Assembly: GCA_964394645.1 (NCBI GenBank)
Contig: CAYMYC010000001.1
Location: 274,052-338,051 of the forward strand
Direction: 5' to 3'
DNA length: 64,000 nucleotides
From: an uncultured Gammaproteobacteria bacterium
GTDB lineage: Bacteria; Patescibacteriota; Microgenomatia; Levybacterales; GWA1-39-11
Notes under the pieces: generated by a model
Database searches by the model: none
Told to the model about the DNA's origin: nothing
Seen by the model: only the letters and a program-made list of their open reading frames with translations
Position numbers and translations under genes: made by a program
In this document: positions 1 to 64,000 of the stretch, piece by piece
How positions within the stretch are numbered: the first letter of the stretch is position 1
Layout: each line of letters starts with the position of its first letter

Positions 1-36
1 TAAGTAATTGAATTGGTATAATAGGTCTTAGTAAAT

Positions 37-576
37 ATGGGAAAAGATCTTACAAAAATACTTTCAGATGAAGAGTCGCAACTATTATTTAAAGGTCATA
101 GGGAGAAATTTGAGTTTCTTTTAAAAGAAATTGAGAAGTTAAAGGATCCCAAAAACCCTGAGATTTTAACTTTTGCGGCATTTCTCATCGAAATTCAAGA
201 AATTGAATTCCACTTGATGAACCTTATTATAATGGTTAGATCGTCTATGCCAAGAAAACCAGGAGTTGACGTTCGTGAAGACAAAGACACGTATGATATG
301 ACATTGGGACAGATGAAGAATGAGCTTGATAAGTTTGAGGCGCCCTTTTTAGATAATTTAAAAAAATCATTGAGTGAGTTAAACAAGTTACGAAGAAGGT
401 ACGCTCATCATTTATTTAGCGGATTAGATAGTTGGGATAAAGTAATGGATGATGCAAGAAGAGGAATTAAATTGAACGACCAAGTGTTATTGGATATATC
501 TTTAGCCGATAAATACATTAGTGAAAATACAGAGATTGGAAAATTGTTTAATAAGAAAATTGCTGAAAAGCCGTAA
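37..576 (+). CDS. hypothetical protein (charged, helical; no recognisable catalytic motif)
   Basis: Intact 179-aa ORF; no motif I can assign from sequence. Confidence 0.35.
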   Translation: MGKDLTKILSDEESQLLFKGHREKFEFLLKEIEKLKDPKNPEILTFAAFLIEIQEIEFHLMNLIIMVRSSMPRKPGVDVREDKDTYDMTLGQMKNELDKFEAPFLDNLKKSLSELNKLRRRYAHHLFSGLDSWDKVMDDARRGIKLNDQVLLDISLADKYISENTEIGKLFNKKIAEKP

Positions 577-667
577 TTCAAAAATAATCGTAATACCAAA
601 GATTTTGTAATGTATTACAAAATCTCCTAACTAATACTATGAGTCTGATTTATGCTATAATTAACTC

Positions 668-1408
668 ATGAGTACGGATAGTAAAAAGAAATGGTACAAA
701 ACTTGGTGGGGAATTCTTGCAATTATCTTCCTATTTCCTCTCTTTTTGATGTATTTTGCTTCTCGTTTTATTTGGCAACAAAAATGGGAGAAAAAGTACC
801 GCATTATGGCAATTGTTGCCTTGTGGGCAGTTGTACTAATTGGAGGGTCTTTAAATAATGCACAAACACCAAAGTATCAGCCAGTAACTTCACAAGGTTC
901 TTGTATTGGTCCTGACGGTAAACAAATAGGATTAAGTCCTGAGGAGTGTCAGAAGTTTAATAATTCATGGAGGGATCAGCAAGGGGGAACTACCTCAAAC
1001 AACGTTACTCAACCTACTGTAGCTCCTACAAGTACTCCTAAACCAGTTGAAAAGTATGAGATTGTAGTTACTAGTCAAATTGTTAAAAAGGTTGATGGTA
1101 AACACCGCTACTTCTTTGATATACGCAACAAAGACACAAAACCGTTCGAGGGAAACGTAACAATCTCTCTTTTTACGAGCAAGCTTAGTAATCCAATTGC
1201 TGGAGATACCTTCAACACAACCAAAGCTATAGAGCCTGAACTTGGTACATCAGTCTTTACTGACGCAAACACTGGCCCTCAAAGTGTCCACGGCGAAAAC
1301 GGCATTACGAAGTTCAAATATGTAGTCAAAAAAGGTGATAAAACTGTAAAGAGTGGCGAGGGTACAATTACTGATAAGTTTGAAAATATAGAAGCGTATG
1401 ATCTTTAA
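668..1408 (+). CDS. membrane-anchored secreted hypothetical protein
   Basis: N-terminal hydrophobic segments (ILAIIFLFPLFLMYFA, IMAIVALWAVVLIGG) followed by a Thr/Pro-rich linker (TVAPTSTPKP) and a beta-rich C-terminal domain. Confidence 0.4.
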   Translation: MSTDSKKKWYKTWWGILAIIFLFPLFLMYFASRFIWQQKWEKKYRIMAIVALWAVVLIGGSLNNAQTPKYQPVTSQGSCIGPDGKQIGLSPEECQKFNNSWRDQQGGTTSNNVTQPTVAPTSTPKPVEKYEIVVTSQIVKKVDGKHRYFFDIRNKDTKPFEGNVTISLFTSKLSNPIAGDTFNTTKAIEPELGTSVFTDANTGPQSVHGENGITKFKYVVKKGDKTVKSGEGTITDKFENIEAYDL

Positions 1409-1578
1409 TCTATCCTTCTTTTACCTCTATCACTTTTAAGTATTCTCATCTCTGTATCTAGATCCTTTTCAAAGTCATCCAGTCCTTATTTTATTACATA
1501 ACAAAATGTTGGTAAATTTCATAAATTCTCATAGAATTTTATAATTTATATCCTGTAAAGTGTAAATTTGTAGCTAAA

Positions 1579-3900
1579 ATGATACAATCAGTATTAATTA
1601 TGACGAAATTACCTTTTAAAGTATCCGCTAGAACAGCAAGGCTAATTGGTCGAGAGAACGTCAGTAACGCTGATGGAGCACTAATAGAACTTATTAAGAA
1701 CGCCTATGACGCAGATGCTACTCAGGTATCTGTGATATTTGATGGTGATGATTTGTTTATTATCGATAATGGTCACGGTATGACGGAAGAAATAATTCGG
1801 AATTCATGGATGACCATTGGAACCAATAATAAAGAGCTTGAGCCTTACTCACCTGATCATAGAATAAAGGCAGGGGCAAAAGGGATTGGCAGATTTGCGC
1901 TAGATAGACTTGGTAAAACAGTTGAGATGTTCACTCTACCGAAAGGACAAACTACAGGATTTTTGTGGACTGTAGATTGGAGTGATTTTGAAAAAAGTAG
2001 TGCAACAGTAAATGATGTCAATGCAAATCTAGAAGAGATAGTAAAGCTAAACATAGATCAAAAATTGCCTCATAAAATACTGGATGATCGAAAAATTAAG
2101 CTGAAATTTCCAGACGGTGGAACAATACTTAAGATATCAGCATTACGAGACCCGTGGACAAAAGAAGCGCTTTATGGGCTTTTCAGAGGGATGGAATCAT
2201 TAGTTCCTGTTTTAGAAGATGATTCTTTTTCTATAATTTTACTTTCATCTAGGTATAACGATGAATTTGGAGCAGTTAAGCCTTTAATAAATGATGATTA
2301 TGACTATAAAATGCAGGCAAAATATGACTCAGAAATTGGTAAGGTCTCAATAAAAATTGAACGAAACGAATTTGATTTATCTCAAATCGAAAAGAAATTT
2401 GCGGGTGTGTTTGATAATCCTTTAATGAAGGACTTTCCTTATGACTTAACTACTTTCAAAAAAGGTGAATTTACACAGATTTATACTACACAGGAAATAA
2501 TGAAAGGATCCGAAGATTTAAGTACTCCTTTAAAGATGATAGGAGATTTCATTTTCACGCTTTCTTTTGCAAAAAACACATCTCCAGAAAAAGACTCTGG
2601 AAAGTATCCGTATAAAAACGCGAACTATAAACTGAGAAGCGATTGGTTGAAAAAATTTGGAGGAATAAAAATATATAGAGATAACTTTAGGGTTAGACCA
2701 TATGGGGAATCTGGGGAAGATTGGCTAAAATTAGGAGAAAGGGCTGCTCAAAGTCCAGCTGGTCCCGGTCAAGGTCTAGGAGGGTACAAAATTAGACCAA
2801 ACCAAGTCGTAGGATCAATTGCCATATCACGCATACACAATAAGGGGTTAGAAGATAAATCAAGCAGAGAAGGGATTGTTGAAAATGAAGTATTTAATGC
2901 GTTCAAAGAACTGATTTTGAAAATAATTTCAGTATTAGAAAAAGATCGCAATACTATTTTTGTCTCCTTTTCTAAACTTTACGAACAGACAAGTGAAAAT
3001 GAAAGGATAAAAAGAGAAGCTCAAGAAGCTGCTGCTAGAATAGCTGAAAAGATAAAAAAAGATAACGGAACTCCACCTTTCTTTGAAGATCCAGATTTAA
3101 AGGACGATGCTGCAAAAGTTACGAAGGCTTTTAAGGTTTTAGAAGATGAAATTGTAGAAAAAAACGAAGAGAATAAAATACTTAGAAGCTTAGCAAGTGC
3201 TGGATTAATAACAGCAGCCGTTACACATGAACTACGAGGACTAGAAAATGTACTACTAACAAGAAATGATGAACTGAGAGGGCTTATTAAGCCGTACATA
3301 AAAGATGATCAGCTTAAAGAGGTTAATGCTGCCTATAATCCCTTTGTTTTATTAGATGAAATGAAGAAAACAGATACTGACCTTCATGAATGGATAAGTT
3401 ATGCCTTAACTCCACTTAAGAAAGATAAGCGAGATAAAAAAATAATAGTTTTGAGGAATTATTTTGAAGACTTGTATAGCATGTGGAAATATATACTAAA
3501 CGAAAGAAAAATATCTTTTGCTTGTGATAACTTTGATGAGAAATTTGCAATAACAGCATATCTAATAGATCTAGATACTATTTTTAACAATTTAATAATT
3601 AATTCAATAGAATCTTTTTCAAAAAAGAAAGATAGTCATGAAAGAAGTATCAAGATTTCATGTGTAAAAGATAAGGAATACTACAAAATAACGTACTCTG
3701 ATAATGGTATTGGACTTCACAGTACATATAGTAAAAACCCAAATGATATATTCGCTGCTCAAGAGACTACAAAAAAAGACGGTACTGGTATGGGTATGTA
3801 TTTGGTTAAAAGTGTTGTAGACGAAAATAAGGGAAAAATTAATTTATTGTCTCCAAAAGAAGGATTTTCTCTATCTATATCTATGCCTATTAAGGAATAA
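1579..3900 (+). CDS. dual GHKL-domain histidine-kinase-like ATPase (N-terminal Bergerat-fold ATPase plus C-terminal H-box and HATPase_c)
   Basis: N-terminal N-box ELIKNAYDADAT and G1-box DNGHGM. In the C-terminal half, an H-box-like THELRG after a coiled-coil region, then a second N/G1/G2 set (NLIINSIESF, DNGIGL, GTGMGMYL) typical of sensor histidine kinases. Confidence 0.6.
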   Translation: MIQSVLIMTKLPFKVSARTARLIGRENVSNADGALIELIKNAYDADATQVSVIFDGDDLFIIDNGHGMTEEIIRNSWMTIGTNNKELEPYSPDHRIKAGAKGIGRFALDRLGKTVEMFTLPKGQTTGFLWTVDWSDFEKSSATVNDVNANLEEIVKLNIDQKLPHKILDDRKIKLKFPDGGTILKISALRDPWTKEALYGLFRGMESLVPVLEDDSFSIILLSSRYNDEFGAVKPLINDDYDYKMQAKYDSEIGKVSIKIERNEFDLSQIEKKFAGVFDNPLMKDFPYDLTTFKKGEFTQIYTTQEIMKGSEDLSTPLKMIGDFIFTLSFAKNTSPEKDSGKYPYKNANYKLRSDWLKKFGGIKIYRDNFRVRPYGESGEDWLKLGERAAQSPAGPGQGLGGYKIRPNQVVGSIAISRIHNKGLEDKSSREGIVENEVFNAFKELILKIISVLEKDRNTIFVSFSKLYEQTSENERIKREAQEAAARIAEKIKKDNGTPPFFEDPDLKDDAAKVTKAFKVLEDEIVEKNEENKILRSLASAGLITAAVTHELRGLENVLLTRNDELRGLIKPYIKDDQLKEVNAAYNPFVLLDEMKKTDTDLHEWISYALTPLKKDKRDKKIIVLRNYFEDLYSMWKYILNERKISFACDNFDEKFAITAYLIDLDTIFNNLIINSIESFSKKKDSHERSIKISCVKDKEYYKITYSDNGIGLHSTYSKNPNDIFAAQETTKKDGTGMGMYLVKSVVDENKGKINLLSPKEGFSLSISMPIKE

Positions 3901-3903
3901 ATT

Positions 3904-4551
3904 ATGATGTACAAAATTTTTTATATTGATGAAGATAAAGCGGCAGTACACAGATTAACAAGATCTCTTGGCACTGATTTTGAAATTATAGAAGGCTTTT
4001 CGGATGGTATTACCCTTGAAACACTTACCCCCATATTAGACGAAAAGGACTTTGATTTTTTGCTAGTTGATTCAAACTTAAATGAGAAAAGTGGTTGCGG
4101 ATTTAACGGCGAAGATGTGATTGGGTATTTCACAAAGAAATTTCCTCACTTTCCTGTCATGCTCTTCACTAACTATGATGATCAGGTCGTATCAGAGATC
4201 GAAAATTTTGACATTAACAAAATTTACAGTAAACGAGAGTTGATAGAAGAGGAAGCGAAGAATGTATTTATAATGAGAATCAATAGAATTATTAATGAGT
4301 ATAAGCTATCAGTAGAAGCAGCTGAAAGAAAAATAGTAGAGTTAGTTGAAAAAAATAAATCGGGGAAAACATTAACAGCTATTGAAGAGCAGGAGCTCAT
4401 TCAGCTAGATGCATACCTGGATGAAGTACAGGATGCAGATGTCACCCGCATCCCAGAACAAATAAAAGCATCAAATGCAAATAAAATAGATGAGCTATTA
4501 AGTAAAACTGACAACTTAATTGAGAGACTTCAAAAGTATGAGAGTATTTAG
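3904..4551 (+). CDS. receiver (REC)-like domain protein with C-terminal coiled-coil extension
   Basis: Starts 4 nt after the kinase-like gene. The N-terminal ~120 aa have a response-regulator-like pattern (hydrophobic strand then acidic YIDEDK, a second strand ending LLVDSNL, VMLFTNYDD); the C-terminal ~90 aa are charged and helical. Confidence 0.45.
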   Translation: MMYKIFYIDEDKAAVHRLTRSLGTDFEIIEGFSDGITLETLTPILDEKDFDFLLVDSNLNEKSGCGFNGEDVIGYFTKKFPHFPVMLFTNYDDQVVSEIENFDINKIYSKRELIEEEAKNVFIMRINRIINEYKLSVEAAERKIVELVEKNKSGKTLTAIEEQELIQLDAYLDEVQDADVTRIPEQIKASNANKIDELLSKTDNLIERLQKYESI

Positions 4552-5179
4552 ATCTAAACATCCAAAACGAACTTATTCGGGTACTCCAAAAAAACATTAT
4601 TCTGAATACAGAGAAGAATTGAGAAGTGATTTTAACGGAAGGTGTGCATATACAGATTGCGTAGATGTATGGTGGGGGGATGGATTTCACGTTGATCATT
4701 TTGCTCCAAAAAAACCGGATATCGCTGATCCTGATAAACTCAAAAAATTTAAAGAAAGAGAACATTTATACACTAATCTTGTATACGCATGCCCTCAAGT
4801 TAACCGAGCAAAAAGCAATGATTGGGTTTCTGATGATCCAGATATAGCATTTCTGGCAGATAGAGGGTACTTAGACCCATGCGAGGTTGATTATAATGAT
4901 TACTTTGAAAGAACTGACGCAGGTGGAATTGTCCCAAAGGAAAATCCTGTAGCAAAATATATGTGGGTTACATTAAAACTGTACCTAAAAAGGTATGAAT
5001 TGTATTGGCGGATAGAACAAATTACTTTAAGACTGCAAAGACTAATTAAGTTAAGAGGGAATATATCTCTTCCAGCCCCTATTAAGGCAGAGATTGACGG
5101 AAGCATAGCAGACTTAACAGAGGAATATATGAGATACCTAAATTACTTAAATGTAAACTATTTACAGTTAGTCAGATAG
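4520..5179 (+). CDS. HNH endonuclease domain protein
   Basis: HNH signature: CAYTDC ... HVDHFAPK ... YACPQVNRAKSND (His-Asn-His metal finger). The ORF overlaps the preceding REC-like ORF by 32 nt in a different frame. Confidence 0.55.
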   Translation: MRDFKSMRVFRSKHPKRTYSGTPKKHYSEYREELRSDFNGRCAYTDCVDVWWGDGFHVDHFAPKKPDIADPDKLKKFKEREHLYTNLVYACPQVNRAKSNDWVSDDPDIAFLADRGYLDPCEVDYNDYFERTDAGGIVPKENPVAKYMWVTLKLYLKRYELYWRIEQITLRLQRLIKLRGNISLPAPIKAEIDGSIADLTEEYMRYLNYLNVNYLQLVR

Positions 5180-5264
5180 ACTACCTCTATACACATTTTG
5201 CCTGCAGACAGGACATAACAATTGTTATACAATTTTACTTAGTACCCTTAGTAGAGCTCTAAAA

Positions 5265-6557
5265 ATGAAAAAATCTAACACTGTCCTAGATAATGGCTGG
5301 AAAGTAAAAATTGGATTCTATCCCACTCCTGATAATTTGGTAGATCAATTTGCGCAATATACTTTCGACTTCTATAAAGATCATAATTCTAACAATGAAA
5401 TAAAATTACTTGATTTGTTTGCTGGTGATGGACGTTTAGGTTATTCTGTAAAGAATTACTTTTCTCAAAATAAATATACCACTAAGCGTACATATCTTGA
5501 AATACAACAAGATGAAATAAGGAAAATTATACAAAAGGAAAAAAAAGCAACAATTATCAATGTAAATGCTTTTGAATGGAGACCTAACGAGAAATTTGAC
5601 TTAGTTGTTTCTAATCCCCCATATTTAATTTTGAATTCCCCTGAAGCAAAAAAACTAGGATTTGACTGGGAGTATGTTAAAAAACATGGTAGAAATCTAT
5701 ATACATTGGGTATTATAAAAGCTTTGGAGTTATGTAAAGAAGGTGGAATAGTAGCTGTAATATCTCCTTTTAGTTGGTTGCGAGGAGAATTTAGTCATGT
5801 ATTTAGAAAAGAGATAAATTCTTTATGCAAGGAGGTCTTAATTCGAGCTAACGATCATAGAACCATTTTTAAAGGGGTAAATCAGGACATTGGAATACAA
5901 TTTTTTGTAAAGCGCACACAGATGGATACGTCTATTACTAAATGGATGTTTGGTTATAACGGATTTGAACCCCAAAAGATTCCATTCAAAAGAATGGATG
6001 AGTTGAATGGACTTAAAATCAAATTAGATTCACGTATTATGGTAGGACCTGTGGTTTGGAATAGAAATAAGCAATATCTATCTAAGAAACTCTCAGGTAC
6101 GACGTTAGTTATTTATGGAGGGAATATAACCCATAGTGGAAAATTAGATATAAAAGTAGAACGATATAAAGAAAAACAATACATTGCTAACTCTGCTTTA
6201 CCAAAAACCTCACTTTTTGAGTCTCCTCTAATTTTAATTCGAAGAGTTATGCGAGGGATTCCTGGAAATTGGCAGATTGATTCTTGTCTTATTGAGAAAC
6301 CATTCAAATGCACAGTAGAAAATCACGTTATTGTTATAGAAATTCCGAGTGGGAAAATAGATTCTTACAAGCATTTCTATCAGAAGCTAATGAGTAAAAT
6401 AAAAGAGTATTATTATTTCTCTGGAAGCCCTTCAATTAGTGGTAAAGTAGTTAAACGATTAATAAGTGAACTTGAAAATGAATATAACTATGAAGTTAAG
6501 AAGATATTTGAAAAAAACAATATGACGGATGCATCATCAATGGACTTATTAATATAG
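5265..6557 (+). CDS. N6-adenine DNA methyltransferase (amino-MTase with C-terminal extension)
   Basis: Motif I-like LDLFAGDG followed by motif IV VVSNPPY (order I then IV), plus a ~200-aa C-terminal domain that could act as a target-recognition domain. Confidence 0.6.
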   Translation: MKKSNTVLDNGWKVKIGFYPTPDNLVDQFAQYTFDFYKDHNSNNEIKLLDLFAGDGRLGYSVKNYFSQNKYTTKRTYLEIQQDEIRKIIQKEKKATIINVNAFEWRPNEKFDLVVSNPPYLILNSPEAKKLGFDWEYVKKHGRNLYTLGIIKALELCKEGGIVAVISPFSWLRGEFSHVFRKEINSLCKEVLIRANDHRTIFKGVNQDIGIQFFVKRTQMDTSITKWMFGYNGFEPQKIPFKRMDELNGLKIKLDSRIMVGPVVWNRNKQYLSKKLSGTTLVIYGGNITHSGKLDIKVERYKEKQYIANSALPKTSLFESPLILIRRVMRGIPGNWQIDSCLIEKPFKCTVENHVIVIEIPSGKIDSYKHFYQKLMSKIKEYYYFSGSPSISGKVVKRLISELENEYNYEVKKIFEKNNMTDASSMDLLI

Positions 6558-6858
6558 CAAGTACTCCGAAAACTATTTACATAAATGAAGCTATTCTTCT
6601 TGAAATGGACACAGTTTTAGGAGCAAAAATGCTTCTTTTAGAACTGCAACATATTTCATATCCTAGCCTAACGTTCCATAGTGCGATTTGACGTATCTAA
6701 AGTTAAGACTTGACACAATGTGCGTAATTTATTAAAATCCCTAATCAACAAGATCCTACAAGGTTAGGAATTAATTATTTTGTGTATCTAGCTATATATA
6801 GACTAGGGCTTTAGAGGAAAACTCTTAGAAATGCCAGCAAACCACACAGTTGCTGGCT

Positions 6859-7017
6859 ATGAGTAAAAATTCAATAACATTAAAACAAGCCCGAAAACTC
6901 CTCGGAAAAATTGCAGAGAATATCTCAGACGAAGAACTAGAAAAAGAGATAAAAGTTGCAGAACTCCTCAAGGCTATTTATTTTAATACCGCTTTAGGTC
7001 AAAATAAAGGGAAATAA
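6859..7017 (+). CDS. small (52 aa) helical protein translationally coupled to the serine recombinase; possible recombination directionality factor or regulator
   Basis: ATG at 6859, and the stop TAA overlaps the recombinase ATG (TAATG). It is below the 60-aa cutoff of the ORF track. An inverted repeat CCAGCAA-N9-TTGCTGG (6845-6867) lies just upstream. Confidence 0.3.
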   Translation: MSKNSITLKQARKLLGKIAENISDEELEKEIKVAELLKAIYFNTALGQNKGK

Positions 7018-8573
7018 TGGAAAAGATTGCATCAACTATTCAAAAACTTAGAGCTGTCATTTATATTCGGGTTTCCGACCAGAGCCAGATTGATAACAAT
7101 AGTCTTGAAACTCAACTCAAGGCTTGTAATACTTTTGCAGAAAGTAACAGTTATGAAGTAGTCAAGGTATTTAGAGAAGAAGGTGTATCAGCAAAGCATA
7201 CCCATAATCGTCCTCAAATGCGTGAGCTTCTTGAATTTTGCACCTTAAAGAAAAATAGAGTTTCTGGAGTTATAGTCTACAAGATGGATAGATGGTCAAG
7301 AAACGTAGAGGAAGGACTCCTGGCAGAGTCTCTCCTTGCAAAATATGGTGTAGCAATTCTTCCAGCAACTGAAATAACAGAACAAAACCCAATAGGCAGA
7401 GCAGTAAGAACAATCTTAATGACAATGGGGCAGTTGGATAATGAATTAAAGGGTGCAAGAGTTAAGGACAATATGCAAGCAATGTTTCGTAAGGGCTTTT
7501 GGTGTTGGAAACCCCGTATGGGATACAAACGACCCTTCAAAACAAAAGAAGAAAATAAAGGTAAGCCCATGATATTTGATGGGAAGTTAAGTGAAATTAT
7601 TAGGGCATTATTTATAAAAGCGGCAGAAGCACCAGTTAGTAAAAAATACTTAGCTGACTATATAAATAAACTAGGATTTAAATCTGCATATGGTAAAGAA
7701 GCTGATGGAAGAACAGTATCAAGAATACTGAAAGACACTTTTTATTATGGATATATGTACGGCAAGAAATGGAATGAGTATGCGTGGGGAAAGCATAAAT
7801 CTTTAACAGATCAACCTACATGGGAAAGAGCTAGCTTAAATGTATTTGGGAGAAAAGGTAAATACAAACACCAAGATAGTGCGTTGTACGTATTAAAGGG
7901 GAGCTTAAAGTGTTCTAGTTGCGATAATCCATTAACTACGAGCAATCCAAGAGGAACAAGTAGAAATTACCTTTATTATGAATGTCATAACAGCCGTTGT
8001 GACAAGAAAATGAGAATAGGATTAGACGTAGCACATAGTGAGTTTGTTGAGATATTAAAATCAATTAGACCATCAGAACGAGTCTTAAGAATTTTCAGCC
8101 ATTTAGTTTTTACTGAATGGGATAAAAGTATTGCCGACAAAAAGCGTGAGGCAGATTTGCTAGACAGCCAAATAAAAAACTTGGAAGGAAAGTTAACCGC
8201 AATCGCAGAAAGTAACGCTAAAGGTATTCTCACAGACAAGGAAGCACAAGTAGGTGCTGAGAGTATTAGAAAAGATGTTACTATTTTCAGAATTGAGCGT
8301 GCCGATATTCGAATAGAACAATATAGTGAAGAGGCTGTTAGAAATTTCGTAGAAAACTTTTTAGTTCATTTGGATAAGTTGTGGATGCAAATCGAGTTGT
8401 CACACAAACAAGCGTTACAAAGTGAGATATTTCCTGATGGTTTAGTTGCCGAAAACAGAAAAATTCGAATTGTTAATTTAGCAAGTACCTTCAAGCTAAT
8501 TCAGACATTAGGAGATGAGAATGTTGATTTGGTGAGCCAAACGGGTTTGGAACCAGATAGGCCTTATAACTGA
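7017..8573 (+). CDS. large serine recombinase (resolvase/invertase catalytic domain plus recombinase and zinc-ribbon domains)
   Basis: N-terminal VIYIRVSDQSQ with the catalytic Ser in a resolvase-type motif, a mid recombinase domain, a Cys-rich zinc ribbon (CSSCDNPL ... YYECHNSRC) and a C-terminal coiled coil. Confidence 0.8.
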   Translation: MEKIASTIQKLRAVIYIRVSDQSQIDNNSLETQLKACNTFAESNSYEVVKVFREEGVSAKHTHNRPQMRELLEFCTLKKNRVSGVIVYKMDRWSRNVEEGLLAESLLAKYGVAILPATEITEQNPIGRAVRTILMTMGQLDNELKGARVKDNMQAMFRKGFWCWKPRMGYKRPFKTKEENKGKPMIFDGKLSEIIRALFIKAAEAPVSKKYLADYINKLGFKSAYGKEADGRTVSRILKDTFYYGYMYGKKWNEYAWGKHKSLTDQPTWERASLNVFGRKGKYKHQDSALYVLKGSLKCSSCDNPLTTSNPRGTSRNYLYYECHNSRCDKKMRIGLDVAHSEFVEILKSIRPSERVLRIFSHLVFTEWDKSIADKKREADLLDSQIKNLEGKLTAIAESNAKGILTDKEAQVGAESIRKDVTIFRIERADIRIEQYSEEAVRNFVENFLVHLDKLWMQIELSHKQALQSEIFPDGLVAENRKIRIVNLASTFKLIQTLGDENVDLVSQTGLEPDRPYN

Positions 8574-8740
8574 CATTTTACATCCTTATAGCACCCCAGA
8601 GCAAATGTCTCACACCTGTGGCTAAATAAGACAAATGAGACAGTATAAAAAGGAATGTTCCAAAATCTTCTGACATAGTTTGATATAGTCCTTAGTTTTC
8701 CAGGGTAAATATTGTAAAATTGGGTGATTCTGCCTGATTT

Positions 8741-9313
8741 ATGGCAGAGGTAAAGACTCGTTTAACATTAAAGAAAATAAGGCTTGTCCTATTTACTCGT
8801 TCCTATGCGAACTATCGCGTATCTCAGGAGATAAAAAGGAAATATAAACTAGATAATAAATTAACACCTAAAGAATTGCGAATGAATTACTTCAAGAAAA
8901 GAGCAATACCGGAAATAGCAAGACTGTCCCATGCGCTAAATCTTGCCTACAACCCCTTATGGGGGTCATTACTTCTCAATAAAACTCCGCCACTTAATAA
9001 GAAAATGCCGGATAGTGAGAAAATAAAGGCATATCTTGCGATTGAACGTGAATTAATCCTACTTTCAGAAACAAAAAAGAACAAATCAAGCCAATTTTTT
9101 GATCCAGATTATGATCAGGAATTTGCGATACTTTCAGTTGCAATTGAAAGAGCTGTAGGAAATAAACTTATAGATATTGAGGACGATTCTGCATTTGGAC
9201 ATCAACAAGAAATCCTACAAAAACTATACTTAAGATGGTATTACAAAGTGGCGTGGAAGTATAAGCTCCCGACTACGAGAATAGTACCATTTGTAATTAG
9301 ATTAATTAGCTGA
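8741..9313 (+). CDS. hypothetical protein
   Basis: Intact ORF; basic N-terminus; no motif recognised. Confidence 0.3.
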   Translation: MAEVKTRLTLKKIRLVLFTRSYANYRVSQEIKRKYKLDNKLTPKELRMNYFKKRAIPEIARLSHALNLAYNPLWGSLLLNKTPPLNKKMPDSEKIKAYLAIERELILLSETKKNKSSQFFDPDYDQEFAILSVAIERAVGNKLIDIEDDSAFGHQQEILQKLYLRWYYKVAWKYKLPTTRIVPFVIRLIS

Positions 9314-9577
9314 TTCCCAGAATTCGTATTCTGAACCATCCTTAAAGTTTTTATCGTCAATCATTCTTTTAACCCTGACTAAACCTTTTTGCTCTAAGGA
9401 ATCAGTAACGTTTGTAGTCATTGATCTTGCTTCAGTTCCAGATATTTTTTCCCAAACACTAAAGACTTTCTGGTCGTCTTTCCAAACTCCCAGAAATACT
9501 TGAGTATTATCGCCGGTCTTTGGTTGAGGATGAATCTCAATCCTATATTCTTTATAATTTTCTTCTTTCAATTTCAC
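9302..9577 (-). CDS. hypothetical small protein (last gene of a five-gene minus-strand operon)
   Basis: 91-aa ORF, 10 nt downstream of the preceding minus-strand gene. Confidence 0.35.
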   Translation of the reverse strand: MKLKEENYKEYRIEIHPQPKTGDNTQVFLGVWKDDQKVFSVWEKISGTEARSMTTNVTDSLEQKGLVRVKRMIDDKNFKDGSEYEFWESAN

Positions 9578-9587
9578 ACACCTCCTT

Positions 9588-10505
9588 TCATCTCTCGACT
9601 CTCTTTATTTGATCACCTTCCTGCTTCCAAATACTCCCAAACTTAAAGAAGTTATCTGGTAATGGATTTTTCGCAAAAGGATTGTGGACTATTACAAAAT
9701 TGTCACCTATATGATTTTGATCTCTAGGGCTATTCAGAATATCATGAACAGAGTAAATAATAGAACTTATTCTTTCGAAGCTTGAATCTCTAAACATGAG
9801 CATTCTTACTTCACTTCCACTGATTTTGCTAACTTTTTCTCTTGCGGACCAAGTACTTTCATCTGGTGTAGGTCGGGATTTTTCTCCTCTAAGAAATAGA
9901 ACCTGATGACCGATGGCAAAAAGGCATTTAAGAATCAGAGGTATCTGTGCGTCAGGGTGATCTAGGGGGGAACGATCAATTGCAATTACGAACGGATCAT
10001 TTTCATTCACGCTATGGTTTTTCAAGTACGACAAGTACTTGTCATGCTTTTCTTTTAATCCTGCAGTTAGTCTTAAGAGCATCTCTTGCTCCGGAACATC
10101 CATCGCTTTTCCGTACTCAATATCCGGCACTTTATCGTGCCCGTTACCTTTTTTAACAGCAATGGCTTCTATCCACACGTTCTGATTGTTATACGGAATC
10201 TTAAAATCAGGACCTGAACTACTATGGACTCCTAATGCGTAACCTCTATTTAGTAATGTAGATCCCAAATGTAATTCCCAAGCCCGTTGGCTAAATTGTT
10301 TTTTAAATTCGTTAGAGAAATTTGAATCAGCGTAAGCTTCATATTGCTTCCAAAGCGATTCCAAATCTTCTCGAAATTCAGGACGAGTAGTCATGGTAGA
10401 TATGGCAACGTAGGAAGGGTCGTAATAGCTAAATTTCCTTTTTAACGTATCAAGTTCTATGCTATTAGAAGCGATGCCTAAATCTTCGTTGAATAATTTT
10501 GTCAT
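9588..10505 (-). CDS. hypothetical protein (operon gene 4)
   Basis: 305-aa ORF, 7 nt downstream of the HNH gene; no confident motif. A segment GPDFKI...VWIEAIAVKKG is weakly PD-(D/E)xK-like. Confidence 0.4.
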   Translation of the reverse strand: MTKLFNEDLGIASNSIELDTLKRKFSYYDPSYVAISTMTTRPEFREDLESLWKQYEAYADSNFSNEFKKQFSQRAWELHLGSTLLNRGYALGVHSSSGPDFKIPYNNQNVWIEAIAVKKGNGHDKVPDIEYGKAMDVPEQEMLLRLTAGLKEKHDKYLSYLKNHSVNENDPFVIAIDRSPLDHPDAQIPLILKCLFAIGHQVLFLRGEKSRPTPDESTWSAREKVSKISGSEVRMLMFRDSSFERISSIIYSVHDILNSPRDQNHIGDNFVIVHNPFAKNPLPDNFFKFGSIWKQEGDQIKRVER

Positions 10506-10512
10506 ATCGTAT

Positions 10513-11124
10513 TTAATCTACCTCCACCATGAACATTAGCCCATCATAAAAAACGTATACCCATAAACTTTTTGCTCCCATATCTTTTACAAACACTCTC
10601 CACATTCTAAACACACCGTCACCTCTTTCCACATAAAAATACTTCTGATAAAGCATATCTACAATTTGTTGATTGGGGATTATATTATTAATCTTAAATT
10701 TTGCATTAGAGTAGTCAATCTCAGGATTGAAGTGTTTAGTAAAACCTTTAGTTAGTCTGACGAGATATTCTTTTGTTTTCTTAACCGGATAAGTCATTCC
10801 GGTTTGTTGTACTTTTATGCCATTAATTTCGGTCTCAAGTGGGACAAGGCTTTTAATAGTAGCTTGCTTTAACTTTGGACTCCTTTTAAAAGATGACTCC
10901 ATTACTTTATTGCTCCAAATCCATGAGCCAGATTTTGACCTGTTAACTACTGAGGATGTAAAAACTCTAAAAGACTCGTCAATTAAACTAAACTTTTCGT
11001 TACATTTTTTACAACACCATACGGTAATAAGATTATTTGGTTTTGGGGATGGAAAAAGATTTTTCGGAGGAATATGGTCTTTTGTTAAATTTTCAGTAGC
11101 TCCGCATAGGTAACAGTTTTTCAT
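10513..11124 (-). CDS. HNH endonuclease family protein (operon gene 3)
   Basis: N-terminal CYLCG ... LTKDHIPPKNLF ... WCCKKCNEKFS, a CxxC...DH...CxxCN HNH zinc-finger arrangement. Confidence 0.5.
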   Translation of the reverse strand: MKNCYLCGATENLTKDHIPPKNLFPSPKPNNLITVWCCKKCNEKFSLIDESFRVFTSSVVNRSKSGSWIWSNKVMESSFKRSPKLKQATIKSLVPLETEINGIKVQQTGMTYPVKKTKEYLVRLTKGFTKHFNPEIDYSNAKFKINNIIPNQQIVDMLYQKYFYVERGDGVFRMWRVFVKDMGAKSLWVYVFYDGLMFMVEVD

Positions 11125-11130
11125 AATAAT

Positions 11131-11703
11131 TCATATACCCCAAATATACTTTAATCTCTTCTCAAAATTTGTTCTTAAAACCGTATTCAAAGGATCTTTC
11201 AAATCTTTTACGTATTGATTGAAATGACTTTGTATATCTTCTACTAATTTGCCTGGACATATTTTTATGTTTCCTTTCACTATTCCAATTCCGGATGAAA
11301 TCGAACAATCTAATATTATCTTTGTTCCTGTTAAACCAACGTGATACATACCACAACGAGCTTGTTCATAAACTACCTTTGTTAAAGCATCCCTATCTTT
11401 ATGACTCTTAAATTTTGGATATACCCATTTCAAACCTTCTGTAAAGAATGCTTCTGATTTTCCGGCCTTGTCATAACCATCCTTAAATTTTTGAATATTT
11501 TCAAAATATGCCATCATTATTGATAGCATGGCAAAGTCGGAATGACCAACTTTAGTTTTTATCTCTTTTAATACATCTAAAGTCCATCCCTGAATTTGTT
11601 CTTCAAAAAGCCTAATTTTATGCTTTTCAAAATCCCAATCATCCCATTTTGTAGGAAAGTCACTTCGCTTTGATTTTGATGAAATACTCAAATTGTTTTT
11701 CAT
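11131..11703 (-). CDS. hypothetical protein (operon gene 2)
   Basis: 190-aa ORF, 6 nt downstream of gene 1 and overlapping it by 4 nt at its own 5' end. Confidence 0.4.
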   Translation of the reverse strand: MKNNLSISSKSKRSDFPTKWDDWDFEKHKIRLFEEQIQGWTLDVLKEIKTKVGHSDFAMLSIMMAYFENIQKFKDGYDKAGKSEAFFTEGLKWVYPKFKSHKDRDALTKVVYEQARCGMYHVGLTGTKIILDCSISSGIGIVKGNIKICPGKLVEDIQSHFNQYVKDLKDPLNTVLRTNFEKRLKYIWGI

Positions 11704-12659
11704 ACTCTATTAATTAATGGCGTTTTAGTTATTGGAACAAATACAGGGATAAATTTAATGCCATTTTGATCTAATTGCACGTCTAATAAACATACACAAG
11801 AAATAAGATTGTTTAAATCGTATTTTTCAACAATTTTCTTTACGGAACTGCCCTCATTCATACTGGTAAATAACCCAGTTCCTATACCTGCAAACATGTT
11901 GTGGGCAATAACTAGTAAGTTATTTTTATCTTCAGAAAATTGAGATACTGATTTTTTAACAGCATCTTCAACAGCTTCTCTGTCTGAATAAGAGCCGCCT
12001 TCCCCGTTAATAAACTGGGGCTTAGATAGTCGCTCTTTCTTTAATTTGGCCCTTTCTGTTTCAGAAAAATGCCAAATATTCTTCCTACAATCAGTGCAAA
12101 CAGTTTTCTTAAGAATTTCATACACTTCCTCCGTTGTAAATTCAAAACTCGATAGTTTTATTTCTATCGAATGCGAACATTCGAGACAGGGAATTTCCGC
12201 TTTACACTCCGGCCAACTTTCAGTAATTACTAAAGTTTGCTTTAGCTTTTCAAGATATAAATTGTCTATTTTTTTTGAAACTTCACCCCTCCAGGAGGGA
12301 GATTTGACTTCGGAGTACCATTCTTCAGAGACCTGATCATCAAAGGCAAAATCATTTTTCTTTGTTCTATTGCCGTATGGTTCAAATTTAGTTATATTAC
12401 ACCCTTTTATTTTTCCGAAATAATATAGAGCCTTGTATTCTCCGAGTAGTTCATCTCTCTGTTTCTCAGAGTTGACGCGTGATTTATTTGATTCGTACCA
12501 CGTGGGGTTTAGAGAGTTTACATAAGACAGCCATTGTTCCATTTCTTGATTCCATTCTGGACTATGACCAAAATCGTCAGTGTATTCATGAGAACCAAAC
12601 AAATCCACAAAAAGTGGTACATTTTGTTTGACTAATTCTTTTATGTATTTCAGGCTCAT
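11700..12659 (-). CDS. hypothetical Cys-cluster protein (operon gene 1)
   Basis: 319-aa ORF with CxxC-type pairs (CKAEIPCLECSH, CTDCRKN) suggesting a zinc ribbon; no catalytic motif recognised. Confidence 0.4.
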   Translation of the reverse strand: MSLKYIKELVKQNVPLFVDLFGSHEYTDDFGHSPEWNQEMEQWLSYVNSLNPTWYESNKSRVNSEKQRDELLGEYKALYYFGKIKGCNITKFEPYGNRTKKNDFAFDDQVSEEWYSEVKSPSWRGEVSKKIDNLYLEKLKQTLVITESWPECKAEIPCLECSHSIEIKLSSFEFTTEEVYEILKKTVCTDCRKNIWHFSETERAKLKKERLSKPQFINGEGGSYSDREAVEDAVKKSVSQFSEDKNNLLVIAHNMFAGIGTGLFTSMNEGSSVKKIVEKYDLNNLISCVCLLDVQLDQNGIKFIPVFVPITKTPLINRV

Positions 12660-12728
12660 GTTTTAGCTTTTCTTTTTGCATTCGAATTATATTACAATAC
12701 GAGGGTAGAAAGCTAGAATTATAGGATT

Positions 12729-13463
12729 ATGAAAAAGGATTATCTTGAAGAAAAGAAAAAGAGATTGGCACAGAAAATCAAGGTACTTATTAATAGACCT
12801 GCATTTCAAAAGGAAATTCATGATCTGAGAATAAAATGGAAAATCCCGACCGATGGTATTAAGAATGAGGAAGATAACCAGAATTGGAATATGCAGCTTG
12901 GTATAGATACGGACGAGTACTATACAAAGAACTGGCCGAAAGAAAGGGCTGAGATCATAAAGCTAAGAAAAGAAGGAAAATTTAGAGAAGCAGACAACTT
13001 GAAAAAACAGATTAATGTGGACGCACCGATAAATGCTTTCAGTGAAGATATATGGATCGTTGTGAGGAAATACAGACTTTCTCCCAGATGGCACAATGGA
13101 ATCCGCCGCTACCTACTATTTAATGATCCAAAAAATATGCAAATACCAGCAGGCATTACAGTCGCAATGAATTGGGATAACGGTATAAAACGGATTTCCC
13201 TTGAGATTGACGACGACACTACTCTTAATGATCTAAAGCATGTTTGGAAATGGGCAAGAAAAATGCGTAAAGGTAGATTGTCCGATAAATTCCAACCAAT
13301 TCCTAATTTTGATAGAGATAAAAGGGCTTATGAACTTGAATTAGAAGGAAGAACCGAAAAAGAAATCGGAGATACAATACAAGAGGAATTTGGAGATAGC
13401 CTTGATTACAACGAACTTAAAATTGTAATAAAACGCTACAAAAAACGCCTCAACATCAATTGA
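12729..13463 (+). CDS. hypothetical protein
   Basis: 244-aa charged ORF between the minus-strand operon and the ParB-methyltransferase gene. Confidence 0.35.
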   Translation: MKKDYLEEKKKRLAQKIKVLINRPAFQKEIHDLRIKWKIPTDGIKNEEDNQNWNMQLGIDTDEYYTKNWPKERAEIIKLRKEGKFREADNLKKQINVDAPINAFSEDIWIVVRKYRLSPRWHNGIRRYLLFNDPKNMQIPAGITVAMNWDNGIKRISLEIDDDTTLNDLKHVWKWARKMRKGRLSDKFQPIPNFDRDKRAYELELEGRTEKEIGDTIQEEFGDSLDYNELKIVIKRYKKRLNIN

Positions 13464-13512
13464 GCTTAATTGATGTTTATACATCTGTTCTCTACCTTCA
13501 TATACTCTTCTT

Positions 13513-14847
13513 ATGTTCACAGAAAAACAAAACCTAAATGTAGTTTATGTTCCAATAACAGACCTTCTTCCCGCAACATATAATCCACGCAAGTGGAATG
13601 AAGAAGCAATAGCTCAACTCACAGAAAGCATGAAGCGCTTCGGGTTAGTTGACCCAATTGTTGTTAATGGTGCTCCCGAAAGAAAGAATATAGTAATAGG
13701 CGGTCATTTCAGGGTTAAGGTTGCAAAAGATTTGGGATATAAAGAAATTCCAGTTGTATACATAAATATCCCAGATTTAGAAAAGGAAAAAGAGTTGAAC
13801 CTTCGTCTTAATAAAAATGTAGGAGATTGGGACTGGAGTCTTCTATCAGAATTTGGAGAAACAATGCTAGCGGATGTTGGATTCTCAAGCGAACAACTTG
13901 ACGATATTTTTGACATTGAAGATACTCCTGAGCAGTTTGACCTTCAAAAAGAACTTGAGAAATTAGATATAACGCAAATTGAAATTCAAAAGGGAGACGT
14001 ATGGCAACTTGGTGAAAGTAAGCTCATGTGCGGAGACTCCACCATAGAAGATGATGTCCTTAAATTAATGAGCGACGAAAAAGCCAGCATGTGCTTCACA
14101 GACCCGCCCTACATTTTGGACTACCTCAACGGCAAGAAAAAACATGGAAAAGCAACCGAAGGTTTTGGTGCAAAGCGTGATAGGAGATATCTTGAGACAG
14201 ATGTACTACCTCCTGATTTTACTGAAAAATGGATGGCAAATATAGCTAAAGTGCAGGAAGAAAGTTTCTCAATAATTGTTTATGAGAATTGGAAGAACCT
14301 AAGAATCATATGGGGAGAGATGGAAAAGTATTGGAAGTTAAAGAACATGATAGTCTGGCATCTTCCAAACAGGAACCAAGGATTTGCTGCAAAGTATAAG
14401 TTCTTCTCAAAACATGATATCGCAATGGTTGGAGCTTCTCCCAATGCAGATGTTGAATACAATAACGAACTAGAAACAGACGGACTTCAAGAAGAATACG
14501 AAACAGCCCTATATGCAATTTCCGGCAAACCCCAATGGGAAGGATATCAGAAAGGCAAAAAGATACAACCTACTGATTTTATTGAATACGTTGCATCAGA
14601 TGAAAAACATTCTGGGCAAGGCGTAATCTTTGGAACAAAACCCATTGAAATTCTCATCCCATACATAAAAGTGCTTACAAAACGTGGAGATTTAATAATA
14701 GAGCCGTTCGGTGGTAGTGGTTCGACACTAATTGCTGCAACCAAAATGAAACGCAGATGCAACATTATGGAAAAATCCCCTGTTTATGCTGAAGTAATTA
14801 AAAAACGTTGGGAAAAGTTAACCAGACAGAAAGGAGTCAAGATATGA
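13513..14847 (+). CDS. ParB-like nuclease domain fused to a DNA methyltransferase (phage-type ParB-MTase)
   Basis: N-terminal ParB-N-like segment (VVYVPITDLLPATYNPRKW ... GGHFRVKVAKDLGYKEIP). Methyltransferase motif IV CFTDPPY precedes the motif I-like EPFGGSGSTLIAA (beta-class order). Confidence 0.8.
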   Translation: MFTEKQNLNVVYVPITDLLPATYNPRKWNEEAIAQLTESMKRFGLVDPIVVNGAPERKNIVIGGHFRVKVAKDLGYKEIPVVYINIPDLEKEKELNLRLNKNVGDWDWSLLSEFGETMLADVGFSSEQLDDIFDIEDTPEQFDLQKELEKLDITQIEIQKGDVWQLGESKLMCGDSTIEDDVLKLMSDEKASMCFTDPPYILDYLNGKKKHGKATEGFGAKRDRRYLETDVLPPDFTEKWMANIAKVQEESFSIIVYENWKNLRIIWGEMEKYWKLKNMIVWHLPNRNQGFAAKYKFFSKHDIAMVGASPNADVEYNNELETDGLQEEYETALYAISGKPQWEGYQKGKKIQPTDFIEYVASDEKHSGQGVIFGTKPIEILIPYIKVLTKRGDLIIEPFGGSGSTLIAATKMKRRCNIMEKSPVYAEVIKKRWEKLTRQKGVKI

Positions 14848-15248
14848 AGACTGACAAAAATAAGGAATTACTAATTGAACAGCTCAAGAAAACTCCCATT
14901 GTTCAAGTTTCTTGCGAGAAAGTCGGAATAGGACGCGCCACATTTTACCGCTGGAAACAGGAAGACCAAGACTTTGCAACAAGAGCAGATGAAGCGCTTG
15001 CTGAAGGATCATCTCTTGTGAACGATGTAGCTGAATCTCAATTAATGTCAGCAATTAGAGATAAGAATCTGACTGCCATAATTTTCTGGCTTAAACATCA
15101 TCACCCAAGCTATGCAACAAAGGTTGAGGTAACTGCAAGACTTAAAGCAGATAACGAAGTATTAACCCCAAAGCAAGAAGTATTAGTAACCAAAGCCTTA
15201 AAACTTGCTGCATTAATCCCAGAAACAAAGGAGGAAGAAAAGCAATGA
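14844..15248 (+). CDS. terS: terminase small subunit (HTH type)
   Basis: RBS AAGGAG sits 8 nt upstream of the ATG at 14844 (the ORF track starts at 14808). The ATGA overlaps the upstream stop, and ATGA at the 3' end overlaps the terL start. Contains an HTH-like GIGRATFYRWKQ. Confidence 0.6.
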   Translation: MKTDKNKELLIEQLKKTPIVQVSCEKVGIGRATFYRWKQEDQDFATRADEALAEGSSLVNDVAESQLMSAIRDKNLTAIIFWLKHHHPSYATKVEVTARLKADNEVLTPKQEVLVTKALKLAALIPETKEEEKQ

Positions 15249-16786
15249 CTACAGGTATAATTACTAACAAAGAGCTTGATGAAATCAAGAAGAAAAGATC
15301 AGTAAGGAGAATGCTTGCCAAAAACAGTCATCTCTGGTTCTTCTCAATTTATCTTGGACACTACATTAAATATCCATTTGCTCCATTTCATTCTGAAATG
15401 TTTGCCTTAACTGAAGACCAAGAATTACACCTCTCTGTACTTGTTGCCTTTCGAGGCTCTGGGAAATCAACTCTCATAACCCTTTCCTATCCTATTTGGG
15501 CAGTAGTTGGAGCACAGCAGAAAAAATTTATTCTCATCCTTTCTCAAACACAATCTCAAGCAAAACTCCATATGGCAAACATAAAAAGAGAGCTTGAGAG
15601 CAACGACCTTCTAAAAGGTGACATTGGACCATTTGAAGAAATAAGTGATGAATGGGGATCTAATTCTATTGTTATTTCAAAATATGGAGCAAGAATTACA
15701 GTTGCGTCAACTGAGCAAAGTATTCGTGGACTCAGACATGGTGAGCACAGACCAGACTTAGTCATTTGCGATGATGTGGAAGATTTGAATAGCGTCAAAA
15801 CTCGTGAGGGACGGGATAAAACATTTCAATGGTTAGTAGGAGAAGTACTACCGATCGGAGATCAAGAAACAAAAATTGTAATTGTTGGGAATCTTCTCCA
15901 TGAAGATAGCCTTTTAATGCGACTTAGAAAGGGAATTAAGAACGAAAAGCTTAATGGAAAATATTTTGCGTATCCTTTGCTTGATGTAAATAATACCATT
16001 GCTTGGCCTGCAAAGTTTAAAACCCTTGAGGATATTGAAAAACTAAGAACAACTATTGGAACAGACTCTGCTTGGTACAGGGAGTATCTTTTACGGATTA
16101 TTTCAGATGCTGACCGCTTGGTTCATCCGGAGTGGATTAAATATTATGATGAACTCCCTTCGGAGGAAGGAAACAATTTCAGGTATACGGCAACTGGAAT
16201 TGATCTTGCTATCTCGCAAAAAGAATCAGCAGACTGTACCGCTATGGTATCGGCAAAAGTTTTTGGATACCAAGATGAATTGAAAGTATACATACTTCCC
16301 CATCCAGTAAATGAAAGACTAAGTTTTCCAGAGACTTATGATATGGCAAAAGAATTATCCAAAGAACTTGGAAACGGTCAATATACAAAACTTTATATTG
16401 AAGACGTAGGTTATCAGGCCGCTCTCATTCAAGATTTAGAAAGAAATAATGTTCCAGCGGAAGGAGTAAAAGTTGCAGGTCAAGACAAACGATCACGACT
16501 TGCTTTAATAACCCATCTTATAAAACACGGCAAAGTTCTATTTCCATCGGGAAATCAAGCAGAAGAACTTATTATGCAATTAACTGGTTTTGGGATAGAA
16601 AAACATGATGATCTAGCGGATGCGTTTTCTCTTTTACTTCTTAAGGTGCTTGAAGAAGACGAGGGAGGGTTCGGGTTTTTCTTTATTGGTAGCGTTAATG
16701 ATTTCTATGATAGTAGAAATACCTCTTTATATGATGAATTCGGAGATAGATATGATAAACCTTTTAGCCTAGATAAAATCTTTTAA
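15245..16786 (+). CDS. terL: terminase large subunit
   Basis: Walker A AFRGSGKST, Walker B-like LVICDDVED, a C-terminal RNase-H-like nuclease region with conserved acidic residues (DDLADAF); 513 aa. Confidence 0.8.
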   Translation: MTTGIITNKELDEIKKKRSVRRMLAKNSHLWFFSIYLGHYIKYPFAPFHSEMFALTEDQELHLSVLVAFRGSGKSTLITLSYPIWAVVGAQQKKFILILSQTQSQAKLHMANIKRELESNDLLKGDIGPFEEISDEWGSNSIVISKYGARITVASTEQSIRGLRHGEHRPDLVICDDVEDLNSVKTREGRDKTFQWLVGEVLPIGDQETKIVIVGNLLHEDSLLMRLRKGIKNEKLNGKYFAYPLLDVNNTIAWPAKFKTLEDIEKLRTTIGTDSAWYREYLLRIISDADRLVHPEWIKYYDELPSEEGNNFRYTATGIDLAISQKESADCTAMVSAKVFGYQDELKVYILPHPVNERLSFPETYDMAKELSKELGNGQYTKLYIEDVGYQAALIQDLERNNVPAEGVKVAGQDKRSRLALITHLIKHGKVLFPSGNQAEELIMQLTGFGIEKHDDLADAFSLLLLKVLEEDEGGFGFFFIGSVNDFYDSRNTSLYDEFGDRYDKPFSLDKIF

Positions 16787-17004
16787 AATAGATCTGACAT
16801 GTCAACTTTTAGAGCTCTTGCAATCTTGTTAACTGTTTGAACTGGAGGATTACTTTCTCCTCGCTCAATTTTACCCATATAGGTTCTATGAATTCCAGCT
16901 TTTTCTGCAAGTTTCTCTTGGGAAAGATCCAGTCTTTTTCTAAGTCTTCTAACTGTTTTACCTAATTTGAGGTTAACTTTATAGGATCTTGCTCTATTTT
17001 TCAT
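16783..17004 (-). CDS. XRE-family HTH transcriptional regulator
   Basis: LSQEKLAEKAGIHRTYMGKIERGESNPPVQTVNKIARAL is a classic Cro/C1-type HTH. Confidence 0.7.
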   Translation of the reverse strand: MKNRARSYKVNLKLGKTVRRLRKRLDLSQEKLAEKAGIHRTYMGKIERGESNPPVQTVNKIARALKVDMSDLF

Positions 17005-17124
17005 TGATTTATAGTATGAAGAATGACCCTGTAGGTCTACATACGCTAAGGGTGCAAAATAGCCTCAAATACTACTTGCTTTTGTTATTGCTTTCGCTTA
17101 TCATTTGGACTAGAGAGGAATAAG

Positions 17125-17616
17125 ATGTCGCTTACAGAAGAACAAAAAAGAAAAATTAAAGAGGAGGAGGAAAAATATAGAGCAAATATCAAGAAAAACC
17201 TCAATAAAACTTCTTGGTGGAAGCCAAAGGGAACATTAACCTGGCTTGTATTAATTTTTATTGTCCTATCTATTATATTTGGTAGTCTTATGAGCAACTC
17301 CAGTGAGAAAACAACAACCAGCACCGATACGACAGATTTGGAAGGTAATGTAATTTTTAATGATTTCAAATTCAATGTGATCAATAGTGAGGACAAGGAT
17401 TGGAATTATTGTCACTTCACCTTAAATAAGGACTATAACTACCCTGGCAATTCTTTTAGCGATAAAGTTGGACCGATTAAAGCAGGTGAAACAGTAACAA
17501 TTCCCTCTGGACAGTTTGCAAAAAGTGATGGAACAAGATTTGACCCATTCTCTGTAAAGCCACAATCCCTAGGCCTGGATTGTAATAAACGTTTTGGTTA
17601 TTGGGAATGGAAGTAA
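17125..17616 (+). CDS. membrane-anchored hypothetical protein
   Basis: One TM segment (LTWLVLIFIVLSIIFGSL) followed by a soluble domain. Confidence 0.4.
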   Translation: MSLTEEQKRKIKEEEEKYRANIKKNLNKTSWWKPKGTLTWLVLIFIVLSIIFGSLMSNSSEKTTTSTDTTDLEGNVIFNDFKFNVINSEDKDWNYCHFTLNKDYNYPGNSFSDKVGPIKAGETVTIPSGQFAKSDGTRFDPFSVKPQSLGLDCNKRFGYWEWK

Positions 17617-18091
17617 AGGAGGTGAATATAATATGAAGAAATTTCTAAAATGGGGAGGAATTGTATTTATCGGTCTTATTGTAATCGGAGTAATCGCAAG
17701 CATGGGTAAATCAGGGAGTACGACTCCAACATCAAGATCAAACAATACAAATACTCAAAATCAAGAACAACAATCTCCGGCAAAAGAACCAGAGCAGGTT
17801 ACAGCAACTGCAATTGCAGATGACTTTGATGGAAATCAGGTAGCTGCTGAAAGTAAGTGGAACGGCAAGTACGTTCAATTTACCGCTACGGTTTCTAATA
17901 TTACAGATAGTGGACTATCCTTTACAAATATTGGATCTAAGCAATTTTCCATTACACAGATCAGCTGTAAGGTAAATGACAAACAATCATTACTGTCTCT
18001 TAAAAATGGAGAATCAGTGACTGTTAAAGGAACAATTGGAAAACAGACAATTGGAGTCATAGATATGACTGATTGTGAAGTCGTGAAATAG
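17594..18091 (+). CDS. membrane-anchored hypothetical protein
   Basis: N-terminal TM segment (GGIVFIGLIVIGVIA), a low-complexity S/T/N/Q linker and a beta-rich C-terminal domain. Confidence 0.4.
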   Translation: MVIGNGSKGGEYNMKKFLKWGGIVFIGLIVIGVIASMGKSGSTTPTSRSNNTNTQNQEQQSPAKEPEQVTATAIADDFDGNQVAAESKWNGKYVQFTATVSNITDSGLSFTNIGSKQFSITQISCKVNDKQSLLSLKNGESVTVKGTIGKQTIGVIDMTDCEVVK

Positions 18092-18225
18092 GTATATCTA
18101 TAAAAGACATTTCGGGTTAGAGAGCTTACCCTCCGAGATGTCTTTTAGTTATAAACACTACTTGACATCATATAGTTTATGTGTTAAACTATTTAACAGG
18201 TAAACTTATAGTTTAGCCCTGCCTT

Positions 18226-18669
18226 ATGAATAATACACCTGATTTTGAGCAACTCTTCAATACTTTACTTGCGCTTGGAAAGTTAATGTCCCAGCAAACT
18301 CAAGAATCACATGAGGAGAGAAGCGCAACAATTCTTCAGTTCTCTGCGTTAAATTTTATCAAAGAACAACCTAATGCAACGGTTAGTGATCTTGCCGTGC
18401 CTTTACAGCTCTCAAAATCTTCCGCAACTCAGCTTGTTGAGAGACTGGTGAAGCTAGGTTTAGTCGAGAGAACCAATGATTCCGATGACAGACGTATCAT
18501 AAGACTTAATATTACCAATAATGGTGAAAAGGAATTTTCTGCTCTAAGAAATAAAATGCTGGAAAAAATGAAAAGAATTTTTTCAAAACTTCCGGCAAAT
18601 GACTTGCGTGAGCTCATAAGAATTCATAGTAATCTTATTGAAACATTAAAGAAGGAGCAAAATGGATAA
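18226..18669 (+). CDS. MarR-family transcriptional regulator
   Basis: Winged-helix segment LQFSALNFIKEQPNATVSDLAVPLQLSKSSATQLVERLVKLGLVER ... DRR; overlaps the downstream MFS gene (operon). Confidence 0.7.
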   Translation: MNNTPDFEQLFNTLLALGKLMSQQTQESHEERSATILQFSALNFIKEQPNATVSDLAVPLQLSKSSATQLVERLVKLGLVERTNDSDDRRIIRLNITNNGEKEFSALRNKMLEKMKRIFSKLPANDLRELIRIHSNLIETLKKEQNG

Positions 18670-20317
18670 ATCTACAGAACAAAAACAAAAAACAGGATTC
18701 AAAAAATGGCTGCCATTAGCCATCTTAAGTATTGGATTTATCATTATTATTCTTGATACCACAATTCTAAATGTATCGCTCAGTGCAATTATTAATGACC
18801 TCCATACTAATATTCAAAGTATCCAATGGGTTATCACAGGCTACTCCTTAATGATTGCTGCCTTTACTGTTACCGGCGGAAGGCTTGGAGATTTGTTTGG
18901 ACGAAAAAAGATGTTTATGCTGGGAGCTATCATATTTGGTCTAGGATCTTTTCTCGCCTCGATTAGCCAATCCGTAGGTATGCTAATTGCTGGAGAAGCG
19001 ATTATTGAAGGTGTGGGAGCTGCCCTTATGACACCTGCAATTATGTCGCTCATCGTATCCAATTATAAAGGGCGTGATCGTCAAATAGGATTTGGTGTTT
19101 GGGGAGCAATAGCCGGAGGTGCGGCTGCTTTGGGACCAGTTGTGGGAGGATGGATTACGACCTATTCCTCATGGAGATGGGCATTTCGTATTAATGTCGT
19201 TATTGTAGTAATTCTTCTTATTGGCTCATTCTTTATCGCAGAAGCTCAAGATAAAGAAGAAAAAGCATCACTTGATATTGTTGGCGTCATTCTTTCCGCG
19301 GTAGGACTACTCGCAGTCGTCTTTGGATTTATTAAAGCCTCCGACTATGGATGGCTTACCATGAAAGAAACAATAAATTTCCTTGGATTAACCTTTTCTC
19401 AAGGTGGAATTTCTCTTGTTCCAATTGCCATTATTGTTGGAGCAATTATTCTTTTCCTCTTTGGCCTATGGGAAAATCACATTACCAAACAAGGTCGAAC
19501 ACCCTTAGTTTCTCTCAAGTTATTTAAGAACTCTCAATTTACATTGGCTATAGCAATCACCAGCATACTTGCTCTGGGCATGTCAGGGTTATCATTTGCT
19601 ATTCCTGTTTTTCTTCAGGCAGTAAAACATCTTAATCCTTTGGACACAGGTTTTGCGATGCTGCCCATGACATTAACACTTTTGGTTGCAGCTCCACTTT
19701 CAGCTGTAATTAGTAAATATATTGCTCCAAAAAGGATCATTCAAATAGGACTTGTTATGGGTGCTATCGGATTCCTAGCTCTGCGAGCAGGTATTCAAGT
19801 AACTGCTGGCCAATGGGCTCTCACACCTGGATTCATACTTTTCGGTGCAGGAATGGGCTTTATGATGTCTCAATTAAGTAACTTGGCAATATCTGCCGTT
19901 TCGGTACAAGAAGCCGGAGAAGTATCGGGTGTAAATAGTACATTTAGAACAGTTGGACAAACTTTGGGATCAGCTGTAATCGGTGCAATACTCATTTCTA
20001 CTCTAACGACAAACCTAATAAGTGGAATAACGAATAGTTCGATTATTCCTGATGTACAGAAGGCTCCAATCAGCCAGGCTGTAAGCAAGCAGGCTTCAAG
20101 TATCGAATTTGGTTCAGCAACAAATATTACTAATAGTCAAATACCTGCAGTTATTTCAAATGAAATTACGAACATAAGCCAACATGCAACAGTTGATGCA
20201 ACCCATGTTACACTTTTAATTGGAGCTGGTTTTATGCTCTTATCATTGCTGTTAACAGTAAAGCTTCCAAACGAGAAAAATATAGAAGTTGAAAAATCTA
20301 TTGCAGTAGGACATTAA
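18662..20317 (+). CDS. MFS transporter, DHA2/EmrB-like drug efflux pump
   Basis: About 14 predicted TM helices, an MFS motif-A-like GRLGDLFGRKK, and co-operonic with the MarR gene. Confidence 0.8.
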   Translation: MDKSTEQKQKTGFKKWLPLAILSIGFIIIILDTTILNVSLSAIINDLHTNIQSIQWVITGYSLMIAAFTVTGGRLGDLFGRKKMFMLGAIIFGLGSFLASISQSVGMLIAGEAIIEGVGAALMTPAIMSLIVSNYKGRDRQIGFGVWGAIAGGAAALGPVVGGWITTYSSWRWAFRINVVIVVILLIGSFFIAEAQDKEEKASLDIVGVILSAVGLLAVVFGFIKASDYGWLTMKETINFLGLTFSQGGISLVPIAIIVGAIILFLFGLWENHITKQGRTPLVSLKLFKNSQFTLAIAITSILALGMSGLSFAIPVFLQAVKHLNPLDTGFAMLPMTLTLLVAAPLSAVISKYIAPKRIIQIGLVMGAIGFLALRAGIQVTAGQWALTPGFILFGAGMGFMMSQLSNLAISAVSVQEAGEVSGVNSTFRTVGQTLGSAVIGAILISTLTTNLISGITNSSIIPDVQKAPISQAVSKQASSIEFGSATNITNSQIPAVISNEITNISQHATVDATHVTLLIGAGFMLLSLLLTVKLPNEKNIEVEKSIAVGH

Positions 20318-20323
20318 ATAGTT

Positions 20324-20716
20324 ATGAATATAATTAATTCCTTATTTAAAAAAATTACCTCTCTCAAAGATTGGTTCTTCAAGGCTTCTTGGAAAAAGAA
20401 ATTGATTGTTTTTATAGTGGCATTTGTAGCTCTGTTTATTCTCACTTCTCCTTTGAGAGCAAAGCCTCCGACATATACAACTGAACCTGTAACGAAAGCG
20501 ACTGTTGCAGATATTGTTTCAGAAAGTGGAAATGTGGCTTCCTCTGGCAGGTTTGATGTCTACTCACCAAGTACTGGTTACATTGAGGAATCATATGTTC
20601 AAAACGGAGATCCTATTAAGGTTGGAGTTTCAACTATTGTTGGAGTAGTATTTGGAATTTATCCGGCGCAACGTGCAGCGAAACTATCGCCGATTGAAGC
20701 TTTAAGATACGAATAA
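20324..20716 (+). pseudogene. remnant of an efflux operon: MacA-like adaptor N-terminus fused to the MacB/FtsX permease C-terminus
   Basis: The N-terminus has a TM anchor plus the start of a membrane-fusion-protein lipoyl segment ([13 protein letters not shown] ... GDPIKVG). The C-terminus is the conserved last helix and tail of MacB/FtsX permeases ([26 protein letters not shown]). Only 130 aa, consistent with an internal deletion. Confidence 0.4.
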
Positions 20717-20720
20717 AATT

Positions 20721-21095
20721 ATGTTTACACTTTTTATTACACTCATGCGTTTCTTAAGAGGAGTATGGTATGGATTTAAAGACCCTGAGTTTAAAGGGCT
20801 TTTCTTTTTTGTCGTTATATTATTAATATCGGGAACTACTTTTTATAGCACGGTAGAACATTGGAGAATTCTTGACTCACTTTATTTTTCAATAACAACA
20901 CTCACAACTGTGGGTTTTGGTGATTTGGCGCCAAAAACTGATATAGGTAAAATCTTTACTATGATTTATATTTTAGTTGGAATCGGAACCCTACTGGGTT
21001 TTGTCAACTTAATTGCACATCATACGCAAAAAAATGATCCAATAATGAATAAATATTTAAAGAAAATTGAGGAAGATGAGAAAAAGGAAAGTTAA
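20721..21095 (+). CDS. small two-TM potassium channel (KcsA/Kch-like)
   Basis: Selectivity filter TTVGFGD flanked by two hydrophobic helices. Confidence 0.7.
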   Translation: MFTLFITLMRFLRGVWYGFKDPEFKGLFFFVVILLISGTTFYSTVEHWRILDSLYFSITTLTTVGFGDLAPKTDIGKIFTMIYILVGIGTLLGFVNLIAHHTQKNDPIMNKYLKKIEEDEKKES

Positions 21096-21709
21096 ACCTC
21101 TCGGGCTTTTTTAAGTGCTTTGGTAGTCCAAATAAGGTCATTAAAGAAATTTTCAACTCGATCCATACGTCCTTCCCGTAATGACTTAAATAGTTCGGGA
21201 TTAATCGGGAGCTTTTCATTCATCACTGCTAAATAAATTTCTGATGGAATGTGAATAGCATTTCTTATTGGAACTAATTGTAGTTCGATTGCAACCTCTC
21301 GTAGTTGCTCTATTGCTCTTGCTCCTCCAGCATTCCCATATCCCACAAACCCTACAGCTTTTCTATTCCACTCTTTAAATACATAGTCCAAAGCGTTTTT
21401 CAAAACAGCAGAGTAACCATGATTATATTCTGCTGCTATAATAATAAAGCCATCCGCCTCAGCAATTTTCTTTGTCCATTTTTTAGCAACTTCATTTTTA
21501 TATTCATGCTTTGCCATTTCAAACATGCTAGGAGAAACTGGTTCATCATAGAAAGGAAGCGGATAATCCCGGAGGTCAACCAATTCAACTTCAATTTCCT
21601 TTAATTTTTCTGCTTCCTGCAGAATATATGAAGCGGCTTTTTCAGAGAATCTATTCTGTCTTGTGGTACCCACAATAATCTGAATTTTTAATGCTTTCGT
21701 GTCTGCCAT
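21092..21709 (-). CDS. NAD(P)H-dependent FMN reductase / flavodoxin-like oxidoreductase
   Basis: Flavodoxin-like fold pattern (IQIIVGTTRQNRFSEK ... GFIIIAAEYNHGYSAVLKNALDY ... GFVGYG). Confidence 0.65.
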   Translation of the reverse strand: MADTKALKIQIIVGTTRQNRFSEKAASYILQEAEKLKEIEVELVDLRDYPLPFYDEPVSPSMFEMAKHEYKNEVAKKWTKKIAEADGFIIIAAEYNHGYSAVLKNALDYVFKEWNRKAVGFVGYGNAGGARAIEQLREVAIELQLVPIRNAIHIPSEIYLAVMNEKLPINPELFKSLREGRMDRVENFFNDLIWTTKALKKAREV

Positions 21710-21717
21710 AATAAGAT

Positions 21718-22656
21718 TTAATTTTTAATCTTTAAGACGACTTTTCCCTGCGGGTGAGTTACTTCTTGGTATTTAAAAGCTTCTTGTACTTGATCTAGAG
21801 GAAATATCTTATCAACATGAACTTTAATTTTTCCACTATCAACGAGCTCTGTAAGATGGTTTAAGTGTGCTGAGTCAGTTTGTGTACCTTGACCTATGGC
21901 AGTAACGCCATATTTATCTGCTAATTCTTTGTTGGGTGCTCCAACCATTGAAACAATAATACCGCCTTTTTTGAGGACTTGAAAAGACTTATCGGTTGTT
22001 TCTCCTCCGACTGTGTCAAAAACTGCATCAAAGTCTTTAAGAGTATCTTCGAAATTCTGAGTTTTATAGTCAATTACTTCATCAGCGCCAAGACTTTTTG
22101 CAAATTCAACATCTTTTGTTTGAACGGTAGTTACAACATATGCTCCAAGAGATTTAGCTAACTGAATTGCAATATGTCCAATTCCTCCTGCTCCTCCAGG
22201 AATAAAAATCTTTTGACCCTTTTGAAGCTTAATAAGTTCTTCTAATCCTTGTGCAGCACTGACTCCCACAAGTGGTAACGCACTAGCTTCTTCAAAATTT
22301 ACTGAATTAGGCTTAAGAGCAGTATTTGCTCCATTTGCAGCAATAAATTCTGCCATTGATCCAGAACCTCCATTTAAGACAATGGCTTGTCCATAAACCT
22401 CGTCCCCAACTTTAAATTCTGTAATGCCTTTCCCTACTTCTGCAATCTTGCCTGCAAAATCTCCGCCAAGAGTAACAGGAAGTTGCACGGGAGCCATTTT
22501 TTCAAGGTATCCTGCACGAAATTTCCAATCTATTGCGTTAATACTCGCAGCATAGTTTTCAATGAGTAGCTGCCCCTCTTTAAGAGTGGGGTTTGGAGTA
22601 TCTTTTATCTCTAGGACTTCGTTTCCGCCGTATTTATTAATTTGTGCTGCTTTCAT
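21718..22656 (-). CDS. zinc-type alcohol dehydrogenase / NADPH:quinone oxidoreductase (MDR superfamily)
   Basis: Rossmann motif GGAGGIGHIAIQLAK, a GroES-like N-terminal domain, and the family size (312 aa). Confidence 0.75.
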   Translation of the reverse strand: MKAAQINKYGGNEVLEIKDTPNPTLKEGQLLIENYAASINAIDWKFRAGYLEKMAPVQLPVTLGGDFAGKIAEVGKGITEFKVGDEVYGQAIVLNGGSGSMAEFIAANGANTALKPNSVNFEEASALPLVGVSAAQGLEELIKLQKGQKIFIPGGAGGIGHIAIQLAKSLGAYVVTTVQTKDVEFAKSLGADEVIDYKTQNFEDTLKDFDAVFDTVGGETTDKSFQVLKKGGIIVSMVGAPNKELADKYGVTAIGQGTQTDSAHLNHLTELVDSGKIKVHVDKIFPLDQVQEAFKYQEVTHPQGKVVLKIKN

Positions 22657-22705
22657 ACTTGTGGTAAAATTACTATGGAAATTATAGTACTACAATATTT
22701 ATAGT

Positions 22706-23041
22706 ATGTCAATGACAAAGAAAGCTATTCAGGAAGAAAAATGCTCAACCGAGGAGTTGAAAATGCTGGGGGATTTTTGGACACTTGCCATAATTCAAGC
22801 AATTGATGGTGGAGAAAAAAGATTTGCGCAACTTGAGCGTGAACTTCCAAATGTAAATCCCACGACGCTCTCAAATAGATTGAAAAAGCTTGAAGAACAA
22901 GGGATTATTAAAAGGCAGGAAGAAACATTGGATAGATTATCTGTCGTTTATTCTTTGACTGAGAAGGGAAACGGGATAATGCCAATACTTGCCGAAATCC
23001 GAGTGTTCGCAGAAAAGTTTCTAAAAAAAAGATCAAAATGA
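22706..23041 (+). CDS. HxlR-family winged-helix transcriptional regulator
   Basis: LGDFWTLAIIQAIDGGEKRFAQLERELPNVNPTTLSNRLKKLEEQGII matches the HxlR pattern; divergent from the oxidoreductase pair. Confidence 0.7.
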   Translation: MSMTKKAIQEEKCSTEELKMLGDFWTLAIIQAIDGGEKRFAQLERELPNVNPTTLSNRLKKLEEQGIIKRQEETLDRLSVVYSLTEKGNGIMPILAEIRVFAEKFLKKRSK

Positions 23042-23240
23042 GGCAATGAAAGAAGAAAAAGAGTCATTCAGATATCCCGCAATTACTGAATACAAAAACT
23101 CTTCTCCTGTTAAATATTTATGGATATTAGGAGGTTTTATAGCTCTATTAATTGTTTCCGTCACTCTCTTTATTATTTTTAAGATATAGTATTTTCCCTA
23201 CTGGACTTCATGGGTTTTCTGCGGTACCTTCTACCCTGAA

Positions 23241-24572
23241 ATGGATTACAATACAAAGCCAGAGATACCTCTCGAATACTGCCTGTATGCCCGCAAATCA
23301 AGCGAATCTGATGAAAGGCAAACAATGTCAATTGACTCTCAGATCGAGGAGATGATGGCACTTGCCAAGCGGGACAAACTAAAGATAAAAGAAGTCAAAA
23401 AGGAGAGTCACTCAGCAAAGTCCTCAGGCACCCGCCCTGTATTTATGGAGCTTCTCCAAGAGGTAAGACAGAAGAAATTTAATGGAATTTTAACCTGGGC
23501 ACCAGATAGGTTAAGTAGGAATGCCGGAGACTTGGGATCAGTAGTTGATCTCATGGACCAGGGAAAACTCGTTAAGATTCAGACGTATTCTCAAAGTTTT
23601 TCAAACAGTCCGAATGAAAAGTTTTTGCTGATGATTTTATGCTCCCAAGCAAAGCTCGAAAATGATAATAAAGGATTGAATGTCCAGAGAGGAATGAGAG
23701 CAAAATGTCTGATGGGCTGGCGTCCCAGTATTGCTCCTGTTGGATATATTAATCAAGCTGGTGATCCGGCAACAACAGAATTGATAATTGTTGATCCTGA
23801 GCGAGAAAACTTTGTAAGACAAATGTTTGACAGAATGGCAAATCAAGGACAATCAGGAAGAACAATAAAGATGTGGCTTGATCGCATTGGTTTTGAAACA
23901 AGAGGAGGTAAAAGACTAGCACTGAGCAAAGTCTATGCAACTCTTAAAAATCCTTTCTACTACGGAGAGTTTGAATTTCCTGTTGGAAGTGGTACTTGGT
24001 ATAAAGGAAAGCATAAACCATTAATAACTAAAGAATTATTTGATAAAACGCAACTTCATCTTCAAATACAACCCGACAAAGGATACAAGAATAAACTATT
24101 TCCATTCAAGAAGATGTTCAAATGCGGAAAATGTGGCGGAGGCATAACGGCTGAAGAAAAATACAGAAAACTTCTAAATGGCAGAGTTGTAAAACATATC
24201 TACTATCATTGTGGAAGATCCCGTGATTTTGAATGTGATGAACCATACATTACAGAAGCAGACCTTGTTAAACAACTAATTGCAAAGATTGATGTTATTA
24301 GATTTAACTCATCAGGAATCACAAGAAAAATACAGGAGGATATTGAGCGATACCACAGACTTAAAACCCAGGTTCTTCATCAGGAATTTATAGATGGATA
24401 TTTACAAGAATTTAATAGAATTCCTGAAAATGGAAATGACAAGAATGAAATGATGAAAAACTATCTATTACATATTCTAAAAATAGGAACAGCAGAAGAG
24501 CGACTAGAAGCACTCTCTTTTATTAAAACAAAATTCATTCTATCTCAAAGAGAAATAATAATAGAAAAATAA
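23241..24572 (+). CDS. large serine recombinase
   Basis: N-terminal YCLYARKSSESDERQTMSIDSQ (catalytic Ser in a resolvase-like context), a recombinase domain and a zinc ribbon (CGKCGGG ... YYHCGRSRDFEC). Confidence 0.75.
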   Translation: MDYNTKPEIPLEYCLYARKSSESDERQTMSIDSQIEEMMALAKRDKLKIKEVKKESHSAKSSGTRPVFMELLQEVRQKKFNGILTWAPDRLSRNAGDLGSVVDLMDQGKLVKIQTYSQSFSNSPNEKFLLMILCSQAKLENDNKGLNVQRGMRAKCLMGWRPSIAPVGYINQAGDPATTELIIVDPERENFVRQMFDRMANQGQSGRTIKMWLDRIGFETRGGKRLALSKVYATLKNPFYYGEFEFPVGSGTWYKGKHKPLITKELFDKTQLHLQIQPDKGYKNKLFPFKKMFKCGKCGGGITAEEKYRKLLNGRVVKHIYYHCGRSRDFECDEPYITEADLVKQLIAKIDVIRFNSSGITRKIQEDIERYHRLKTQVLHQEFIDGYLQEFNRIPENGNDKNEMMKNYLLHILKIGTAEERLEALSFIKTKFILSQREIIIEK

Positions 24573-24834
24573 CCGCAACTTCTCCGATAGGTGTTTTTCT
24601 CGTGGGCTAAATGGTCTTTTTTGAGGCCTAAAAATTACTATTACAGGCTCTTTAAGCGATTATAGAACGACTTTGATTTAATTTAGCAAGCCTTATCAAC
24701 CCAAACGTAGATACCCAACGGGTCTGGTAGGAATACTATAAGATATGTGACCCGAGAGATACACTGTTCGAATCAAGTTTAGCCTTTTGGGACAGGTTAT
24801 TGAAGGCATTTCAATCTCTAACTGAACCTCAAAA

Positions 24835-25029
24835 CTAAAGCATCTTAATTTTTAAGACATCAAAAATCTTCTTTAACTTATCGTAGGAGGTATTAATTTC
24901 TCCCCGTTCAATCCTTGCATAGTACGTAACGTCCATTCCTGTTTTTTCTGCAACTTCAGCTTGCGTAAGACCAAGTTTTTCCCTTGCACCGCTTAATTTT
25001 TCTGCCAGTTCTTTATTCTTTGTAGACAT
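24835..25029 (-). CDS. XRE-family HTH regulator
   Basis: LTQAEVAEKTGMDVTYYARIERGEINTSYDKLKKIFDVL. Confidence 0.7.
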   Translation of the reverse strand: MSTKNKELAEKLSGAREKLGLTQAEVAEKTGMDVTYYARIERGEINTSYDKLKKIFDVLKIKML

Positions 25030-25112
25030 ATATGTACAGTATTATATCAGTTCTAAAAGAAAAAAAATAATAGCCTCAAGCTAATATCAAGAACCTGCAT
25101 AGTAATAAATTA

Positions 25113-25259
25113 CTTGCTAGTCTTTTTTTCTCTGATAAGTATCCTCATTAAATTTAAAAAATGTGTTGCCAACCTCGCTGTTTCTTCATCGGTCAATATG
25201 ATCCCGTAGTTCTTAAGATAAAGTTTCTTAAATTTATCAAAATATTGTTCTTTAGTCAT
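25113..25259 (-). CDS. small hypothetical protein (49 aa) coupled to the upstream XRE gene
   Basis: ATG lies 2 nt after the XRE stop (TAGTTATG on the minus strand); below the ORF-track cutoff. Confidence 0.25.
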
Positions 25260-25261
25260 AA

Positions 25262-25480
25262 CTATTCATCTAAAAGATCACTTGATGTAATCCCTAAGCC
25301 TTTTACTAATATGTAAAGTAAGCCAATTGTTACACGAGCTTTTCCGGTTTCAATTTTGCCAATATAACTTCTGCTAAGATTCGTAACAACGGATACTTCC
25401 ATTTGTGTTAGATTTTTCTGTAATCGAATCTTTTTTAAATTACGACCAATTCTGGCATTCCCTTCAAAACTGTTCACCAT
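25262..25480 (-). CDS. XRE-family HTH regulator
   Basis: LTQMEVSVVTNLSRSYIGKIETGKARVTIGLLYILVKGL. Confidence 0.65.
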   Translation of the reverse strand: MVNSFEGNARIGRNLKKIRLQKNLTQMEVSVVTNLSRSYIGKIETGKARVTIGLLYILVKGLGITSSDLLDE

Positions 25481-25554
25481 ATTGCTAATTTAGCACAAAG
25501 TTTTTGACCGGGGGCGCTAGTTGGTTGTAGTGGTGCTACTTTTGAGGCAGAATA

Positions 25555-26370
25555 TCATTTTCCCAAAGAATTTCTTACAGTTCTGTAGATATTTCCAAGC
25601 TCGCGAACATATAGTGAATCATTTTCAAGGATAAATTTTCTGCAGTTTTCCGGATCATCTTCGTATAAAGACTTAACACTGTTTGTTAATACAATAATAT
25701 CTTGACTAACATAATTTGAGGCCTGACTATCATAGAATGATACATAAAAAAATAACATGCAGAAAAGGGCAAGATTAAAAATAAAGAGTGGAGGGAACGT
25801 GAATAATAGAATTGCTAGTAAAATTATAATTTCTATTTCAATTCTTAGTATATGAGATTTATAGCCTACCAAATCGGTATATGCTGTAACATATATTGCT
25901 CCGATAGGATTTTTCTCTTTCTCAAGCTTAAGTTCTTTAATTTTTTTGACTGTATCCTGAATACACTTCCTATTTTTTGCAATTAATTTAAAGCTCCACG
26001 CCTTCTTTCTTAAGAACCAGTAAGTATCGGACTGTACAAAAATGATAAATGTAATAAAACTAACGAACAAAATTTCTAAAAAATAAAGATAAAATTCATA
26101 TTTGCTAGAAGAACGAAAGACAGTAAATAAGAATACTGATATTAATAGAACAAAGAGAAGCTTCTTGTTGATTGGAGAAAATGATAAAAGATACAGAGCC
26201 CTATTTTTGCAAGAAATAAAGTCACCTATAATTTCAGTAAATAAATTCTTAATTTTTCGTATCACAAATAAATTATACTCCAGCTCACAAGGCCTGTCCC
26301 ATATGATAAAAGTGACAACAATGATAATAATTGATTGTTCTTTTAAATTAGAGCTCGTAAACCCTGCCAA
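25555..26370 (-). CDS. polytopic membrane hypothetical protein
   Basis: Several hydrophobic helices; no enzymatic motif. Confidence 0.35.
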   Translation of the reverse strand: MAGFTSSNLKEQSIIIIVVTFIIWDRPCELEYNLFVIRKIKNLFTEIIGDFISCKNRALYLLSFSPINKKLLFVLLISVFLFTVFRSSSKYEFYLYFLEILFVSFITFIIFVQSDTYWFLRKKAWSFKLIAKNRKCIQDTVKKIKELKLEKEKNPIGAIYVTAYTDLVGYKSHILRIEIEIIILLAILLFTFPPLFIFNLALFCMLFFYVSFYDSQASNYVSQDIIVLTNSVKSLYEDDPENCRKFILENDSLYVRELGNIYRTVRNSLGK

Positions 26371-26401
26371 ACAGTGCTACAATTTGTAGACTTAAAATAG
26401 T

Positions 26402-27979
26402 ATGAGTCAAATTTCACCTCAATTAAGAGCAACATTATCAGGATTTAACGGAGGATCTAATGGAAGAAAAGCAAAGTCTCCTGAAGAATTTTTCGAGCGA
26501 TGGCTAGTATTCAAAACCAAAAAAGCGAAAATGCCCGGCGTTAAGAAAGTTATAGATGAAGCAATAGGGAAAAAGGGTGAGGTATTGCAAATAATTGCAG
26601 AGTTTTTTCAAAATAGGCAAAATGGCACAGGCAACTTTCAGGATAAATACATACAAAAAGCTAATAAACCTTCATCAAAATTTAGACTTAACGAAAAACA
26701 AATTGATCTTTCAGAAATAACATTGAGTCCGGATCAAGAAAAAATTCTCGGCTTACTTCAGACTTCAAAAACTCCCATATTTCTCACCGGAAAGGCAGGG
26801 ACTGGTAAATCTTTACTCTTACAATATTACCGGCAAAAATCCAACAAAAACATCGTAGTATGTGCTCCAACCGGAGTTGCTGCGCTTAATATTGGAGGAC
26901 AAACTATTCATTCACTTTTTAAAATACCACCTGAACTTATCAGAAAGGATAGCTTAAAGGTCGAAAAAAGAGCCGCAAAATTACTAAAGCATGTAGACGT
27001 TTTAATTATTGATGAGATATCAATGGTTAGACCAGACCTCATGGATGCTATTGACTATGTACTTAGAAAGGCAAGAAGTAGTTCGATTCCTTTCGGAGGT
27101 GTACAAATTATTATGTTCGGGGATCTTTTCCAGCTCCCTCCGGTTATACAGAAAGAAGTATCCGACTATTTCGAGCAAAATTATGGAGGAAATTTCTTTT
27201 TCAATGCAGATGTTTGGAAGAATATAAAATTTGATATCCGAGAGCTGACGACTGTATTCCGTCAAAAAGATGAGGACTTCAAAAGTGTGCTTAATGCGGT
27301 ACGGGAGGGAACAATAACAGATGAACAAATAATGGTTCTTAATAAAAGGGCTGGTGCTGAAATTCCTTCCGAAGGGGTAATTACCTTAACAACAACAAAT
27401 GTATCAGCTAAAAAAATCAACGAAACCAAGCTTAGTCTTTTGAAAGAAAAGGGGTATGAATACAAAGCTGAAATATCCGGGAATCTTGAGAAATCTGCAT
27501 ATCCAACAGAAGAAATATTGCAATTAAAGAAAGGCGCACAGGTTATGTTACTGAGAAACGACAAAGATAAACGCTGGGTAAATGGCACCTTGGGATATAT
27601 AGATTCTTTGAAGAATGACGAAATAAAAGTAAATATAGATGGGAATATTTATTCCGTTCCAAGGGAAACTTGGAAAAAAATCAAATATATCTTTAATGAA
27701 ACAACAAAAACACTTGAGGAAAAAGTGGTGAGCTCATTTACGCAATTTCCATTACGGCTAGCTTGGGCTATAACAATACATAAATCACAAGGTCAGACCT
27801 ATAATTCAGTAGCTATCGATATGGGGTTCGGTGCCTTTACCTATGGACAAACGTATGTAGGGCTTAGCCGGTGCAAGTCTATAGATGGTTTATACCTAAA
27901 AAGAAAAATATCGAGGGAAGATATTATTGTAGAACCTAAAATTATTAATTTTATGAAGAATATTAATATTGATAAGTAG
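26402..27979 (+). CDS. Pif1/RecD-family (AAA_30-type) 5'-3' DNA helicase
   Basis: Walker A LTGKAGTGKS, Walker B VLIIDEISMV, motif III-like MFGDLFQLPPV, and a C-terminal SH3-like/UvrD_C_2-like end (WAITIHKSQGQTY ... YVGLSRCKS). Confidence 0.7.
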   Translation: MSQISPQLRATLSGFNGGSNGRKAKSPEEFFERWLVFKTKKAKMPGVKKVIDEAIGKKGEVLQIIAEFFQNRQNGTGNFQDKYIQKANKPSSKFRLNEKQIDLSEITLSPDQEKILGLLQTSKTPIFLTGKAGTGKSLLLQYYRQKSNKNIVVCAPTGVAALNIGGQTIHSLFKIPPELIRKDSLKVEKRAAKLLKHVDVLIIDEISMVRPDLMDAIDYVLRKARSSSIPFGGVQIIMFGDLFQLPPVIQKEVSDYFEQNYGGNFFFNADVWKNIKFDIRELTTVFRQKDEDFKSVLNAVREGTITDEQIMVLNKRAGAEIPSEGVITLTTTNVSAKKINETKLSLLKEKGYEYKAEISGNLEKSAYPTEEILQLKKGAQVMLLRNDKDKRWVNGTLGYIDSLKNDEIKVNIDGNIYSVPRETWKKIKYIFNETTKTLEEKVVSSFTQFPLRLAWAITIHKSQGQTYNSVAIDMGFGAFTYGQTYVGLSRCKSIDGLYLKRKISREDIIVEPKIINFMKNINIDK

Positions 27980-28005
27980 GCCTGCTCTTTCTGGTAAATT
28001 AACAA

Positions 28006-28761
28006 TCATTTTTCAAATTCTTTAACAGCACTTCGATATTTGCAAAAATCACAATCCTCACCTGATTCAGGAAGAACGTCGCTATGAAGGCATTTAATTG
28101 CGTTTGACACTGTTCCCTCAACCCATTCTGTATTTCCTGTATAAGGAATTAGTTTTATTTCAAATTCTAATTTTCCGTCAAATGCCTCTTTGTCAGTATT
28201 GCCATTGCAGTAAACAAAATAACCAGTATCTGAAACCTTAAAACCATTTTTTCTAAATAACCATTGATATATCTCCATTTGCCGTTTGTATCCATCCTGC
28301 CATTCTGCATCAAGGGTTACTTCTCCATCTTTAGCGGTAGCCTTATAATCTACTATTATCAACTCTCCATTTTCTTCACGCCAAACATCATCAACTCCTC
28401 CGGTGACCATGATGGAGGTACCATCAATCGGAACAGTAATCCCACGTCTCAAGCTATCTCTCCATTCGTCAATTTTCTCATGAGCAAATGGAATGGCATT
28501 AATTCCATATTTCTCACAAAGAGGGTGTCGTGTGCCATTGGAGCGATGAATATCAAATTCTTTTTTTAGTAGTGCATCAACTGCAGAATTTAGTGAAAAT
28601 GGATATCCAGGAGGCTGAGCAACACCTAGTCTTCTATCTAAGTAAAAACATCTAGGACATTTAATAAAACTGTCTATCTTACTCCTACTTAAACGAAATA
28701 ACTCTGCAGAACTCGGATCGTAGATATTTCTTTTTCGGTTAGGATGGTAATAATTTGACAT
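28006..28761 (-). CDS. RecB/Cas4-family PD-(D/E)xK nuclease with four-Cys cluster
   Basis: Motif II D in GGVDDVW, motif III IVDYKAT, a QxxxY-like EIYQWLF, and N-terminal CPRC plus C-terminal CDFC cysteine pairs reminiscent of the Cas4/AddB Fe-S arrangement. Confidence 0.7.
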   Translation of the reverse strand: MSNYYHPNRKRNIYDPSSAELFRLSRSKIDSFIKCPRCFYLDRRLGVAQPPGYPFSLNSAVDALLKKEFDIHRSNGTRHPLCEKYGINAIPFAHEKIDEWRDSLRRGITVPIDGTSIMVTGGVDDVWREENGELIIVDYKATAKDGEVTLDAEWQDGYKRQMEIYQWLFRKNGFKVSDTGYFVYCNGNTDKEAFDGKLEFEIKLIPYTGNTEWVEGTVSNAIKCLHSDVLPESGEDCDFCKYRSAVKEFEK

Positions 28762-28763
28762 TT

Positions 28764-31400
28764 TTATGTTTTTAGGAATGTAATAATTTCATTTAAGTCT
28801 TCAGCCTTTAATGGGTTTTGGGTGGAATTTTGTGTGGAATGGCTCCCTCTATTACTAAGCTTATTCCAGTAGCCGTTGAGTTTATCTATCTTTGTTTTAT
28901 CAATATTAATATTTTTAATTCCGTCCCAATTGATATTATTTCCTCTAACCCTGTTACGCAATAAATCCTGTTTATTCAATATCTTCTCGTCAATGTAGTA
29001 CTCTATCGCAGATTTCAAAAGACTAGAAACTACATTTACAGAATAAGATCCCTTCATTTCTCTCTCTGCTTTTTCAATAAAATAAGTACACGATTCATTC
29101 TGACTCTCTAAAATTCTTCCTGTCCTATCTTTAGACTCCCTTTCGACTGTATAGGTATGTACGTGGTGGCCTGCAGTGACACATCCACGCTCGATATAAT
29201 TTTTGCAAACATGATGGGTTCGATTACCATGATCATCCTTCAAATCACCGCACCAAGTTACTAATGAGTTATAAAAAAGCTTATCATGGGTAAATATTAT
29301 TATTTGTCTTGTTGCCGAAACTTGGAGCAATCTTTTTGCTAATAAATCAGACACTTCATGATCTACGCTTGTAACTGGATCATCGAACACTACTGGATTG
29401 CTCCCACCCTGACTTTCAATCTCTCCCAAAAAAAGAGCTAAGCATACCGCCTTTTGTTCGCCCGTACTTAGAATGTCCTCAACATCATTACCTAGAATCT
29501 TTAGACATGTACGAACAGTTCCTTTACCCGCCCCAGTTTTTTCCAGCGTAACCTCCACATCTTTACCTAAGGCTTTTAATTCTTCCTCAAATGATTTTCT
29601 AATAGAGTCTGTTAGAAGTTCATCATGAGCTTTTGATCCCAGAACTGTTATACCAGTTGTCAAAATAGTGCCATTTACATTCTCATATCCTTTTGCCTTT
29701 TTCTTTCCCTCAAAGTATTTTTCTATCTTTTCCTTCAATTTTGAAACGTTTTGCTTATCTTGGAGTTTCTCTATTTCTTCATTGAGCTTATTTATTCTTT
29801 CTTGCTTCTGAGATTCAGATTGCTCCAAGCCATCGACTCTTTCCTGTCTATCAGTAGTCATCTTTGATAGTTGTGTATCGATGTCGTACAGTTCGAGGTT
29901 ATATTGATTGCTTACCTGACTTCTCTTATTCAGGGATTCAACAAGGGCCTCTTTTTGTTTTTTCGCTTCTGCAAGAACCCGACTAACTACCTCACTCAGA
30001 CTTTTATTCTGTTCTATTTCTTGTTCAGAAAGTATTTTTTGTAAATTGTCAGAAGCATTGAAGTCGAATACGATCTTTTCAAGAGAACCTAGCAGTATAT
30101 TAATCCCATTTTCTGCTTTCCTGAAATCTGCCTGAGACTGATCGTTGAGATATTCAGAATATGCCTTTGTAAGCTTTAGGGCATCTTCTCCTAATGGCTG
30201 ATGGCAATAAACACACTTCTCATCTTTATTAAAAGTATTTTGATCAACGGCAACTCCATACTTTTCGGCTGCCTCCACAAAAGACTGCCATTCATCTGAT
30301 TCTTGAGACGGAACACTTTTCAACACTTCAAATTGTTTTGCTCTTTCATCTCTGATTTTCTTTTTGCTTATATAATTGGGAATTGATGCAGAGACCTGTC
30401 CTGTTAATGACTCAAGAGAAGATTTAAGTTTTACTAAATGATTTTTTAATGCGTCGATCTCGGTTTTCTCCTGATTTAGTAATTTTTTACTGTCATCTAC
30501 ATTCTTCTTTTCCAATTCTTGCTTCAATTGAATCCACTGTCCCAATTTTGCAATTTCTTCTTTGGAAATCGATAAATAATCTGCAAGTACTTTGCTATTG
30601 TCATCCGATAAAGAATCCTCTTGAAGGATCCATTTAAGATCCTGCGAGTGCAAATCATCTATCAATGGTTGCATATCGGGGCATAGATTTTCTTGTTCTC
30701 TTTGAAGTCCTTCGAGCCTTTTTTTTAGATCGTCTATTGTTGATGCAATAATTTGAAAAAGGTTTAACCCTAGCGGTTCTATGTTTACAGAATTTTCTCT
30801 TTCATGCAAAAATACTGGCAAGTAATCGGAGTCGAAAACTTTGATTCTATTAAATGGTATGATTCCACGGCTGTGCTTATCTTGCCATTTATAGCCTTGA
30901 GTAACTCCACCAAGAGAATATTCAACATCAACCTCTAATCCATCTTCTTGCCCATGTATATTATTCAAAATGCTTCTGTGTTGTATACCTCCAGCAACTT
31001 CGTGAAGTATTCTAAAGTAACCGCTCTTACCAGTTCCGTTTAATCCAAAAACAACAGTACAAGCAGGACTGAAAGTAATCGACTGATTTGGAATTAAAGC
31101 ATTAACACCATTTACGTGTGTTATTTTCCTTAGAATCAACTGTTGTGGATTTGTGCTTAGAGGTGGGTTTTGTTCTTCTGCTCGTGTGGCTGTGTCTTCC
31201 AAAGATTGAGTTTGATCGCCTGAATTTAGGTTATTCTCTTGAAGTAACAGGGTGAAAATCGAGTCTTTGTCGGAGTCTGTTAGTTTTCCATTAGTGTCAA
31301 TACACCTCTGGATTAGCGTACCTAGCCAAGTAGGAGTTGTACTTCTATTTTTATATTCGAGCAGGTAATCGGTTGCATGAGTTTTATTTGTTGCGTCCAT
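28764..31400 (-). CDS. ABC/SMC-like ATPase with long coiled coil, CxxC zinc hook and His-rich C-terminal domain (RloC/PrrC-like architecture)
   Basis: Walker A FGLNGTGKSG, ~450 aa of coiled coil containing CVYCHQPLGE, ABC signature LSTGEQKAV, Walker B PVVFDDP, H-loop IIFTHD, then a ~190-aa His-rich tail (HGNRTHH ... AGHHVH). The stop is 3 nt before the nuclease gene. Confidence 0.55.
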   Translation of the reverse strand: MDATNKTHATDYLLEYKNRSTTPTWLGTLIQRCIDTNGKLTDSDKDSIFTLLLQENNLNSGDQTQSLEDTATRAEEQNPPLSTNPQQLILRKITHVNGVNALIPNQSITFSPACTVVFGLNGTGKSGYFRILHEVAGGIQHRSILNNIHGQEDGLEVDVEYSLGGVTQGYKWQDKHSRGIIPFNRIKVFDSDYLPVFLHERENSVNIEPLGLNLFQIIASTIDDLKKRLEGLQREQENLCPDMQPLIDDLHSQDLKWILQEDSLSDDNSKVLADYLSISKEEIAKLGQWIQLKQELEKKNVDDSKKLLNQEKTEIDALKNHLVKLKSSLESLTGQVSASIPNYISKKKIRDERAKQFEVLKSVPSQESDEWQSFVEAAEKYGVAVDQNTFNKDEKCVYCHQPLGEDALKLTKAYSEYLNDQSQADFRKAENGINILLGSLEKIVFDFNASDNLQKILSEQEIEQNKSLSEVVSRVLAEAKKQKEALVESLNKRSQVSNQYNLELYDIDTQLSKMTTDRQERVDGLEQSESQKQERINKLNEEIEKLQDKQNVSKLKEKIEKYFEGKKKAKGYENVNGTILTTGITVLGSKAHDELLTDSIRKSFEEELKALGKDVEVTLEKTGAGKGTVRTCLKILGNDVEDILSTGEQKAVCLALFLGEIESQGGSNPVVFDDPVTSVDHEVSDLLAKRLLQVSATRQIIIFTHDKLFYNSLVTWCGDLKDDHGNRTHHVCKNYIERGCVTAGHHVHTYTVERESKDRTGRILESQNESCTYFIEKAEREMKGSYSVNVVSSLLKSAIEYYIDEKILNKQDLLRNRVRGNNINWDGIKNINIDKTKIDKLNGYWNKLSNRGSHSTQNSTQNPLKAEDLNEIITFLKT

Positions 31401-31472
31401 GTAATTGTATCATATAAACCTCTTCTATTAAACCATCGGACTAGTTTAAGCTAATTCGATATTTCTCATTGT

Positions 31473-32576
31473 TTATATTCCAGACTTAGTTCTGTTGTCT
31501 TGTTTACAAAGCATCTGACAATTTTCTGCAATAGTCTTTCCTCCCTCGTGCCAAGGAGTAATATGATCTCCTTCCATTTCGTCTAATTCAAAGTGGTTTT
31601 TACAAAAGAAACAAATGCCATTTTGTCTTTCGTATGCCTCGCGTTTCATCTTGTCTGTAAAGGCTCGAATTGAGAGATATTTCTCTTGGTGTGTCAGAAC
31701 ATATGGATAAATACCTGACTTTTTCGTAACGTCTTCATCCTGCATCATAACTTTTGTTTCTGTCTCCAGTTTTTCTGGATCAAGAGCCTCGTTTCTGAAC
31801 TGATTGTATAGTTCGCCCCAGTTCACACTGGCCATTTCTTTTCTATAGTTGGGGAAAGCCTTTCGTACCCAAACGATTACATCTTGAAAGTAGTTCCATA
31901 ATTCATCAGCATTTTCATCATGCTGGTGTTTGGCCATGTAATCTTCAATTGCCCCATTATTTATCCACGAGAGTGCAGTTTCTAAGTATTCTTGTCTTAT
32001 GGGTGATCCACTAAGTAGTGCACCACCATCATTAGCCAAAAGGTAGGCAACACAGTTTGTTTTACTGAACTTGAGCTTTGCATCCGAGAGCCAAGGGCCA
32101 GTGTATACAGCGTTTCGAAGCTCTTGATCTGTTAATTTTTCACCTGCGATATTGATAATCCTAAACCAGTCCAAGCGTTCTTTATCCGTTCCCTCACAGA
32201 AATAGATCATTAGTTCATAATCCAAAATCTGGTTTTGCTCCTCAAGAGTTAAGTTATGAAACATTGCTAATCTGCCATTAAAGTCTATGGAAAAATCACC
32301 ATTTACATATTGTGCAAGGCTGATAGTACGTTGTTGGCCATCAAGAACCTCATAGTCACCATCTTCACGAACTACCCAGTACATAACATTAAGAGGAAAT
32401 CCATTTTTGACAGTATCTATAACTGCATCCCGTTGTTTGTCTTTGTAGACAAACTCTCGCTGGTATTTAGGACGAATATCAAGTTTTCCGCCATAACCTA
32501 TCACGCCCTCTTCAGCGTTATCTTTATATTCTTTTACTACCTCACGTACTGGTATTCTGCGTAAATCAATCTTCAT
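31473..32576 (-). CDS. DUF262 (ParB-like, DGQQR motif) domain fused to an HNH nuclease; GmrSD-like type IV restriction-type protein
   Basis: N-terminal DGQQR motif (VLDGQQRTISL) and C-terminal HNH (CFFCKNHF ... GDHITPWHEGG ... NCQMLCKQDN). Confidence 0.65.
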   Translation of the reverse strand: MKIDLRRIPVREVVKEYKDNAEEGVIGYGGKLDIRPKYQREFVYKDKQRDAVIDTVKNGFPLNVMYWVVREDGDYEVLDGQQRTISLAQYVNGDFSIDFNGRLAMFHNLTLEEQNQILDYELMIYFCEGTDKERLDWFRIINIAGEKLTDQELRNAVYTGPWLSDAKLKFSKTNCVAYLLANDGGALLSGSPIRQEYLETALSWINNGAIEDYMAKHQHDENADELWNYFQDVIVWVRKAFPNYRKEMASVNWGELYNQFRNEALDPEKLETETKVMMQDEDVTKKSGIYPYVLTHQEKYLSIRAFTDKMKREAYERQNGICFFCKNHFELDEMEGDHITPWHEGGKTIAENCQMLCKQDNRTKSGI

Positions 32577-32577
32577 A

Positions 32578-33621
32578 TCAATTTTTAACTTTTTTATTTC
32601 TGATTAAAATACGTGCATATGTCTCTTTACCATCTATAGTAAATCTTTTTCCATAATTTGGGTTATCATCCACATAACGATCAATACCGATTATTTCAAA
32701 CTGTTCAGGGTTATACTTGTCAACAAAAGTAATTGGTACCCCCATTATACCGTCATAGTCAAAAGGAATATCCATATAACGGTTTACATTTATTGCATTG
32801 TAGTTATCATAATTGGAATATTCTTCTGGTGTATATTTTCTATATAAAGTCACTTCTTCGTGACGCTTTGTAGTTTCTAAATTGGTAAACCATAATATTC
32901 GCCCCATGCTAAAATACTTTATTCCGTCCACAACCCTTTTCCTTGACTCGGTAGGAATATCATAATCCATCGGAACTTGAAACCATTTAGTACCGCCATT
33001 GTCATACCCAAGCCATAATTTGTTGTCTTTGATCAGTTTAAATATTTCTTTATATGTAATGGCGTTTTGATCGCCTAGAATAAGAAACTTTTTATTGTGT
33101 TCAATAAGTTGTGCAACATACTCACGAAAAAGCGAAAACGGAGGATTAGTAACAACAATGTCCGCCTCTTTTAATAGCTCGACACACTCATTGCTTCTAA
33201 AATCTCCATTTTCTTTAAGGGGTTGAGAAACATTAGCATCGCGTTTTAATAACCACTCAACATCTGCTAAGTCAATTGCTCCGTCAGTATTTTCATCTGG
33301 CACCTCGTTAATCTCAATCTTGAACGGCTCTTTTCCTTTCGGTTTTAAGCCCTCCATATCTAAAAGGGAAAGCTGTTTTCCAGTAATCGGCGAACCACTG
33401 TAGCTAGTGGTAATCAGTTTCTTTAATCCTAAGGCGTTGAAGTTGGAGGCAAAATATTTAAAAAAGTTACTCTCAAAAGGATCATCACAATTGCAATACA
33501 CTATTTTCTCACGAAATTGCTGCTTGTAGTGCTTCAGCTCTTTTTCAATATCGGTTAGTTGAGTATAAAACTCATCCTTTTTGGCCTTACTAGCTTTATG
33601 GAAGTTCGTATTTAATGACAT
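32578..33621 (-). CDS. N6-adenine DNA methyltransferase (EcoRI-methylase-like family)
   Basis: Motif IV VVTNPPF, an N-terminal KDEFYT region, and no detectable nuclease partner other than the adjacent DUF262-HNH gene; 1 nt from the downstream gene. Confidence 0.55.
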   Translation of the reverse strand: MSLNTNFHKASKAKKDEFYTQLTDIEKELKHYKQQFREKIVYCNCDDPFESNFFKYFASNFNALGLKKLITTSYSGSPITGKQLSLLDMEGLKPKGKEPFKIEINEVPDENTDGAIDLADVEWLLKRDANVSQPLKENGDFRSNECVELLKEADIVVTNPPFSLFREYVAQLIEHNKKFLILGDQNAITYKEIFKLIKDNKLWLGYDNGGTKWFQVPMDYDIPTESRKRVVDGIKYFSMGRILWFTNLETTKRHEEVTLYRKYTPEEYSNYDNYNAINVNRYMDIPFDYDGIMGVPITFVDKYNPEQFEIIGIDRYVDDNPNYGKRFTIDGKETYARILIRNKKVKN

Positions 33622-33713
33622 AGAATCATATTTATTAAAGTTATTTAAATTTCGAACTGTTACTTAATTATTCTACCACTGATGAGGCTATTATTGCACG
33701 GTTATTTAATGTT

Positions 33714-34001
33714 ATGCTTATTTATATGATGTATCCACCTATTTATTATGTTTATATAGCTGAATGTTCAGATAAAACATATTATGTTGGTCAAACAGCT
33801 GATATTAGTGAAAGAGAAAAAGAGCATAATGGGCTAGGTAAATTTCCTGGAGCAAAATACACAGAATCTAGAAGGCCTGTAAGGATTGTACATATAGAGC
33901 CTTATCATACAAGATCATACGCAATGCAAAGAGAGAAAGAACTAAAAAAACTGTCCCATGAGCAGAAGTACGACCTAGTTAATTGCTTAGCAATATACTG
34001 A
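33714..34001 (+). CDS. GIY-YIG nuclease domain protein (small, Slx1/UPF0213-like)
   Basis: YYVYIAECSDKTYYVGQTADISEREKEHN ... matches the GIY-YIG motifs with conserved Arg/Glu; 95 aa. Confidence 0.65.
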   Translation: MLIYMMYPPIYYVYIAECSDKTYYVGQTADISEREKEHNGLGKFPGAKYTESRRPVRIVHIEPYHTRSYAMQREKELKKLSHEQKYDLVNCLAIY

Positions 34002-34031
34002 ATTTTCTATATATTTTAATAATCTCTAATT

Positions 34032-34065
34032 AAGGGTTGCGCCCCTCTTTTGACAAGAGTAAAAG
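34032..34065. repeat. conserved ~35-bp hairpin repeat, copy 1 (AAGGGTTGCGCCCCTCTTTTGACAAGAGTAAAAG)
   Basis: Shares the core CCCCTCTTTTGRCAAGRGT and an AAGGG...CCCCT stem with copies at 35358 and 35909; lies downstream of the GIY-YIG gene. Confidence 0.6.
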
Positions 34066-34137
34066 AATTAAAAAATGTTTTTAGAGATACTTAGAAGATA
34101 CTTGTCATATACTTAACAAGTATGTTAGAATTAAAAC

Positions 34138-34437
34138 ATGGAAGATCAAAAAATCATAAATCCGCAAAAAGTTTACAACGTCAACGAGGCAGCAAAAGTC
34201 CTTGATATTAACGAACAAACCTTGCTTGATTATGTCCGCACTGGCAAAATTATTGGCAAAAAGATAGGAGAATGGAAAATACTAGGACAATCACTTATTA
34301 ATTTTCTCACTGCAGAGCCAAACGAGATAGAAAGACCAGACGAAGCAGACTTCTATGACCCCACATTGGGACAAAAAGGCTACGATATTACAAAAGGCGG
34401 CTTTGTTGATCCAGCAAAAACCCCTTGGGGAAAATAA
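34138..34437 (+). CDS. excisionase/MerR-like HTH DNA-binding protein
   Basis: VYNVNEAAKVLDINEQTLLDYVRTGKIIGKKIG resembles an Xis/MerR-type HTH. Confidence 0.4.
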   Translation: MEDQKIINPQKVYNVNEAAKVLDINEQTLLDYVRTGKIIGKKIGEWKILGQSLINFLTAEPNEIERPDEADFYDPTLGQKGYDITKGGFVDPAKTPWGK

Positions 34438-34440
34438 AGA

Positions 34441-34902
34441 ATGAAAGATCGGGCATCTTATCTAGGTACAGTATCTCTTAATTTCTTGCAACTCCCTGGC
34501 ACTATCGGCAATTGGCAATCGTACGAGACAGAAGATATCTTTGCAACAAATTTTATAAATGTTCCTCATGAACACCTTTATACAATGGGGTCTGGCATAA
34601 ATCCCTTACAAGGCACAGCTTTAGCTTCTCTTGCAACAATTCCAAATTTTCAACTTCCAACACAAACCCAATGGTATATAGCTGGACGTACAGTAGTTAG
34701 GTGGGGTGGAACTTCAGATCCAACAGAAGTAGACATTGATCACTATGGATTTACCCCAGTCTTTAATAAAGGAGTCGCCGTTGTGTGGAAAGCTCCTAAA
34801 TCTGAACCTCATCATTTGTCACAAATTCCAGACTTAATAAATACCGTACCGTCTAATTTGGTAGAATTAGTTGAGGCAATAAGAAAAGGAGAATTTAAAT
34901 AG
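34441..34902 (+). CDS. hypothetical protein
   Basis: Intact ORF starting 4 nt after the HTH gene. Confidence 0.3.
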   Translation: MKDRASYLGTVSLNFLQLPGTIGNWQSYETEDIFATNFINVPHEHLYTMGSGINPLQGTALASLATIPNFQLPTQTQWYIAGRTVVRWGGTSDPTEVDIDHYGFTPVFNKGVAVVWKAPKSEPHHLSQIPDLINTVPSNLVELVEAIRKGEFK

Positions 34903-34903
34903 C

Positions 34904-35326
34904 TTAGGCTGGTTTTGTTCCTATCCCTTGAGAAAAGCGGAGCAAATATCCGTCAGGGTCTTGAACCAGAATTTGTCTGCATCCATGCATTACATCGTTC
35001 ACTCTGTACCAGCTGTCTTCCAACTCTCTTCTCAGAGGATACCCACTGTTTTTCAGAGATTTTGCAAGTTTTTCCACGTCTTTTGTATTAATTTGAAAGT
35101 TAATTCCACGGCCTAATGGATATTCAAATTCCCCTACCTTATACTCATCATCTTCATTTGGATCAAGCTGCTGGATCATAATCTCACTCTCTTCAAAAGA
35201 CAAAAATGCGAACTTAGGGTTTTCCCTTGTGTATTCGACCTTAAAACCTAATACATCTTCATAAAAATGAAGGCTCTTCTCAAAATCAGAGACATATAGT
35301 TCCGGAAGAATAGTATTAAATTTCAC
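34904..35326 (-). CDS. VOC-family protein (glyoxalase/bleomycin-resistance fold)
   Basis: LYVSDFEKSLHFYEDVLGFK is a typical VOC first beta-alpha-beta-beta-beta module; 140 aa. Confidence 0.65.
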   Translation of the reverse strand: MKFNTILPELYVSDFEKSLHFYEDVLGFKVEYTRENPKFAFLSFEESEIMIQQLDPNEDDEYKVGEFEYPLGRGINFQINTKDVEKLAKSLKNSGYPLRRELEDSWYRVNDVMHGCRQILVQDPDGYLLRFSQGIGTKPA

Positions 35327-35357
35327 AATAAAATTATACCAAATTTAAGCATTCTAT

Positions 35358-35395
35358 TAAGGGGCTTGCACCCCTCTTTTGGCAAGGGTAAAAAT
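35358..35395. repeat. conserved hairpin repeat, copy 2 (AAGGGGCTTGCACCCCTCTTTTGGCAAGGGTAAAAA)
   Basis: Same core as copy 1; lies between the VOC and GNAT genes. Confidence 0.6.
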
Positions 35396-35410
35396 AACCA
35401 GAGATAAATG

Positions 35411-35899
35411 TTACCTATCTAAGTTTAAAGTAGCTTCCTTGCGATCTACTAGTTTAAATTCGACTTTTTCGTGAAGTTTTATCGAATTAGGGTTGTCTAG
35501 ATTAATTAGAGCCTGTATCTTTTTTATTCCTTTTTCCCTAGCTTCATTAATCAATTTTTTGTACAACAGTTGTCCAATGCCTTCTCTCTGATGGATTGGG
35601 TTAATTCCAACGTAACGAATATATAAAGTACCACCAAATGGAAGCGTTTCATAAGCAAGAATAAAACCAACAATTTTCTCTCCTTGCTCTGCTACAAAAC
35701 AATATCCAGTATCTATATTGGTTTGGAATTCTGATTTTCGGGAAACAAGATGAGATTCTTGCTCCTCCTGGCTCATATCATCAAACTTTGATCCCAAGTA
35801 CTGTCTTTGTGTCAGAATGTCGACACTGTGAACCTGCACGTAGTCATCAAGCTTCATCTGTCGAATTGAAATTTGATCCATAGCATAATTATAAGGCAT
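35411..35899 (-). CDS. GNAT-family N-acetyltransferase
   Basis: Acetyl-CoA-binding motif HQREGIGQLLYKKLINEA (Q/RxxGxG/A) and the family size (162 aa). Confidence 0.75.
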   Translation of the reverse strand: MPYNYAMDQISIRQMKLDDYVQVHSVDILTQRQYLGSKFDDMSQEEQESHLVSRKSEFQTNIDTGYCFVAEQGEKIVGFILAYETLPFGGTLYIRYVGINPIHQREGIGQLLYKKLINEAREKGIKKIQALINLDNPNSIKLHEKVEFKLVDRKEATLNLDR

Positions 35900-35908
35900 C
35901 GGTCAATT

Positions 35909-35945
35909 AAAGGGCTGACGCCCCTCTTTTGACAAGGGTTTCCGT
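35909..35945. repeat. conserved hairpin repeat, copy 3 (AAAGGGCTGACGCCCCTCTTTTGACAAGGGTTTCC)
   Basis: Same core; immediately upstream of the GNAT gene start on the minus strand. Confidence 0.6.
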
Positions 35946-36059
35946 TTTACTCCAATAAACTGCGCTTCGCTTGCCCTTGTAAAATTCACCCCGCTTTTTA
36001 AATTAACTTTCTATCTGAAAGCATGAGCATGCTTTCAGAAAAATAATTTTCAAGAAAGC

Positions 36060-36413
36060 GTGAGGAAGGGGGTGAAATATATGGAGAATTTAGTAACAGT
36101 TGACTATTCAAAATTCGGGTACAGAGAGTTAGATATTGCCGGAAAACTTTTAGCTATCTACTCTCAAGGTGGGGTTGACTTTTTGGAAGATGGAATAACA
36201 GTAAATTTCAATATGAACAGTGGCTATGTATTTTTGTCTGATTCAAACTATAACGTTGGGGTTTTAGCCGATGGAGAAACTCAAATAGTACAGTTTTTCT
36301 CATGCATGGAATGCGGTTATGAGGGTACTCAAGATGATGCCTTGATGGACGAAAAAGACTTCGTAACTTATGAGGGGTATTGTTCTGAAGAATGTTATTC
36401 TAAGAATATGTGA
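36060..36413 (+). CDS. hypothetical protein
   Basis: Intact ORF with a C-terminal Cys/Glu-rich stretch (CMECGYEG ... CSEEC). Confidence 0.3.
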   Translation: MRKGVKYMENLVTVDYSKFGYRELDIAGKLLAIYSQGGVDFLEDGITVNFNMNSGYVFLSDSNYNVGVLADGETQIVQFFSCMECGYEGTQDDALMDEKDFVTYEGYCSEECYSKNM

Positions 36414-36436
36414 TAGCAAATACTGCCCATTTGCTT

Positions 36437-37213
36437 TTACTTTACCCTTTTCCAAATATCGGAGGAGTCGTTTCGGATTATCTCTTTTGTTGTTAAGAAT
36501 AGAGATAGATCACTATTCTCTTTTTCAAGCTTTGCCTTTGCATACTCGAAAATATGTGTTTGCATGTTTTGGGAAGGTAGAACGAAAAGGATTTGTGGAA
36601 ACGGTGCATTATTGGTGTTTTCCTTCCACTTAGTATCTTGAGAATACACTATATACTGCTTTACTCTTTTTCTTAAAATGAAAGCCGGAGTATACGGATC
36701 AAAGATATTTAAAAGATACCTTCTAGTTTTATTACCGGTTTTAAACGCTATATATGCGCAAAGCTCAGTATCGGGAAAATATTCGTATCCGATTAAATCC
36801 GTTTCGGTAAAAAATTGCAGGGTTTCTTCTTTGTCCTTTTTTGAAAGAAAGAAAAGATACATATCTACAACAAACAGTTTGTGATTGATGAATTTATTCC
36901 CCCGTTTGTGTTCTTTATATATTCTTGAGTTAAAAGCATCGGTATCAAAATTTTTTTCATTTTTTAAAATATTTCTTGCAAGGGGTTTTAGAAAATATAT
37001 TGCGGGCTTGTTTCCTTCTTCAAACGATTTTCTTGAATAGTTAGTACCAATATATTTTTTGTCCTTTAGATCTTTAAGCCATTCTTTTATTCTGTGTGGA
37101 TCTTTGTGATTGAATAGTTTTTGAAATTGTAGAGTTGTTAAGAATCGAAACCTGTATAGATAGATTATTATTTCTTTTTGCTTTAGTGTATATGGTGAAT
37201 TTGTGTATTTCAT
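36437..37213 (-). CDS. replication-relaxation family protein
   Basis: The N-terminus LKQKEIIIYLYRFRFLTTLQFQKLF is the hallmark of the replication-relaxation (winged-helix) family that accompanies T4CP/FtsK-like ATPases on Gram-positive-type mobile elements. Confidence 0.5.
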   Translation of the reverse strand: MKYTNSPYTLKQKEIIIYLYRFRFLTTLQFQKLFNHKDPHRIKEWLKDLKDKKYIGTNYSRKSFEEGNKPAIYFLKPLARNILKNEKNFDTDAFNSRIYKEHKRGNKFINHKLFVVDMYLFFLSKKDKEETLQFFTETDLIGYEYFPDTELCAYIAFKTGNKTRRYLLNIFDPYTPAFILRKRVKQYIVYSQDTKWKENTNNAPFPQILFVLPSQNMQTHIFEYAKAKLEKENSDLSLFLTTKEIIRNDSSDIWKRVK

Positions 37214-37313
37214 TAATGGTTCTCTATATAAATATATAGATATAAAGGAGCAGAAAATATTTAATACTTCGCTTCAAAATTATTCAATTTCTGTACCCAT
37301 CCGCAGGTACATC

Positions 37314-40148
37314 TTAGTTATCCGGCAAACCGCTTTTATACTTGGTTTTTGTTTCCTTATTTACTTGTTTTCTTACTGCTTTATTTTTTATCGGAGCAGT
37401 ATAAACTCTGGCATAATTTTTTCTTGATGAATCAATAATTCTTTGTATTTTTTCAGGATCTTTCTTTATTATTATCGGTAATGTTTCACCGGAAAAAGGT
37501 TCTTCGGGATTTCCCGCCGACAATTTCATATAAAACTTGTATTTTGGAAGATTGGTAAAGTTATGTCTAGTTACTAGTGGCGCAAATTGAGATTCCATCA
37601 TCTGTTCATCTTGGGGTGATGCAGTTGCAAAACAAATAACGGTTCCGGTATTTGCTAAAATAACGTTTACAACTTGACGGTCTTGCTGTTGAGAGCTTGA
37701 TTGTTCGGCAAGTGTCATGCGTAATCCAAATTTACGGCCTCCGGATAATATTCTAGTAAAAGAAGTTGTTGCAAAATTTTGAAACTCATCAACAAAAAGA
37801 TAAAAAGGTGTTCTTTCCGCCGACTCCATTCTTGCACGTCTTAATGCTGCTTGATGAATTTTTGCAATAACTGTCAAGCCTAAGACCTGAGCCGTATCTT
37901 CTCCTATTTTTCCTTCCGAGAGGTTACAGATAAGTATTTTCTTTTGACTTAATATTTCATCAAAATCTATTGTGGACTTTTCCTGTTCAATAATTCGCTT
38001 TGCAGTTGGCGAAAAAAGGAAACGGCCAACTTTTGCCGTTACTCCTGAAACCATTTTTACAACCTGGAATGATCCGGCTTTCCCAAACTCGTTCTTCCAG
38101 AAGCTTTTTAAATTTTCATCATCAAGAGTACTGACAACTTTATTTCTGAATTGTGCATCGTTTATTAGGTTGTAAAGTGTAAAAAGAGTTCTATTGGGAA
38201 CTGCAAACGACGTGTAAATAGTGTTTCTTAAAATATATTCAATCCTATGAGCATTTACATTTTCTTCCTTTGAAAATATTCTCCTAAATACTGAGATTAC
38301 ACTTTCGCAAACCAATTCTTTTTCAAGCTCAAGATCCTCGTCTTCTAATCCCTCACGAAGCTCAAGCAGATTTATACCAATCGGATACTTAAGATCAAAC
38401 GAATTAAAGTATATAACGTCATTAATTCTTTCTTTGGGAACTGTTAAAAGTAAGCTTTCAGCCAAATCCCCGTGCGGGTCAATTACGGCAACCCCACGTC
38501 CTTTTTGAATATCTTCCTTTGCCATATGATAAATAATTGTTGACTTACCGCTTCCTGTTCGACCAAGTAGGTAAACGTGTCTAGCCCGTTCTTCATCGGT
38601 CAGTCCAATTTTGGTAACAGAATTACCATACGTGTTTTTTGCAAATATAACGTCTAGTTTTCTACCATTTTTTAAAGATAATGGTGCTGCAAGTTCAGGA
38701 CTTAGGGTTTTTACCATATCCTCAGTTTTTGTAGTGTTGGTGTATGGGAAATGGTAAATATCTGACATTTCAGAAGTTGATAATATTGGATTTTGGTTGA
38801 GAGATGTGCTTGATGCAAGAACTCTATTTTTAAAGTTAGAGAGGCGTTTATTTGTAGGATTTATAATAAATGACTTCTTGGAAACAAGACTTTGATAAGG
38901 ACTGTTAGTTAATCCAAAAGAGGAGATAATGCCTTCCATCCGCATATCTATATCTTTTTCCTCATGACCTGCAATAAGTATTCTTATCGTGCTTTCAAAT
39001 AGATGTTGGTCAATCTTGTCTTTAACTATAGTTTTTAGTTCCTGCTCGTAAGGATTAAGTATCTCTTGAGGAATATTAGTCATTTTTGCCATCATTAAAA
39101 ATGGGACAGTCTTTCCGCTTGAGTCAACGAACGCCATAACCATACTCCACAGAAACATAAGTGAAAAAGAGAATATCTTAATTAGGGCTTTTAACCCTAA
39201 AACAAAAATTGATATACCCGGTATTTCTCCAAGTTGGTCAAGAGGACTCTTGGAAAACGAGGACGTTAACGGTACGCCTTTGTACATTTTGTGTCTTAAC
39301 TTATTCATTTCTGCTATTTGTTTTATGTGGACACCTTTTAGTACAGGTGTTGTAATGACCTGAAATGAAACGAGCGCGTCTTTAGTAAGATTTGTCATAT
39401 GCCCCGTGAGATACGCAATTGGGTCATGCTCCTCAAGTGTTTTTTGTTTATTTAAAGGAAGAGCAAAATGGCTTGAAAGCTTAAACTCCGCAATACTAAT
39501 TCGTTTTTCTTCTAATTTTAGTTTTTCATCAAGATAGTCATTAACTTCTTTTATCTTTATTCCCGGTAGATATGACAAAAGACTTCTTTTCAAGACATCC
39601 GCATCCTTTAAAGGTGCAACGAGAAGAAATCTTATTCCTTCATTTTTTGTTGAAACAATTTCGAGTGAATATTGTTTCTTCTGACCTGTTAAATTTTCAA
39701 AGAAACTTTTTCTACGGGCAAGAGTATGAATGAGGGTATATAGCTCTTGTGTCGCATAAGAAGATTTACTCGTGTCTGAAGGAAAAGTTAATTCAAGGAA
39801 CTTCTTTTCCTCAGTTTCTTTTGCAAATCTTTTAAGAATCATTGGCGCTACCAATTTTGATATTTTAATTAATCCTCTGATTAGAAAATACAAAATTACA
39901 ATAGAAAGAATAGGACTTGTGAGGATAATAAACGTAAGAAGCATAGGTGGGATATGGGGCAAGGGAAGATGCGAGAAGTAGTTGTATATTGCAAGACGCC
40001 ATTCTATGGGCAGAGGCAGAACCATTAGCAATAACAGAGGTCCTTGAGTGGTTGATATCGCGTGATTTTGTATTTGATGCAACAGTTGTAGCTGTTGATA
40101 TTCAACAGCATTATGTGGAATAAATGTTGGTTGCGGACTCACGCCCAT
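37314..40148 (-). CDS. TraG/VirD4/TraD-like type IV coupling protein (conjugal DNA-transfer ATPase)
   Basis: N-terminal TM helices, Walker A LLGRTGSGKST, VAVIDPHGDL and Walker B-like FYLFVDEFQNF ... LAEQS; 944 aa. Confidence 0.65.
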   Translation of the reverse strand: MGVSPQPTFIPHNAVEYQQLQLLHQIQNHAISTTQGPLLLLMVLPLPIEWRLAIYNYFSHLPLPHIPPMLLTFIILTSPILSIVILYFLIRGLIKISKLVAPMILKRFAKETEEKKFLELTFPSDTSKSSYATQELYTLIHTLARRKSFFENLTGQKKQYSLEIVSTKNEGIRFLLVAPLKDADVLKRSLLSYLPGIKIKEVNDYLDEKLKLEEKRISIAEFKLSSHFALPLNKQKTLEEHDPIAYLTGHMTNLTKDALVSFQVITTPVLKGVHIKQIAEMNKLRHKMYKGVPLTSSFSKSPLDQLGEIPGISIFVLGLKALIKIFSFSLMFLWSMVMAFVDSSGKTVPFLMMAKMTNIPQEILNPYEQELKTIVKDKIDQHLFESTIRILIAGHEEKDIDMRMEGIISSFGLTNSPYQSLVSKKSFIINPTNKRLSNFKNRVLASSTSLNQNPILSTSEMSDIYHFPYTNTTKTEDMVKTLSPELAAPLSLKNGRKLDVIFAKNTYGNSVTKIGLTDEERARHVYLLGRTGSGKSTIIYHMAKEDIQKGRGVAVIDPHGDLAESLLLTVPKERINDVIYFNSFDLKYPIGINLLELREGLEDEDLELEKELVCESVISVFRRIFSKEENVNAHRIEYILRNTIYTSFAVPNRTLFTLYNLINDAQFRNKVVSTLDDENLKSFWKNEFGKAGSFQVVKMVSGVTAKVGRFLFSPTAKRIIEQEKSTIDFDEILSQKKILICNLSEGKIGEDTAQVLGLTVIAKIHQAALRRARMESAERTPFYLFVDEFQNFATTSFTRILSGGRKFGLRMTLAEQSSSQQQDRQVVNVILANTGTVICFATASPQDEQMMESQFAPLVTRHNFTNLPKYKFYMKLSAGNPEEPFSGETLPIIIKKDPEKIQRIIDSSRKNYARVYTAPIKNKAVRKQVNKETKTKYKSGLPDN

Positions 40149-40311
40149 ATATTTTGGGCAGCAGTAAAGAAAGTGTATCAGAGTGTATCAAAACGTAATC
40201 GAGAATACAATATTTAATAATTTCTCTAGGCTCTGCGAGAAACCAAAGGCTGCCTCTTTTAAACAGAGCTTAGAAAAATTATTTTTACCTCAATTTAGCC
40301 TCAATTACCCC

Positions 40312-40340
40312 TTGACAACTATACATATTTGTATATATAC
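40312..40340 (+). promoter_or_regulatory. sigma70-like promoter candidate (TTGACA-N16-TATATA)
   Basis: -35 TTGACA at 40312-40317 and an AT-rich -10 about 16-17 nt downstream; precedes the ATG at 40384. Confidence 0.3.
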
Positions 40341-40383
40341 TCTATACAGATATGTATATATAAAAGAGTTGGTATTTGTAACT

Positions 40384-40674
40384 ATGGAAGGCTTAGAAAG
40401 ACAACAAATGGTAGGTGAATCAGATAATAGACAAGGGATTTACGAAGAATTAAATCAATACTTCAATGACCAAAACAAAGAACAAAAAGCAATTTTAGAA
40501 GCACGTGAAATTTTAGGTGACTGTACAGAAAGTCTGACGGATGAAGAAATATATAACCTAGCAAGTGAGGCACAATATCTGGTTGATTGCTGGTTTGAAG
40601 AATTTGAAAAAAGTATATTTTTTGGGAAAACCTTAAATGATTTATTGGGACTTAACAGAAATGAATACAAATAA
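40384..40674 (+). CDS. small acidic hypothetical protein upstream of serine recombinase #3
   Basis: ATG at 40384 follows the promoter-like element. The ORF track's longer form (40183) begins upstream of that promoter, so the shorter start is preferred. Confidence 0.35.
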   Translation: MEGLERQQMVGESDNRQGIYEELNQYFNDQNKEQKAILEAREILGDCTESLTDEEIYNLASEAQYLVDCWFEEFEKSIFFGKTLNDLLGLNRNEYK

Positions 40675-42253
40675 TACATTTTCCGGAACGAAAAAGGCAT
40701 TGATATATATCCGTGTTTCATCAGAGGAACAGGTTGAGAATTTTTCTCTACAAACTCAGGAGGAAATATGCAGAAGAGATGCGAAATATAAGGGATATGA
40801 AATATTACAAGTTTTTCGAGAAGAGGGAAAATCTGCAAAAACAATTAAAGGAAGGCCAACTCTTCTTGAAATGCTTGATTTCTGTCGCAAGAATAGAAAA
40901 GAAGTTAGTGCGATATTTGTCTACAGGTTGGATCGCTTATCAAGACAAACCTCTGATTACTTAACAATCCGTGCAAAACTTTTAACTTATGATATTTCAA
41001 TTATTTCTGCAACTGAACCTACTGGAAATTCACCTACGGAGAAACTATTAGAAACTGTTCTTGCAAGCTTTGCGCAGCATGATAACGATGTTCGATCCGA
41101 GAGAACCAAAAATGGTATGAGAGCAAGATTTCTAGCAGGACTCATAACTAATAAGTTGCCACCCGGATACATCAATGAAGGAGGTTTTGCTGTTAAGGAT
41201 CCAGAAACGTTCGAAATTATAAAAAGAGCATGGGATTTAATGGCAACCGGAACGAAAAGCTTAAGAGAGATAAGGGAAATAATAGCAAACTGGGGATTAG
41301 AGCTAAAACCCTTAGCTGTTCATAGAATATTTCATAATAAATTCTATTGTGGATTGCTGGTCTCCCCGAAATATCCGGAAATAGTTCAAGGACAACACTC
41401 TCCTATGATTACAGAGGAACAATTTTATAAAGTTCAGGCAATTTTGTCAGGTCGGGATACAAATAGGCTTGTAATGCCGAGAAAAAGCAGGGACAACGAA
41501 GAGTTTCCTCTCAGACGAATAATGAGGTGTGGAAATTGTGGAACATCATTTACCGGAGCTAAAAGTAAAGGGCGAAGCACCCGATATTCATATTATTTCT
41601 GTAAAAAAAGATGCGTTACAAAATCAATCCCTGTTAAAGATTTAGACGAGGAGTTTTTTAAATTATTAAAGAAATTTACCCCAACAGAGCAAGGAATCAA
41701 ACTTTATACGGCATGTATGCTTAGAACTTACAATAAAAATTTATTACTTGTTCAGAAAAAGAAGAATATAGCGGATGAAGAAATTAAAAAACTTTATGGT
41801 TTGAGACAAACGCTTATTGAAAAGAATATGGCGGGAACATATTCTGATGAAATATTTAAAGAACAAAATGCCTTAATTGAAGACAAGCTTATTTCAGCAA
41901 TAGCTTCAAAAGATGATATCTTACTTGAGAAATATGACATTAATGCCATTACGGACTTTATTAGAGATAAATTTACGAATCTTAAAGAAACCTATGTTAA
42001 TTCGAGCCTGAATGTAAAAAGAGTGCTTCTTGGTTCGATATCACCCTCCGGGTTCTCTTGGGACTATCCGGGATGTTCGAACCGTGGGATTAGCCCGCTA
42101 TATCAACCTATTTTAGATGTTGAGAATGCGGGTGTTCCGTTTGGTGACCCCACGGGAAGTCGAATCCCGGTTACCAGAATGAGAATCTGGTGTCCTAACC
42201 ACTGGACGATGGGGCCTCTAAAGGTTGAACACATTAATCTTTCAACAACATGA
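40637..42253 (+). CDS. large serine recombinase; the annotated C-terminus reads through the adjacent tRNA gene
   Basis: N-terminal ALIYIRVSSEEQ, catalytic Ser in DRLSRQ, recombinase domain, and a zinc ribbon (CGNCG ... YYFCKKRC). The last ~35 codons overlap tRNA-Glu on the opposite strand. Confidence 0.75.
   Translation: MIYWDLTEMNTNNTFSGTKKALIYIRVSSEEQVENFSLQTQEEICRRDAKYKGYEILQVFREEGKSAKTIKGRPTLLEMLDFCRKNRKEVSAIFVYRLDRLSRQTSDYLTIRAKLLTYDISIISATEPTGNSPTEKLLETVLASFAQHDNDVRSERTKNGMRARFLAGLITNKLPPGYINEGGFAVKDPETFEIIKRAWDLMATGTKSLREIREIIANWGLELKPLAVHRIFHNKFYCGLLVSPKYPEIVQGQHSPMITEEQFYKVQAILSGRDTNRLVMPRKSRDNEEFPLRRIMRCGNCGTSFTGAKSKGRSTRYSYYFCKKRCVTKSIPVKDLDEEFFKLLKKFTPTEQGIKLYTACMLRTYNKNLLLVQKKKNIADEEIKKLYGLRQTLIEKNMAGTYSDEIFKEQNALIEDKLISAIASKDDILLEKYDINAITDFIRDKFTNLKETYVNSSLNVKRVLLGSISPSGFSWDYPGCSNRGISPLYQPILDVENAGVPFGDPTGSRIPVTRMRIWCPNHWTMGPLKVEHINLSTT
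42142..42216 (-). tRNA. tRNA-Glu (anticodon CUC) with encoded CCA
   Basis: Manual fold of the minus strand: acceptor GGCCCCA/UGGGGUC, D-arm GUCC-AGUGGUUA-GGAC, anticodon arm CCAGA-UUCUCAU-UCUGG (CUC), T-arm CGGGA-UUCGACU-UCCCG, discriminator A plus CCA. Overall similar to bacterial tRNA-Glu. Confidence 0.75.
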
Positions 42254-42347
42254 ATAATTATAACAAAACCGAGGCTAAAGTCAAAAGTCCTGCACTTGTA
42301 TGCCCTCAATTAATGGCTGATGTCGCCGTGGGTGTATTTTACTGTAT

Positions 42348-43259
42348 TTAGGTATTTGAACTCAAGCGTTGATGCTTTATTGCTTGCGTAGAGATGTATT
42401 TCTCCTTACATTCTTTTTTACAAAACGCAACATTTAACTCTCTATCCAAACAATTATTGCAGCATATGTAATGCAGATGGCACATATCATATTCACAATT
42501 TACATAAGAATCACAAGGAGTCTTGCAGTGCATACAAGATCCAACTACTTCAGTATTCATTCCAATGGTAATACGATTGTCAAAAACATATAACTTTCCC
42601 TTGAAGTGTTGTCCTGGATATTTTTCCATATAAGTATGTATCCCGTCTTTTAGTTGATATACGTCCTTGAATCCATTTTCAACTAAAAATCCTGATGCCT
42701 TCTCGCATCTCACCCCTCCTGTGCAGACAGTTACAAGTGTCTTGTCCTTTAAGTGGGAAAGTGTAGGTAAAACGTTTTTCAAATCAAAAAAATTCTTTAT
42801 ACCAGACGGAACAAATCCTTCAAAATAACCAGACGCATATTCGTAATCGTTTCTCATATCTATAATGTAAAATTCTTTTTTATCCGCAAACCATGTGTGC
42901 AGTTCTTCAGATGTTATATATTTACCTGTAGTAGTATTTGGATTGAGCTTTCTCATTCCGGCAGTCACTATTTCAGGGCGTATTTTTATCTTAAGTTTTG
43001 GAAATGCACGCCCCGTTCCTGGACTTTTCTTATAGGTGATTTTTTTAAAAAGCGCTGATTTATTCATTTCCTCTATATACTTTTCTGTATTGGCAGAAGT
43101 TCCCTCAAGCGTTCCATTAATTCCTTCAGTGGCTATTATAATTCTTCCTAAAAGTCCTAGTTTTTCACAGAGTTTCCTTTGTTGAGTTTTTACCTCATCT
43201 GGGTTGTTTAGTCTAATATATTTATAGAAAAGTAAAACACAGTGTTTTGTGTCTTTCAT
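42348..43259 (-). CDS. trhO: rhodanese-domain tRNA uridine(34) hydroxylase TrhO (UPF0176/YceA family)
   Basis: The N-terminus LLFYKYIRLNNPDEVKTQQRKLCEKLGLLGRIIIATEGINGT is the UPF0176 signature. There is a rhodanese active-site Cys region (VCTGGVRCEK) and a C-terminal Cys-rich tail. Start placed at the internal Met (the ORF track extends to 43370). Confidence 0.7.
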   Translation of the reverse strand: MKDTKHCVLLFYKYIRLNNPDEVKTQQRKLCEKLGLLGRIIIATEGINGTLEGTSANTEKYIEEMNKSALFKKITYKKSPGTGRAFPKLKIKIRPEIVTAGMRKLNPNTTTGKYITSEELHTWFADKKEFYIIDMRNDYEYASGYFEGFVPSGIKNFFDLKNVLPTLSHLKDKTLVTVCTGGVRCEKASGFLVENGFKDVYQLKDGIHTYMEKYPGQHFKGKLYVFDNRITIGMNTEVVGSCMHCKTPCDSYVNCEYDMCHLHYICCNNCLDRELNVAFCKKECKEKYISTQAIKHQRLSSNT

Positions 43260-43347
43260 AGTGAGAGTATACCAAAAATTATTGTTTTTCTCGAATTGAT
43301 AGGTATTAGGTGCTTGTGCGCTGTAGCAGAAATGATATGATAGCTTA

Positions 43348-44961
43348 ATGAGGGTGCTTTTAAAAAGCAAAATATTTTGGACTCTGACAGCTTTAGTTTT
43401 TCTGGGTCTTTGTCTTAGGCTTTATTCCTTCTCTTCTATTACTTTTGGTTATGATCAGGCACGGGATGCGTTTATAGCACAAGATATATTCTTAAAAGGC
43501 GACTTAAAAATACTGGGTCCTAGCTCTGATATTCACGGACTACACCATGGGGTTTTATATTGGTATCTGATCTCTCCGTTCTATGCATTTTCGTATGGAG
43601 GAGTTTTTGCAGTTAAAATTTTTGTGATCCTGGTAGGTTTACTTTCGATTCCCCTGACTTATATACTTGCGAAAAAGATGTTCAACGATTCATGGGTAGC
43701 CATGATCTCAGCTTTTTTTATTGCAGTCTCTTATGAGGCAATTTCCTATAGTCATTGGTTGTCAAATCCCTCATTTGCATTCGTAACAATTCTGCTTTCA
43801 TTCCTCTTTTTATGGATGTATGTAAAGGAAAATTTTAAATATGGACTATTTGCAACTGCATTTTTTTGGGGATTATCAGTTCAATTTGAAATATTTCTTT
43901 TATATCAAGCTGTTGTTTTTCTTATAATTCTTATTTTATTTCGGAAAATAAACGTAAAGGACATATTTATTAGTTTTTTTATTTTTGCTCTTACGATATC
44001 GCCTTTGATTTTAGGTGAAATTAAGTTTGGATACCCAGGAATATTAGGAATACTGTCATTTTTTACAGGGTATGCCGGGGAACGTGGACAAACAATTTCG
44101 GAGATGGGAAGCAGGGCAAGCGATAAGCTTTTTAGAATCCCGTATTACAATTTCTTATCCAGTACTGGTGCATCTTTTATATTTGCTTTTCTATTGCTTG
44201 CAGTAGGGATAATTTACTCAGTTCTTTTAAAAGACAAAAGGGTTTTCTTTTTGACTCTTTGGTTTGTTTCTCCTGTTGTCTTGTTTTTTACAGGATCTAC
44301 TAATATTTACTTTGTGTTTATTGGGTGTGTGATTCCACTTGCTATATTAACAGCATTTTATTTGCGTGAATTATTTATTCAAAAAAAAGCATATTTACCC
44401 TGTATTTTATTACTGCTTTTAGTTTTTGGTAGCAATATCTATCTCCTCTATGAAAATAAGGGAAAAGGTGAAACGTTATTTTCTGTACAAAAGGATATGG
44501 TATATGATACGCAAACTAAAATGCTTGACTTTATATATGAAGAAGCTGGCGGAAAGCCTTTTCGGATTAATACCATTACAAATCCACTTTTTATAAATAC
44601 TACTTGGAGTTTTCTTTTTGACTCTTATGGAAGAAAAACCTATGGGTACATGCCGTTCTATTGGGGGTATCCCCAAAATGGTCAGTTTGGAGAGGGAGTG
44701 GAGTACAGTAAGGATTTCAAAGGATCCAAAAATTTGATATTTTTAATCCATGAACCAAGTGGCGGAATTCCAGATTTTTATAGAAACGGAATTATAAAAT
44801 TTGAAGATACCAGATCAAAAGTTATTAAATCAAAAATGTTTGGTGAGTTTAGGGTAGAAAAGCGAATTATCACAGTGGATAAACCATTTTTAAAAGAAGA
44901 GATAGATGAGAGCATTAAAAATAACGATTTACGCGATGTTAGATTAAAAGGATTAGAATAG
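43348..44961 (+). CDS. GT-C-type polytopic membrane glycosyltransferase-like protein
   Basis: More than 10 TM helices, an N-terminal DQARDAF-type loop and a large C-terminal soluble domain. Confidence 0.45.
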   Translation: MRVLLKSKIFWTLTALVFLGLCLRLYSFSSITFGYDQARDAFIAQDIFLKGDLKILGPSSDIHGLHHGVLYWYLISPFYAFSYGGVFAVKIFVILVGLLSIPLTYILAKKMFNDSWVAMISAFFIAVSYEAISYSHWLSNPSFAFVTILLSFLFLWMYVKENFKYGLFATAFFWGLSVQFEIFLLYQAVVFLIILILFRKINVKDIFISFFIFALTISPLILGEIKFGYPGILGILSFFTGYAGERGQTISEMGSRASDKLFRIPYYNFLSSTGASFIFAFLLLAVGIIYSVLLKDKRVFFLTLWFVSPVVLFFTGSTNIYFVFIGCVIPLAILTAFYLRELFIQKKAYLPCILLLLLVFGSNIYLLYENKGKGETLFSVQKDMVYDTQTKMLDFIYEEAGGKPFRINTITNPLFINTTWSFLFDSYGRKTYGYMPFYWGYPQNGQFGEGVEYSKDFKGSKNLIFLIHEPSGGIPDFYRNGIIKFEDTRSKVIKSKMFGEFRVEKRIITVDKPFLKEEIDESIKNNDLRDVRLKGLE

Positions 44962-45038
44962 GGAGGATTTCAAATGAGATTCATTTATCCTGATAATATT
45001 CGCTCGAATCTTTATTTTCTTCCTGATATAATATTTGC

Positions 45039-45785
45039 ATGAAGATATCTGTTGTAATTCCCTCATATAATGAAATGGCTAACCTGCAAAAGGGAACTCT
45101 TGAGAAAGTGGAACGTTACATGGAGCGGCGTAAGTATCATTATGAGGTACTGGTGGTGGATGATGGCTCCACTGATGGGAGTTTAGAGTTTGTAAAGGAA
45201 TTTACAATTGAAAATCGTCATTTCAAGTTACTGGAAAACCCGCATACTGGAAAAGCAGGCGCAGTTACTGCGGGAATGTTAAGAGCATCTGGAGACTTGA
45301 TACTTTTTACGGATATGGACCAAGCAACTCCAATAACTGAACTTGAGAAACTTATTCCATATACTGAAAAGGGGTATGATATAGTAATAGGCTCCAGAAG
45401 TACAACTAGAAGGGGCGCGCCATTCACGAGAAAAATAATGAGTCAGGGAATGATTGCCCTCCGGTCGATTCTTGTAGGCTTGCCGCAGATTCATGATACT
45501 CAGTGCGGATTTAAACTTTTTAAAAAAAAGCCAAGCGACAAAGTTTTTGAAAAAATAAAAAAAATTCATAAGGGATTTAAGGCAATTCATGGTTCATCTG
45601 TTACGGCAGGATTTGATGTTGAGTTGTTATATATTGCTGAAAAATTTGGATATAAAATAAAAGAAGTACCGGTAGATTGGTTATATGTTGAAACAAGACG
45701 GGTAAATCCAATATTTGATTCTATAGATGGTCTTATGGATTTAATAAGAATCAGAAAAAACATCTTCAAGCGTGTGTATGATTAA
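45039..45785 (+). CDS. GT2 glycosyltransferase (polyprenol-phosphate sugar synthase, DPM1/GtrB-like)
   Basis: ISVVIPSYNE ... VVDDGSTDGS ... DxD-like FTDMDQ. Confidence 0.75.
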   Translation: MKISVVIPSYNEMANLQKGTLEKVERYMERRKYHYEVLVVDDGSTDGSLEFVKEFTIENRHFKLLENPHTGKAGAVTAGMLRASGDLILFTDMDQATPITELEKLIPYTEKGYDIVIGSRSTTRRGAPFTRKIMSQGMIALRSILVGLPQIHDTQCGFKLFKKKPSDKVFEKIKKIHKGFKAIHGSSVTAGFDVELLYIAEKFGYKIKEVPVDWLYVETRRVNPIFDSIDGLMDLIRIRKNIFKRVYD

Positions 45786-46941
45786 AAAAATTACATTTTT
45801 TTTCTGGGTTTTTGCATGTATATCATTATTTCTTTACTCATTTGTGCAAGTTGACTTGGGTCTAACTTTAAATCGCGCATCGATTGTCCAAACTATTCAA
45901 AAATCATTTCAATACGTTGGGTATTTTAACCGACCTTTATCTACATATTTATTTATATCAGTTGTATTGTTTTTATTTACAATCTATTGTTTTACGATGT
46001 ATGGAGTTTACAGAAAATGGTTATCAGGCAAAATTATTTGGACCATTATATTCTTCGCAAGCGTTGTACTTCTGTTTTCTTATAATGCTTTTTCATATGA
46101 TTTGTTTAACTATATATTTGACGCAAAAATAATAACGTATTATGGGCAGAGTCCATATGAGCATAAAGCACTTGATTATCCCTCTGACCCTATGTTAGGG
46201 TTCATGCATTGGACGCATAGAACATATCCATATGGTCCGTTATGGCTTGGAATAACAACTCCTTTATCATTTTTGGGAGGCGGATATTTTTTACCAACAT
46301 TTTATATATTTAAACTCCTTATGGTGGGTGCGTATCTTCTTTGTTCAGTGATGATTTATAAAATCGCAAAGAAAACGAAATTAGTAAACCCCGTTTTCGC
46401 TTTAACTTTTTTTGCATTAAACCCATTTGTTATGGTTGAATCGCTTGTTTCAGCGCACAATGATATTGTGATGATGGGGCTTGTGATGACGAGTGCATAC
46501 TTATTAATTAGTAAACATAAATTCAAGGGTTTTCTATTTTTTGCTCTTTCAGTTCTTGTTAAATTCGCAACAATTTTACTTATACCCTTATTTTTATGGT
46601 ATCCCATTTCAAAACAAAAAAACAAAGATTTTGTATTTTTTCTAGGTTCAGTTGTTCTTATGATGGTTGGTGTGTATCTTGCTTCTTCTAGAACTACATT
46701 TCAGCCATGGTATTTTCTACTCGTATTTCCTTTTGCATCACTTATTTCAAACAGATATTTTGTTTTTCTCCCTGTTGTGATATTTTCACTTCTAATATTG
46801 TTTCAATACGTTCCGTATTTTTATACAGGGAATTACGATCCTCCCGTGCCTGTTATTATGAATCAAATGCTTGGGTGGAGTATAGGATTATGTATTGGCT
46901 CAACTCTCATATTTAGATTTTTTAAGAGAATAAAAAAATAA
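45772..46941 (+). CDS. polytopic membrane protein, probable GT-C-like
   Basis: About 10 TM helices in an operon of GT-C genes. Confidence 0.4.
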   Translation: MCMIKKITFFFWVFACISLFLYSFVQVDLGLTLNRASIVQTIQKSFQYVGYFNRPLSTYLFISVVLFLFTIYCFTMYGVYRKWLSGKIIWTIIFFASVVLLFSYNAFSYDLFNYIFDAKIITYYGQSPYEHKALDYPSDPMLGFMHWTHRTYPYGPLWLGITTPLSFLGGGYFLPTFYIFKLLMVGAYLLCSVMIYKIAKKTKLVNPVFALTFFALNPFVMVESLVSAHNDIVMMGLVMTSAYLLISKHKFKGFLFFALSVLVKFATILLIPLFLWYPISKQKNKDFVFFLGSVVLMMVGVYLASSRTTFQPWYFLLVFPFASLISNRYFVFLPVVIFSLLILFQYVPYFYTGNYDPPVPVIMNQMLGWSIGLCIGSTLIFRFFKRIKK

Positions 46942-46942
46942 C

Positions 46943-48073
46943 ATGAGGAATACAAGAACCCTTTTTTTCCTACTGCTGGTAATTATTTTTTTAGGAAATC
47001 TCTTCTTCCGAGTTTTCTCATACCAAAAAGAATACGCAAAACATTTTGATTCTGAATATTGGAAAGATAGATATTTCGCTTCACAATGGGTTGTTTCAAA
47101 CTCTAAGAACCCGATTGGAGATGACGGGCTCTATGCGTATGTTGGGTGGGAGTATATCCACGGAGCAAATCCGACATTATTAAATGCGGAAATACCGCCG
47201 TTAGGTAAATATATTATAGGAGCAGGGGAGGTATCATTTGGAAATCAAAATATAGCGATCTTAATAATCGGTTTACTTTGTCTTCTTGTTTTTTATCTGG
47301 TAAACCTGCGTCTATTTCAGGATAAGCTGATTGCTTTTATCCCTGTATTAATTTTTTCCTTGGACCCAATCTTCTACATGCAGTTGAGGGCGCCATACCT
47401 TGATACCATATATCTACTTTTTTTGTTTTTAACCATCCTTTTTACCCTACAAAAAAAATATTTGCTTACCGCTTTCTTTTTGGGATGCTTTGCTTCTGTA
47501 AAGTTTCCCGCAGCGTCAGTTTTTTTGGTGGCACCTGTTATGTTATGGGTAGTAATTTGGGATCAGAAACATATAAAAAGATTTCTTATGAATTTACTCT
47601 TATGGCCGGCAGTGTTTATTTTATCTTATCTCCAATTTTTCTTACTTGGGGGAACATTACATGCATTCTTAGGTGTTCAGAAATGGATAATTTCTTTTTA
47701 TAGTGTGGGGGTAAAGGCATCATATGGGATCGTTTACCCCATGATTTTATTTAACTCATGGAACACCTGGTTTTCAGGAGTTCAGAAAGTATTAGAATGG
47801 ACTTTTTTTTGGCCGACCAGCTTTATTGGTTTTATTTTTTCAGCGTTTCCACTAGGAAAAATCTCGTACGAGTGCGTGTTTTTACACAAGAAAAAAGAAG
47901 TAGTTGAGGCAGACGTAAATATGGTGCTTATTTTGTTTTGGACATTATCATATATGGTATTTTTGACATTTACTCCAGTTTTCCCACGATATCTGTTGCT
48001 TTTGCTTCCATTTATGTATAATCTAACAATATGGTTTTTGGTAAGATACGTATTTCGACAATCCTCATCATAG
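46943..48073 (+). CDS. polytopic membrane protein
   Basis: Multiple TM helices; 2 nt after the previous gene. Confidence 0.4.
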   Translation: MRNTRTLFFLLLVIIFLGNLFFRVFSYQKEYAKHFDSEYWKDRYFASQWVVSNSKNPIGDDGLYAYVGWEYIHGANPTLLNAEIPPLGKYIIGAGEVSFGNQNIAILIIGLLCLLVFYLVNLRLFQDKLIAFIPVLIFSLDPIFYMQLRAPYLDTIYLLFLFLTILFTLQKKYLLTAFFLGCFASVKFPAASVFLVAPVMLWVVIWDQKHIKRFLMNLLLWPAVFILSYLQFFLLGGTLHAFLGVQKWIISFYSVGVKASYGIVYPMILFNSWNTWFSGVQKVLEWTFFWPTSFIGFIFSAFPLGKISYECVFLHKKKEVVEADVNMVLILFWTLSYMVFLTFTPVFPRYLLLLLPFMYNLTIWFLVRYVFRQSSS

Positions 48074-49578
48074 TTCTTGTTGTTTGTCTCTACTTCGCAA
48101 CACGTTTAATAAATATTATGGGTCTTCCGCTTTTTACAGATGAGGCAATCTATGTTAGGTGGTCGCAAATAGCCCATCAAGATGCTGCGTGGAGGTTTAT
48201 TTCCTTAACTGATGGAAAACAACCGTTATTTATCTGGATTGCAATGAATATTATGCGTAGAATTGCTGACCCACTTCTTGCGACCAGACTTGTTTCAGTT
48301 TTTGCAGGCTTTGTAACCCTTATTGGTATTACTCTTTTAACGCTTGAGATTTTTAAGAAAAAGAGGAGTGGAGAGATCGTGAATCAAATATTTGGTCATC
48401 TTTTTGAGAATAAGCGAATAGGACTTATCGTGGCAGTTTTATATGTGTTGTACCCCTTTGCGCTTGTGTATGATAGGATGGCACTTTACGATTCATTGGT
48501 CGCGTGTGTAATGGTATGGGCATTGTATATTGAGGTGCTCCTTGTCCGTTATATAAGGCTTGATTTGGCTATGATACTAGGAGTGGTTATGGGAAGTGCA
48601 GTCTTGACAAAAACCTCTGGCTTTTTTTCAATATATCTTCTTCCTTTCTCGCTTCTTATTTTTGATTTTAAAAAAATTGGATGGAGAAAAAAAATAATAG
48701 AATGGATTGCTCTTGCAGCTGTTGCAACCGCAGTTGCATACCTTATATATATGGTGCTTCGGCTTTCCCCATTTTTCTATATAGTTGACGAAAAGAATGC
48801 ATTATTTGTATACCCGTTTGCTGAGTGGATAAAACATCCCTTCACATATGCTATTGGTAATTTTAAGGGATTGACAGATTGGCTACTTGCCTACATATCA
48901 CTTCCAATATTATTTCTTTTTCTTTTATCTTTTTTCTTGGGGAAGAAGTATTTTATGGAAAAATTACTTCTGCTCGCCTGGTTTGCAGCTCCATTTATAG
49001 CACTTGGTGTTTTTGGCAAGCTTGTGTATCCAAGATTTATTTTATTTATGACAATGCCTATACTTGTTTTATCGGCATATTCAATAAATTTTTTATTTGA
49101 AAAAATAAAAAATAAACTATTCTTTTTTGCATTTTTCATAGCTGTAGTCTCCTTTTTTATCTACTCAGACTATTTTATTATTACAGACCTGTCTCGTGCT
49201 CCGATTGCAAACCCTGATCTTGGGCAGTATATTAATTCGTGGCCAGCCGGGGGAGGAGTAAGGGAGATGGTTTCTTTTTTTGACCAGGAATCAAAGAAGG
49301 GAAAAATCTATGTTGCGACCCAGGGAACATTTGGAAGCTTGCCAACCTATGCGCTTGAAATTTATCTAAATGAAAATAAAAATATTGAAAAGAGGGGAAT
49401 ATACCCTCTTCCCTCAGATATACCTAGCGACTTGAGAAGTAAAGCATTAAAAATGAACGTATATATTGTATTTAATGATTCAGAGGAAGCGCCTTCTTCG
49501 TGGCCACTCACACTTGTAGCTAAATATCAAAAAGGAATTGGTGACAGACATTTAAGTATTTATAAAGTAAATCCGTGA
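48031..49578 (+). CDS. ArnT/PMT-family (GT39/GT83-like) GT-C glycosyltransferase
   Basis: First-loop motif LFTDEAIYVRW with a DE catalytic pair, then 10+ TM helices. Confidence 0.6.
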   Translation: MVFGKIRISTILIIVLVVCLYFATRLINIMGLPLFTDEAIYVRWSQIAHQDAAWRFISLTDGKQPLFIWIAMNIMRRIADPLLATRLVSVFAGFVTLIGITLLTLEIFKKKRSGEIVNQIFGHLFENKRIGLIVAVLYVLYPFALVYDRMALYDSLVACVMVWALYIEVLLVRYIRLDLAMILGVVMGSAVLTKTSGFFSIYLLPFSLLIFDFKKIGWRKKIIEWIALAAVATAVAYLIYMVLRLSPFFYIVDEKNALFVYPFAEWIKHPFTYAIGNFKGLTDWLLAYISLPILFLFLLSFFLGKKYFMEKLLLLAWFAAPFIALGVFGKLVYPRFILFMTMPILVLSAYSINFLFEKIKNKLFFFAFFIAVVSFFIYSDYFIITDLSRAPIANPDLGQYINSWPAGGGVREMVSFFDQESKKGKIYVATQGTFGSLPTYALEIYLNENKNIEKRGIYPLPSDIPSDLRSKALKMNVYIVFNDSEEAPSSWPLTLVAKYQKGIGDRHLSIYKVNP

Positions 49579-51938
49579 GTAAGATTATTAAGAAATTATT
49601 TATCCCGTGTGTTTTGATTCTTATACCTCTGCTGTTTTTTTACAAAACAGTTATATTTCAAAAAGTTCCTTTTCCAGGAGACTTACTAGTTGGAAATTAC
49701 GAACCATATAAGTCAAACCCTAGTATTGGAGTAGTCCCTCATAAGGGACAAGGTGCAGATGTTGTAAGGGAACTATATCCATGGAAATTTTATACGATTG
49801 ACAGTTTAAAAAGTGGTTTCTTTCCTTTTTGGAACCCATATACATTCTCAGGTAATCCCCACTTTGCCAATCTTCAGTCTGGGGTGTTATATCCTGTCAA
49901 TATTATATTTTTTATCTTTCCATATATTTCTGCGTGGTCCATATATATTATTTTACAATTTGTGTTTCTTATGTTCTTTACGTATTTATTTTTAAGACAG
50001 ATTAACTTATCAAAAGTTGCTAGTCTATTTGGGGCGATTGCCTTTTCCTTTTCAGGGTTTGTTACTGTTTGGGCTTGGTATGGAAATCTTGGTCATGCCT
50101 TAGCATTTCTTCCCCTTGTTTTTTATTTTATAGAAAAGATTTACAAACAGCCCAAATGGTATTTTTTCCCTCTTTTAATAATTGCGCTAGTATTTTCTAT
50201 TTTCGCAGGATACATACAGTATGTTATGTATATATATTTACTTTCGCTTGCATACATATTTTCGCGATTCGTAACACAAAAGAAAAAAAACATAAAACTT
50301 TTACTACTGCTTATATCTTGTTTTCTATTGGCCGGTCTACTTGCTGCGGTGCAACTTCTTCCAGTATTTGAGTTGGTAAGTAACTCACTTCGGTCAACAT
50401 ATTCTTATCAAGTCCTTCTTGAGAGATTAATGCCCCCAGAGAGTATGGTTACGTTACTTGTGCCAGACTTTTTTGGAAATCCTGCTACTATGAATTATTT
50501 TCTTCGTGGTGGGTCAAGTCTTGAGCGGGCAAGCTCCATTGGGGTTTGGCCACTTATCTTTGTAGTAGTTGCGCTGTTTAGCAAGAAAACATTTTTTAGA
50601 AATTATTTTACAGTATCTTCACTTGTGATTTACATATCAGTTTTATCAATTTTTCCGATAGCATATTTTCACAGCATAGGGATTCCCTTTTTATCTACAG
50701 GAATACCAACAAGGGCATTATCTATTTTTTGTTTTTGCATGGCAGTTTTAAGCGCAATAGGATTGAATGCTTTCATAAAAGATGAAATAAGTAAAAAAAC
50801 TTTCGTTAAAATACTCATATTCTTTATGGTTGTCTTTGCCGGATTATGGATTGTTGCATTTGTTAATTCCGATCCACATATGCTTATCTCAAGGCGGAAT
50901 TTAATTCTTCCTACTTTTATATTTACAATAGGATCTATCACATTTTTACTAAAAATCAAAAAAAATAAACTTGCAGTATTGCTTATCTTATTAACACTTG
51001 CAGAACTGTTTTATTATTTTCAAAAATTTAATTCATTTGTCCCCGCATCATACATGTATCCATCTTCAGAAATAACTGAGAAATTAAGGTCTATACAGGG
51101 TCTAGATAGATTTTGGGGGTATGGAAATGCAAATATTGACTCAAACTTTCAACTTATTGAGAAAAACTATACAACAGCAGGGTATGATGCAATTTTTAGC
51201 AAGAGATATGGTGAGTTTACCGCTGCATCAAGTGAGGGGAAGATTCCACTGGAGGTTCCGCGTTCCGTAGCAGATATTATTGGAGGTTACGGAGTTAATG
51301 ACTTGAAGCAAAACCCATACAGGAAACGAGCATTAGACATAACAGGTGTAAAGTACATACTAAACAAAAAGGGAGATAAAGGCTTAGATAGTGCTTTTGA
51401 CACAGAAAAGTATGATCTGATCTGGGAAAATGGCGGGTGGCAGATATATCTTAATAAAGACGCAGTGCCCCGGGTGAATTTAGTTGGTGATTATAAGGCA
51501 ATAGAGAATAAAGATGAAATAATAAAAAATTTATATAATCTGAAGTTAAATCCTAAGGAAACTGTTATTTTAGAAGAAAAGCTAAATGGAAAAAATATAA
51601 AAAAAGATTCTGCTGCAAAAGTTACTATTAAAAAATATCACCCGAATTTTATGTCAGTTAATACTGAATCTAAGAATGATCAAATACTGTTTATTTCTGA
51701 TAATTATTTCCCTGGATGGCATGCATTAGTGGATGGTGTAGAGCAACCTATTTTAAGAGCAAATTATACTTTCAGGGCAGTTCCGTTAGAAGCAGGAAAG
51801 CACTCAGTCTATATATATTACTTTCCTGACTCATTCAAATTGGGTCTTATTATAAGTATTTCTTCGTTTCTGTGTTTGATATTAGGATGCCTCTTTGTTA
51901 CGATAACTAAGCGAAGCGGTAGAGTAAAGAAAAAATGA
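49575..51938 (+). CDS. YfhO-family GT-C membrane glycosyltransferase
   Basis: About 13 TM helices plus the characteristic C-terminal FPGWHALVDGVEQPILRANYTFRAV ... beta-sandwich domain; 787 aa. Confidence 0.55.
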   Translation: MSKIIKKLFIPCVLILIPLLFFYKTVIFQKVPFPGDLLVGNYEPYKSNPSIGVVPHKGQGADVVRELYPWKFYTIDSLKSGFFPFWNPYTFSGNPHFANLQSGVLYPVNIIFFIFPYISAWSIYIILQFVFLMFFTYLFLRQINLSKVASLFGAIAFSFSGFVTVWAWYGNLGHALAFLPLVFYFIEKIYKQPKWYFFPLLIIALVFSIFAGYIQYVMYIYLLSLAYIFSRFVTQKKKNIKLLLLLISCFLLAGLLAAVQLLPVFELVSNSLRSTYSYQVLLERLMPPESMVTLLVPDFFGNPATMNYFLRGGSSLERASSIGVWPLIFVVVALFSKKTFFRNYFTVSSLVIYISVLSIFPIAYFHSIGIPFLSTGIPTRALSIFCFCMAVLSAIGLNAFIKDEISKKTFVKILIFFMVVFAGLWIVAFVNSDPHMLISRRNLILPTFIFTIGSITFLLKIKKNKLAVLLILLTLAELFYYFQKFNSFVPASYMYPSSEITEKLRSIQGLDRFWGYGNANIDSNFQLIEKNYTTAGYDAIFSKRYGEFTAASSEGKIPLEVPRSVADIIGGYGVNDLKQNPYRKRALDITGVKYILNKKGDKGLDSAFDTEKYDLIWENGGWQIYLNKDAVPRVNLVGDYKAIENKDEIIKNLYNLKLNPKETVILEEKLNGKNIKKDSAAKVTIKKYHPNFMSVNTESKNDQILFISDNYFPGWHALVDGVEQPILRANYTFRAVPLEAGKHSVYIYYFPDSFKLGLIISISSFLCLILGCLFVTITKRSGRVKKK

Positions 51939-53611
51939 AGATGTTTAAAAAAAATTGGATAACATTTAGTATTCTTGTCGGAATATTTTTATGTGCACTT
52001 TTAATAAGATTAGTAAATCTTTCAGAATTTCCAGTTGGATTTCAAATAGATGAAGCGTCGCTTGGGTATAATTCATATTCTCTTTTAATGACAGGAAGAT
52101 CTGAGAGTGGAGATTTTCTCCCTTTATATGTTGATACTTTTGGCGACTACAATCCGATAGGTTATGACTATCTTGCAATTCCTTCAATTGCAATTTTTGG
52201 ATTGAATGAATTTTCTACAAGACTTCCTGCGGCGATATTTGGTTCAATCTCTATTTTCTCAATTTACTATTTATCCTATGTTCTATTTAAGAATAAAAAA
52301 ATAAGTGTATTGTCTGCATTTTTAATTGCTGTGTCACCCTGGCATATCGGGTTATCCAGAGGCAGCGCTGAAACATTAGTAGCATTATTCTTTGTCATAA
52401 CAGGTTTTGCTTTTGTTTTTTCATTTTTTAATAAATATAAAAAAAGCAGCTTGATAATAGGAGTAATTTTTCTTATAGTCAGTTTTTTGATGTACCCGGC
52501 ACCAAGAATTTTTGTTCCAACCATGTTTATTGCTGTATTGGTGTATTACTTTAACGTATGGTATTTGAAGAAAAAATATGTTGTTAGCTTAATTTTAGGT
52601 TTTTTAATTTTAATTATTACTCTCTTTGTTTTAATATTCTCTGTTCCTGGAGGAACTTCGCGTTTTCAACAAACAAGTATATTTAACTTTCCAGAAACAA
52701 GATTAGTACTTGAGGAGCAAATTCGTGAAGATGGTGTAAATGGAACTAATAATATTCTTACAAGAGGATATCACAATAAGATTATTAATTTTTCACTTAC
52801 ATTTGTATCAAATTACATGGAGTATTTTAACGGCTCATATCTTTTTATTAAAGGAGGTCTGCCACTGTTATTTACTGTTCCAGGTATGGGTCTTGTATAT
52901 ATAGTAGAGCTTCCATTTATATTAATGGGTATTTATGTACTTATAAAAGCTAAAGATAAGAATAGTAAGATACCATTAATATGGTTGGTTATCGCGCCAA
53001 TTGTTGCAGCTGTAACAGTTGATGATACTCCGAACGTGAGAAGATCCTTATTAATGGTTCCTGCAATTGAAATTATAGCATCAGTCGGGATAATATCTTT
53101 TTTTAATTATTTCAGAAATCGTAATTTTAAAGTTAATACTATCAATATTAAGCATATTATTATAGGAATTGTTGTGTTGTTTTTTATAGGAAATATAATG
53201 TATTTTTTACATCAATATTTTGTTCACGCCAAGCACCATAGAACCTGGTATAGAAATAATGGATTTTCTGAGCTGATGAGTGTAGTAAATATGAATTATG
53301 AACATTACAATAGGATAGTAGCTACGAAATCAGGCGGAGGCTATCCCTTATTTTTATTTTTTTCCAAATATGATCCTAAGGTGTATCAAAATGAAGGCTC
53401 ACCGAAGGATGAGGACAATAGAGGATTTGGTAAATACATTTTTGTTCCCAGTGAATGTCCGTCGATTGACGCAGACACAAGTTTGGCAACTGAAACAAAA
53501 ACATTATACATAGATCGTGGTACCTGTAGTAGACCATCTTCAAAATTAGGTAGAAAATTTAAAGAAATATATAGGGAGGATGGTTCTTTAGGTTTTAGGA
53601 TCATATATTAA
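51935..53611 (+). CDS. ArnT/PMT-family GT-C glycosyltransferase (paralog 1)
   Basis: GFQIDEASLGYNSY ... DF first-loop DE motif and TM bundle. Confidence 0.6.
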   Translation: MKMFKKNWITFSILVGIFLCALLIRLVNLSEFPVGFQIDEASLGYNSYSLLMTGRSESGDFLPLYVDTFGDYNPIGYDYLAIPSIAIFGLNEFSTRLPAAIFGSISIFSIYYLSYVLFKNKKISVLSAFLIAVSPWHIGLSRGSAETLVALFFVITGFAFVFSFFNKYKKSSLIIGVIFLIVSFLMYPAPRIFVPTMFIAVLVYYFNVWYLKKKYVVSLILGFLILIITLFVLIFSVPGGTSRFQQTSIFNFPETRLVLEEQIREDGVNGTNNILTRGYHNKIINFSLTFVSNYMEYFNGSYLFIKGGLPLLFTVPGMGLVYIVELPFILMGIYVLIKAKDKNSKIPLIWLVIAPIVAAVTVDDTPNVRRSLLMVPAIEIIASVGIISFFNYFRNRNFKVNTINIKHIIIGIVVLFFIGNIMYFLHQYFVHAKHHRTWYRNNGFSELMSVVNMNYEHYNRIVATKSGGGYPLFLFFSKYDPKVYQNEGSPKDEDNRGFGKYIFVPSECPSIDADTSLATETKTLYIDRGTCSRPSSKLGRKFKEIYREDGSLGFRIIY

Positions 53612-53620
53612 TATTCATAC

Positions 53621-55321
53621 ATGCACATGCACACATTTATAAATAAACATCGGTATATCTTGCTTGTACTAATTTTTATTGTAGGGCTATTTCTTCGTTT
53701 TTTTCTTCTCGGAGGTAATCCCCCTAGTTTAAACTGGGATGAGGCATCAACGGGATATAATGCATTTTCAATTTTAAAAACAGGGAAAGATGAGTATGGA
53801 AATTTTCTTCCATTATCAATCCGCTCATTTGATGATTATAAGCCACCCCTTTATACATACTTGGACGTACCGTTTGTGGGGATATTCGGATTAACTGACT
53901 TTGCAGTAAGGCTCCCCTCCGCCATATTAGGAACTTTAACAATACTTGTAATCTATTTTCTAGTATTAGAATTTTTCCCAAAGATAGGACAGAAACAGGA
54001 AGTATTTTCTGAAAATCGTTTTCAACAAGAAATAGCTCTGCTATCTGCATTTTTTTTTGCTATCAGTCCATGGAGCTTACAATTTTCCCGCGCAGCATAT
54101 GAAGGAAATATTGGATTATTTTTCTTGCTTTCAGGTGTGTTATTTTTTCTAAAATCTGAAAATAAGCATTTATATTTACTTTTTTCATCTGCCTCTTTTA
54201 TCTGTGCATTATATTCGTATCACAGTTTCAGATTAGTGGTTCCATTATTAATTTTAGTAATGGTTGCTCTTTTTTACCCATACCTTTTAAAAGCAAAAAA
54301 AACCGCTATTGTTTCGTTAGTAATTCTTATACTGTTTGCAGCTCCAATTTATTCAAGTTTTCTCGCATCAGGAAGCGGAACTGGTAGTAGGCTATCAATG
54401 GTAACCATTTTTGGCTCGTCTGATAATCTGGACGCATCAATTCGCGAACTTGAATATGATAAGGATCACGGGGATTTTATTGGCGAAGTATTTCATAACA
54501 GACGGGTAGTATACTTTTTATCTGCAACAAAAGGATATTTAGATCATTATAATCCTGATTTTTTATTTTTGAATGGGGATGGGGGTAGACAACACCATGC
54601 GGTTAAATTTGGAATGATGTATCTTTTTGATCTTCTCTTAATCATAATGGGCATTGTAGTTCTTACAAGAAGAATTACAAGAAAAAAAATTTTACTTTGT
54701 ATCATGCTAGTACTTGCTCCTTTGCCGTCAGCAATTACCACCGGGACTCCTCATCCGGTTCGTGCCATTGCAATGCTGCCGGAGCTTTTAATACTTGCAG
54801 GCGTTGGCGCAGCATTTCTTATATTTGAAATATCAAGGATTCAATACAAGATATTAGGTTTGAAGTTGATGTATTTGGTATTCTCATTTCTTTTAATATT
54901 ATTTTCTGTTAATGTAGCGTACTATTTTCATCAATATTACATACATACACCAGTCGAGTATGGAGATTTTTGGCAATCTGGATATAAAGAAGTATTTGAA
55001 ATTGCATCAAAAAATGAACAAAGGTATAAAAAAATAATAATTACTTATAAATACGATCAGCCATATATATATTATCTTTATTACAATAAAATAGACCCAA
55101 TCTGGTATCACAAAAATTGGAACTTTACAAAAAATGGAGAAATGCCAAGATTTGAGCGTAGAATAGGACAATACATATTTAGAAATATTAATCTTGGTGA
55201 GGAGAGAAAAATAAATAACTCCTTGCTTTTTGGAACCCCTGATGAAATACCCTACAACGAGGCGTTTAAGGAAGTTAAATTTTTAAATGGTGAAACTGCA
55301 TTTAGAATTACAAAAACATGA
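53621..55321 (+). CDS. ArnT/PMT-family GT-C glycosyltransferase (paralog 2)
   Basis: LNWDEASTGYNAFS ... motif clearly paralogous to the 51935 gene. Confidence 0.6.
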   Translation: MHMHTFINKHRYILLVLIFIVGLFLRFFLLGGNPPSLNWDEASTGYNAFSILKTGKDEYGNFLPLSIRSFDDYKPPLYTYLDVPFVGIFGLTDFAVRLPSAILGTLTILVIYFLVLEFFPKIGQKQEVFSENRFQQEIALLSAFFFAISPWSLQFSRAAYEGNIGLFFLLSGVLFFLKSENKHLYLLFSSASFICALYSYHSFRLVVPLLILVMVALFYPYLLKAKKTAIVSLVILILFAAPIYSSFLASGSGTGSRLSMVTIFGSSDNLDASIRELEYDKDHGDFIGEVFHNRRVVYFLSATKGYLDHYNPDFLFLNGDGGRQHHAVKFGMMYLFDLLLIIMGIVVLTRRITRKKILLCIMLVLAPLPSAITTGTPHPVRAIAMLPELLILAGVGAAFLIFEISRIQYKILGLKLMYLVFSFLLILFSVNVAYYFHQYYIHTPVEYGDFWQSGYKEVFEIASKNEQRYKKIIITYKYDQPYIYYLYYNKIDPIWYHKNWNFTKNGEMPRFERRIGQYIFRNINLGEERKINNSLLFGTPDEIPYNEAFKEVKFLNGETAFRITKT

Positions 55322-56949
55322 AAAATTTTTTTATGCGACATGCAACGCTTCTTTTTATAATTTTAGGATTATTAATTTGTTTTTATCTTACGCTTCCGTA
55401 TTTTCATGAGGGATATTTTCCCACACATGATGGAGAATGGGCAGTGGTAAGAGCTGGCGAAATGTTCAGAGAAATACGTGAATATCAGTTCCCTCCAAGA
55501 TATAGCGGTGTTTTGAATTTCGGATATGGATACCCACTCTTTAACTTTGCTTATCCCTTCCCATACTATATTTCAACGATCTTACATGCGGCACATTTTG
55601 GCTTTGTAGATAGTGTTAAAATAATTTTTGCTTCAAGTGTATTTATTTCTTTTCTCGGAATGTTTATGGTATCTCGTGCATTCTGGAAGAGTTCTGCTGC
55701 TGGTTTTTTAAGTGGAATTTTTTATCTCCTGCTTCCTTATCATTTAGTTGATCTTTATGTGAGGGGTTCAATAGGTGAGTCGATTGCTTTTGCACTTTTC
55801 CCACTTATTTTGCTGACCTGCCTAGGAATCTTATACAAAAAACATATTAACTTATCATATCTTTTACTATGCCTTTTGTCAGGAGTATTAATATTAAACC
55901 ATAATATTTCAGCTGTGTATTTTGGAATAATATTTGTGTTCTATGTGGTAGCAATCTTTTTTGCTGGAAGACATAAGGAGGCGCTTCTAACTACTACTGG
56001 TTTTGTTTTGGGAGTTTTCATGTCAGCATTTTTCTTTGTGCCTGCTCTTTTAGAAAAGAAATATATTAAACTTTCAAAAATTCCGATTGCCGATAGGAAT
56101 TTATATTTTGTTACCTTGCAAAAGTTGATAGTTCCAGCGTGGGGATATGGAGCTCCTACTGATGCGAATCCGTTTACCTATCAAATAGGTATTCCCCAGC
56201 TCGTAGGTTTCATTTCTTCAATTTTTATTGTTAAAAAACTTAAATCAGTAGAGCAATTTATTACGTATTCATTTTTTATTCTTACTCTATTGTTTATTCT
56301 GATGATGTTTCCATTTATGTCTTTTATATGGAAGTTACCGCTTCTTTCAGAGATTAATTATCCCTGGACACTTCTGTTGCCGATAGGCTTTCTTGCGTCG
56401 TTTTTGTCAGGTTCTATTATTAGGATAAAATATAAAAAAATTATTGTTCCGTTTTTAATATTATTAGCAATTGTTTTATACGGTTTCTATGCAAGACCGC
56501 AGGAATACATAAATAAAGGGGATTTGTATTATCTTACCAATCATGCAACAACAACCTCATCAAACGAACTAATGCCCTTATGGGTGAAAGATGAGCCAAT
56601 AGATATGTTTAAGAAAAAAATTGAGGCGAAAGGTGAAATATCTTCACTTACATATAACTCCAGGTGGATTGAATTTATCATTTCGTCAAATATATCACAG
56701 AGAATAGTTATTAATCAGATATATTATCCTGGATGGAATGCAAAAATTAATGAACGTAGTGCAAGAATTTACTATAATAATAAAAGTGGCTTAATTAACC
56801 TTGAGATTCCTAAAGGGAAGAACAGGGTCAGGTTATCTTTTTCAGAAACACCTTTGAGAAGATGGATGAATATTCTATCTCTTGTCGCATTTTTACTCTT
56901 ATTTTTTGTGTTAATCATAGTGAAATTTAACAAGCACACTAAAAAGTAA
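55318..56949 (+). CDS. uncharacterised GT-C-like polytopic membrane protein, family member A
   Basis: Shares an N-terminal loop with the 56956 and 62742 genes (HEGYFPTHDGEW ... FPPRYS ... FGYGYPLFNFY ... DLYVRGSIGESIAF) and a C-terminal YPGW ... domain reminiscent of YfhO. Confidence 0.45.
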   Translation: MKNFFMRHATLLFIILGLLICFYLTLPYFHEGYFPTHDGEWAVVRAGEMFREIREYQFPPRYSGVLNFGYGYPLFNFAYPFPYYISTILHAAHFGFVDSVKIIFASSVFISFLGMFMVSRAFWKSSAAGFLSGIFYLLLPYHLVDLYVRGSIGESIAFALFPLILLTCLGILYKKHINLSYLLLCLLSGVLILNHNISAVYFGIIFVFYVVAIFFAGRHKEALLTTTGFVLGVFMSAFFFVPALLEKKYIKLSKIPIADRNLYFVTLQKLIVPAWGYGAPTDANPFTYQIGIPQLVGFISSIFIVKKLKSVEQFITYSFFILTLLFILMMFPFMSFIWKLPLLSEINYPWTLLLPIGFLASFLSGSIIRIKYKKIIVPFLILLAIVLYGFYARPQEYINKGDLYYLTNHATTTSSNELMPLWVKDEPIDMFKKKIEAKGEISSLTYNSRWIEFIISSNISQRIVINQIYYPGWNAKINERSARIYYNNKSGLINLEIPKGKNRVRLSFSETPLRRWMNILSLVAFLLLFFVLIIVKFNKHTKK

Positions 56950-56955
56950 AAACAT

Positions 56956-58701
56956 ATGAGGAAACAAAAAAAGATATTTACAGAGCTACTGCCAGCGTTA
57001 CTCGTTATCGGGTTGTGTATATTTTCTATTTTACCCCTCTTTCATCCTGGTTTTTTTACAATGCATGATGATGAGCAGATCGCGCGACTATATGATTTAT
57101 CTAGGGCAATTCAGGGAGGCGAATTTCCGCCCAGAATATCACCAAACTTAGGATTTGGTTATGGGTATCCGTTTTTTAATTTTTACCCTTCATTTGCATA
57201 TTATGTGGGTGGACTTTTTTATCTTATTGGGTTTTCACTCATCACATCTACAAAGCTTATGATTGCTACATCCCTTGTTTTATCAGCAATATTTATGTAC
57301 ATTCTTGTAAAAGAAATATTTGGGAAAAATGCAGGTATTGTATCTGGTGTTGCGTACACATACGCATCGTACCATGCGGTAGATGTATATGTTAGGGGTG
57401 CATTTGCTGAATCATTTTCATTTGTATTTATTCCTCTCTTATTTTTTGCATGTTACAAGTTGGCTATTACCTTAAAATATAGATACGTTCTCATAGGAGC
57501 ATCGGCAGTTGCAGGATTAGTATTGAGTCATAATTTGGTAGCTCTTATGAGTTTTCCCTTTATTGCTATTTGGCTTTTATATCTTTTGTATATCTCCAAG
57601 AGAAAGAAAATTTTTATACTATTTTCAGTTCTTTTATTTTTCCTTGGACTTGGACTGTCTTCATACTTTTGGTTGCCGTCTTATTTTGAGAGAAATAATA
57701 CTTTAGTAAACATACTCACATCAGAGCTCGCAAATTATAGTTTACACTTTGTTTGTACATATCAATTATGGGATTCTATGTGGGGATTTGGTGGTTCTAT
57801 TCCTAGTTGTTTTGATGGTATCTCCTTTGAGATTGGGAAAGTGGTTATTGTATTGTCAATTTTTTCAACAGCCTTTTCCATAATTGGATTATATCTTGAA
57901 AGACGAAAAAGAAGCAGGAGAGTTACTCAGATGTTATATGTTCTCATATTTTTCATTATGTTTCTTCTAAGCGTATTTCTAATGGTGAAGTTCTCGCGAC
58001 CTATATGGGATTTAATTGTCCCTTTGTGGTATGTGCAGTTTCCATGGCGTTTTTTATTGTTTGCTTCGTTTTTTTCATCAATTTTAGCAGGAAGCGTACT
58101 TATATTTATAAAGAACCAAAAGATTCAAGTAGGCATTGGGTTTGCTATCATTATGATTATTATTATGGCTAATTTATCGAGGTTTACTCCTGACCGTTTT
58201 TTTAATGCAGATGATAATTACTATACAAATTTTGAAAAGATAAGGTGGGAGACAAGTAGCCTTGCGTATGAGTATGTACCGAAAGGAGTAAGGACAAAAA
58301 AATCAGACATTGGGACAACACTTATTGATATTAATAAAAACGAAATTGCTTCCCGCTCAGCAGAAGTAAAAAAAGGAGAAATTTTCTATAAAGAACTTGC
58401 AAATAAAACATATTATAAAAAATTTGATGTAAACGCTTTAACTCCTGGAGTATTACAGGTAAATACATATTCATTTCCAGGTTGGAAGGTGTTTGTGGAC
58501 GGAGTGGAAATTGAATACAGAGATGATAATAAGCTAAAACTGATTCAAATTGATCTTAAGAGTGGGAAATATATCCTTGAAGCTCGGTTCGTGAATACAC
58601 AAGTAAGAACTATTGGAAATTCTATATCGGGAATTAGTATAATAGTACTAGTTGGCAGTGGAATATTTATGATGTACAGAAAAAAATATGACAAAACTTA
58701 A
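56956..58701 (+). CDS. uncharacterised GT-C-like polytopic membrane protein, family member B
   Basis: MHDDEQ ... FPPRIS ... FGYGYPFFNFYP ... DVYVRGAFAESFSF; C-terminal FPGWKVFVDGVEIE. Confidence 0.45.
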   Translation: MRKQKKIFTELLPALLVIGLCIFSILPLFHPGFFTMHDDEQIARLYDLSRAIQGGEFPPRISPNLGFGYGYPFFNFYPSFAYYVGGLFYLIGFSLITSTKLMIATSLVLSAIFMYILVKEIFGKNAGIVSGVAYTYASYHAVDVYVRGAFAESFSFVFIPLLFFACYKLAITLKYRYVLIGASAVAGLVLSHNLVALMSFPFIAIWLLYLLYISKRKKIFILFSVLLFFLGLGLSSYFWLPSYFERNNTLVNILTSELANYSLHFVCTYQLWDSMWGFGGSIPSCFDGISFEIGKVVIVLSIFSTAFSIIGLYLERRKRSRRVTQMLYVLIFFIMFLLSVFLMVKFSRPIWDLIVPLWYVQFPWRFLLFASFFSSILAGSVLIFIKNQKIQVGIGFAIIMIIIMANLSRFTPDRFFNADDNYYTNFEKIRWETSSLAYEYVPKGVRTKKSDIGTTLIDINKNEIASRSAEVKKGEIFYKELANKTYYKKFDVNALTPGVLQVNTYSFPGWKVFVDGVEIEYRDDNKLKLIQIDLKSGKYILEARFVNTQVRTIGNSISGISIIVLVGSGIFMMYRKKYDKT

Positions 58702-59398
58702 AGAGCTATCAATTTTCTTTCCATTTTGGAATGAGGAAAAAAACATTGAACGAGTAGTAACAAGCGCAATTCCAGTAGCTGAAAAGTATGCACAAAAATG
58801 GGAGATCATCATGGTTGATGATGGGTCCAAGGATCATACATATGCGCTCGCTGAAAAATTAGCAAAAAATCATAAGAATTTACGTGTTGTGAGTCATACT
58901 CCAAACATTGGATATGGATCGGCTTTAAAAGAGGGGTTTTTAAACGCAAAATATAATATTACGGTATTTACTGACGGGGATGCGCAATTTGATTTTTCTG
59001 AGATATACAAATTTGTTGATCTTATTCAGGATGCAGATATAGTAATAGGGTATAGAAAAAAAAGACGGGATAGTTATGGACGACATATATTAATGCATCT
59101 ACTAAAGATTTGGGATTACTTGTTCTTTAGGTTCTACTACAGAGATATAGATTGTGGGTTTAAGATGTTTAAGAAAGAAGCATTGGAGAAAATAATGCCT
59201 CTGCGTTCTGATGGAGCAATGATAACAACTGAGATTTTAGCAAAAGCGAAGAAAAAAAAGTTGATAATAAAAGAAGTTGAAGTTGAGCACTATCCGAGAA
59301 AATATGGTGCTCAGACGGGTGCAAATGTAAGTGTTGTTGTGCGTGCTATACTTGAAAGTTTTATATTGTGGTGGGATATTAAAAATTCTAGATTTTAA
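58688..59398 (+). CDS. GT2 glycosyltransferase (polyprenol-phosphate sugar synthase-like)
   Basis: IIMVDDGSKDHT ... DxD-like FTDGDAQ. Confidence 0.75.
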   Translation: MTKLKELSIFFPFWNEEKNIERVVTSAIPVAEKYAQKWEIIMVDDGSKDHTYALAEKLAKNHKNLRVVSHTPNIGYGSALKEGFLNAKYNITVFTDGDAQFDFSEIYKFVDLIQDADIVIGYRKKRRDSYGRHILMHLLKIWDYLFFRFYYRDIDCGFKMFKKEALEKIMPLRSDGAMITTEILAKAKKKKLIIKEVEVEHYPRKYGAQTGANVSVVVRAILESFILWWDIKNSRF

Positions 59399-59406
59399 TA
59401 TTTAGC

Positions 59407-60912
59407 TTGCCATTCAATTTCAACTATATCATGCAAGAGTCAGATGAATCAGGAGTCATACAATTTGAAATTATTGCAAAAAAATCTGTTAAAGGAATTT
59501 TTGCATTAACTTCACGAACTTTTCTAATTCAGATTCTATCAATTGTAACAAGTGTAATTCTTAGTATCTATTTATCCCCAGCTACTTTTGGAGTATTCTT
59601 TGTCGTGTCTGCAATTGTTGTATTTCTAAAATATTTTCAAGATATTGGTCTTGCCGCGAGTTTAATTCAGAAGAAGAAGGAGCCGACAGTTATTGAGTTA
59701 AGGTCAACATTTTTCATTCAACAGTTATTAGTATTAGGAGTGACTATTCCGGCAATTATATTCGCAAAACAAATTGCATTTTTTTATAAACTAGATTTTG
59801 ACGGACTTATATTGCTTTATGCATTGCTTTTTTCATTTATCGCTTCTTCCCTAAAAACAATTCCCACAATATTACTTGAGAGAAAATTAGAATTTAATAA
59901 ACTGGTTCTTCCAGAAATAGTTGAGAATATTGCCTATAACGCTTGTCTAATTGTGCTAGCAGTTTTAGGACTAGGTATTAAAAGTTTTACCGTTGCCGTG
60001 CTGGCAAGGAGCATATTAGGGCTAATAGTCATATATTGGATACAGCCATGGCCGATAGGTATTGCCTTAAATAAGAAGTCAATAAAACAATTGCTTACGT
60101 TCGGTATCCCGTTTCAGGCGAATTCATTCCTTGCGTTATTTAAAGATAATTTATTTGATTTATATTTAGCAAAGGTGCTTACTGCAACTCAATTAGGCTA
60201 TGTAGGTTTTTCTCAAAAGTGGGCGTATATGCCTCTCAGACTATTTATGGATAATATTATAAAAGTTACATTCCCTTCGTTTAGTAGACTACAACATGAT
60301 AAGCAAGCGTTAGGAAGAGCAATTGAAAAGACACTTTTTTTAACCTCAACAGTTATGATCCCAACAGTTGTGATAATCGTACTATTCTCTCCATATTTAG
60401 TTGCTTTTTTCTCTGAATATAAAAAATGGGAGCCTGCCATTCTTTCTTTGACCTTCTTCTCTCTTAGTACTGTTATGTCATCCCTATCTACCCCGCTTAC
60501 CAATATTCTAAACGCAATTGGAAAGGTAAAAATTACATTGTATTTTATGATATTCTGGACTATTTTAACCTGGGTAATAAGTCCTCTGTTTATAATTTTA
60601 TATGGGTATAATGGTGTAGCCCTTGCTTCATTTATTATTTCCTTGTCGTCCGTTCTCGTATTCTTTATTGCGAGAAGCTTCGTATCATTTAGAATCGTGA
60701 AACCACTTTATCCATCTTTTGTAGCTGGAATTGGAATGTTTATATTTACATTATTTACTCAAAATATCATATTAAATATTCCTCTTCTTTTTATAGGTGT
60801 TTTTCTTTCATCCCTCTTTTACATATCAGTTCTTTATCTTCTTGCTAAAAATGAAATACATAAAACTATAACTTTTGTTCGTGTGAGTGTGAAAAAGGAG
60901 GAACAGGCATGA
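59407..60912 (+). CDS. MOP/Wzx-type oligosaccharide flippase
   Basis: About 12-14 TM helices with a polysaccharide-biosynthesis-protein-like topology and size (501 aa). Confidence 0.6.
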   Translation: MPFNFNYIMQESDESGVIQFEIIAKKSVKGIFALTSRTFLIQILSIVTSVILSIYLSPATFGVFFVVSAIVVFLKYFQDIGLAASLIQKKKEPTVIELRSTFFIQQLLVLGVTIPAIIFAKQIAFFYKLDFDGLILLYALLFSFIASSLKTIPTILLERKLEFNKLVLPEIVENIAYNACLIVLAVLGLGIKSFTVAVLARSILGLIVIYWIQPWPIGIALNKKSIKQLLTFGIPFQANSFLALFKDNLFDLYLAKVLTATQLGYVGFSQKWAYMPLRLFMDNIIKVTFPSFSRLQHDKQALGRAIEKTLFLTSTVMIPTVVIIVLFSPYLVAFFSEYKKWEPAILSLTFFSLSTVMSSLSTPLTNILNAIGKVKITLYFMIFWTILTWVISPLFIILYGYNGVALASFIISLSSVLVFFIARSFVSFRIVKPLYPSFVAGIGMFIFTLFTQNIILNIPLLFIGVFLSSLFYISVLYLLAKNEIHKTITFVRVSVKKEEQA

Positions 60913-61820
60913 TAAGTGTTGTAATCTCTGCATATAATGAAGAGAAAAATATTGCAGCATGTATAGAATCAGTTGAAAGCTTGGCAAGTGAGGTAATTGT
61001 GGTTGATAACTCCTCAAAGGATGCAACGGCAATGATAGCTAAAAAAAGCGGAGCTAAGGTATATACTCAAGAGAATAATCCAAAAAAGATAGATTTACAA
61101 AAAAATTACGGATTTGATAAGGCGAATGGGGAATGGATATTATCTCTTGATGCGGATGAACGAGTAACCCAGAAGCTTTCGCAAGAAATAAAAAACATAC
61201 TGCAGCAAGAGGATAATGTTAACGGATATTTAATTCCACGTAAAAATATTATCTTTGGTAAATGGATCAGGAATTCTATCTGGTGGCCAGATTATCAGAT
61301 GAGATTATTTAAGAAGGGAAAGGGGAAATTTTTAAAGGCATCTGTTCATAAGCAAATAGAAATTAAGGGTGAAACCAGATATATGAGCGAACCTTTAACT
61401 CATTACAATTATGACAGCGTATCTCAATATGTTTCTCGCATGAATAACATATACACAGAAATAGAGGCGGATACTTTTATGTCAGAAGGGAAAAAATTGC
61501 ATTGGACTGCTGCAATACAGATGCCTATATCTGATTTTATGAAGACGTATTTTTTCCAAAAAGGTTATAGGGATGGACTTCATGGTCTCATTCTCTCAGG
61601 TCTTCAAGCATTCTATATGTTTCTTGTGTTTGCAAAGATATGGGAGAGGCAGGGTTTTTACGATAAAGATTCAAGGGATGTATTAGAGGGAGTAGATCAG
61701 GAGATGAAGATTTTGCGTAAGAATGCTACCTTTTGGATGCTAAAGACAATGCAGGAAAATACTAAGAACCCGTTTAAAAAAGCTATTTATATTTTTGCAA
61801 GAAAAATAAATAAGACCTAG
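60909..61820 (+). CDS. GT2 glycosyltransferase
   Basis: ISVVISAYNEEKNI ... SLDADE DxD motif. Confidence 0.7.
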   Translation: MISVVISAYNEEKNIAACIESVESLASEVIVVDNSSKDATAMIAKKSGAKVYTQENNPKKIDLQKNYGFDKANGEWILSLDADERVTQKLSQEIKNILQQEDNVNGYLIPRKNIIFGKWIRNSIWWPDYQMRLFKKGKGKFLKASVHKQIEIKGETRYMSEPLTHYNYDSVSQYVSRMNNIYTEIEADTFMSEGKKLHWTAAIQMPISDFMKTYFFQKGYRDGLHGLILSGLQAFYMFLVFAKIWERQGFYDKDSRDVLEGVDQEMKILRKNATFWMLKTMQENTKNPFKKAIYIFARKINKT

Positions 61821-61821
61821 T

Positions 61822-62739
61822 ATGAAGAAAATATTTGTTGTAGTGCTCAATTTCAACGGGTGTAAAAACACGGTAGATTGTGTTAAGACATTGCAGGAAG
61901 TACGTTCTCCGCAGGGACATGAGATTATCCCCTTGATTGTGGATAATGCATCAGTGGACGCTTCGGTTTTGACATTTAAATCACAATTTAAAAACATCAC
62001 CCTTATAGAGAATAAAAAAAACCTAGGGTATGCGGGGGGAAACAACACTGGAATACAATATGCGCTAAATCATGATGCGTCACATATTGTTATTTTGAAT
62101 AATGACACTCTTCTTACAAGGTCTTCAATTTTTGAGTTATTTAATTCACTTAAAAAGTATAATTCAGATGTGGCTTGTCCTAAAATATATTTTGAAAAAG
62201 GTTATGAATATCACAAAGATAGATACCAGAAGAGTGAGCTTGGTAAGGTTTTTTGGTTTGCAGGTGCTGAAATGGACTTCGCAAACATAATAGGTCACCA
62301 CAGAGGTGTTGATGAGGTTGATTCCGGGCAATATGACAAAATGACGGATATAAATTTTATAACCGGGGCATGCTTTATTGGAACAAGAGATGTTTTTGAA
62401 AAGGTCGGTATGTTTAATGAAGATTATTTTTTATATTATGAGGATGCTGATCTAAGTATGCGAATTCGAAGTGCAGGATTTAAAATTGCTTTTGCCTCTG
62501 ATGCAATTGTATATCACAAGAATGCTGGGTCCACGGGTGGTTCAGGTTCAAGCCTGCAAGACTATTATATTACAAGAAATAGACTACTTTTCGGAATGCA
62601 TTACGCATCCCGTCGTACAAAGTTTGCATTAGTAAGAGAGAGTATAAGAAACTTAATACAAGGTAGAAAATGGCAAAAAAGGGGAGTAGTTGATTACTAT
62701 TTGCATAGATTGGGCCGCGGAACATATCCCCTTCCATAA
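61822..62739 (+). CDS. GT2 glycosyltransferase (rhamnosyl/WcaA-like)
   Basis: VVVLNFNG ... GGNNTG ... ILNNDT ... YYEDADLSMR motifs. Confidence 0.75.
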   Translation: MKKIFVVVLNFNGCKNTVDCVKTLQEVRSPQGHEIIPLIVDNASVDASVLTFKSQFKNITLIENKKNLGYAGGNNTGIQYALNHDASHIVILNNDTLLTRSSIFELFNSLKKYNSDVACPKIYFEKGYEYHKDRYQKSELGKVFWFAGAEMDFANIIGHHRGVDEVDSGQYDKMTDINFITGACFIGTRDVFEKVGMFNEDYFLYYEDADLSMRIRSAGFKIAFASDAIVYHKNAGSTGGSGSSLQDYYITRNRLLFGMHYASRRTKFALVRESIRNLIQGRKWQKRGVVDYYLHRLGRGTYPLP

Positions 62740-62741
62740 GC

Positions 62742-64000
62742 ATGAATATTCTTAAAAAACATATAGGACTTATTGTAGTTATTTGTATAGGTTTATTGCC
62801 TGTTTTGCCATTATTCCATGAAGGACTGCCAATTACTCATGATGGTCAAGATCATGTTGCAAGGATTGCAAATTTTTATTTAAATTTATCTGAGGGCAAT
62901 ATTATTCCTCGATGGGCAGCAAATCTCAATTGGGGATATGGACATCCAATATTAATGTTTCTCTATCCCGTACCCTCTTATTTAGCATCATTTTTTCATT
63001 TTCTTGGTTTTTCATTGGTTGATTCAGTAAAGATAGTTTTTGGATTAAGCTATATTCTTAGTGGGGTTACAATGTATTTCTTTGTAAGAAACGCATTTTC
63101 AGAAAAAGCAGGAATTTTGTCAGCAGTGCTATATATGTATGCTCCTTATAGGTTCGTTGATTTCTATGTTCGGGGCGCGATTGGTGAGCATGTCGCATTT
63201 ATATTTATTCCACTCATATTGTATTGTGTATATAAATTAGCAAAGAGCAGTTCGCCAATATTTTTATTATTTGGCGGGGCATCAATATTCTGTTTACTAT
63301 TATCACATAATGCTCTGGCATTAATGTTTTTGCCAATAATAATTTCCTACATGTCACTTCTTGTAATTGCGAGTAAACAAAAAGCTATGCTCGCTGTAAG
63401 TTATACCCTCTTTTTGCTTATAGGTTTTGGTTTATCAAGCTTTTTTGTAATGCCCGCTTTTTTTGAAGGAAAGTATACGTTAAGAGATATTGTGACAGGT
63501 AAAGGAGAATATAAAACTGGGTTTGTTAATTTTATTCAATTCGTTATTCCTAGTTGGAGTTATGGAGGGAGTTTGAATTTGTCAAAACAAATAGGGTTAG
63601 TTCAGATAGGAGCGATTATTGTTGCTTCTGTGATATTTTTTAAATCACACATGAAAAGGAATATTTCTTTGTACGCACTTTTCTCTGTAGCGATTTTTAT
63701 GTCTCTTATTCTTATGACCTCGTATTCAAATTTTGTTTGGGAGAAAATTACAATTTTTCAAAAATTTCAATTCCCTTGGAGGTTGTTGTCTGTAGTAGTT
63801 CTTGCAGCAGCCATTCTTCCTGCTTTTGCCTTTCCATATAAGAATAAAAAAATAAGTAAGGGAGCAATTTTGTATCTTTCGGTGATGTGTGCGTTTTCTA
63901 TTATTTTGTATTATCCCTACTATCAAACGCGTGGATACCTAATAAAAGACGAGAGATTTTATTCACAAGTCTACAAAAGTACGACAGATACTGGTGAGAG
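62742..64000 (+). CDS. uncharacterised GT-C-like polytopic membrane protein, family member C (3' partial at window edge)
   Basis: HEGLPITHDGQDH ... NWGYGHPILMF ... DFYVRGAIGEHVAF paralogous to the 55318 and 56956 genes; runs off the window. Confidence 0.45.
   Translation, partial: MNILKKHIGLIVVICIGLLPVLPLFHEGLPITHDGQDHVARIANFYLNLSEGNIIPRWAANLNWGYGHPILMFLYPVPSYLASFFHFLGFSLVDSVKIVFGLSYILSGVTMYFFVRNAFSEKAGILSAVLYMYAPYRFVDFYVRGAIGEHVAFIFIPLILYCVYKLAKSSSPIFLLFGGASIFCLLLSHNALALMFLPIIISYMSLLVIASKQKAMLAVSYTLFLLIGFGLSSFFVMPAFFEGKYTLRDIVTGKGEYKTGFVNFIQFVIPSWSYGGSLNLSKQIGLVQIGAIIVASVIFFKSHMKRNISLYALFSVAIFMSLILMTSYSNFVWEKITIFQKFQFPWRLLSVVVLAAAILPAFAFPYKNKKISKGAILYLSVMCAFSIILYYPYYQTRGYLIKDERFYSQVYKSTTDTGE

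Follow-up and report, generated by a model that had tools for sequence, protein, structure and literature searches.

The four plus-strand genes near the start of the window (the whole stretch of 64,000 nucleotides analysed here) raise the question of whether they form one phosphorelay defence system and, if so, of which family. The original prediction saw a kinase-receiver-nuclease relay defence module, Detocs-like, next to an adenine methyltransferase. ORF calls and profile searches recovered every reading frame and domain it had described:

1518..1545, plus strand: promoter-like site TTCATA-16-TATAAT (consensus scan, 10/12 matches), in the 170-190 nt gap 5' of the kinase gene
1579-3900, plus strand: kinase gene, 773 aa; AbrB-like sensor kinase, a MORC-like ATPase fused to a histidine-kinase transmitter (Pfam, AF2, Foldseek, BLASTP, HMM)
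1600..2193, plus strand: N-terminal Bergerat (GHKL) ATP-binding domain (invariant residues, Pfam, motif coordinates)
2194..2886, plus strand: middle beta-rich transducer-like domain (invariant columns R367 to G432, fold search)
2887..3201, plus strand: coiled-coil linker of three long helices between the MORC-like module and DHp (AF2 secondary structure)
3202..3420, plus strand: DHp helical hairpin with H-box THELRG (aa 549-554; model helices 542-563, 581-607)
3421..3897, plus strand: C-terminal catalytic (CA) HATPase_c domain (Pfam, invariant residues)
3904-4551, plus strand: receiver (REC) gene, AbrC-like, 215 aa
3904..4248, plus strand: REC domain (D9/E10 acidic pair, phospho-acceptor D56 at nt 4069-4071, T89, K110)
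4249..4551, plus strand: conserved helical C-terminal output region of the receiver protein (helices 116-152, 159-175, 185-214)
4520-5179, plus strand: HNH nuclease gene from a TTG start, 219 aa
4538-5179, plus strand: HNH nuclease in the public gene call, ATG at 4538, 213 aa; AbrD/PtuB-like, with a helical C-terminal tail (PADLOC, TIGR02646, BLASTP, HMM)
5265-6557, plus strand: N6-adenine DNA methyltransferase, 430 aa (YPTP; FAGDG, nt 5418-5432; NPPY, nt 5613-5624)
7017-8573: large serine recombinase, neighbour of the cassette (Pfam)

Because the four reading frames are long and have conserved homologues, they are judged from sequence to be far beyond chance. Translation of the kinase probably starts at 1600, since homologue alignments begin at M8. 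Three nucleotides separate the kinase stop from the receiver start, with an AAGGA Shine-Dalgarno; the receiver and HNH genes overlap by 14 nt, and 85 nt lie between the HNH and methyltransferase genes, a gap in which a sequence scan found no terminator-like site. The cassette genes are predicted to be translationally coupled. Promoter-like sites in the region were no more numerous than in shuffles, hence the site at 1518..1545 is weak evidence.

The kinase is built as a MORC-like GHKL and transducer ATPase followed by a coiled coil and a DHp-CA transmitter. Pfam matched HATPase_c_3 at aa 32-149 (1e-19) and HATPase_c at aa 664-771 (2e-15), supporting the earlier proposal of a second GHKL ATPase as input module. 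Foldseek with the AF2 model (pLDDT 81) matched MORC2/MORC3 over about 510-560 columns (E 5e-12), with the alignment to the MORC2/3 ATPase module running on past the GHKL domain into the middle domain, and the histidine-kinase DHp-CA modules of ZraS, HK853 and YycG over about 250 columns. In alignments of 24 and of 74 homologues, the GHKL motif residues of E37/N41 (ELIKNAYDAD, nt 1687-1716), D63-G-x-G-M (1765-1782) and the G99-AKGIGRF lid (1873-1896) are invariant, as are H550 and E551 of the H-box T-H550-E-L-R, whose phospho-accepting H550 is encoded at nt 3226-3228. The family's best-conserved motif, YRDxFRVRPYGE..DWLxLGER...DKSSREG (nt 2854-2874), lies in the transducer-like domain, and K427 may be the equivalent of the GHKL-ATPase transducer lysine. 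Linker helices 430-464, 466-487 and 498-534 of the AF2 model correspond to ORF residues 437-541. The CA domain shows an N-box (N670/N671/N675), G1 (D708-x-G-x-G), F725 and G2 (G735-x-G-x-G), and both ATP sites and H550 are intact in the window copy. The N-terminal GHKL domain also matches the N-terminus of the BbrUII/HgiDII restriction enzymes (NF050001, 1e-17), and the only PADLOC models matched by the kinase were REase_II and, weakly, TmtA and Cmr5. Some restriction enzymes likewise begin with a MORC-type GHKL ATPase engine.

The 3904 ORF encodes a true receiver with an all-helical tail. Its Pfam Response_reg match reached only 21.3 bits, under the gathering score; the AF2 model (pLDDT 80) has the (beta-alpha)5 fold, and all but two of the 50 PDB matches listed by Foldseek are receiver domains or response regulators, the best listed being the PorX, VicR, DrrB, PmrA and NtrC1 receivers, so the receiver fold first supposed for this ORF is borne out. 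The D9/E10/D56/T89/K110 quintet is at least 90% conserved among 80 family members and intact in the window copy. The tail is modelled without beta strands and thus without a 'wing', its last helix at low confidence (pLDDT 43-58, residues 171-200). No HTH-type Pfam family was among the matches of 34 receiver proteins. The tail carries a net charge of -6 in the window copy, and 78% of 76 members have a negative one; being acidic and helix-only, the modelled tail seems unlikely to bind DNA.

The HNH protein matches PADLOC PtuB (2.4e-11), PADLOC HNH_I-A and TIGR02646 (7e-07), and its catalytic D59-H60 (TTG numbering, nt 4694-4699), N86, N95 and K98 are conserved and intact. Its first Cys pair is C42-x4-C47, and it lacks one canonical zinc-ligand Cys, the fourth being replaced (V94), a pattern common to the CPR and Acidobacteriota relatives L008, L009, L010 and L012. 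The methyltransferase is Eco57I-type (Pfam Eco57I 3.7e-15; PADLOC MTase_II 2e-22) with an intact NPPY motif. By alignment it has taken the place of the ~550-600 aa enzyme of relatives without being its orthologue: only aa 7-219 align with family methyltransferases, at about 25% identity. In the closest relatives with DNA (59-62% kinase identity), the HNH gene is in every case abutted or overlapped by an N6_Mtase/Eco57I/M_Eco57I_C gene of 545-551 aa, of which no remnant occurs elsewhere in the window.

All four genes occurred together in 74/74 species-representative loci, the genome loci with enough DNA around the cassette, in the order kinase-REC-HNH-MTase in 70; they typically abut or overlap. 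As had been supposed, the gene set is thus conserved across genomes outside housekeeping contexts, and nothing named in advance as contradicting the prediction was found. Carriers include Bacteroidota, CPR, Acidobacteriota, Firmicutes, Proteobacteria and archaea. Relatives are present in at least 582 species genomes, on 85 plasmids, 55 of them conjugative, and on 25 IMG/VR contigs, with proviral contigs among the carriers. In a separate count, 983 clusters formed at 50% identity reached E<=1e-30. The flanking genes differ in every genome; the Fluviicola copy adjoins a CBASS operon. The window copy adjoins the serine recombinase, a PD-T7-5 homologue and phage terminase genes, in agreement with the predicted accessory, mobile setting. 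Distant relatives have REC fused to an extra domain of ~200 aa instead of a separate HNH, the methyltransferase module is swapped between subfamilies, and an XRE gene lies 5' of the kinase in only about 19/78 loci. The methyltransferase had been described as a same-strand gene beside the module, and strand and proximity hold; since it is present in 74/74 loci, however, it is a fixed fourth component of the system and not merely a neighbour. The window enzyme could in principle belong instead to the adjacent mobile element.

All components match Ambrosia, a P. aeruginosa anti-phage system with the core AbrA/AbrB/AbrC/AbrD, in which point mutants in every gene lose defence and the XRE regulator AbrR is essential (bioRxiv 10.1101/2025.09.30.679545). 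The association of a dual-GHKL protein, an RR-like protein and R-M genes was already described computationally in 2021. Family HMMs built from 80+ loci of the window-copy clade and run against the Ambrosia proteins (Z=1) scored 243 bits for AbrB, 62.7 bits over the full length of AbrC, 85.7 bits for AbrD and 49 bits for AbrA, the last in the catalytic domain only. By BLASTP the kinase is collinear with AbrB(1-399) (29% identity, E 5e-42) and the HNH protein matches AbrD (26% identity, E 1e-16); receiver and AbrC gave no significant BLASTP match. Kinase N41 aligns with AbrB N40 and receiver D56 with AbrC D60, and the N40A and D60A mutants lose defence (bioRxiv 10.1101/2025.09.30.679545). Four features set the window copy apart from Ambrosia: its genes run B-C-D-A, it lacks an XRE regulator, its methyltransferase (430 aa) is non-orthologous, and its host is probably a CPR bacterium. 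From these comparisons it is best placed as a distant, rearranged relative.

The cassette is thus very likely a four-gene R-M-like anti-phage system of the Ambrosia family, mobile cargo beside a serine-recombinase element, in which a His-to-Asp relay probably licenses the HNH nuclease. The analysis shows what the components are, that their catalytic residues are intact, that the four genes are obligatorily linked and mobile, and that the system is homologous to an experimentally validated one; a defence role of the window copy would follow by homology, at only 29% identity to AbrB. The large protein would be a soluble sensor kinase whose input is a MORC-type GHKL and transducer ATPase, a DNA-clamping engine. 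The clamp module may engage DNA or an infection cue, with ATP driving closure or dimerisation; the coiled coil would relay the change to DHp-CA, and H550, in view of the intact, invariant motifs, would be autophosphorylated. The phosphoryl group would pass to receiver D56, the equivalent Asp being essential in Ambrosia, and the phosphorylated receiver would license the PtuB-type HNH to cut DNA. The methyltransferase would supply a DNA mark, with self protection, sensor conditioning and nuclease target as candidate roles. Licensing by a direct contact between proteins, made by the helical tail of the receiver, is modestly favoured over transcriptional activation, because the tail is helix-only, acidic and free of HTH matches, because the genes appear translationally coupled and because distant relatives fuse REC to a domain replacing the separate HNH; validated defences include GHKL-controlled nucleases, VcSduA for example (PMC12137116), a point we also counted toward direct output. 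Points against the overall reading are the low identity to AbrB, the receiver's lack of a significant BLASTP match to AbrC, the absent XRE gene, the non-orthologous methyltransferase with its 85-nt gap, the lost zinc Cys and the low confidence of the last helix in the receiver model.

The Ambrosia preprint works with a model that differs at the output: the kinase senses infection, the phosphorylated receiver is a DNA-binding activator of an otherwise silent methyltransferase and HNH, and the HNH cuts DNA bearing the system's own methyl mark. In P. aeruginosa, mNeonGreen at abrA or abrD is barely on before infection and strong during it, and the authors read AbrC as a transcription factor (bioRxiv 10.1101/2025.09.30.679545), which counts against our direct-activation step; loss of defence in D60A and the continued sensitivity of phage from AbrA-expressing cells (same preprint) also fit. 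We consider transcriptional activation possible yet doubtful, because the receiver output region is three helices, strandless, mostly acidic and without an HTH family match, AbrC aligns end to end with this same region, and Table S1 of the preprint gives AbrC Response_reg only (bioRxiv 10.1101/2025.09.30.679545). Moreover, receiver and kinase genes share a translationally coupled operon with their supposed targets, and without XRE the window lacks part of the proposed control layer. Somewhat less probable still is a conventional ATP-dependent Type II-like R-M system, a selfish addiction module whose methyltransferase shields host sites while the MORC-like kinase and HNH restrict unmethylated incoming DNA and the relay merely tunes. 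It would account for the BbrUII/HgiDII and REase_II matches, the methyltransferase in every locus and a module swapping typical of changes in R-M specificity, and paraMORC ATPases are classic R-M partners (PMC2292703). However, AbrA methylation left Ambrosia phage DNA unprotected (bioRxiv 10.1101/2025.09.30.679545), so the self-protection once suggested for the methyltransferase is not established either; the HNH falls in a PtuB/retron-effector clade, outside sequence-specific REase families, and a methyltransferase replaced while kinase and HNH were kept (62% versus ~25% identity) is hard to square with a matched recognition sequence.

The Detocs-like assignment did not survive. Detocs is defined by the TPR-kinase DtcA, the stand-alone buffer receiver DtcB and the receiver-effector fusion DtcC, and a minority of its operons have endonuclease effectors (10.1101/2023.01.24.525353). 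A variant whose effector happens to be an HNH would share the logic of a His-Asp relay defence needing both residues. The tested defining features contradict membership, making it highly improbable: the locus has no TPR sensor, a single receiver protein, an effector without receiver fusion and an obligatory methyltransferase that Detocs lacks, and zero proteins matched a Detocs-named PADLOC model, all matching Ambrosia instead. A housekeeping two-component pair whose chance neighbours are an unrelated HNH gene and an orphan methyltransferase is scarcely credible, even though RefSeq names homologues only 'sensor histidine kinase' or 'hypothetical protein'. The conservation analysis refutes it through linkage in all 74 loci across phyla and domains and a patchy, mobile distribution on plasmids and proviral contigs; homology to a validated defence system and a receiver apparently without DNA-binding output also speak against it. 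The kinase-receiver-nuclease relay defence module is therefore supported, as an Ambrosia-type system: we read the locus as a genuine defence cassette, belonging to a type whose first description dates from 2025.

The cassette consists of four plus-strand ORFs, laid out as in the original prediction, and both the ORF coordinates and the domains found in the products bear this out:

1579-3900, plus strand, kinase ORF, 773 aa
3904-4551, plus strand, receiver (REC) ORF, 215 aa
4520-5179, plus strand, HNH nuclease ORF with a TTG start, 219 aa
5265-6557, plus strand, N6-adenine methyltransferase (MTase) ORF, 430 aa

The kinase probably starts at 1600, since alignments of homologues begin at M8, and the public gene call for the HNH gene places its start at ATG 4538, giving a protein of 213 aa. 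Only 3 nt separate the kinase stop from the REC start, which has an AAGGA Shine-Dalgarno sequence, and the REC and HNH ORFs overlap by 14 nt. A sequence scan of the 85-nt spacer between the HNH and MTase genes detected no terminator-like site. The GC content of the window DNA is 34%.

Pfam identified two ATPase domains in the kinase, HATPase_c_3 at aa 32-149 (1e-19) and HATPase_c at aa 664-771 (2e-15). Alignments of 24 and of 74 full-length homologues (42-65% identity) demonstrated that the N-terminal Bergerat motifs (E37, N41, D63xGxG and G99AKGIGRF), a middle-domain block (YRDxFRVRPYGE...DKSSREG), the H-box residues H550-E551 and the CA-domain boxes (N671/N675, D708xGxG and G735xGxG) are all invariant. 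In the AF2 model (pLDDT 81), the N-terminal GHKL domain is followed by a middle domain rich in beta strands; three long helices then lead to a DHp hairpin and the C-terminal CA domain. Comparison of this model with the PDB by Foldseek matched the first ~500 residues to the ATPase modules of MORC2 and MORC3 (best E 5e-12), as well as to Hsp90, and the last ~250 residues to the DHp-CA modules of ZraS, HK853 and YycG. The MORC matches, to MORC2 (9cdg, 5of9) and MORC3 (6o1e, 5ix1), extend over ~510-560 columns with E values of 5e-12 to 1e-10. Given these matches, the "second GHKL" is, as modelled, a MORC-type clamp ATPase and goes beyond a mere duplicated kinase domain. The kinase carries a GHKL domain followed by a transducer domain that the fold match predicts to be of the S5 type. 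The N-terminal domain also matches the BbrUII/HgiDII restriction enzymes (NF050001), and no TPR match was found in the kinase N-terminus.

The product of the 3904 ORF scored 21.3 bits against Pfam Response_reg, below threshold. Its AF2 model (pLDDT 80) shows a (beta-alpha)5 domain followed by helices 116-152, 159-175 and 185-214, and all but two of the 50 listed PDB matches are receiver domains or response regulators (PorX, VicR, DrrB, PmrA, NtrC1). Among 80 receiver family members, conservation reaches at least 90% at D9, E10, D56, T89 and K110, the residues that correspond to the CheY quintet. The model, the PDB matches and the conserved quintet thus confirm the receiver fold expected of this ORF. 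The C-terminal region of the model has no strands, its last helix is modelled with low confidence, and no HTH family was found in the tail among the Pfam matches of 34 members. The tail is acidic, with a net charge of -6 in the window copy and a negative charge in 78% of 76 members. Homologue searches with the single receiver sequence returned 5 proteins only, and a profile built from locus-derived sequences returned 270. In two Methanolobus loci (L005 and L024, 10693-11184) the archaeal receiver gene codes for only 163 aa, beta1 with its acidic pair is missing, and the gene is preceded by a gap of 150 nt; this gene may be a degraded or mis-started copy.

In the HNH protein (TTG numbering), D59-H60, N86, N95 and K98 are conserved. 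The protein matches PtuB (PADLOC, 2.4e-11) and TIGR02646 (7e-07), and PADLOC and NCBIfam group it with PtuB/retron HNH effectors, at scores under the curated cut-offs (29.4 vs 52; 24.5 vs 150). The window, CPR and Acidobacteriota copies have in common an insertion and an altered zinc site (C42-x4-C47; C91 with V94); judged by sequence, the altered site is a conserved clade feature and not decay. The cassette HNH is of the same clade as Septu PtuAB and retron type I-A effectors (TIGR02646, NF041761), and resembles them as small HNH nucleases restrained by a partner ATPase. However, the Septu partner is the ABC-type ATPase PtuA, whereas the partner in the cassette is a GHKL kinase plus a receiver; no PtuA-like ABC/AAA-type ATPase is encoded in the cassette, the partner ATPase being of the GHKL type.

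A search of 5.8 billion proteins yielded more than 5,000 matches, with full-length relatives of 40-64% identity in CPR, Bacteroidota, Acidobacteriota, Deltaproteobacteria and Methanolobus. An exhaustive HMMER search covering 1.84 billion representatives found 983 clusters (50% identity; E<=1e-30), and a scan of one genome per species detected relatives in at least 582 genomes. The closest relatives are from Paceibacterota and Saccharibacteria. Relatives are also present on 25 IMG/VR contigs and on 85 PLSDB plasmids (55 of them conjugative), including a Bacillus plasmid relative annotated [quoted passage not shown].

To follow linkage, HMMs of the four proteins were run over the best 80 loci, six of which are cut by contig ends. 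All four genes were present in 74/74 loci with sufficient downstream DNA, so that the MTase, earlier described as merely next to the module, is one of its parts. The order kinase-REC-HNH-MTase was seen in 70/74 loci, the genes typically abutting or overlapping, while the MTase is upstream only in 2/74 and on both sides in 2/74. The window cassette and all 74 complete loci have one REC-containing gene only. The flanks differ from genome to genome, with housekeeping genes in Haliscomenobacter, CBASS in Fluviicola, and Bro-N or Panacea genes on metagenomic contigs. The spread over phyla, plasmids and viral contigs, together with the varying flanks, fits a mobile defence system and not a housekeeping signalling operon. 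Conservation of the gene set and a non-housekeeping context, two points on which the original prediction turned, are therefore upheld by the 74/74 linkage and by the mobile, patchy pattern. The same linkage led us to reject a housekeeping two-component system adjoining unrelated genes by chance.

In four of the loci a single gene is broken into two ORFs (kinase, L008:8001-10318; HNH, L035:5766-6380; REC, L041:10496-11151; MTase, L069:11783-13365); each case is a frameshift pseudogene or else an assembly error. Genes overlap the closest relative of the window kinase, P0002 (64% identity), at either end. In Fluviicola taffensis, the cassette MTase is followed downstream, after 700 nt, by a CBASS operon (L003:14206-17403; SMODS, bacterial HORMA, AAA/TRIP13-like, Sa_NUDIX), which identifies the site as a defence island.

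In ~19/78 loci an XRE-type HTH gene lies directly against the kinase start; these genes fall into at least three unrelated sequence families. Encoding 66-85 aa, they touch the kinase start or run into it, in most loci immediately before position ~8000; they were seen in L003, L017, L019, L020, L026, L027, L030, L031, L038-L041, L052 and L064, and further in L068, L075, L079, L080 and L086. The unrelated families indicate that a C-protein-like regulator was recruited repeatedly, and, with the count of ~19/78, that XRE is an optional add-on in the window clade. In the window, no HTH ORF was found in 1409-1599, and neither of the genes upstream (37-576 and 668-1408) matched an HTH family.

The cassette abuts the left end of a prophage-like region bounded by two large serine recombinases. 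The features of this region and its surroundings are:

6862-7018, plus strand, 51-aa ORF (MSKNSITLKQARKLLGKIAENISDEELEKE...), whose end overlaps the serine-recombinase ATG
7017-24572, prophage-like/mobile region
7017-8573, large serine recombinase (Pfam Resolvase/Recombinase/Zn-ribbon)
9588-10505, minus strand, PD-T7-5 homologue, 305 aa (PADLOC PD-T7-5 1.5e-24, PD-T7-1 1e-15; phrog_8571)
10513-12659, minus strand, three co-directional genes behind the PD-T7-5 homologue
13513-14847, ParB_N+N6_N4 methylase, in the mobile region
14808-15248, small-terminase-like HTH protein, in the mobile region
15245-16786, large terminase, in the mobile region
18662-20317, phrog_2034 protein, in the mobile region
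23241-24572, large serine recombinase (phrog_95, 8e-60)
26402-27979, Dda-like helicase, after the mobile region

The PD-T7-5 homologue, a single-gene defence, adds a second defence gene at a distance of 3 kb from the cassette, across the recombinase. The three genes at 10513-12659 may be another defence operon: they include a 203-aa HNH_5 protein (5.5e-08) that also matches PDC-M01B weakly, the 190- and 319-aa proteins have no Pfam or PHROG match, and the 190-aa protein has a weak PADLOC "2TM effector" match only. The 51-aa ORF has no Pfam match and may encode a directionality or regulatory factor.

Ambrosia is a validated anti-phage system of P. aeruginosa (van den Berg et al. 2025, bioRxiv 10.1101/2025.09.30.679545). 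It comprises AbrR (XRE), AbrA (N6A MTase), AbrB (HATPase), AbrC (REC) and AbrD (HNH), and point mutants in each gene abolish defence; AbrR, a HipB-like XRE encoded by the first gene, is essential in P. aeruginosa, methylation by AbrA gave phage no protection, and the 537 instances reported are from Gammaproteobacteria only (10.1101/2025.09.30.679545). Comparison with the reference sequences (Table S1 of 10.1101/2025.09.30.679545) showed that the four core proteins agree in architecture and length with those of the cassette: AbrB (HATPase_c_3...HATPase_c) has 747 aa vs 766-773 in the window kinase, AbrC (REC plus helical tail) 209 vs 215, AbrD (PtuB-like HNH) 213 vs 213, and AbrA (N6A MTase) 448 vs 430. 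By BLASTP, the window kinase is collinear with AbrB(1-399) (E 5e-42, ~29% identity) and the HNH protein matches AbrD (E 1e-16); the pairwise comparison of the receiver with AbrC was not significant. The family HMMs matched AbrB with 243 bits, AbrC with 62.7, AbrD with 85.7 and AbrA with 49 (catalytic domain), the AbrC match running over the full length and aligning window D56 with the essential D60. The residues mutated in Ambrosia, AbrB N40, AbrC D60 and AbrD H60, correspond to N41, D56 and H60 in the window. Assignment of the window locus to the Ambrosia family as a defence cassette, with every catalytic site intact, is firmly supported.

The two systems differ in several respects. Gene order in Ambrosia is R-A-B-C-D, whereas B-C-D-A is the order in the window and in 70/74 loci; the Ambrosia arrangement was found in ten loci (L015, L057, L093, L100, L103 and L105-L109). 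Ambrosia has AbrR, whereas the window has no XRE gene. The window N6A MTase, with NPPY, lies 85 nt from the HNH gene, and its orthology with AbrA is not detectable. Ambrosia was reported from Gammaproteobacteria only, whereas the window host is probably a CPR bacterium, judging by its nearest relatives, its 34% GC and a source contig of 550 kb. True Ambrosia orthologues are present among the IMG/VR loci, with AbrA 37-39% identical and the order MTase-kinase-REC-HNH, and the order on a Deinococcus plasmid is HTH-MTase-kinase-hypothetical-HNH.

The window MTase, a Pfam Eco57I-type methylase with NPPY, has 430 aa vs a median of 592 in relatives, and aligns with other family MTases over the catalytic half only (~25% identity). 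Relatives with 59-62% kinase identity carry a canonical 545-551 aa gene (N6_Mtase/Eco57I/M_Eco57I_C) that abuts or overlaps the HNH gene. A serine-recombinase element splitting an original ~550-aa MTase was considered and rejected, because tblastn with five canonical MTases as queries found no remnant of such a gene in the 64-kb window; for the same reason the 430-aa enzyme is taken as a replacement and not a leftover. The outlier enzyme beside a kinase so close to those of canonical-MTase relatives, together with the lack of a remnant in the window, indicates that the modification module was replaced. The window MTase has no significant pairwise similarity to AbrA, and matches the true AbrA orthologues only marginally, at the C-terminus (E 0.005-0.18). 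The kinase superfamily is served by at least three N6A MTase subfamilies plus C5 enzymes. The swap in the window is hard to reconcile with a sequence-matched R-M pair. In one locus (L012:5233-8004 and 11531-13210), an MTase is present on each side of the kinase-REC-HNH core, the upstream one having 923 aa.

The original prediction placed the cassette near Detocs, the DtcA/DtcB/DtcC system (Rousset et al. 2023, 10.1101/2023.01.24.525353). The cassette resembles Detocs as a defensive His-Asp phosphorelay with a soluble infection-sensing kinase and a receiver controlling a toxic effector. However, the DtcA sensor is TPR-based, whereas the N-terminus of the cassette kinase is a MORC-like GHKL plus transducer; Detocs has two receiver proteins (the DtcB buffer and a receiver-effector fusion), whereas the cassette has one; and DtcC fuses the receiver to its effector (PNP in 80%), whereas the cassette receiver has a helical tail only and the HNH is a separate polypeptide. 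The Detocs effector is usually a PNP ATP nucleosidase causing abortive infection, neither feature being present in the cassette, and Detocs, unlike the cassette, has no methyltransferase. Detocs membership was rejected on the first three of these differences, the TPR sensor, buffer receiver and receiver-effector fusion all being missing. Phosphorelay defence, as proposed, stands through Ambrosia-family homology, and the assignment to the Detocs family does not.

A computational study described proteins with HATPase_c_3 + HEF_HK + HATPase_c, 91.6% of them linked to an RR-like protein and enriched beside R-M genes, mostly C5 methylases with Vsr; it proposed a link to paraMORC ATPases and defined no fixed four-gene system (Bellieny-Rabelo et al. 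2021, PMC8011034). These soluble kinases have the HATPase_c_3, DHp (His-Glu) and HATPase_c arrangement of the cassette kinase, the adjacent RR-like protein has the canonical Asp, Thr and Lys as in the cassette, and R-M genes, HNH variants included, are over-represented nearby, similarly to the cassette context. Their partners are mostly C5-cytosine methylases and Vsr, whereas those of the cassette are an N6A MTase and a PtuB-like HNH. Neither PF19191 (HEF_HK) nor PF19192 (Response_reg_2) was matched by 24 kinases and 34 receivers (E<=1) or by 7 more distant kinases and 2 receivers (E<=0.1), in a Pfam copy that may lack both. Distant relatives on Campylobacter conjugative plasmids and proviral/IMG/VR contigs form three-gene cassettes of a C5 methylase, a MORC-kinase and a receiver of 300-346 aa, such as:

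L092, 7171-8193, receiver of a distant relative
L118, 8727-9767, receiver of a distant relative
L111, 10292-11197, receiver of a distant relative
L113, 10580-11509, receiver of a distant relative

The ~200-aa C-terminal domain of these receivers has no Pfam or PADLOC match, and a TP[SA]CD[IL] motif is common to those of L092 and L118; this could be an unrecognised effector domain joined to the receiver. The C5-methylase relatives probably represent the 2021 HEF_HK family, with no PF19191/PF19192 match in any protein.

Prokaryotic MORC/paraMORC ATPases of R-M systems were described earlier, among them the "paraMORC1" GHKL family, which has a conserved C-terminal extension and is found together with HNH genes in R-M settings (Iyer, Abhiman & Aravind 2008, PMC2292703), and control of a nuclease by a GHKL clamp is a validated defence principle in Shedu VcSduA (PMC12137116). 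The N-terminus of the cassette kinase matches the GHKL + transducer module of MORC/paraMORC, VcSduA and BbrUII/HgiDII (NF050001), and MORC/paraMORC R-M ATPases are associated with methylases and HNH nucleases, as in the cassette. In those systems, however, the ATPase and its nuclease are one fused protein or immediate partners, whereas the cassette interposes a histidine-kinase transmitter and a receiver.

In the predicted pathway, the clamp ATPase would lead to phosphorylation of H550, then of D56, which would license the HNH nuclease. For the last step, the published Ambrosia model has the receiver acting as a transcription factor (wHTH), and infection-induced reporter expression has been reported in Ambrosia (10.1101/2025.09.30.679545). 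However, the receiver tail is helix-only and acidic, AbrC aligns with it end to end, and an HTH match is absent among the Pfam matches of 34 receivers. Moreover, the sensor, receiver and nuclease genes are translationally coupled, distant relatives carry receiver-X fusions, and GHKL-gated nucleases such as VcSduA (PMC12137116) provide a precedent. On these grounds we lean slightly towards direct, protein-level gating of the HNH by the receiver, and consider transcriptional control rather unlikely.

More tentatively, direct gating could be part of a restriction machine in which the relay is the coupling device, a possibility that we hold with less than even confidence. The MORC clamp would read how invading DNA is methylated or some other trait of its structure, the readout would be converted to phosphorylation of a small acidic adaptor, and the helical tail of the phosphorylated adaptor would directly unlock the HNH. 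The MTase module would be freely exchangeable because the sensor would read a mark and not a sequence. If true, this would be the first case of DNA self/non-self discrimination passed to a nuclease by phosphotransfer, and would offer a tractable bacterial model for MORC ATPase signalling.

Together these data show that the Ambrosia-type four-part machine is a much larger and older family than reported from Gammaproteobacteria; its hosts include Bacteroidota, CPR, Firmicutes, Proteobacteria and archaea, and it is also carried by conjugative plasmids and proviruses. PADLOC 2.0 did not recognise the cassette as a system, and the current annotation of homologues reads [quoted passage not shown]. 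The family varies in gene order (two orders), in the presence or absence of XRE and in its interchangeable MTases, leaving as the conserved core the kinase, receiver and HNH, always with an MTase of some subfamily; this core with its obligatory MTase narrows what a mechanism must account for. Two features bear on the published model: the output region of the receiver does not look suited to binding DNA, and the MTase can be exchanged while sensor and nuclease stay the same. The absence of XRE, the swapped MTase and the permuted order are, in effect, natural "experiments" on the mechanism.

Follow-up and report, generated by a model that had tools for sequence, protein, structure and literature searches.

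Among the described anti-phage systems, those closest to the locus reported here include PD-T7-5 and PD-T7-1, both listed as single-gene PD-(D/E)xK systems (PMC10952713; PMC9519451), with the PD-T7-5 family having been found by experimental selection for phage protection in the E. coli pangenome (Vassallo et al. 2022, PMC9519451). A small HNH nuclease is part of the multi-gene defence operons of Septu (PtuA ATPase plus PtuB HNH) and the PADLOC candidate PDC-M01, and back-up nucleases fused to or embedded in restriction-modification (RM) loci, with PrrC as the paradigm, have been described under the term 'guilt-by-embedding' (bioRxiv 10.1101/2024.01.29.577857). Finally, serine recombinases have been reported as markers of defence loci by the RADS pipeline (bioRxiv 10.1101/2025.10.07.681051); according to the abstract of that preprint, KAP NTPases and Schlafen proteins were validated experimentally, and DUF5677, which was enriched near serine recombinases, was among the ORFs chosen for testing. 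The five-gene operon described here and a related locus carrying three of its genes (L001) likewise lie directly beside a large serine recombinase, and the gene families involved are not described in the RADS preprint. We favor, with moderate confidence, the hypothesis that this operon is a compact mosaic anti-phage/anti-mobile-element nuclease cassette in a serine-recombinase-associated island of Patescibacteria (CPR).

Within the window (the whole 64,000-nucleotide stretch analysed), five minus-strand ORFs (g1 to g5; Table 1) occupy positions 9302-12659 with spacings of -4, 6, 7 and 10 nt, sizes and spacings that are exactly those given in the initial annotation, and since homologues exist for every one of them, these are not chance ORFs. 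The single transcript proposed for them is what the spacing suggests, presumably starting, given its position, in the divergent intergenic region upstream of g1. A consensus scan found no convincing minus-strand promoter in this region, and scanning for promoters and terminators gave no more matches than it did on shuffled sequence. Further, because CPR genomes are compact, tight spacing is by itself weak evidence of functional coupling.

Table 1. Features of the five-gene operon and its surroundings (positions within the window)
Feature	Positions	Strand	Description
Large serine recombinase	7017-8573	plus	Resolvase, Recombinase and Zn_ribbon_recom domains; flanks the cassette, outside the operon
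g5	9302-9577	minus	91 aa; GTG start; small lineage-restricted protein
g4	9588-10505	minus	305 aa; predicted PD-T7-5-family PD-(D/E)xK-type nuclease
g3	10513-11124	minus	203 aa; predicted HNH_5 nuclease with C-terminal domain
g2	11131-11703	minus	190 aa; all-alpha; start overlaps g1 stop by 4 nt
g1	11700-12659	minus	319 aa; predicted PD-(D/E)xK-like, with inserted zinc ribbon
Divergent intergenic region	12660-12728	none	69 bp; between g1 and plus-strand 244-aa gene
ParB-N6/N4 methyltransferase	13513-14847		
TerL (large terminase)	15245-16786		

The HNH protein had been considered the only recognizable product of the operon, which did not hold, and the weak PD-(D/E)xK-like patch noticed in g4 proved to be genuine. 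That is, g4 is a clear member of the PD-T7-5 / phrog_8571 family, matching the PADLOC models PD-T7-5 (E=1.5e-24) and PD-T7-1 (E=1.1e-15) as well as phrog_8571 (E=3.8e-30), with the PD-T7-5 homology spanning ~195 of its 305 residues (about two thirds). Residues E77, G98-P99-D100, W111, E113 and K153 remain unchanged throughout, including proteobacterial plasmid homologues that share only 25-30% identity (a value that refers to the g4-like plasmid homologues examined, not to E. coli PD-T7-5). The PD-(D/E)xK-type site is hence intact, and g4 is predicted to be a DNase of the PD-T7-5 defence family. Similar to PD-T7-5 and PD-T7-1, it combines a PD-(D/E)xK-type core with an occurrence in mobile elements and defence islands. 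However, PD-T7-5 and the proteobacterial plasmid homologues, which stand alone, are autonomous single genes, whereas CPR g4 always directly follows a g3 HNH gene within a multi-gene operon.

The HNH_5 domain of g3 (residues 1-50) scored 33.1 bits against a Pfam cut-off of 27.5 bits (E=5.5e-8) and comprises a Zn-Cys4 site plus D16-H17, N31 and N42. C4, C7, H17, C38 and C41 are invariant in an alignment of 20 family members, with N42 conserved, confirming the HNH signature noted at the outset; judging from these residues, g3 is an intact HNH_5 nuclease, followed by a conserved C-terminal domain of ~150 aa with no assigned fold. The HNH domain weakly matches two PADLOC models, PtuB at E=3.7e-3 and PDC-M01B at E=2e-4, both of them small HNH nucleases of multi-gene defence operons. 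However, these matches are confined to the ~45-residue HNH core, the C-terminal domain of g3 is unrelated, and the g1-g5 operon is without the PtuA-like ATPase of Septu. A better PtuB-like HNH than g3 is found elsewhere in the window (4520-5179). As further defence-type company, the upstream part of the window encodes a PtuB-like HNH together with a methylase and a GHKL/REase-like protein.

The position of the cassette between integrase and packaging genes was as first described (serine recombinase and TerL; Table 1). The phage-like element that was thought to surround it holds only in part: phage-type genes are present, but as a four-gene remnant (244-aa protein, ParB-methylase, HTH and TerL) followed by cellular genes, and portal, capsid and tail genes are absent from this 'prophage' in the window. 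It is worth considering whether the operon represents ordinary phage accessory genes, in which case the HNH protein would serve either in packaging, as a terminase-associated nuclease, or as a homing endonuclease, and the remaining proteins would be replication/recombination helpers. The location between recombinase and terminase genes would fit, as would the match of g4 to a PHROG family, which implies that relatives occur in phages, and a g4 homologue that precedes terL in a Skermanella phage-plasmid (n=1). Yet g3 and TerL lie on opposite strands, ~4 kb apart, no terminase was found near its homologues in any locus examined, g4 had no tblastn matches in 50,697 phage genomes, and scans of viral contigs returned only very distant relatives with different neighbours. 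Together with the missing structural genes, these data make phage accessory genes extremely improbable, and the HNH-terminase accessory or homing module offered as an alternative in the initial annotation is not supported.

The hub gene of the cassette is g3, whose family comprises 191 clusters, mostly from CPR. Adjacent g3 and g4 were found, besides the window, in a Patescibacteria MAG (L001/L002/L030), in Woesebacteria (L032-34) and in L035-36, i.e., in four CPR lineages, with identities across these loci of 62-76% for g4 and 69-88% for g3; in g3 members further removed, the partner is instead DUF5677, a nucleotidyltransferase or DUF6602. The slot upstream of the pair, on the other hand, is occupied by g1 and g2 in the window, by a 153-aa gene and g1 in L001, by a 188-aa family and a 166-aa gene in L032, and by the 188-aa family alone in L035. 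The adjacent g3 and g4 are thus the evolutionarily stable core of the cassette, although, since the neighbourhood sample is small (~12 independent loci), 'conserved pair' and 'exchangeable slot' are descriptions of these loci and not statistics.

Alignment of the g1 family (33 clusters) revealed invariant columns at E70/E74, D103, D108 and E117-V-K119-SPSW, a C-terminal alpha/beta domain (PQFINGEG, NNLL) and an inserted CxxC...CxxC zinc ribbon (~residues 148-190) that is conserved among long family members, consistent with the zinc-ribbon-like Cys pairs reported initially. In the AF2 model (pLDDT 86.5), the D...D...EVK motif lies on strands following a long helix, surrounded by a helix-strand-strand-strand-helix core. 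No matches were obtained in Pfam, PADLOC or PDB, and the weak Foldseek matches to the PD-(D/E)xK proteins ACE1/Cas4 and SfsA were not significant. Based on motif and model, g1 is predicted to be a PD-(D/E)xK-like nuclease domain that serves as an exchangeable accessory module. Elsewhere, this domain follows HsdM-HsdS as a C-terminal fusion in type I RM operons that also encode HsdR and a KAP NTPase, adjoins genes for a type ISP enzyme, a NACHT NTPase and a ResIII helicase, or occurs alone. Its fusion to, or location in or beside, type I and type ISP RM operons resembles the RM-embedded back-up nucleases; however, g1 of the window is free-standing, without an adjoining type I RM, its predicted fold is PD-(D/E)xK-like whereas PrrC is an ABC-ATPase anticodon nuclease, and a PrrC-type guarding or trigger relationship is not known for g1.

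These physical ties to RM, the DNA methylase transcribed divergently ~850 bp from g1, and the fact that HNH and PD-(D/E)xK are usual restriction endonuclease folds could also be taken to indicate classical RM, in which the nucleases would be restriction endonucleases and the ParB-N6/N4 methyltransferase their cognate methylase. Methylases fused to ParB typically belong to the orphan methylases of phages. Moreover, this methylase is part of the phage-type block described above, which recurs as a conserved unit in other Patescibacteria contigs, and no methylase adjoins loci L001, L032-36, L037 and L038. Classical RM is, therefore, quite improbable and not supported by the loci at hand.

In the all-alpha g2 (AF2 pLDDT 86.4), only E68, F87, R116, H121 and F180 are invariant among 41 members (down to 27% identity). 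A word-indexed search recovered 29 clusters of this family and a full HMM search 1,466 representative clusters, despite which the family has no Pfam model. The R116-x4-H121 motif agrees with R-[NCS]-x3-H, the defining signature of HEPN defence/toxin-antitoxin (TA) proteins (AbiV, AbiU2, ApeA, HEC-08, HEPN-MNT), which, like g2, are small, all-alpha and found in defence contexts. Given the fold class, this invariant motif and E68, g2 is a candidate HEPN-like RNase or adaptor, although none of its sequence, profile and structure comparisons with HEPN families reached significance, including the Foldseek matches to AbiV and Las1. An Rx4H motif is also present in other genes of the same operon slot (the 153-aa gene of L001, the 188-aa family and a 371-aa gene of L037); hhalign of g2 against the 188-aa family was negative. 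The 188-aa family weakly resembles DUF4145, an RM-associated domain reportedly placed in the HEPN superfamily.

Elsewhere, g2 takes the central place in gene triads of the order DUF5677, g2, TIR-like (L007-L011), which share with the window the same arrangement, i.e., a ~320-aa protein (DUF5677 or g1), an overlapping start, g2, a gap of 3-6 nt and a next gene (TIR-like or HNH). More generally, relatives of g2 and g3 are found in defence islands with TIR, SIR2, HEPN_AbiU2, ApeA, KAP NTPase and AAA_15/21 genes nearby.

An undescribed five-component system had been proposed for this operon, and a single integrated system (e.g., with sensing by g1 and g2, effector activity of g3 and g4, and regulation by g5) would be consistent with the operon-like spacing, the translational coupling of g1 and g2, and predicted active sites that are all intact. 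The set also seems to be present in two or more further related genomes, with relatives of g1, g2 and g5 on contigs of 56,170 and 26,549 bp; g1, g2 and g3 are also found on short contigs of 4,112 and 2,975 bp. However, the carriers of all five genes are near relatives only (g1 85-91% identical), and synteny among them is thus uninformative, whereas in loci further removed g1, g2 and g5 are missing or replaced: L001/L030 are without g2 and g5, and L032-L036 without g1, g2 and g5. In addition, g2 occurs in the triads with none of the other four genes, g1 with RM, NACHT or alone, and the plasmid relatives of g4, like PD-T7-5, as autonomous genes. Hence, neighbourhood conservation extends to the g3-g4 pair but not, beyond near relatives, to the set of five, and we consider one new five-gene system unlikely.

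As judged from an AAGGAGG Shine-Dalgarno 5 nt before its GTG, coding-like positional GC and 85-99% conservation in nine relatives (a 10-member cluster), g5 is a real gene confined to close relatives; its 3' end overlaps a convergent 190-aa ORF by 12 nt. No g5 homologues were found in 47 loci or in viral contigs, and family matches were sub-threshold only (MarR 1.8e-3, MTaX1 5e-3); it is possibly a regulator or antitoxin. With several small nuclease genes, carriage by mobile islands and, as its last gene, one for a small protein specific to the lineage, the cassette would also suit TA/addiction modules that stabilise the recombinase-borne island, with the nucleases as toxins, g5 and/or the C-terminal domains as antitoxin/immunity partners, and phage defence being incidental. 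Indeed, stacked nuclease genes are just as characteristic of such modules, which is a point against the defence reading; the g3 HNH of L037 is flanked by an Rx4H protein and a nucleotidyltransferase, reminiscent of HEPN-MNT TA pairs, and g2- and g3-like genes adjoin classical TA genes in L038 and L042. We nonetheless consider an addiction role doubtful: no component matched a known antitoxin, g5 is absent from all g3-g4 loci outside the immediate lineage and so cannot be a general antidote, the g4 family came from a selection for phage protection and not as a TA module, and the occurrence of g1 fused with HsdM-HsdS indicates RM-linked immunity. It is also only partly a rival, since TA and abortive-infection defence overlap.

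In conclusion, the defence-type cargo suggested beside the integrase is corroborated by the membership of g4 in an experimentally validated anti-phage family, the RM-fused or RM-embedded relatives of g1, and the g2 and g3 relatives in defence islands. Gene structure, homologies, intact catalytic motifs and the pattern of constant and changing neighbours are direct observations, from which we infer the defence function, the substrates and whatever coupling, physical or regulatory, links the proteins. Specifically, in the mosaic cassette, the five genes would be co-transcribed from the divergent region and, upon infection, the adjacent core DNases g3 (HNH_5 plus conserved C-terminal domain) and g4 would attack invading DNA, as presumed for PD-T7-5. 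The exchangeable accessory layer upstream of this core, here the translationally coupled g1 and g2, may act in sensing or gating the response or provide a second nuclease/RNase activity, similar to RM-embedded PrrC, and g5 may contribute a lineage-specific small regulator or antitoxin. The five genes probably defend their CPR host against phage, and the cassette looks to have been assembled from smaller parts, i.e., a conserved pair of HNH and PD-T7-5-like genes joined by swappable accessory genes.

The five-gene operon g1-g5 is probably a mosaic nuclease defence cassette with a stable core, the HNH nuclease gene g3 followed by the PD-T7-5-like gene g4, carried in an island associated with a large serine recombinase. 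We infer the defence role from the homology of g4 to PD-T7-5, the fusions of g1-like domains to RM proteins, and the neighbouring defence genes. Under this model, g1 and g2 would constitute an exchangeable accessory layer here and g5 would be a lineage-specific small protein; the cassette would be nuclease-based defence cargo of an island and not a categorically new mechanism.

Coordinates of the features discussed, in the window and in fetched homologue loci of other genomes (L numbers)
Feature	Sequence	Position (nt)	Strand	Remarks
g1	window	11700-12659	minus	319 aa
g2	window	11131-11703	minus	190 aa
g3	window	10513-11124	minus	203 aa
g4	window	9588-10505	minus	305 aa
g5	window	9302-9577	minus	91 aa, GTG start
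Large serine recombinase	window	7017-8573		flanks operon on one side, with orphan gene
Orphan ORF	window	8741-9313	plus	190 aa; converges on g5, 12-nt overlap
Phage-type block	window	12729-16786		operon's other flank; four genes, ending in large terminase
Second defence-type cluster	window	1579-6557		upstream of recombinase
Second large serine recombinase	window	23241-24572
PIF1/RecD-like helicase	window	26402-27979
Imperfect inverted repeat	window	6749-6766 / 16974-16991		18 nt
DUF5677-g2-TIR-like triad	L007	5025-8082		Gottesmanbacteria and related
DUF5677-g2-TIR-like triad	L010/L011	5042-7872		Gottesmanbacteria and related
188-aa family gene	L032	3919-4485
188-aa family gene	L035	4430-4996
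188-aa family gene	L015	2596-3174
g1-domain fusion	L018	3249-6728
g1-domain fusion	L020	5532-8945
g1-domain fusion	L021
g1-domain fusion	L022	170-3670
g3-like HNH and DUF6602 genes	L043	3956-6046		Pantoea dispersa plasmid NZ_CP074351.1
DUF6602 gene	L001	12488 onward

The five minus-strand ORFs are present exactly as initially annotated in coordinates, lengths and spacings (-4, 6, 7 and 10 nt from g1 to g5), and GC and AT skews are inverted across the operon, as expected for minus-strand genes within a plus-strand block. It is the spacing only that points to co-transcription, since a scan of the operon for consensus promoters and terminators returned counts similar to those of shuffled sequence. 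None of the five ORFs is spurious: homologues are clear for g1-g4, and g5 has an AAGGAGG ribosome-binding site 5 nt ahead of its start codon and coding-like positional GC. Relatives of the proteins carry Patescibacteria/CPR names. The relatives of g5 (n = 9) share 85-99% identity, no homologue was found beyond this cluster of close relatives, the family matches of g5 (MarR, MTaX1) were sub-threshold only, and a PDB profile search with g5 yielded nothing useful; g5 is a lineage-specific small protein that could act as the regulator.

The proposal that the five genes form one undescribed defence system does not agree with their distribution, since the full set was seen only in close relatives and other loci hold subsets or other partners. 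Specifically, relatives of g1, g2 and g5 occur on contigs of 56,170 and 26,549 bp, and relatives of g1, g2 and g3 on short contigs of 4,112 and 2,975 bp, the same-contig placement being read in both cases from matching contig sizes. A Patescibacteria MAG (L001/L002/L030), whose g1 is 77% identical, has the order 153-aa gene, g1, g3, g4, without g2 and g5 and with an adjoining large serine recombinase; Woesebacteria loci (L032-34) have a 188-aa gene, a 166-aa gene, g3 and g4; and L035/36 have the 188-aa gene, g3 and g4. These gene orders show that the g3-g4 pair is kept in four lineages (69-88% identity for g3, 62-76% for g4) while the slot upstream of it varies. One integrated five-component system is quite unlikely, since elsewhere the set does not stay together. 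It is also unlikely that the genes represent TA or addiction modules, a reading that overlaps with abortive-infection defence and for which g5 cannot serve as a general antidote.

The different small proteins of the variable slot all have Rx4H-type motifs, namely ARCGMYH in g2, IRCNLFH in the 153-aa protein of L001, SRDDYHH in the 188-aa family (which has a weak DUF4145 match, E=5e-3) and LRHRIIH at L037. In profile comparisons by hhalign, g2 matched neither the 188-aa family nor DUF5677, and g1 matched neither DUF5677 nor g4; the interchangeable slot proteins are analogous fillers at most, with no detectable homology to one another. PADLOC gave no system-level match for the 188-aa, 166-aa, 153-aa, 371-aa and DUF5677 proteins. 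At L032 and L035 the 188-aa family lies immediately upstream of g3-g4, whereas at L015 its gene is placed between a ResIII helicase and the g1-like gene that directly follows; this family is another mobile accessory module of the same network.

Within the core, g4 had been described as an unrecognisable protein with a weak PD-(D/E)xK-like patch; the patch is borne out while the protein is readily recognised. That is, g4 matches the PADLOC profile PD-T7-5 (PDLC04110) at E=1.5e-24 and 84.7 bits (residues 59-253 against profile positions 42-234 of 346), and also PD-T7-1 (E=1.1e-15) and phrog_8571 (E=3.8e-30). PD-T7-5 and PD-T7-1 are single-gene anti-phage systems, described as PD-(D/E)xK nucleases and recovered by functional selection in E. 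coli (PMC10952713, PMC9519451). Across 7 sequences, including proteobacterial plasmid homologues with 25-30% identity, the PD-(D/E)xK-type catalytic residues are invariant (E77, G98-P99-D100, W111, E113 and K153); the canonical lysine at position +2 from E113 is not conserved, and K153 may substitute for it. Judging from these matches, g4 is a divergent new member of the known PD-T7-5 family. However, whereas g4-like genes stand alone in proteobacterial plasmids, g4 directly follows the g3 HNH gene in all four CPR lineages sampled. The plasmid relatives adjoin DarT or an AAA-ATPase/helicase pair, taken to be Gabija-like, or sit upstream of terL in a phage-plasmid. No match to g4 was found in phage genomes by tblastn, and a profile search of PDB returned nothing useful.

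The assignment of g3 as an HNH nuclease is well founded: it scores above the Pfam threshold for HNH_5 (PF14279; 33.1 bits, cut-off 27.5), and the four zinc-binding cysteines (C4, C7, C38, C41) and the catalytic H17 are invariant in its family alignment, with D16, N31 and N42 at least 90% conserved; the family numbers 191 clusters. The C-terminal domain of ~150 aa is conserved too; the best PDB profile hit was to the HNH core alone (E about 0.07). Similarly, the match of g3 to PtuB of the Septu system (PtuA+PtuB; E=3.7e-3) is confined to the HNH core, and the operon differs from Septu in that no ATPase, PtuA-type or otherwise, is present in or beside it. Distant g3 relatives have other partners, a 371-aa Rx4H protein and a nucleotidyltransferase at L037, and a DUF5677 protein at L038, within a SIR2/HEPN_AbiU2/integrase island. 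On a Pantoea dispersa plasmid, the gene right after that of a distant g3-like HNH protein (229 aa) encodes a DUF6602 protein, and a TIR-domain gene lies ~1.7 kb downstream; a DUF6602 gene is also found near the g1-g3-g4 locus of L001.

The surroundings of the operon, called a phage-like element in the initial annotation, fit this description in part. The flanking block does hold four phage-type genes, encoding a 244-aa unknown protein, a methylase with ParB-N and N6/N4 domains, a possible small terminase (HTH_Tnp_1_2) and a Terminase_6 large subunit (TerL), but no portal, capsid or tail gene was found in this stretch and cellular genes (OB-fold, MarR, MFS, K+ channel) follow, so the element is a remnant of only ~10 kb. 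Other Patescibacteria contigs also encode TerL and the 244-aa protein together. Two further readings of the operon involve this block. An RM system formed with the neighbouring ParB-methylase is very unlikely because no methylase accompanies g3-g4 elsewhere (L001, L032-36, L037, L038), and the ParB-methylase of the window is one of the genes of the phage-type block. That the genes are accessories for phage packaging or homing, including the HNH-terminase module suggested at first, is extremely unlikely because g3 lies on the opposite strand, ~4 kb from TerL, no terminase is found near g3 in L001 or L032-L038, and no phage-genome matches were found; viral contigs scanned with g3, g4 and g5 as single proteins and with alignment A2 likewise gave nothing.

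On the other side of the operon, the orphan ORF forms a 90%-identity cluster of its own and matched no family. Serine recombinases such as the adjacent one have been reported to mark defence loci (bioRxiv 10.1101/2025.10.07.681051). A repeat search for island boundaries recovered a single candidate, an inverted repeat (16/18 complementary) that brackets ~10.2 kb and so encloses both the recombinase and TerL closely; its arms could be element ends, but we set them aside, since by our own estimate AT-rich DNA of 11 kb should contain matches of this quality by chance. The second defence-type cluster could represent an RM or Septu-like system of an unusual kind. Its largest product, of 773 aa, carries two GHKL ATPase domains and matches type II REase profiles of PADLOC (E=4e-10); the others are a response-regulator-like protein (215 aa), a PtuB-like HNH protein (219 aa, E=2.4e-11) and a methylase of the Eco57I type (MTase_II, E=2e-22). 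About 7 kb past the first island, the second large serine recombinase and, after it, a PIF1/RecD-like helicase that matches PADLOC PDC-S68 and typeIV_RecD (about 1e-18) may mark a further mobile or defence island.

Regarding the accessory layer, g1 (33 family clusters) had no database matches, yielded no significant Foldseek match in PDB and nothing useful in a PDB profile search, and had no tblastn match in plasmids. In its 26-member alignment, KQRDELLGE..K, D103, D108 and E117-V-K119-SPSW are invariant. The AF2 model (pLDDT 86.5) places E70/E74 on helix 65-84, D103 and D108 at strand 104-107, and E117-V-K119 on strand 113-119; the predicted order, motif residues on a helix and then three strands, is the PD-(D/E)xK core topology. 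Foldseek matches to ACE1/Cas4, SfsA and a cap-snatching endonuclease were below significance and consistent with this fold. The zinc-ribbon cysteine pairs (CxxC...CxxC) noted previously are present, as an insertion that shorter family members do without. The g1 domain also forms the C-terminal third of ~1,150-aa proteins at L018 and L020-22; at L018, the only fusion scanned against Pfam, the N-terminal part corresponds to type I RM HsdM + HsdS, and the other three are comparable to it in size. The L018 operon further encodes HsdR, 193-aa and 232-aa unknown proteins and a KAP-family NTPase, while g1 genes that stand free come after that of a type ISP enzyme at L017, that of a NACHT NTPase at L003, and the helicase and 188-aa genes at L015. 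These placements are consistent with the "guilt-by-embedding" pattern, in which RM operons harbour back-up effectors (bioRxiv 10.1101/2024.01.29.577857).

The other accessory gene, g2, belongs to a far larger group: a word-indexed search found 29 clusters and an exhaustive HMM search at least 1,466 representative clusters at 50% identity. A Pfam scan of ten diverse members gave no family over the g2 domain, and only E68, F87, R116, H121 and F180 are invariant among 41 members (down to 27% identity). The AF2 model of g2 is mostly helical (pLDDT 86.4). R-[NCS]-x3-H is the signature of HEPN RNases, and g2 shares with that superfamily an Rx4-6H-type motif in a predicted all-alpha domain, but no significant sequence or fold match to any HEPN family. 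Foldseek vs. PDB gave no significant match for g2, PDB searches with narrow and broad profiles nothing useful, a genome-collection scan nothing, and a BFVD search only two uncharacterised phage proteins. Weak SLATT/2TM matches (PADLOC 7e-4, NCBIfam 0.0099) were rejected as chance; SLATT_6 was hit in one of the 41 members (E=0.0099).

In Gottesmanbacteria and related contigs, g2 homologues (50-56% identity) are the middle gene of a triad. The first gene (HTH+DUF5677, 320-327 aa) overlaps the start of the g2 homologue (188 aa), and the third, beginning 3 nt later, encodes either a TIR protein (503 aa) or the scaffold of that protein without TIR (433 aa); the L010 island also encodes ApeA_NTD1 and SEC-C proteins. 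The triad is not a represented system in PADLOC v2. The window mirrors this layout: g2 is again the middle gene, g1 (319 aa) takes the place of the DUF5677 gene and the g3 HNH gene that of the TIR-like one. Two further superfamily members, P0268 with a fused UDG-superfamily (uracil-DNA-glycosylase-like) domain and P0238 with a fused N-terminal multi-transmembrane region, suggest that the g2 domain partners with diverse effector types. It is possible, albeit doubtful, that a widespread and undescribed modular defence architecture of three genes is organised around g2, in which a ~320-aa partner (DUF5677 or g1) may be translationally coupled to g2 and followed by a swappable effector, which may be TIR-like (L007), the g3 HNH (window), or a fused UDG-like (P0268) or multi-transmembrane (P0238) domain. 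In that case, the triad would have been grafted, in CPR bacteria, onto an obligate two-nuclease pair of HNH and PD-T7-5-like proteins, and the window operon would combine two systems, each of a new type, rather than form a loose island. For the pairing of g3 with g4 and for the triad, as for the g1 family and the g2 superfamily, no description was found in PADLOC v2, Pfam, NCBIfam or the literature searched.

The defence systems of Patescibacteria (CPR) are poorly explored and the genomes are tiny; therefore, a five-gene operon with four predicted nucleases represents a large investment. Our analysis turns an unknown operon into four testable units. The HNH + PD-T7-5-like pair may show how single-gene nuclease defence becomes partner-dependent; the PD-(D/E)xK/zinc-ribbon module of g1 is a candidate RM back-up effector, with repeated fusion to type I RM methylase-specificity subunits; g2 represents an Rx4H family of very large size that lacks annotation and whose partners include TIR, HNH, UDG and membrane proteins; and g5, the fourth unit, is the candidate regulator. 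If the genes are merely co-located and independent, the operon would be an ordinary defence islet. If confirmed, these units would provide new families for PADLOC and DefenseFinder and better annotation of CPR and metagenomic islands, that is, a useful set of testable new families from an under-studied phylum.

Follow-up and report, generated by a model that had tools for sequence, protein, structure and literature searches.

Organization of the locus

The stretch of DNA analysed here (hereafter the window) is 64,000 nt long. Between positions 28006 and 33621 it carries four co-directional genes on the minus strand, separated by gaps of 1, 72 and 2 nt:

32578-33621, minus strand: EcoRI-family methyltransferase gene (347 aa)
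31473-32576, minus strand: DUF262-HNH endonuclease gene (367 aa)
31401-31472, minus strand: 72-nt spacer between the endonuclease and ATPase genes (the block shared with the related locus L083, see below, starts at 31415)
28764-31400, minus strand: ABC ATPase gene (878 aa; PDC-S06 family)
28006-28761, minus strand: Cas4/RecB-like nuclease gene (251 aa)

The four open reading frames were found at exactly the coordinates given in a preliminary description of this DNA, and the domain identities proposed there were borne out by profile searches (Pfam, PADLOC). The gaps had been put at 1, 72 and 3 nt; the first two values stand, while the last gap measures 2 nt. Since the frames are long and the profile matches of their products very strong, the four genes can be taken as real rather than due to chance. 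Scanning positions 27800 to 34200 for promoters and terminators gave the same counts as shuffled sequence, so that operon structure is not delimited by this means. The spacer between the endonuclease and ATPase genes includes a sigma-70-like site (31431-31404), of a kind as frequent in shuffled sequence.

Pfam matches, gene tables and tRNA annotation place the genes among features of an integrative mobile element:

23241-42253 (approximate): integrative mobile element
23241-24572: large serine recombinase
26402-27979: PIF1 helicase
36437-37213: Replic_Relax protein
37314-40148: type IV coupling-protein-like ATPase
40637-42253: large serine recombinase
42145-42216: tRNA-Glu

No convincing att-like direct repeats were found flanking the element, whose limits are thus inferred. 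The restriction-modification (R-M) pair and the ABC ATPase with its HEPN-fold domain, described below, are most likely carried on this element.

A predicted type II R-M cassette

The methyltransferase aligns with the Pfam EcoRI_methylase family over positions 1-345 of 345 (E = 1.4e-138) and with the PADLOC model MTase_II PDLC03297 (E = 3.8e-126). Judged by these matches, the product of 32578-33621 is an N6-adenine DNA methyltransferase, the M subunit of a type II R-M cassette. The endonuclease gene begins 1 nt past the methylase stop. Its product matches GmrSD_N (DUF262; E = 5.5e-18) and HNH (E = 7e-11) in Pfam, has the DGQQR motif of ParB-like DUF262 domains and aligns with the PADLOC model REase_II PDLC03418 over 1-365 of 372 (E = 1.6e-143). 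We regard this protein as a putative type II restriction endonuclease.

The preliminary description had likened the DUF262-HNH arrangement to GmrSD, a type IV system, lying here behind a methylase gene. The full-length REase_II match and the position of homologues directly behind EcoRI-family methylases contradict that view. GmrSD has a C-terminal DUF1524 domain. While both proteins have an N-terminal DUF262 with the DGQQR motif, the one in the window ends in a classical HNH domain (PF01844/PF14279), is only 367 aa long and is paired with a methylase in the homologues sampled. A Pfam search gave no match to DUF1524 in this protein, and the lack of that domain, together with the cognate methylase alongside, led us to reject a GmrSD identity. 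Two other loci, L085 and L090, do have genuine long GmrSD_N proteins (828-830 aa).

Homologues of the endonuclease encoded on plasmids (52-62% identity) each adjoin an "adenine-specific methyltransferase EcoRI family protein". The pair is found alone, with nothing else attached, on plasmids of Alphaproteobacteria, Bacillota, Bacteroidota and Actinomycetota; it is also present in loci L022, L032, L046 and L130. The window pair thus resembles other type II cassettes with an EcoRI-family methyltransferase in its full-length methylase match, its nearly abutting co-directional endonuclease and its retention as a pair across phyla. It differs in that the endonuclease combines DUF262 and HNH; EcoRI endonuclease itself is a PD-(D/E)xK enzyme. 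As far as sequence can tell, the two genes are a complete, self-contained type II R-M cassette, in which the EcoRI-family methylase is predicted to mark host DNA and the HNH enzyme to cut incoming unmarked DNA.

Architecture of the ABC ATPase

The 878-aa ATPase aligns from residue 6 to residue 877 with positions 2-837 of the 843 in the PADLOC PDC-S06 model PDLC04892 (E = 1.2e-200); three more PDC-S06 models match it with E values of about 1e-92 to 1e-98. On this evidence it is a full-length member of PDC-S06, a PADLOC candidate single-gene defence family, from which it shows no difference in kind. In the literature searched, PDC-S06 appears only as a PADLOC prediction and we found no mechanism or functional test for it; the HEPN assignment and the statistics on its embedding in R-M loci given below are added by the present analysis.

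In order from the N-terminus, the protein consists of a helical domain, an SMC/Rad50-type head, a zinc-hook coiled coil and a C-terminal HEPN-fold domain. The following elements were located:

31023-31046, minus strand: Walker A/P-loop GLNGTGKS, residues 119-126 (G119, N121, K125 and S126 invariant in 33 homologues)
30204-30215, minus strand: CxxC zinc hook C396-V-Y-C399 at the coiled-coil tip (both Cys invariant in 33 homologues)
29286-29468, minus strand: ABC signature LSTGEQK, Walker B FDDP, D-loop and switch His, residues 645-705
29103-29255, minus strand: small beta-rich module, residues 716-766 (from alignment and models)
28767-29090, minus strand: HEPN-fold helical domain, residues 771-878 (predicted RNase effector)

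Among the same 33 homologues, E648, D673, D674, D680 and H705 are invariant, and S645, G647 and Q649 are conserved in at least 90%. The coiled-coil insert comprises about 370 residues in the structure model, where the hook loop lies between long antiparallel helices (302-362/369-384 and 405-441). The His following the hook creates a CxxCH string, which accounts for a spurious Pfam match to Cytochrom_C. Matches to Rad50/SMC families include coiled-coil segments, and the fold is Rad50/SbcC-like. The original identification of a Rad50/SMC-like ATPase with a CxxC hook thus holds: the motifs are present and the hook cysteines do not vary in homologues. The beta-rich module has a conserved pattern, H730-x-C732…C741…H747, which is possibly a metal site; a subgroup typified by L046/P0051 is without the module, as judged by hhalign to L046. 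Queried with the ATPase sequence or with a profile of its C-terminal domain, the PDB gave only marginal ABC or chance matches.

The search for ATPase relatives returned 71 proteins. Viral contigs contributed seven loci with a distant ATPase and four with the Cas4-like gene; with so few, neither gene can be considered mainly a phage gene.

The C-terminal domain is a predicted HEPN RNase

The C-terminal domain models as a four-helix HEPN fold, with low model confidence in the loop bearing H854. Its motif in the window protein reads K796-x3-E800-x3-D804-E805 … S849-x-R851-x-S853-H854. Across the alignment S849 and H854 do not vary, and E800, D804 and E805 hardly vary; at position 796 nearly every sequence has Lys or Arg. 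The canonical HEPN motif Rx4-6H is absent: the window protein shows R851-x2-H854 and certain relatives R-x6-H, the place of the Arg varying from one relative to another. A profile of the domain retrieved 164 clusters in total, all within its own ABC-ATPase family, and no canonical RloC or PrrC was recognized among the matches sampled. The domain is found both on proteins of about 850 aa with a coiled coil and on proteins of about 520 aa lacking one, mirroring the long coiled-coil form represented by RloC and the short form represented by PrrC.

RloC, a wobble-nucleotide-excising anticodon nuclease studied in Geobacillus kaustophilus, has an ABC head split by a CxxC zinc-hook coiled coil and followed by a C-terminal HEPN-class nuclease domain. 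The nuclease triad is Arg-X3-Glu-X36-52-His, commonly with a Ser before the His. Mutating the triad abolishes the toxicity of RloC, and mutating the hook makes its anticodon nuclease more active. The window protein is alike in its ABC motifs, in the hooked coiled coil splitting the head and in the C-terminal HEPN-class domain, where K796-X3-E800-X53-(S853)H854 makes a pattern that resembles the triad. It departs from RloC in having Lys in place of the triad Arg (distant relatives have Arg at 796) and a Glu-to-His spacing of 53, one past the published upper limit of 52. It further has an extra His/Cys beta module ahead of the HEPN helices and an extra N-terminal domain of about 85 aa. Over the head and coiled coil, relatives of the window ATPase give matches to Pfam AAA_13, which we take to be the family of the RloC proteins of a 2008 study. 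These matches end around position 600 of 713, stopping short of the profile's C-terminal 115 or so positions and not reaching the nuclease domain; the window ATPase itself gave no match to AAA_13 at E ≤ 1. Homology to RloC in the nuclease domain therefore rests on the fold and a short motif.

Two further candidates for comparison were discarded. A relative encoded on a Staphylococcus plasmid could not stand in for a canonical RloC, as it terminates inside the C-terminal domain and has no significant profile match. DARNA, a HEPN tRNase described in a preprint, is not of the ABC type.

We considered that the ATPase might instead be a DNA-directed accessory of the restriction enzyme, sensing ends or loops in the manner of Lamassu LmuB or Wadjet JetC, with a HEPN-fold domain that serves for binding or regulation and does not cleave RNA. 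The missing Rx4-6H motif, the varying position of the Arg and the existence of relatives that end within the domain, among them the one encoded on the Staphylococcus plasmid, would suit a non-catalytic fold, and the ATPase does give weak matches to LmuB and mad3. However, the LmuB profile matches only residues 104-130 (E = 5e-4), a 27-residue region around the P-loop. Moreover, the invariance of S849 and H854, the near invariance of E800, D804 and E805 and the restriction of position 796 to Lys or Arg argue for an active site rather than a scaffold, and the family has no conserved separate effector gene alongside. Altogether, we consider the accessory role unlikely. A Lamassu system was likewise rejected, the LmuB match being confined to the P-loop and PADLOC models for LmuA and LmuC finding no match at the locus. 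We retain the prediction, drawn from the models and the conserved motif, that the C-terminal domain is an RNase effector.

Association of the ATPase family with R-M genes

A co-directional R-M gene was observed within 5 kb of the ATPase in at least 27 of 80 homologous loci, a count that is a lower bound obtained with 17 seed proteins; most of the 80 loci have no R-M gene detectable with these seeds. The R-M genes concerned are of types I, II and III. While the window ATPase lies directly behind a type II R-M pair, L083 has a type III Mod/Res pair upstream of the ATPase, L086 a helicase and an MmeI-like methylase, and loci L018, L021 and L034 show the order hsdM-hsdS-ATPase-hsdR. In L022, L032 and L046, where two gene orders are found, R-M genes of the same EcoRI family adjoin ATPases with no more than 31-38% identity. 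A short relative of about 515 aa has a 1383-aa P-loop protein as its sole neighbour. The repeated embedding of the family in R-M loci supports the tie to restriction proposed at the outset.

The order seen in L018, L021 and L034 is the exact layout of prrC, which in EcoprrI, a type Ic system, lies between hsdS and hsdR and encodes an RNase that the R-M enzyme keeps latent. PrrC is about 400 aa long, lacks both coiled coil and hook, and has been reported always in company with type Ic systems, whereas the window protein has 878 aa, is hooked and stands behind a type II pair. Linkage of RloC to R-M genes was found in 8 of 72 cases, at type I or III loci; for the PDC-S06-type family such linkage is much more frequent (at least 27/80).

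The Cas4-like nuclease and its relation to the ATPase

The last gene of the cluster begins 2 nt past the ATPase stop. Its 251-aa product matches Pfam PDDEXK_1 (E = 2.8e-13) and has a PD-(D/E)xK core (D…DYK…QxxxY) with Cys pairs, CPRC and CDFC, at its two ends. D138 and K140 are predicted catalytic residues of this protein. The Cas4-like PD-(D/E)xK nuclease with a four-Cys cluster noticed earlier is thus present, and it shares this core and the four cysteines with RecB-family nucleases of the Cas4/AddB type. Its score against TIGR00372 (Cas4), 37.8 bits, is below the curated cut-off of 65. No cas genes were seen among the neighbours of the Cas4-like gene, nor were CRISPR-like repeats found on searching positions 20000-44000 for direct repeats and the whole window for tandem repeats. 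We therefore rejected the assignment as a true Cas4, given the low score and the lack of a CRISPR-cas context.

The nuclease has more than 8000 relatives, the best 120 at 75-83% identity. The gene stands alone in thousands of contigs of Patescibacteria (CPR), in many unrelated neighbourhoods. In 60 metagenome loci, the genes immediately upstream of it include type I and III restriction genes, MmeI-like and GmrSD genes, as well as genes for Shedu, a Schlafen-type helicase, an OLD-type ATPase and reverse transcriptase. In Patescibacteria, variable defence islands are bordered by an extremely conserved Cas4-like gene, an observation that may merit separate study. No conserved attachment site or shared junction was found upstream of its start.

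The preliminary description had coupled the two last genes as ATPase sensor and nuclease effector. Of the 80 other genome loci with an ATPase of this family, none has a Cas4-like gene beside it, and of 85 other loci with the Cas4-like gene none has such an ATPase; the Cas4-like gene was absent also from the 62-67% identical ATPase relatives examined. Along with the effector-like HEPN domain that the ATPase has of its own, these counts do not sustain the proposed pairing. As to linkage in other genomes, the two genes are unlinked in 80 of 80 and 85 of 85 loci and joined in a single block in the sole close relative (80% identity). There, L083 positions 7986-11370 correspond to window positions 31415-28034 as one contiguous block with 79.8% nucleotide identity. 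This 3.4-kb block spans exactly the ATPase and Cas4-like genes, with the 2-nt gap in both. The R-M genes upstream have been replaced (type III in L083 versus type II in the window), and the backbone gene unk153 is on the opposite side. The pair was seen in two lineages only, one formed by the window with L081/L082 and the other by L083/L084.

These features invite comparison with Rad50-Mre11 or SbcCD. The ATPase and the nuclease would form a two-gene module in which the hooked ATPase senses DNA ends or foreign DNA and recruits the PD-(D/E)xK nuclease for degradation, the R-M genes being an exchangeable partner; this reading appears doubtful. The sole close relative has the two genes as a 3.4-kb block inherited in one piece, which is just as compatible with a functional pair, and the swapped upstream R-M genes, the 2-nt gap kept in both loci and the Rad50/SbcC-like fold of the ATPase also speak for the module. 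Against it stand the restriction of the pair to two lineages and its absence from all 80 ATPase and all 85 Cas4-like loci. The sizes of the families are also unequal (71 proteins returned by the ATPase search versus at least 8000 relatives of the Cas4-like protein), and the Cas4-like copy of L083 is 81% identical to that of the window, compared with up to 83% elsewhere among the matches listed. Genes in these genomes are as a rule tightly spaced, and equally often so on both sides of the Cas4-like gene, which renders the 2-nt gap uninformative, and the ATPase already has an effector-like domain. SbcCD itself was rejected. The locus shares with SbcCD and Rad50-Mre11 an SMC/Rad50-type hooked ATPase with a nuclease gene immediately downstream; however, that nuclease is a PD-(D/E)xK protein and not an Mre11/SbcD phosphoesterase, and the pairing is not conserved, being missing in 80 of 80 related loci. 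To our knowledge, neither Rad50, SbcC nor LmuB has a fused HEPN domain. We give a similarly low probability to a mobile two-gene unit of ATPase and Cas4-like nuclease sitting behind interchangeable R-M genes or, more broadly, to the nuclease being an accessory shared by many different defence cassettes of CPR bacteria, a lineage largely without CRISPR, in whose defence islands it would act as a common nuclease arm or DNA-end processor. Most likely, the Cas4-like nuclease is a neighbour and not a required subunit of the ATPase.

The locus as a composite

That the four genes are all obligate components of a single defence system of a new type is very improbable, and this reading is largely refuted by the neighbourhood data: despite the co-directional genes with short gaps, the recurrence of the methyltransferase-endonuclease-ATPase order in L046 and a same-family R-M pair upstream of the Cas4-like gene in L130, outside L081/L082, contigs with identical proteins, none of the other loci carries all four; the R-M pair is self-sufficient in other places; the ATPase accompanies type I, II, III and other R-M genes, with none detected in many loci; and the endonuclease of L046 is 79% identical to that of the window while its ATPase is only 38% identical, indicating parts with separate histories. 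The combination had also not been recognized as a described system, yet PADLOC models cover three of its four parts (MTase_II, REase_II and PDC-S06). The apparent four-gene system is best explained as three recognizable parts and not as one four-part machine. We favour, as the probable reading, a composite defence cargo on an integrative mobile element, probably in a patescibacterial (CPR) genome, made of an R-M pair, an ABC-HEPN back-up RNase and a Cas4-like neighbour.

By analogy with the systems described above, the ATPase would be a restriction-linked ABC-HEPN back-up RNase built like RloC, with short relatives built like PrrC; its RNase activity, its trigger and a physical coupling to the R-M enzyme are what we infer from that analogy, whereas the gene identities, folds, conserved motifs and neighbourhood counts are shown by the data. 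We envisage that the R-M enzymes would provide the first line of defence and the RloC/PrrC-like suicide RNase the back-up. The Rad50-like head and zinc-hooked coiled coil would keep the C-terminal HEPN RNase domain restrained. If PrrC and RloC are a guide, failure of restriction, DNA ends or DNA damage may alter the state of the ATPase. The HEPN nuclease, once set free, would cleave tRNA or other RNA, so that translation stops and infection is aborted.

This proposal gives PDC-S06 a concrete, testable mechanism, in which an ABC-zinc-hook-HEPN protein backs up restriction of types I, II and III alike. CRISPR systems are few in Patescibacteria, which depend to a large extent on R-M. If the proposal is true, the principle of combining R-M with a latent RNase would apply to one more protein family and also to the Patescibacteria.

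Gene content and setting of the cluster

The four minus-strand open reading frames have exactly the coordinates assigned to them in the preliminary description, and the motifs named there (DGQQR, HNH, Walker A and CxxC, together with two pairs of Cys in the small nuclease) were all found in the translations. Intergenic gaps are 1, 72 and 2 nt; the first two agree with that description, the last had been put at 3 nt. The domain profile search that it proposed recovered the families given below, AAA_23 weakly. What did not hold is the view of the four genes as one system: the cluster is a juxtaposition of separate parts.

Genes of the cluster and of its surroundings (coordinates, strand, identity)
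32578-33621, minus, EcoRI-family methyltransferase (MTase), 347 aa; Pfam EcoRI_methylase, E=1.4e-138
31473-32576, minus, DUF262-HNH endonuclease (REase), 367 aa; Pfam GmrSD_N and HNH
28764-31400, minus, ABC ATPase, 878 aa; weak Pfam AAA_23 match
28006-28761, minus, Cas4-like nuclease, 251 aa; Pfam PDDEXK_1
23241-24572, large serine recombinase
26402-27979, plus, PIF1 helicase
36437-40148, Replic_Relax protein and type IV coupling-protein-like ATPase
40637-42253, large serine recombinase
42145-42216, tRNA-Glu, opposite strand, overlapping the 3' end of the second recombinase gene

The cluster lies between the two large serine recombinases and is cargo of an integrative element. This element is probably mobilisable and seems to have inserted at a tRNA gene; a search for flanking direct repeats found none. 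A related backbone, accompanied by TrbC and VirB4/TraG-like genes, is present in L083, a locus carrying a close relative of the ATPase. A 21-nt motif, CGCCCCTCTTTTGACAAGAGT, occurs in three intergenic copies within the element (34040-34060, 35369-35389 and 35919-35939; 86-100% identity) and holds a short hairpin (CTCTT…AAGAG); it could be a terminator or an operator. Divergent from the MTase gene is a gene for a stand-alone 95-aa GIY-YIG protein (33714-34001, plus strand), followed by an HTH_17 (excisionase-like) gene. The window has a low GC content and contains PMT/YfhO-type membrane glycosyltransferase genes; together with the taxonomy of the closest relatives, these features make a Patescibacteria host probable.

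The restriction-modification pair is a widespread cassette

PADLOC profile MTase_II matches the MTase end to end (E=3.8e-126), and REase_II (PDLC03418; residues 1-365 of a 372-position profile) does the same for the REase (E=1.6e-143). A tblastn search identified 44 full-length REase relatives on plasmids, the best of which (52-62% identical) come from Macrococcoides, Mammaliicoccus, Chryseobacterium, Sulfitobacter, Aeromonas, Variovorax, Gordonia and others. Most adjoin a gene annotated as "adenine-specific methyltransferase EcoRI family protein". In the two plasmids inspected, the MTase and REase genes overlap by 4 nt and the pair stands alone among mobilisation or resistance genes, with neither the ATPase nor the Cas4-like gene present. 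Because of these full-length matches and stand-alone pairs, the DUF262-HNH protein is, as judged from sequence, the cognate endonuclease of a widespread two-gene restriction-modification (R-M) cassette rather than the GmrSD-like type IV enzyme initially suggested. The DUF262 domain alone is shared with GmrSD, the other domain being a classical HNH; moreover, long GmrSD_N proteins at other loci measure 828-830 aa, as against 367 aa for the REase. In one locus that has no ATPase (L130, 883-6780), a Cas4-like gene has a pair of this family upstream of it, an unclassified 558-aa gene being inserted between methylase and endonuclease.

The ATPase belongs to a candidate defence family linked to R-M genes

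The ATPase is a full-length member of PDC-S06, a PADLOC phage-defence candidate family (PDLC04892, E=1.2e-200). A database search returned 71 relatives, mostly of 840-900 aa, many of which carry Pfam AAA_13. Relatives exceed the gathering score of that profile, but at positions ~19-600 of 713 only; the matched region comprises head and coiled coil, the C-terminal part falling outside. Across 33 aligned relatives, no variation is seen in Walker A, the two cysteines of the hook, Walker B, the D-loop or the switch His, and little or none in the ABC signature. Since the zinc hook (residues 396-400; 30204-30215) reads CxxCH and so mimics a haem site, a Pfam Cytochrom_C match (E=7e-5) on this cytoplasmic protein was dismissed as spurious. 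Ahead of the ABC head, residues 1-85 (31146-31400) form a conserved three-helix domain (consensus HAKDYLLEY…PxWLxxLIQKxIxTNG) that matches no family and is joined to the head by a low-confidence linker; it could provide a contact surface for an R-M enzyme or DNA.

A one-genome-per-species scan yielded 396 ATPase relatives, and 80 loci were taken for analysis. R-M components dominate the Pfam census of two genes on each side: Methylase_S (10), N6_Mtase (7), HsdM_N (5), RE_AlwI (3), C5, D12, N4/N6 and Eco57I-type methylases and HpaII upstream; HSDR_N (5), ResIII (5) and others downstream. Using 17 seed proteins in jackhmmer, an R-M gene was found within 5 kb of the ATPase, always on the same strand, in at least 27 of the 80 loci, a lower bound (66 loci have a flank of at least 3 kb on some side). 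Three loci (L018, L021 and L034) have the order hsdM-(DUF1016)-hsdS-ATPase-hsdR, the ATPase gene being separated from its neighbours by 13-96 nt, and this hsdS-ATPase-hsdR slot is the published position of prrC (PMC3710099). Elsewhere the partners vary: a type III Mod/Res pair precedes the 80%-identical relative in L083, a PLD-helicase and an MmeI-like methylase precede a 62%-identical one, and a 67%-identical one itself precedes a long GmrSD_N protein. The same EcoRI-family pair as in the window adjoins ATPases only 31-38% identical to that of the window, in an order that differs between L022 and L032 on the one hand and L046 on the other. In L046 identity is 79% for the REase, 65% for the MTase and 38% for the ATPase, whose C-terminal domain is still homologous (hhalign probability 99%). 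Altogether, the census, the adjacency count, the hsd gene order and the variety of partners show that the association of this ATPase family with R-M genes recurs and does not depend on the type of R-M system.

A predicted HEPN-like C-terminal domain resembling that of RloC and PrrC

In the alignment, the C-terminal 167 residues comprise a small His/Cys beta module and, after it, helices carrying two invariant residues (S849 and H854) and three nearly invariant ones (E800, D804 and E805); at position 796, close relatives have Lys and distant ones Arg. The motif in the window reads K796-X3-E800-X53-S853-H854. RloC and PrrC have been described as ABC ATPases joined to anticodon nucleases of the HEPN class, whose triad is Arg-X3-Glu-X36-52-His, "where Ser often precedes His" (PMC2610378; PMC3710099). 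Searched as a profile against 1.84 billion representatives, the C-terminal domain of the window's ATPase family gave 164 clusters only, divided between long proteins (~830-900 aa) and short ones (~515-526 aa); the latter are, according to Pfam, ABC ATPases that lack the coiled coil. RloC and PrrC present the same duality. All sampled matches share this ABC-ATPase architecture, and none of them was recognised as a canonical RloC or PrrC. From these sequence comparisons, we treat the family as a putative sister to RloC, not as RloC itself.

ATPase relatives with 24% identity also occur on at least 14 staphylococcal plasmids. In Staphylococcus epidermidis plasmid pC099MK1 (L186, 3962-6280), the protein stops just past the R-x3-E-x3-EE helix, without the His-bearing half of the HEPN-like domain, and its gene adjoins Tn552-like transposition genes, not R-M genes.

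The Cas4-like gene has defence-rich upstream neighbourhoods

More than 8000 relatives of the Cas4-like protein were found in Patescibacteria-type contigs. The best 120 matches are all 75-83% identical and ~251 aa long, those with names being from Daviesbacteria and Parcubacteria. The preliminary description had paired this nuclease with the ATPase as sensor and effector. In its favour, 31415-28034 and L083 7986-11370 form one contiguous aligned block (79.8% nucleotide identity) covering exactly these two genes, downstream of unrelated R-M genes (type II in the window, type III in L083); in L083, the homologue of the backbone gene unk153 (34441-34902) flanks the opposite end of the block, and the two blocks sit on two mobile elements. 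However, the block is shared by these two lineages only: no Cas4-like relative (E<1e-4) occurs in any of the other 80 ATPase loci, nor an ATPase in any of 85 Cas4-like loci (L087-L171). A two-gene functional module is thus improbable, and at the family level the pairing finds no support.

Upstream neighbours of the Cas4-like gene are diverse and defence-rich (R-M types I/III, ResIII, N6_Mtase, Eco57I/MmeI types, GmrSD_N, Shedu SduA, Schlafen-type helicase, OLD-type ATPases of AAA_15/AAA_21, reverse transcriptase); downstream neighbours are mostly unrelated genes and not defence-rich. Spacing is equally tight on both sides (median gap ~17-20 nt), about half of the same-strand neighbours lying 20 nt away or less, and no conserved DNA precedes the start codon across loci; the 2-nt gap to the ATPase gene is therefore no evidence of coupling. 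The Cas4-like gene may mark the border of a defence-island hotspot, or its product may be a shared accessory nuclease. A partnership with a helicase is possible: the PIF1-family gene converges on it, PIF1 relatives lie within ~2 kb in 3 of the 85 other loci (L113, L143 and L152), and a UvrD helicase is directly upstream in L088 and L089.

A model for the ABC-HEPN protein

The locus combines an R-M cassette with a restriction-linked ABC-HEPN protein of the catalogued candidate family PDC-S06. PrrC is reportedly kept silent by its R-M partner until a phage anti-restriction peptide releases it; for RloC, control by the zinc hook and the DNA-dependent ATPase and activation by DNA breaks have been reported (PMC2610378; PMC3710099). 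Folds, motifs and linkage were observed at the present locus and its relatives; activity, substrate and trigger are inferred by analogy with those two proteins. The cassette would restrict unmethylated DNA, with the ABC-hook-HEPN protein in a latent state. A switch of the ATPase would follow either from lost restriction activity or from DNA ends or damage perceived by the Rad50-like region. The HEPN site would then be exposed, cleave tRNA or another RNA and halt translation. Linkage to R-M systems across types is what would be expected of a guard or back-up module. The better leads from this locus are this mechanistic proposal for PDC-S06 and, at the borders of defence islands, the behaviour of the hyper-conserved Cas4-like gene.
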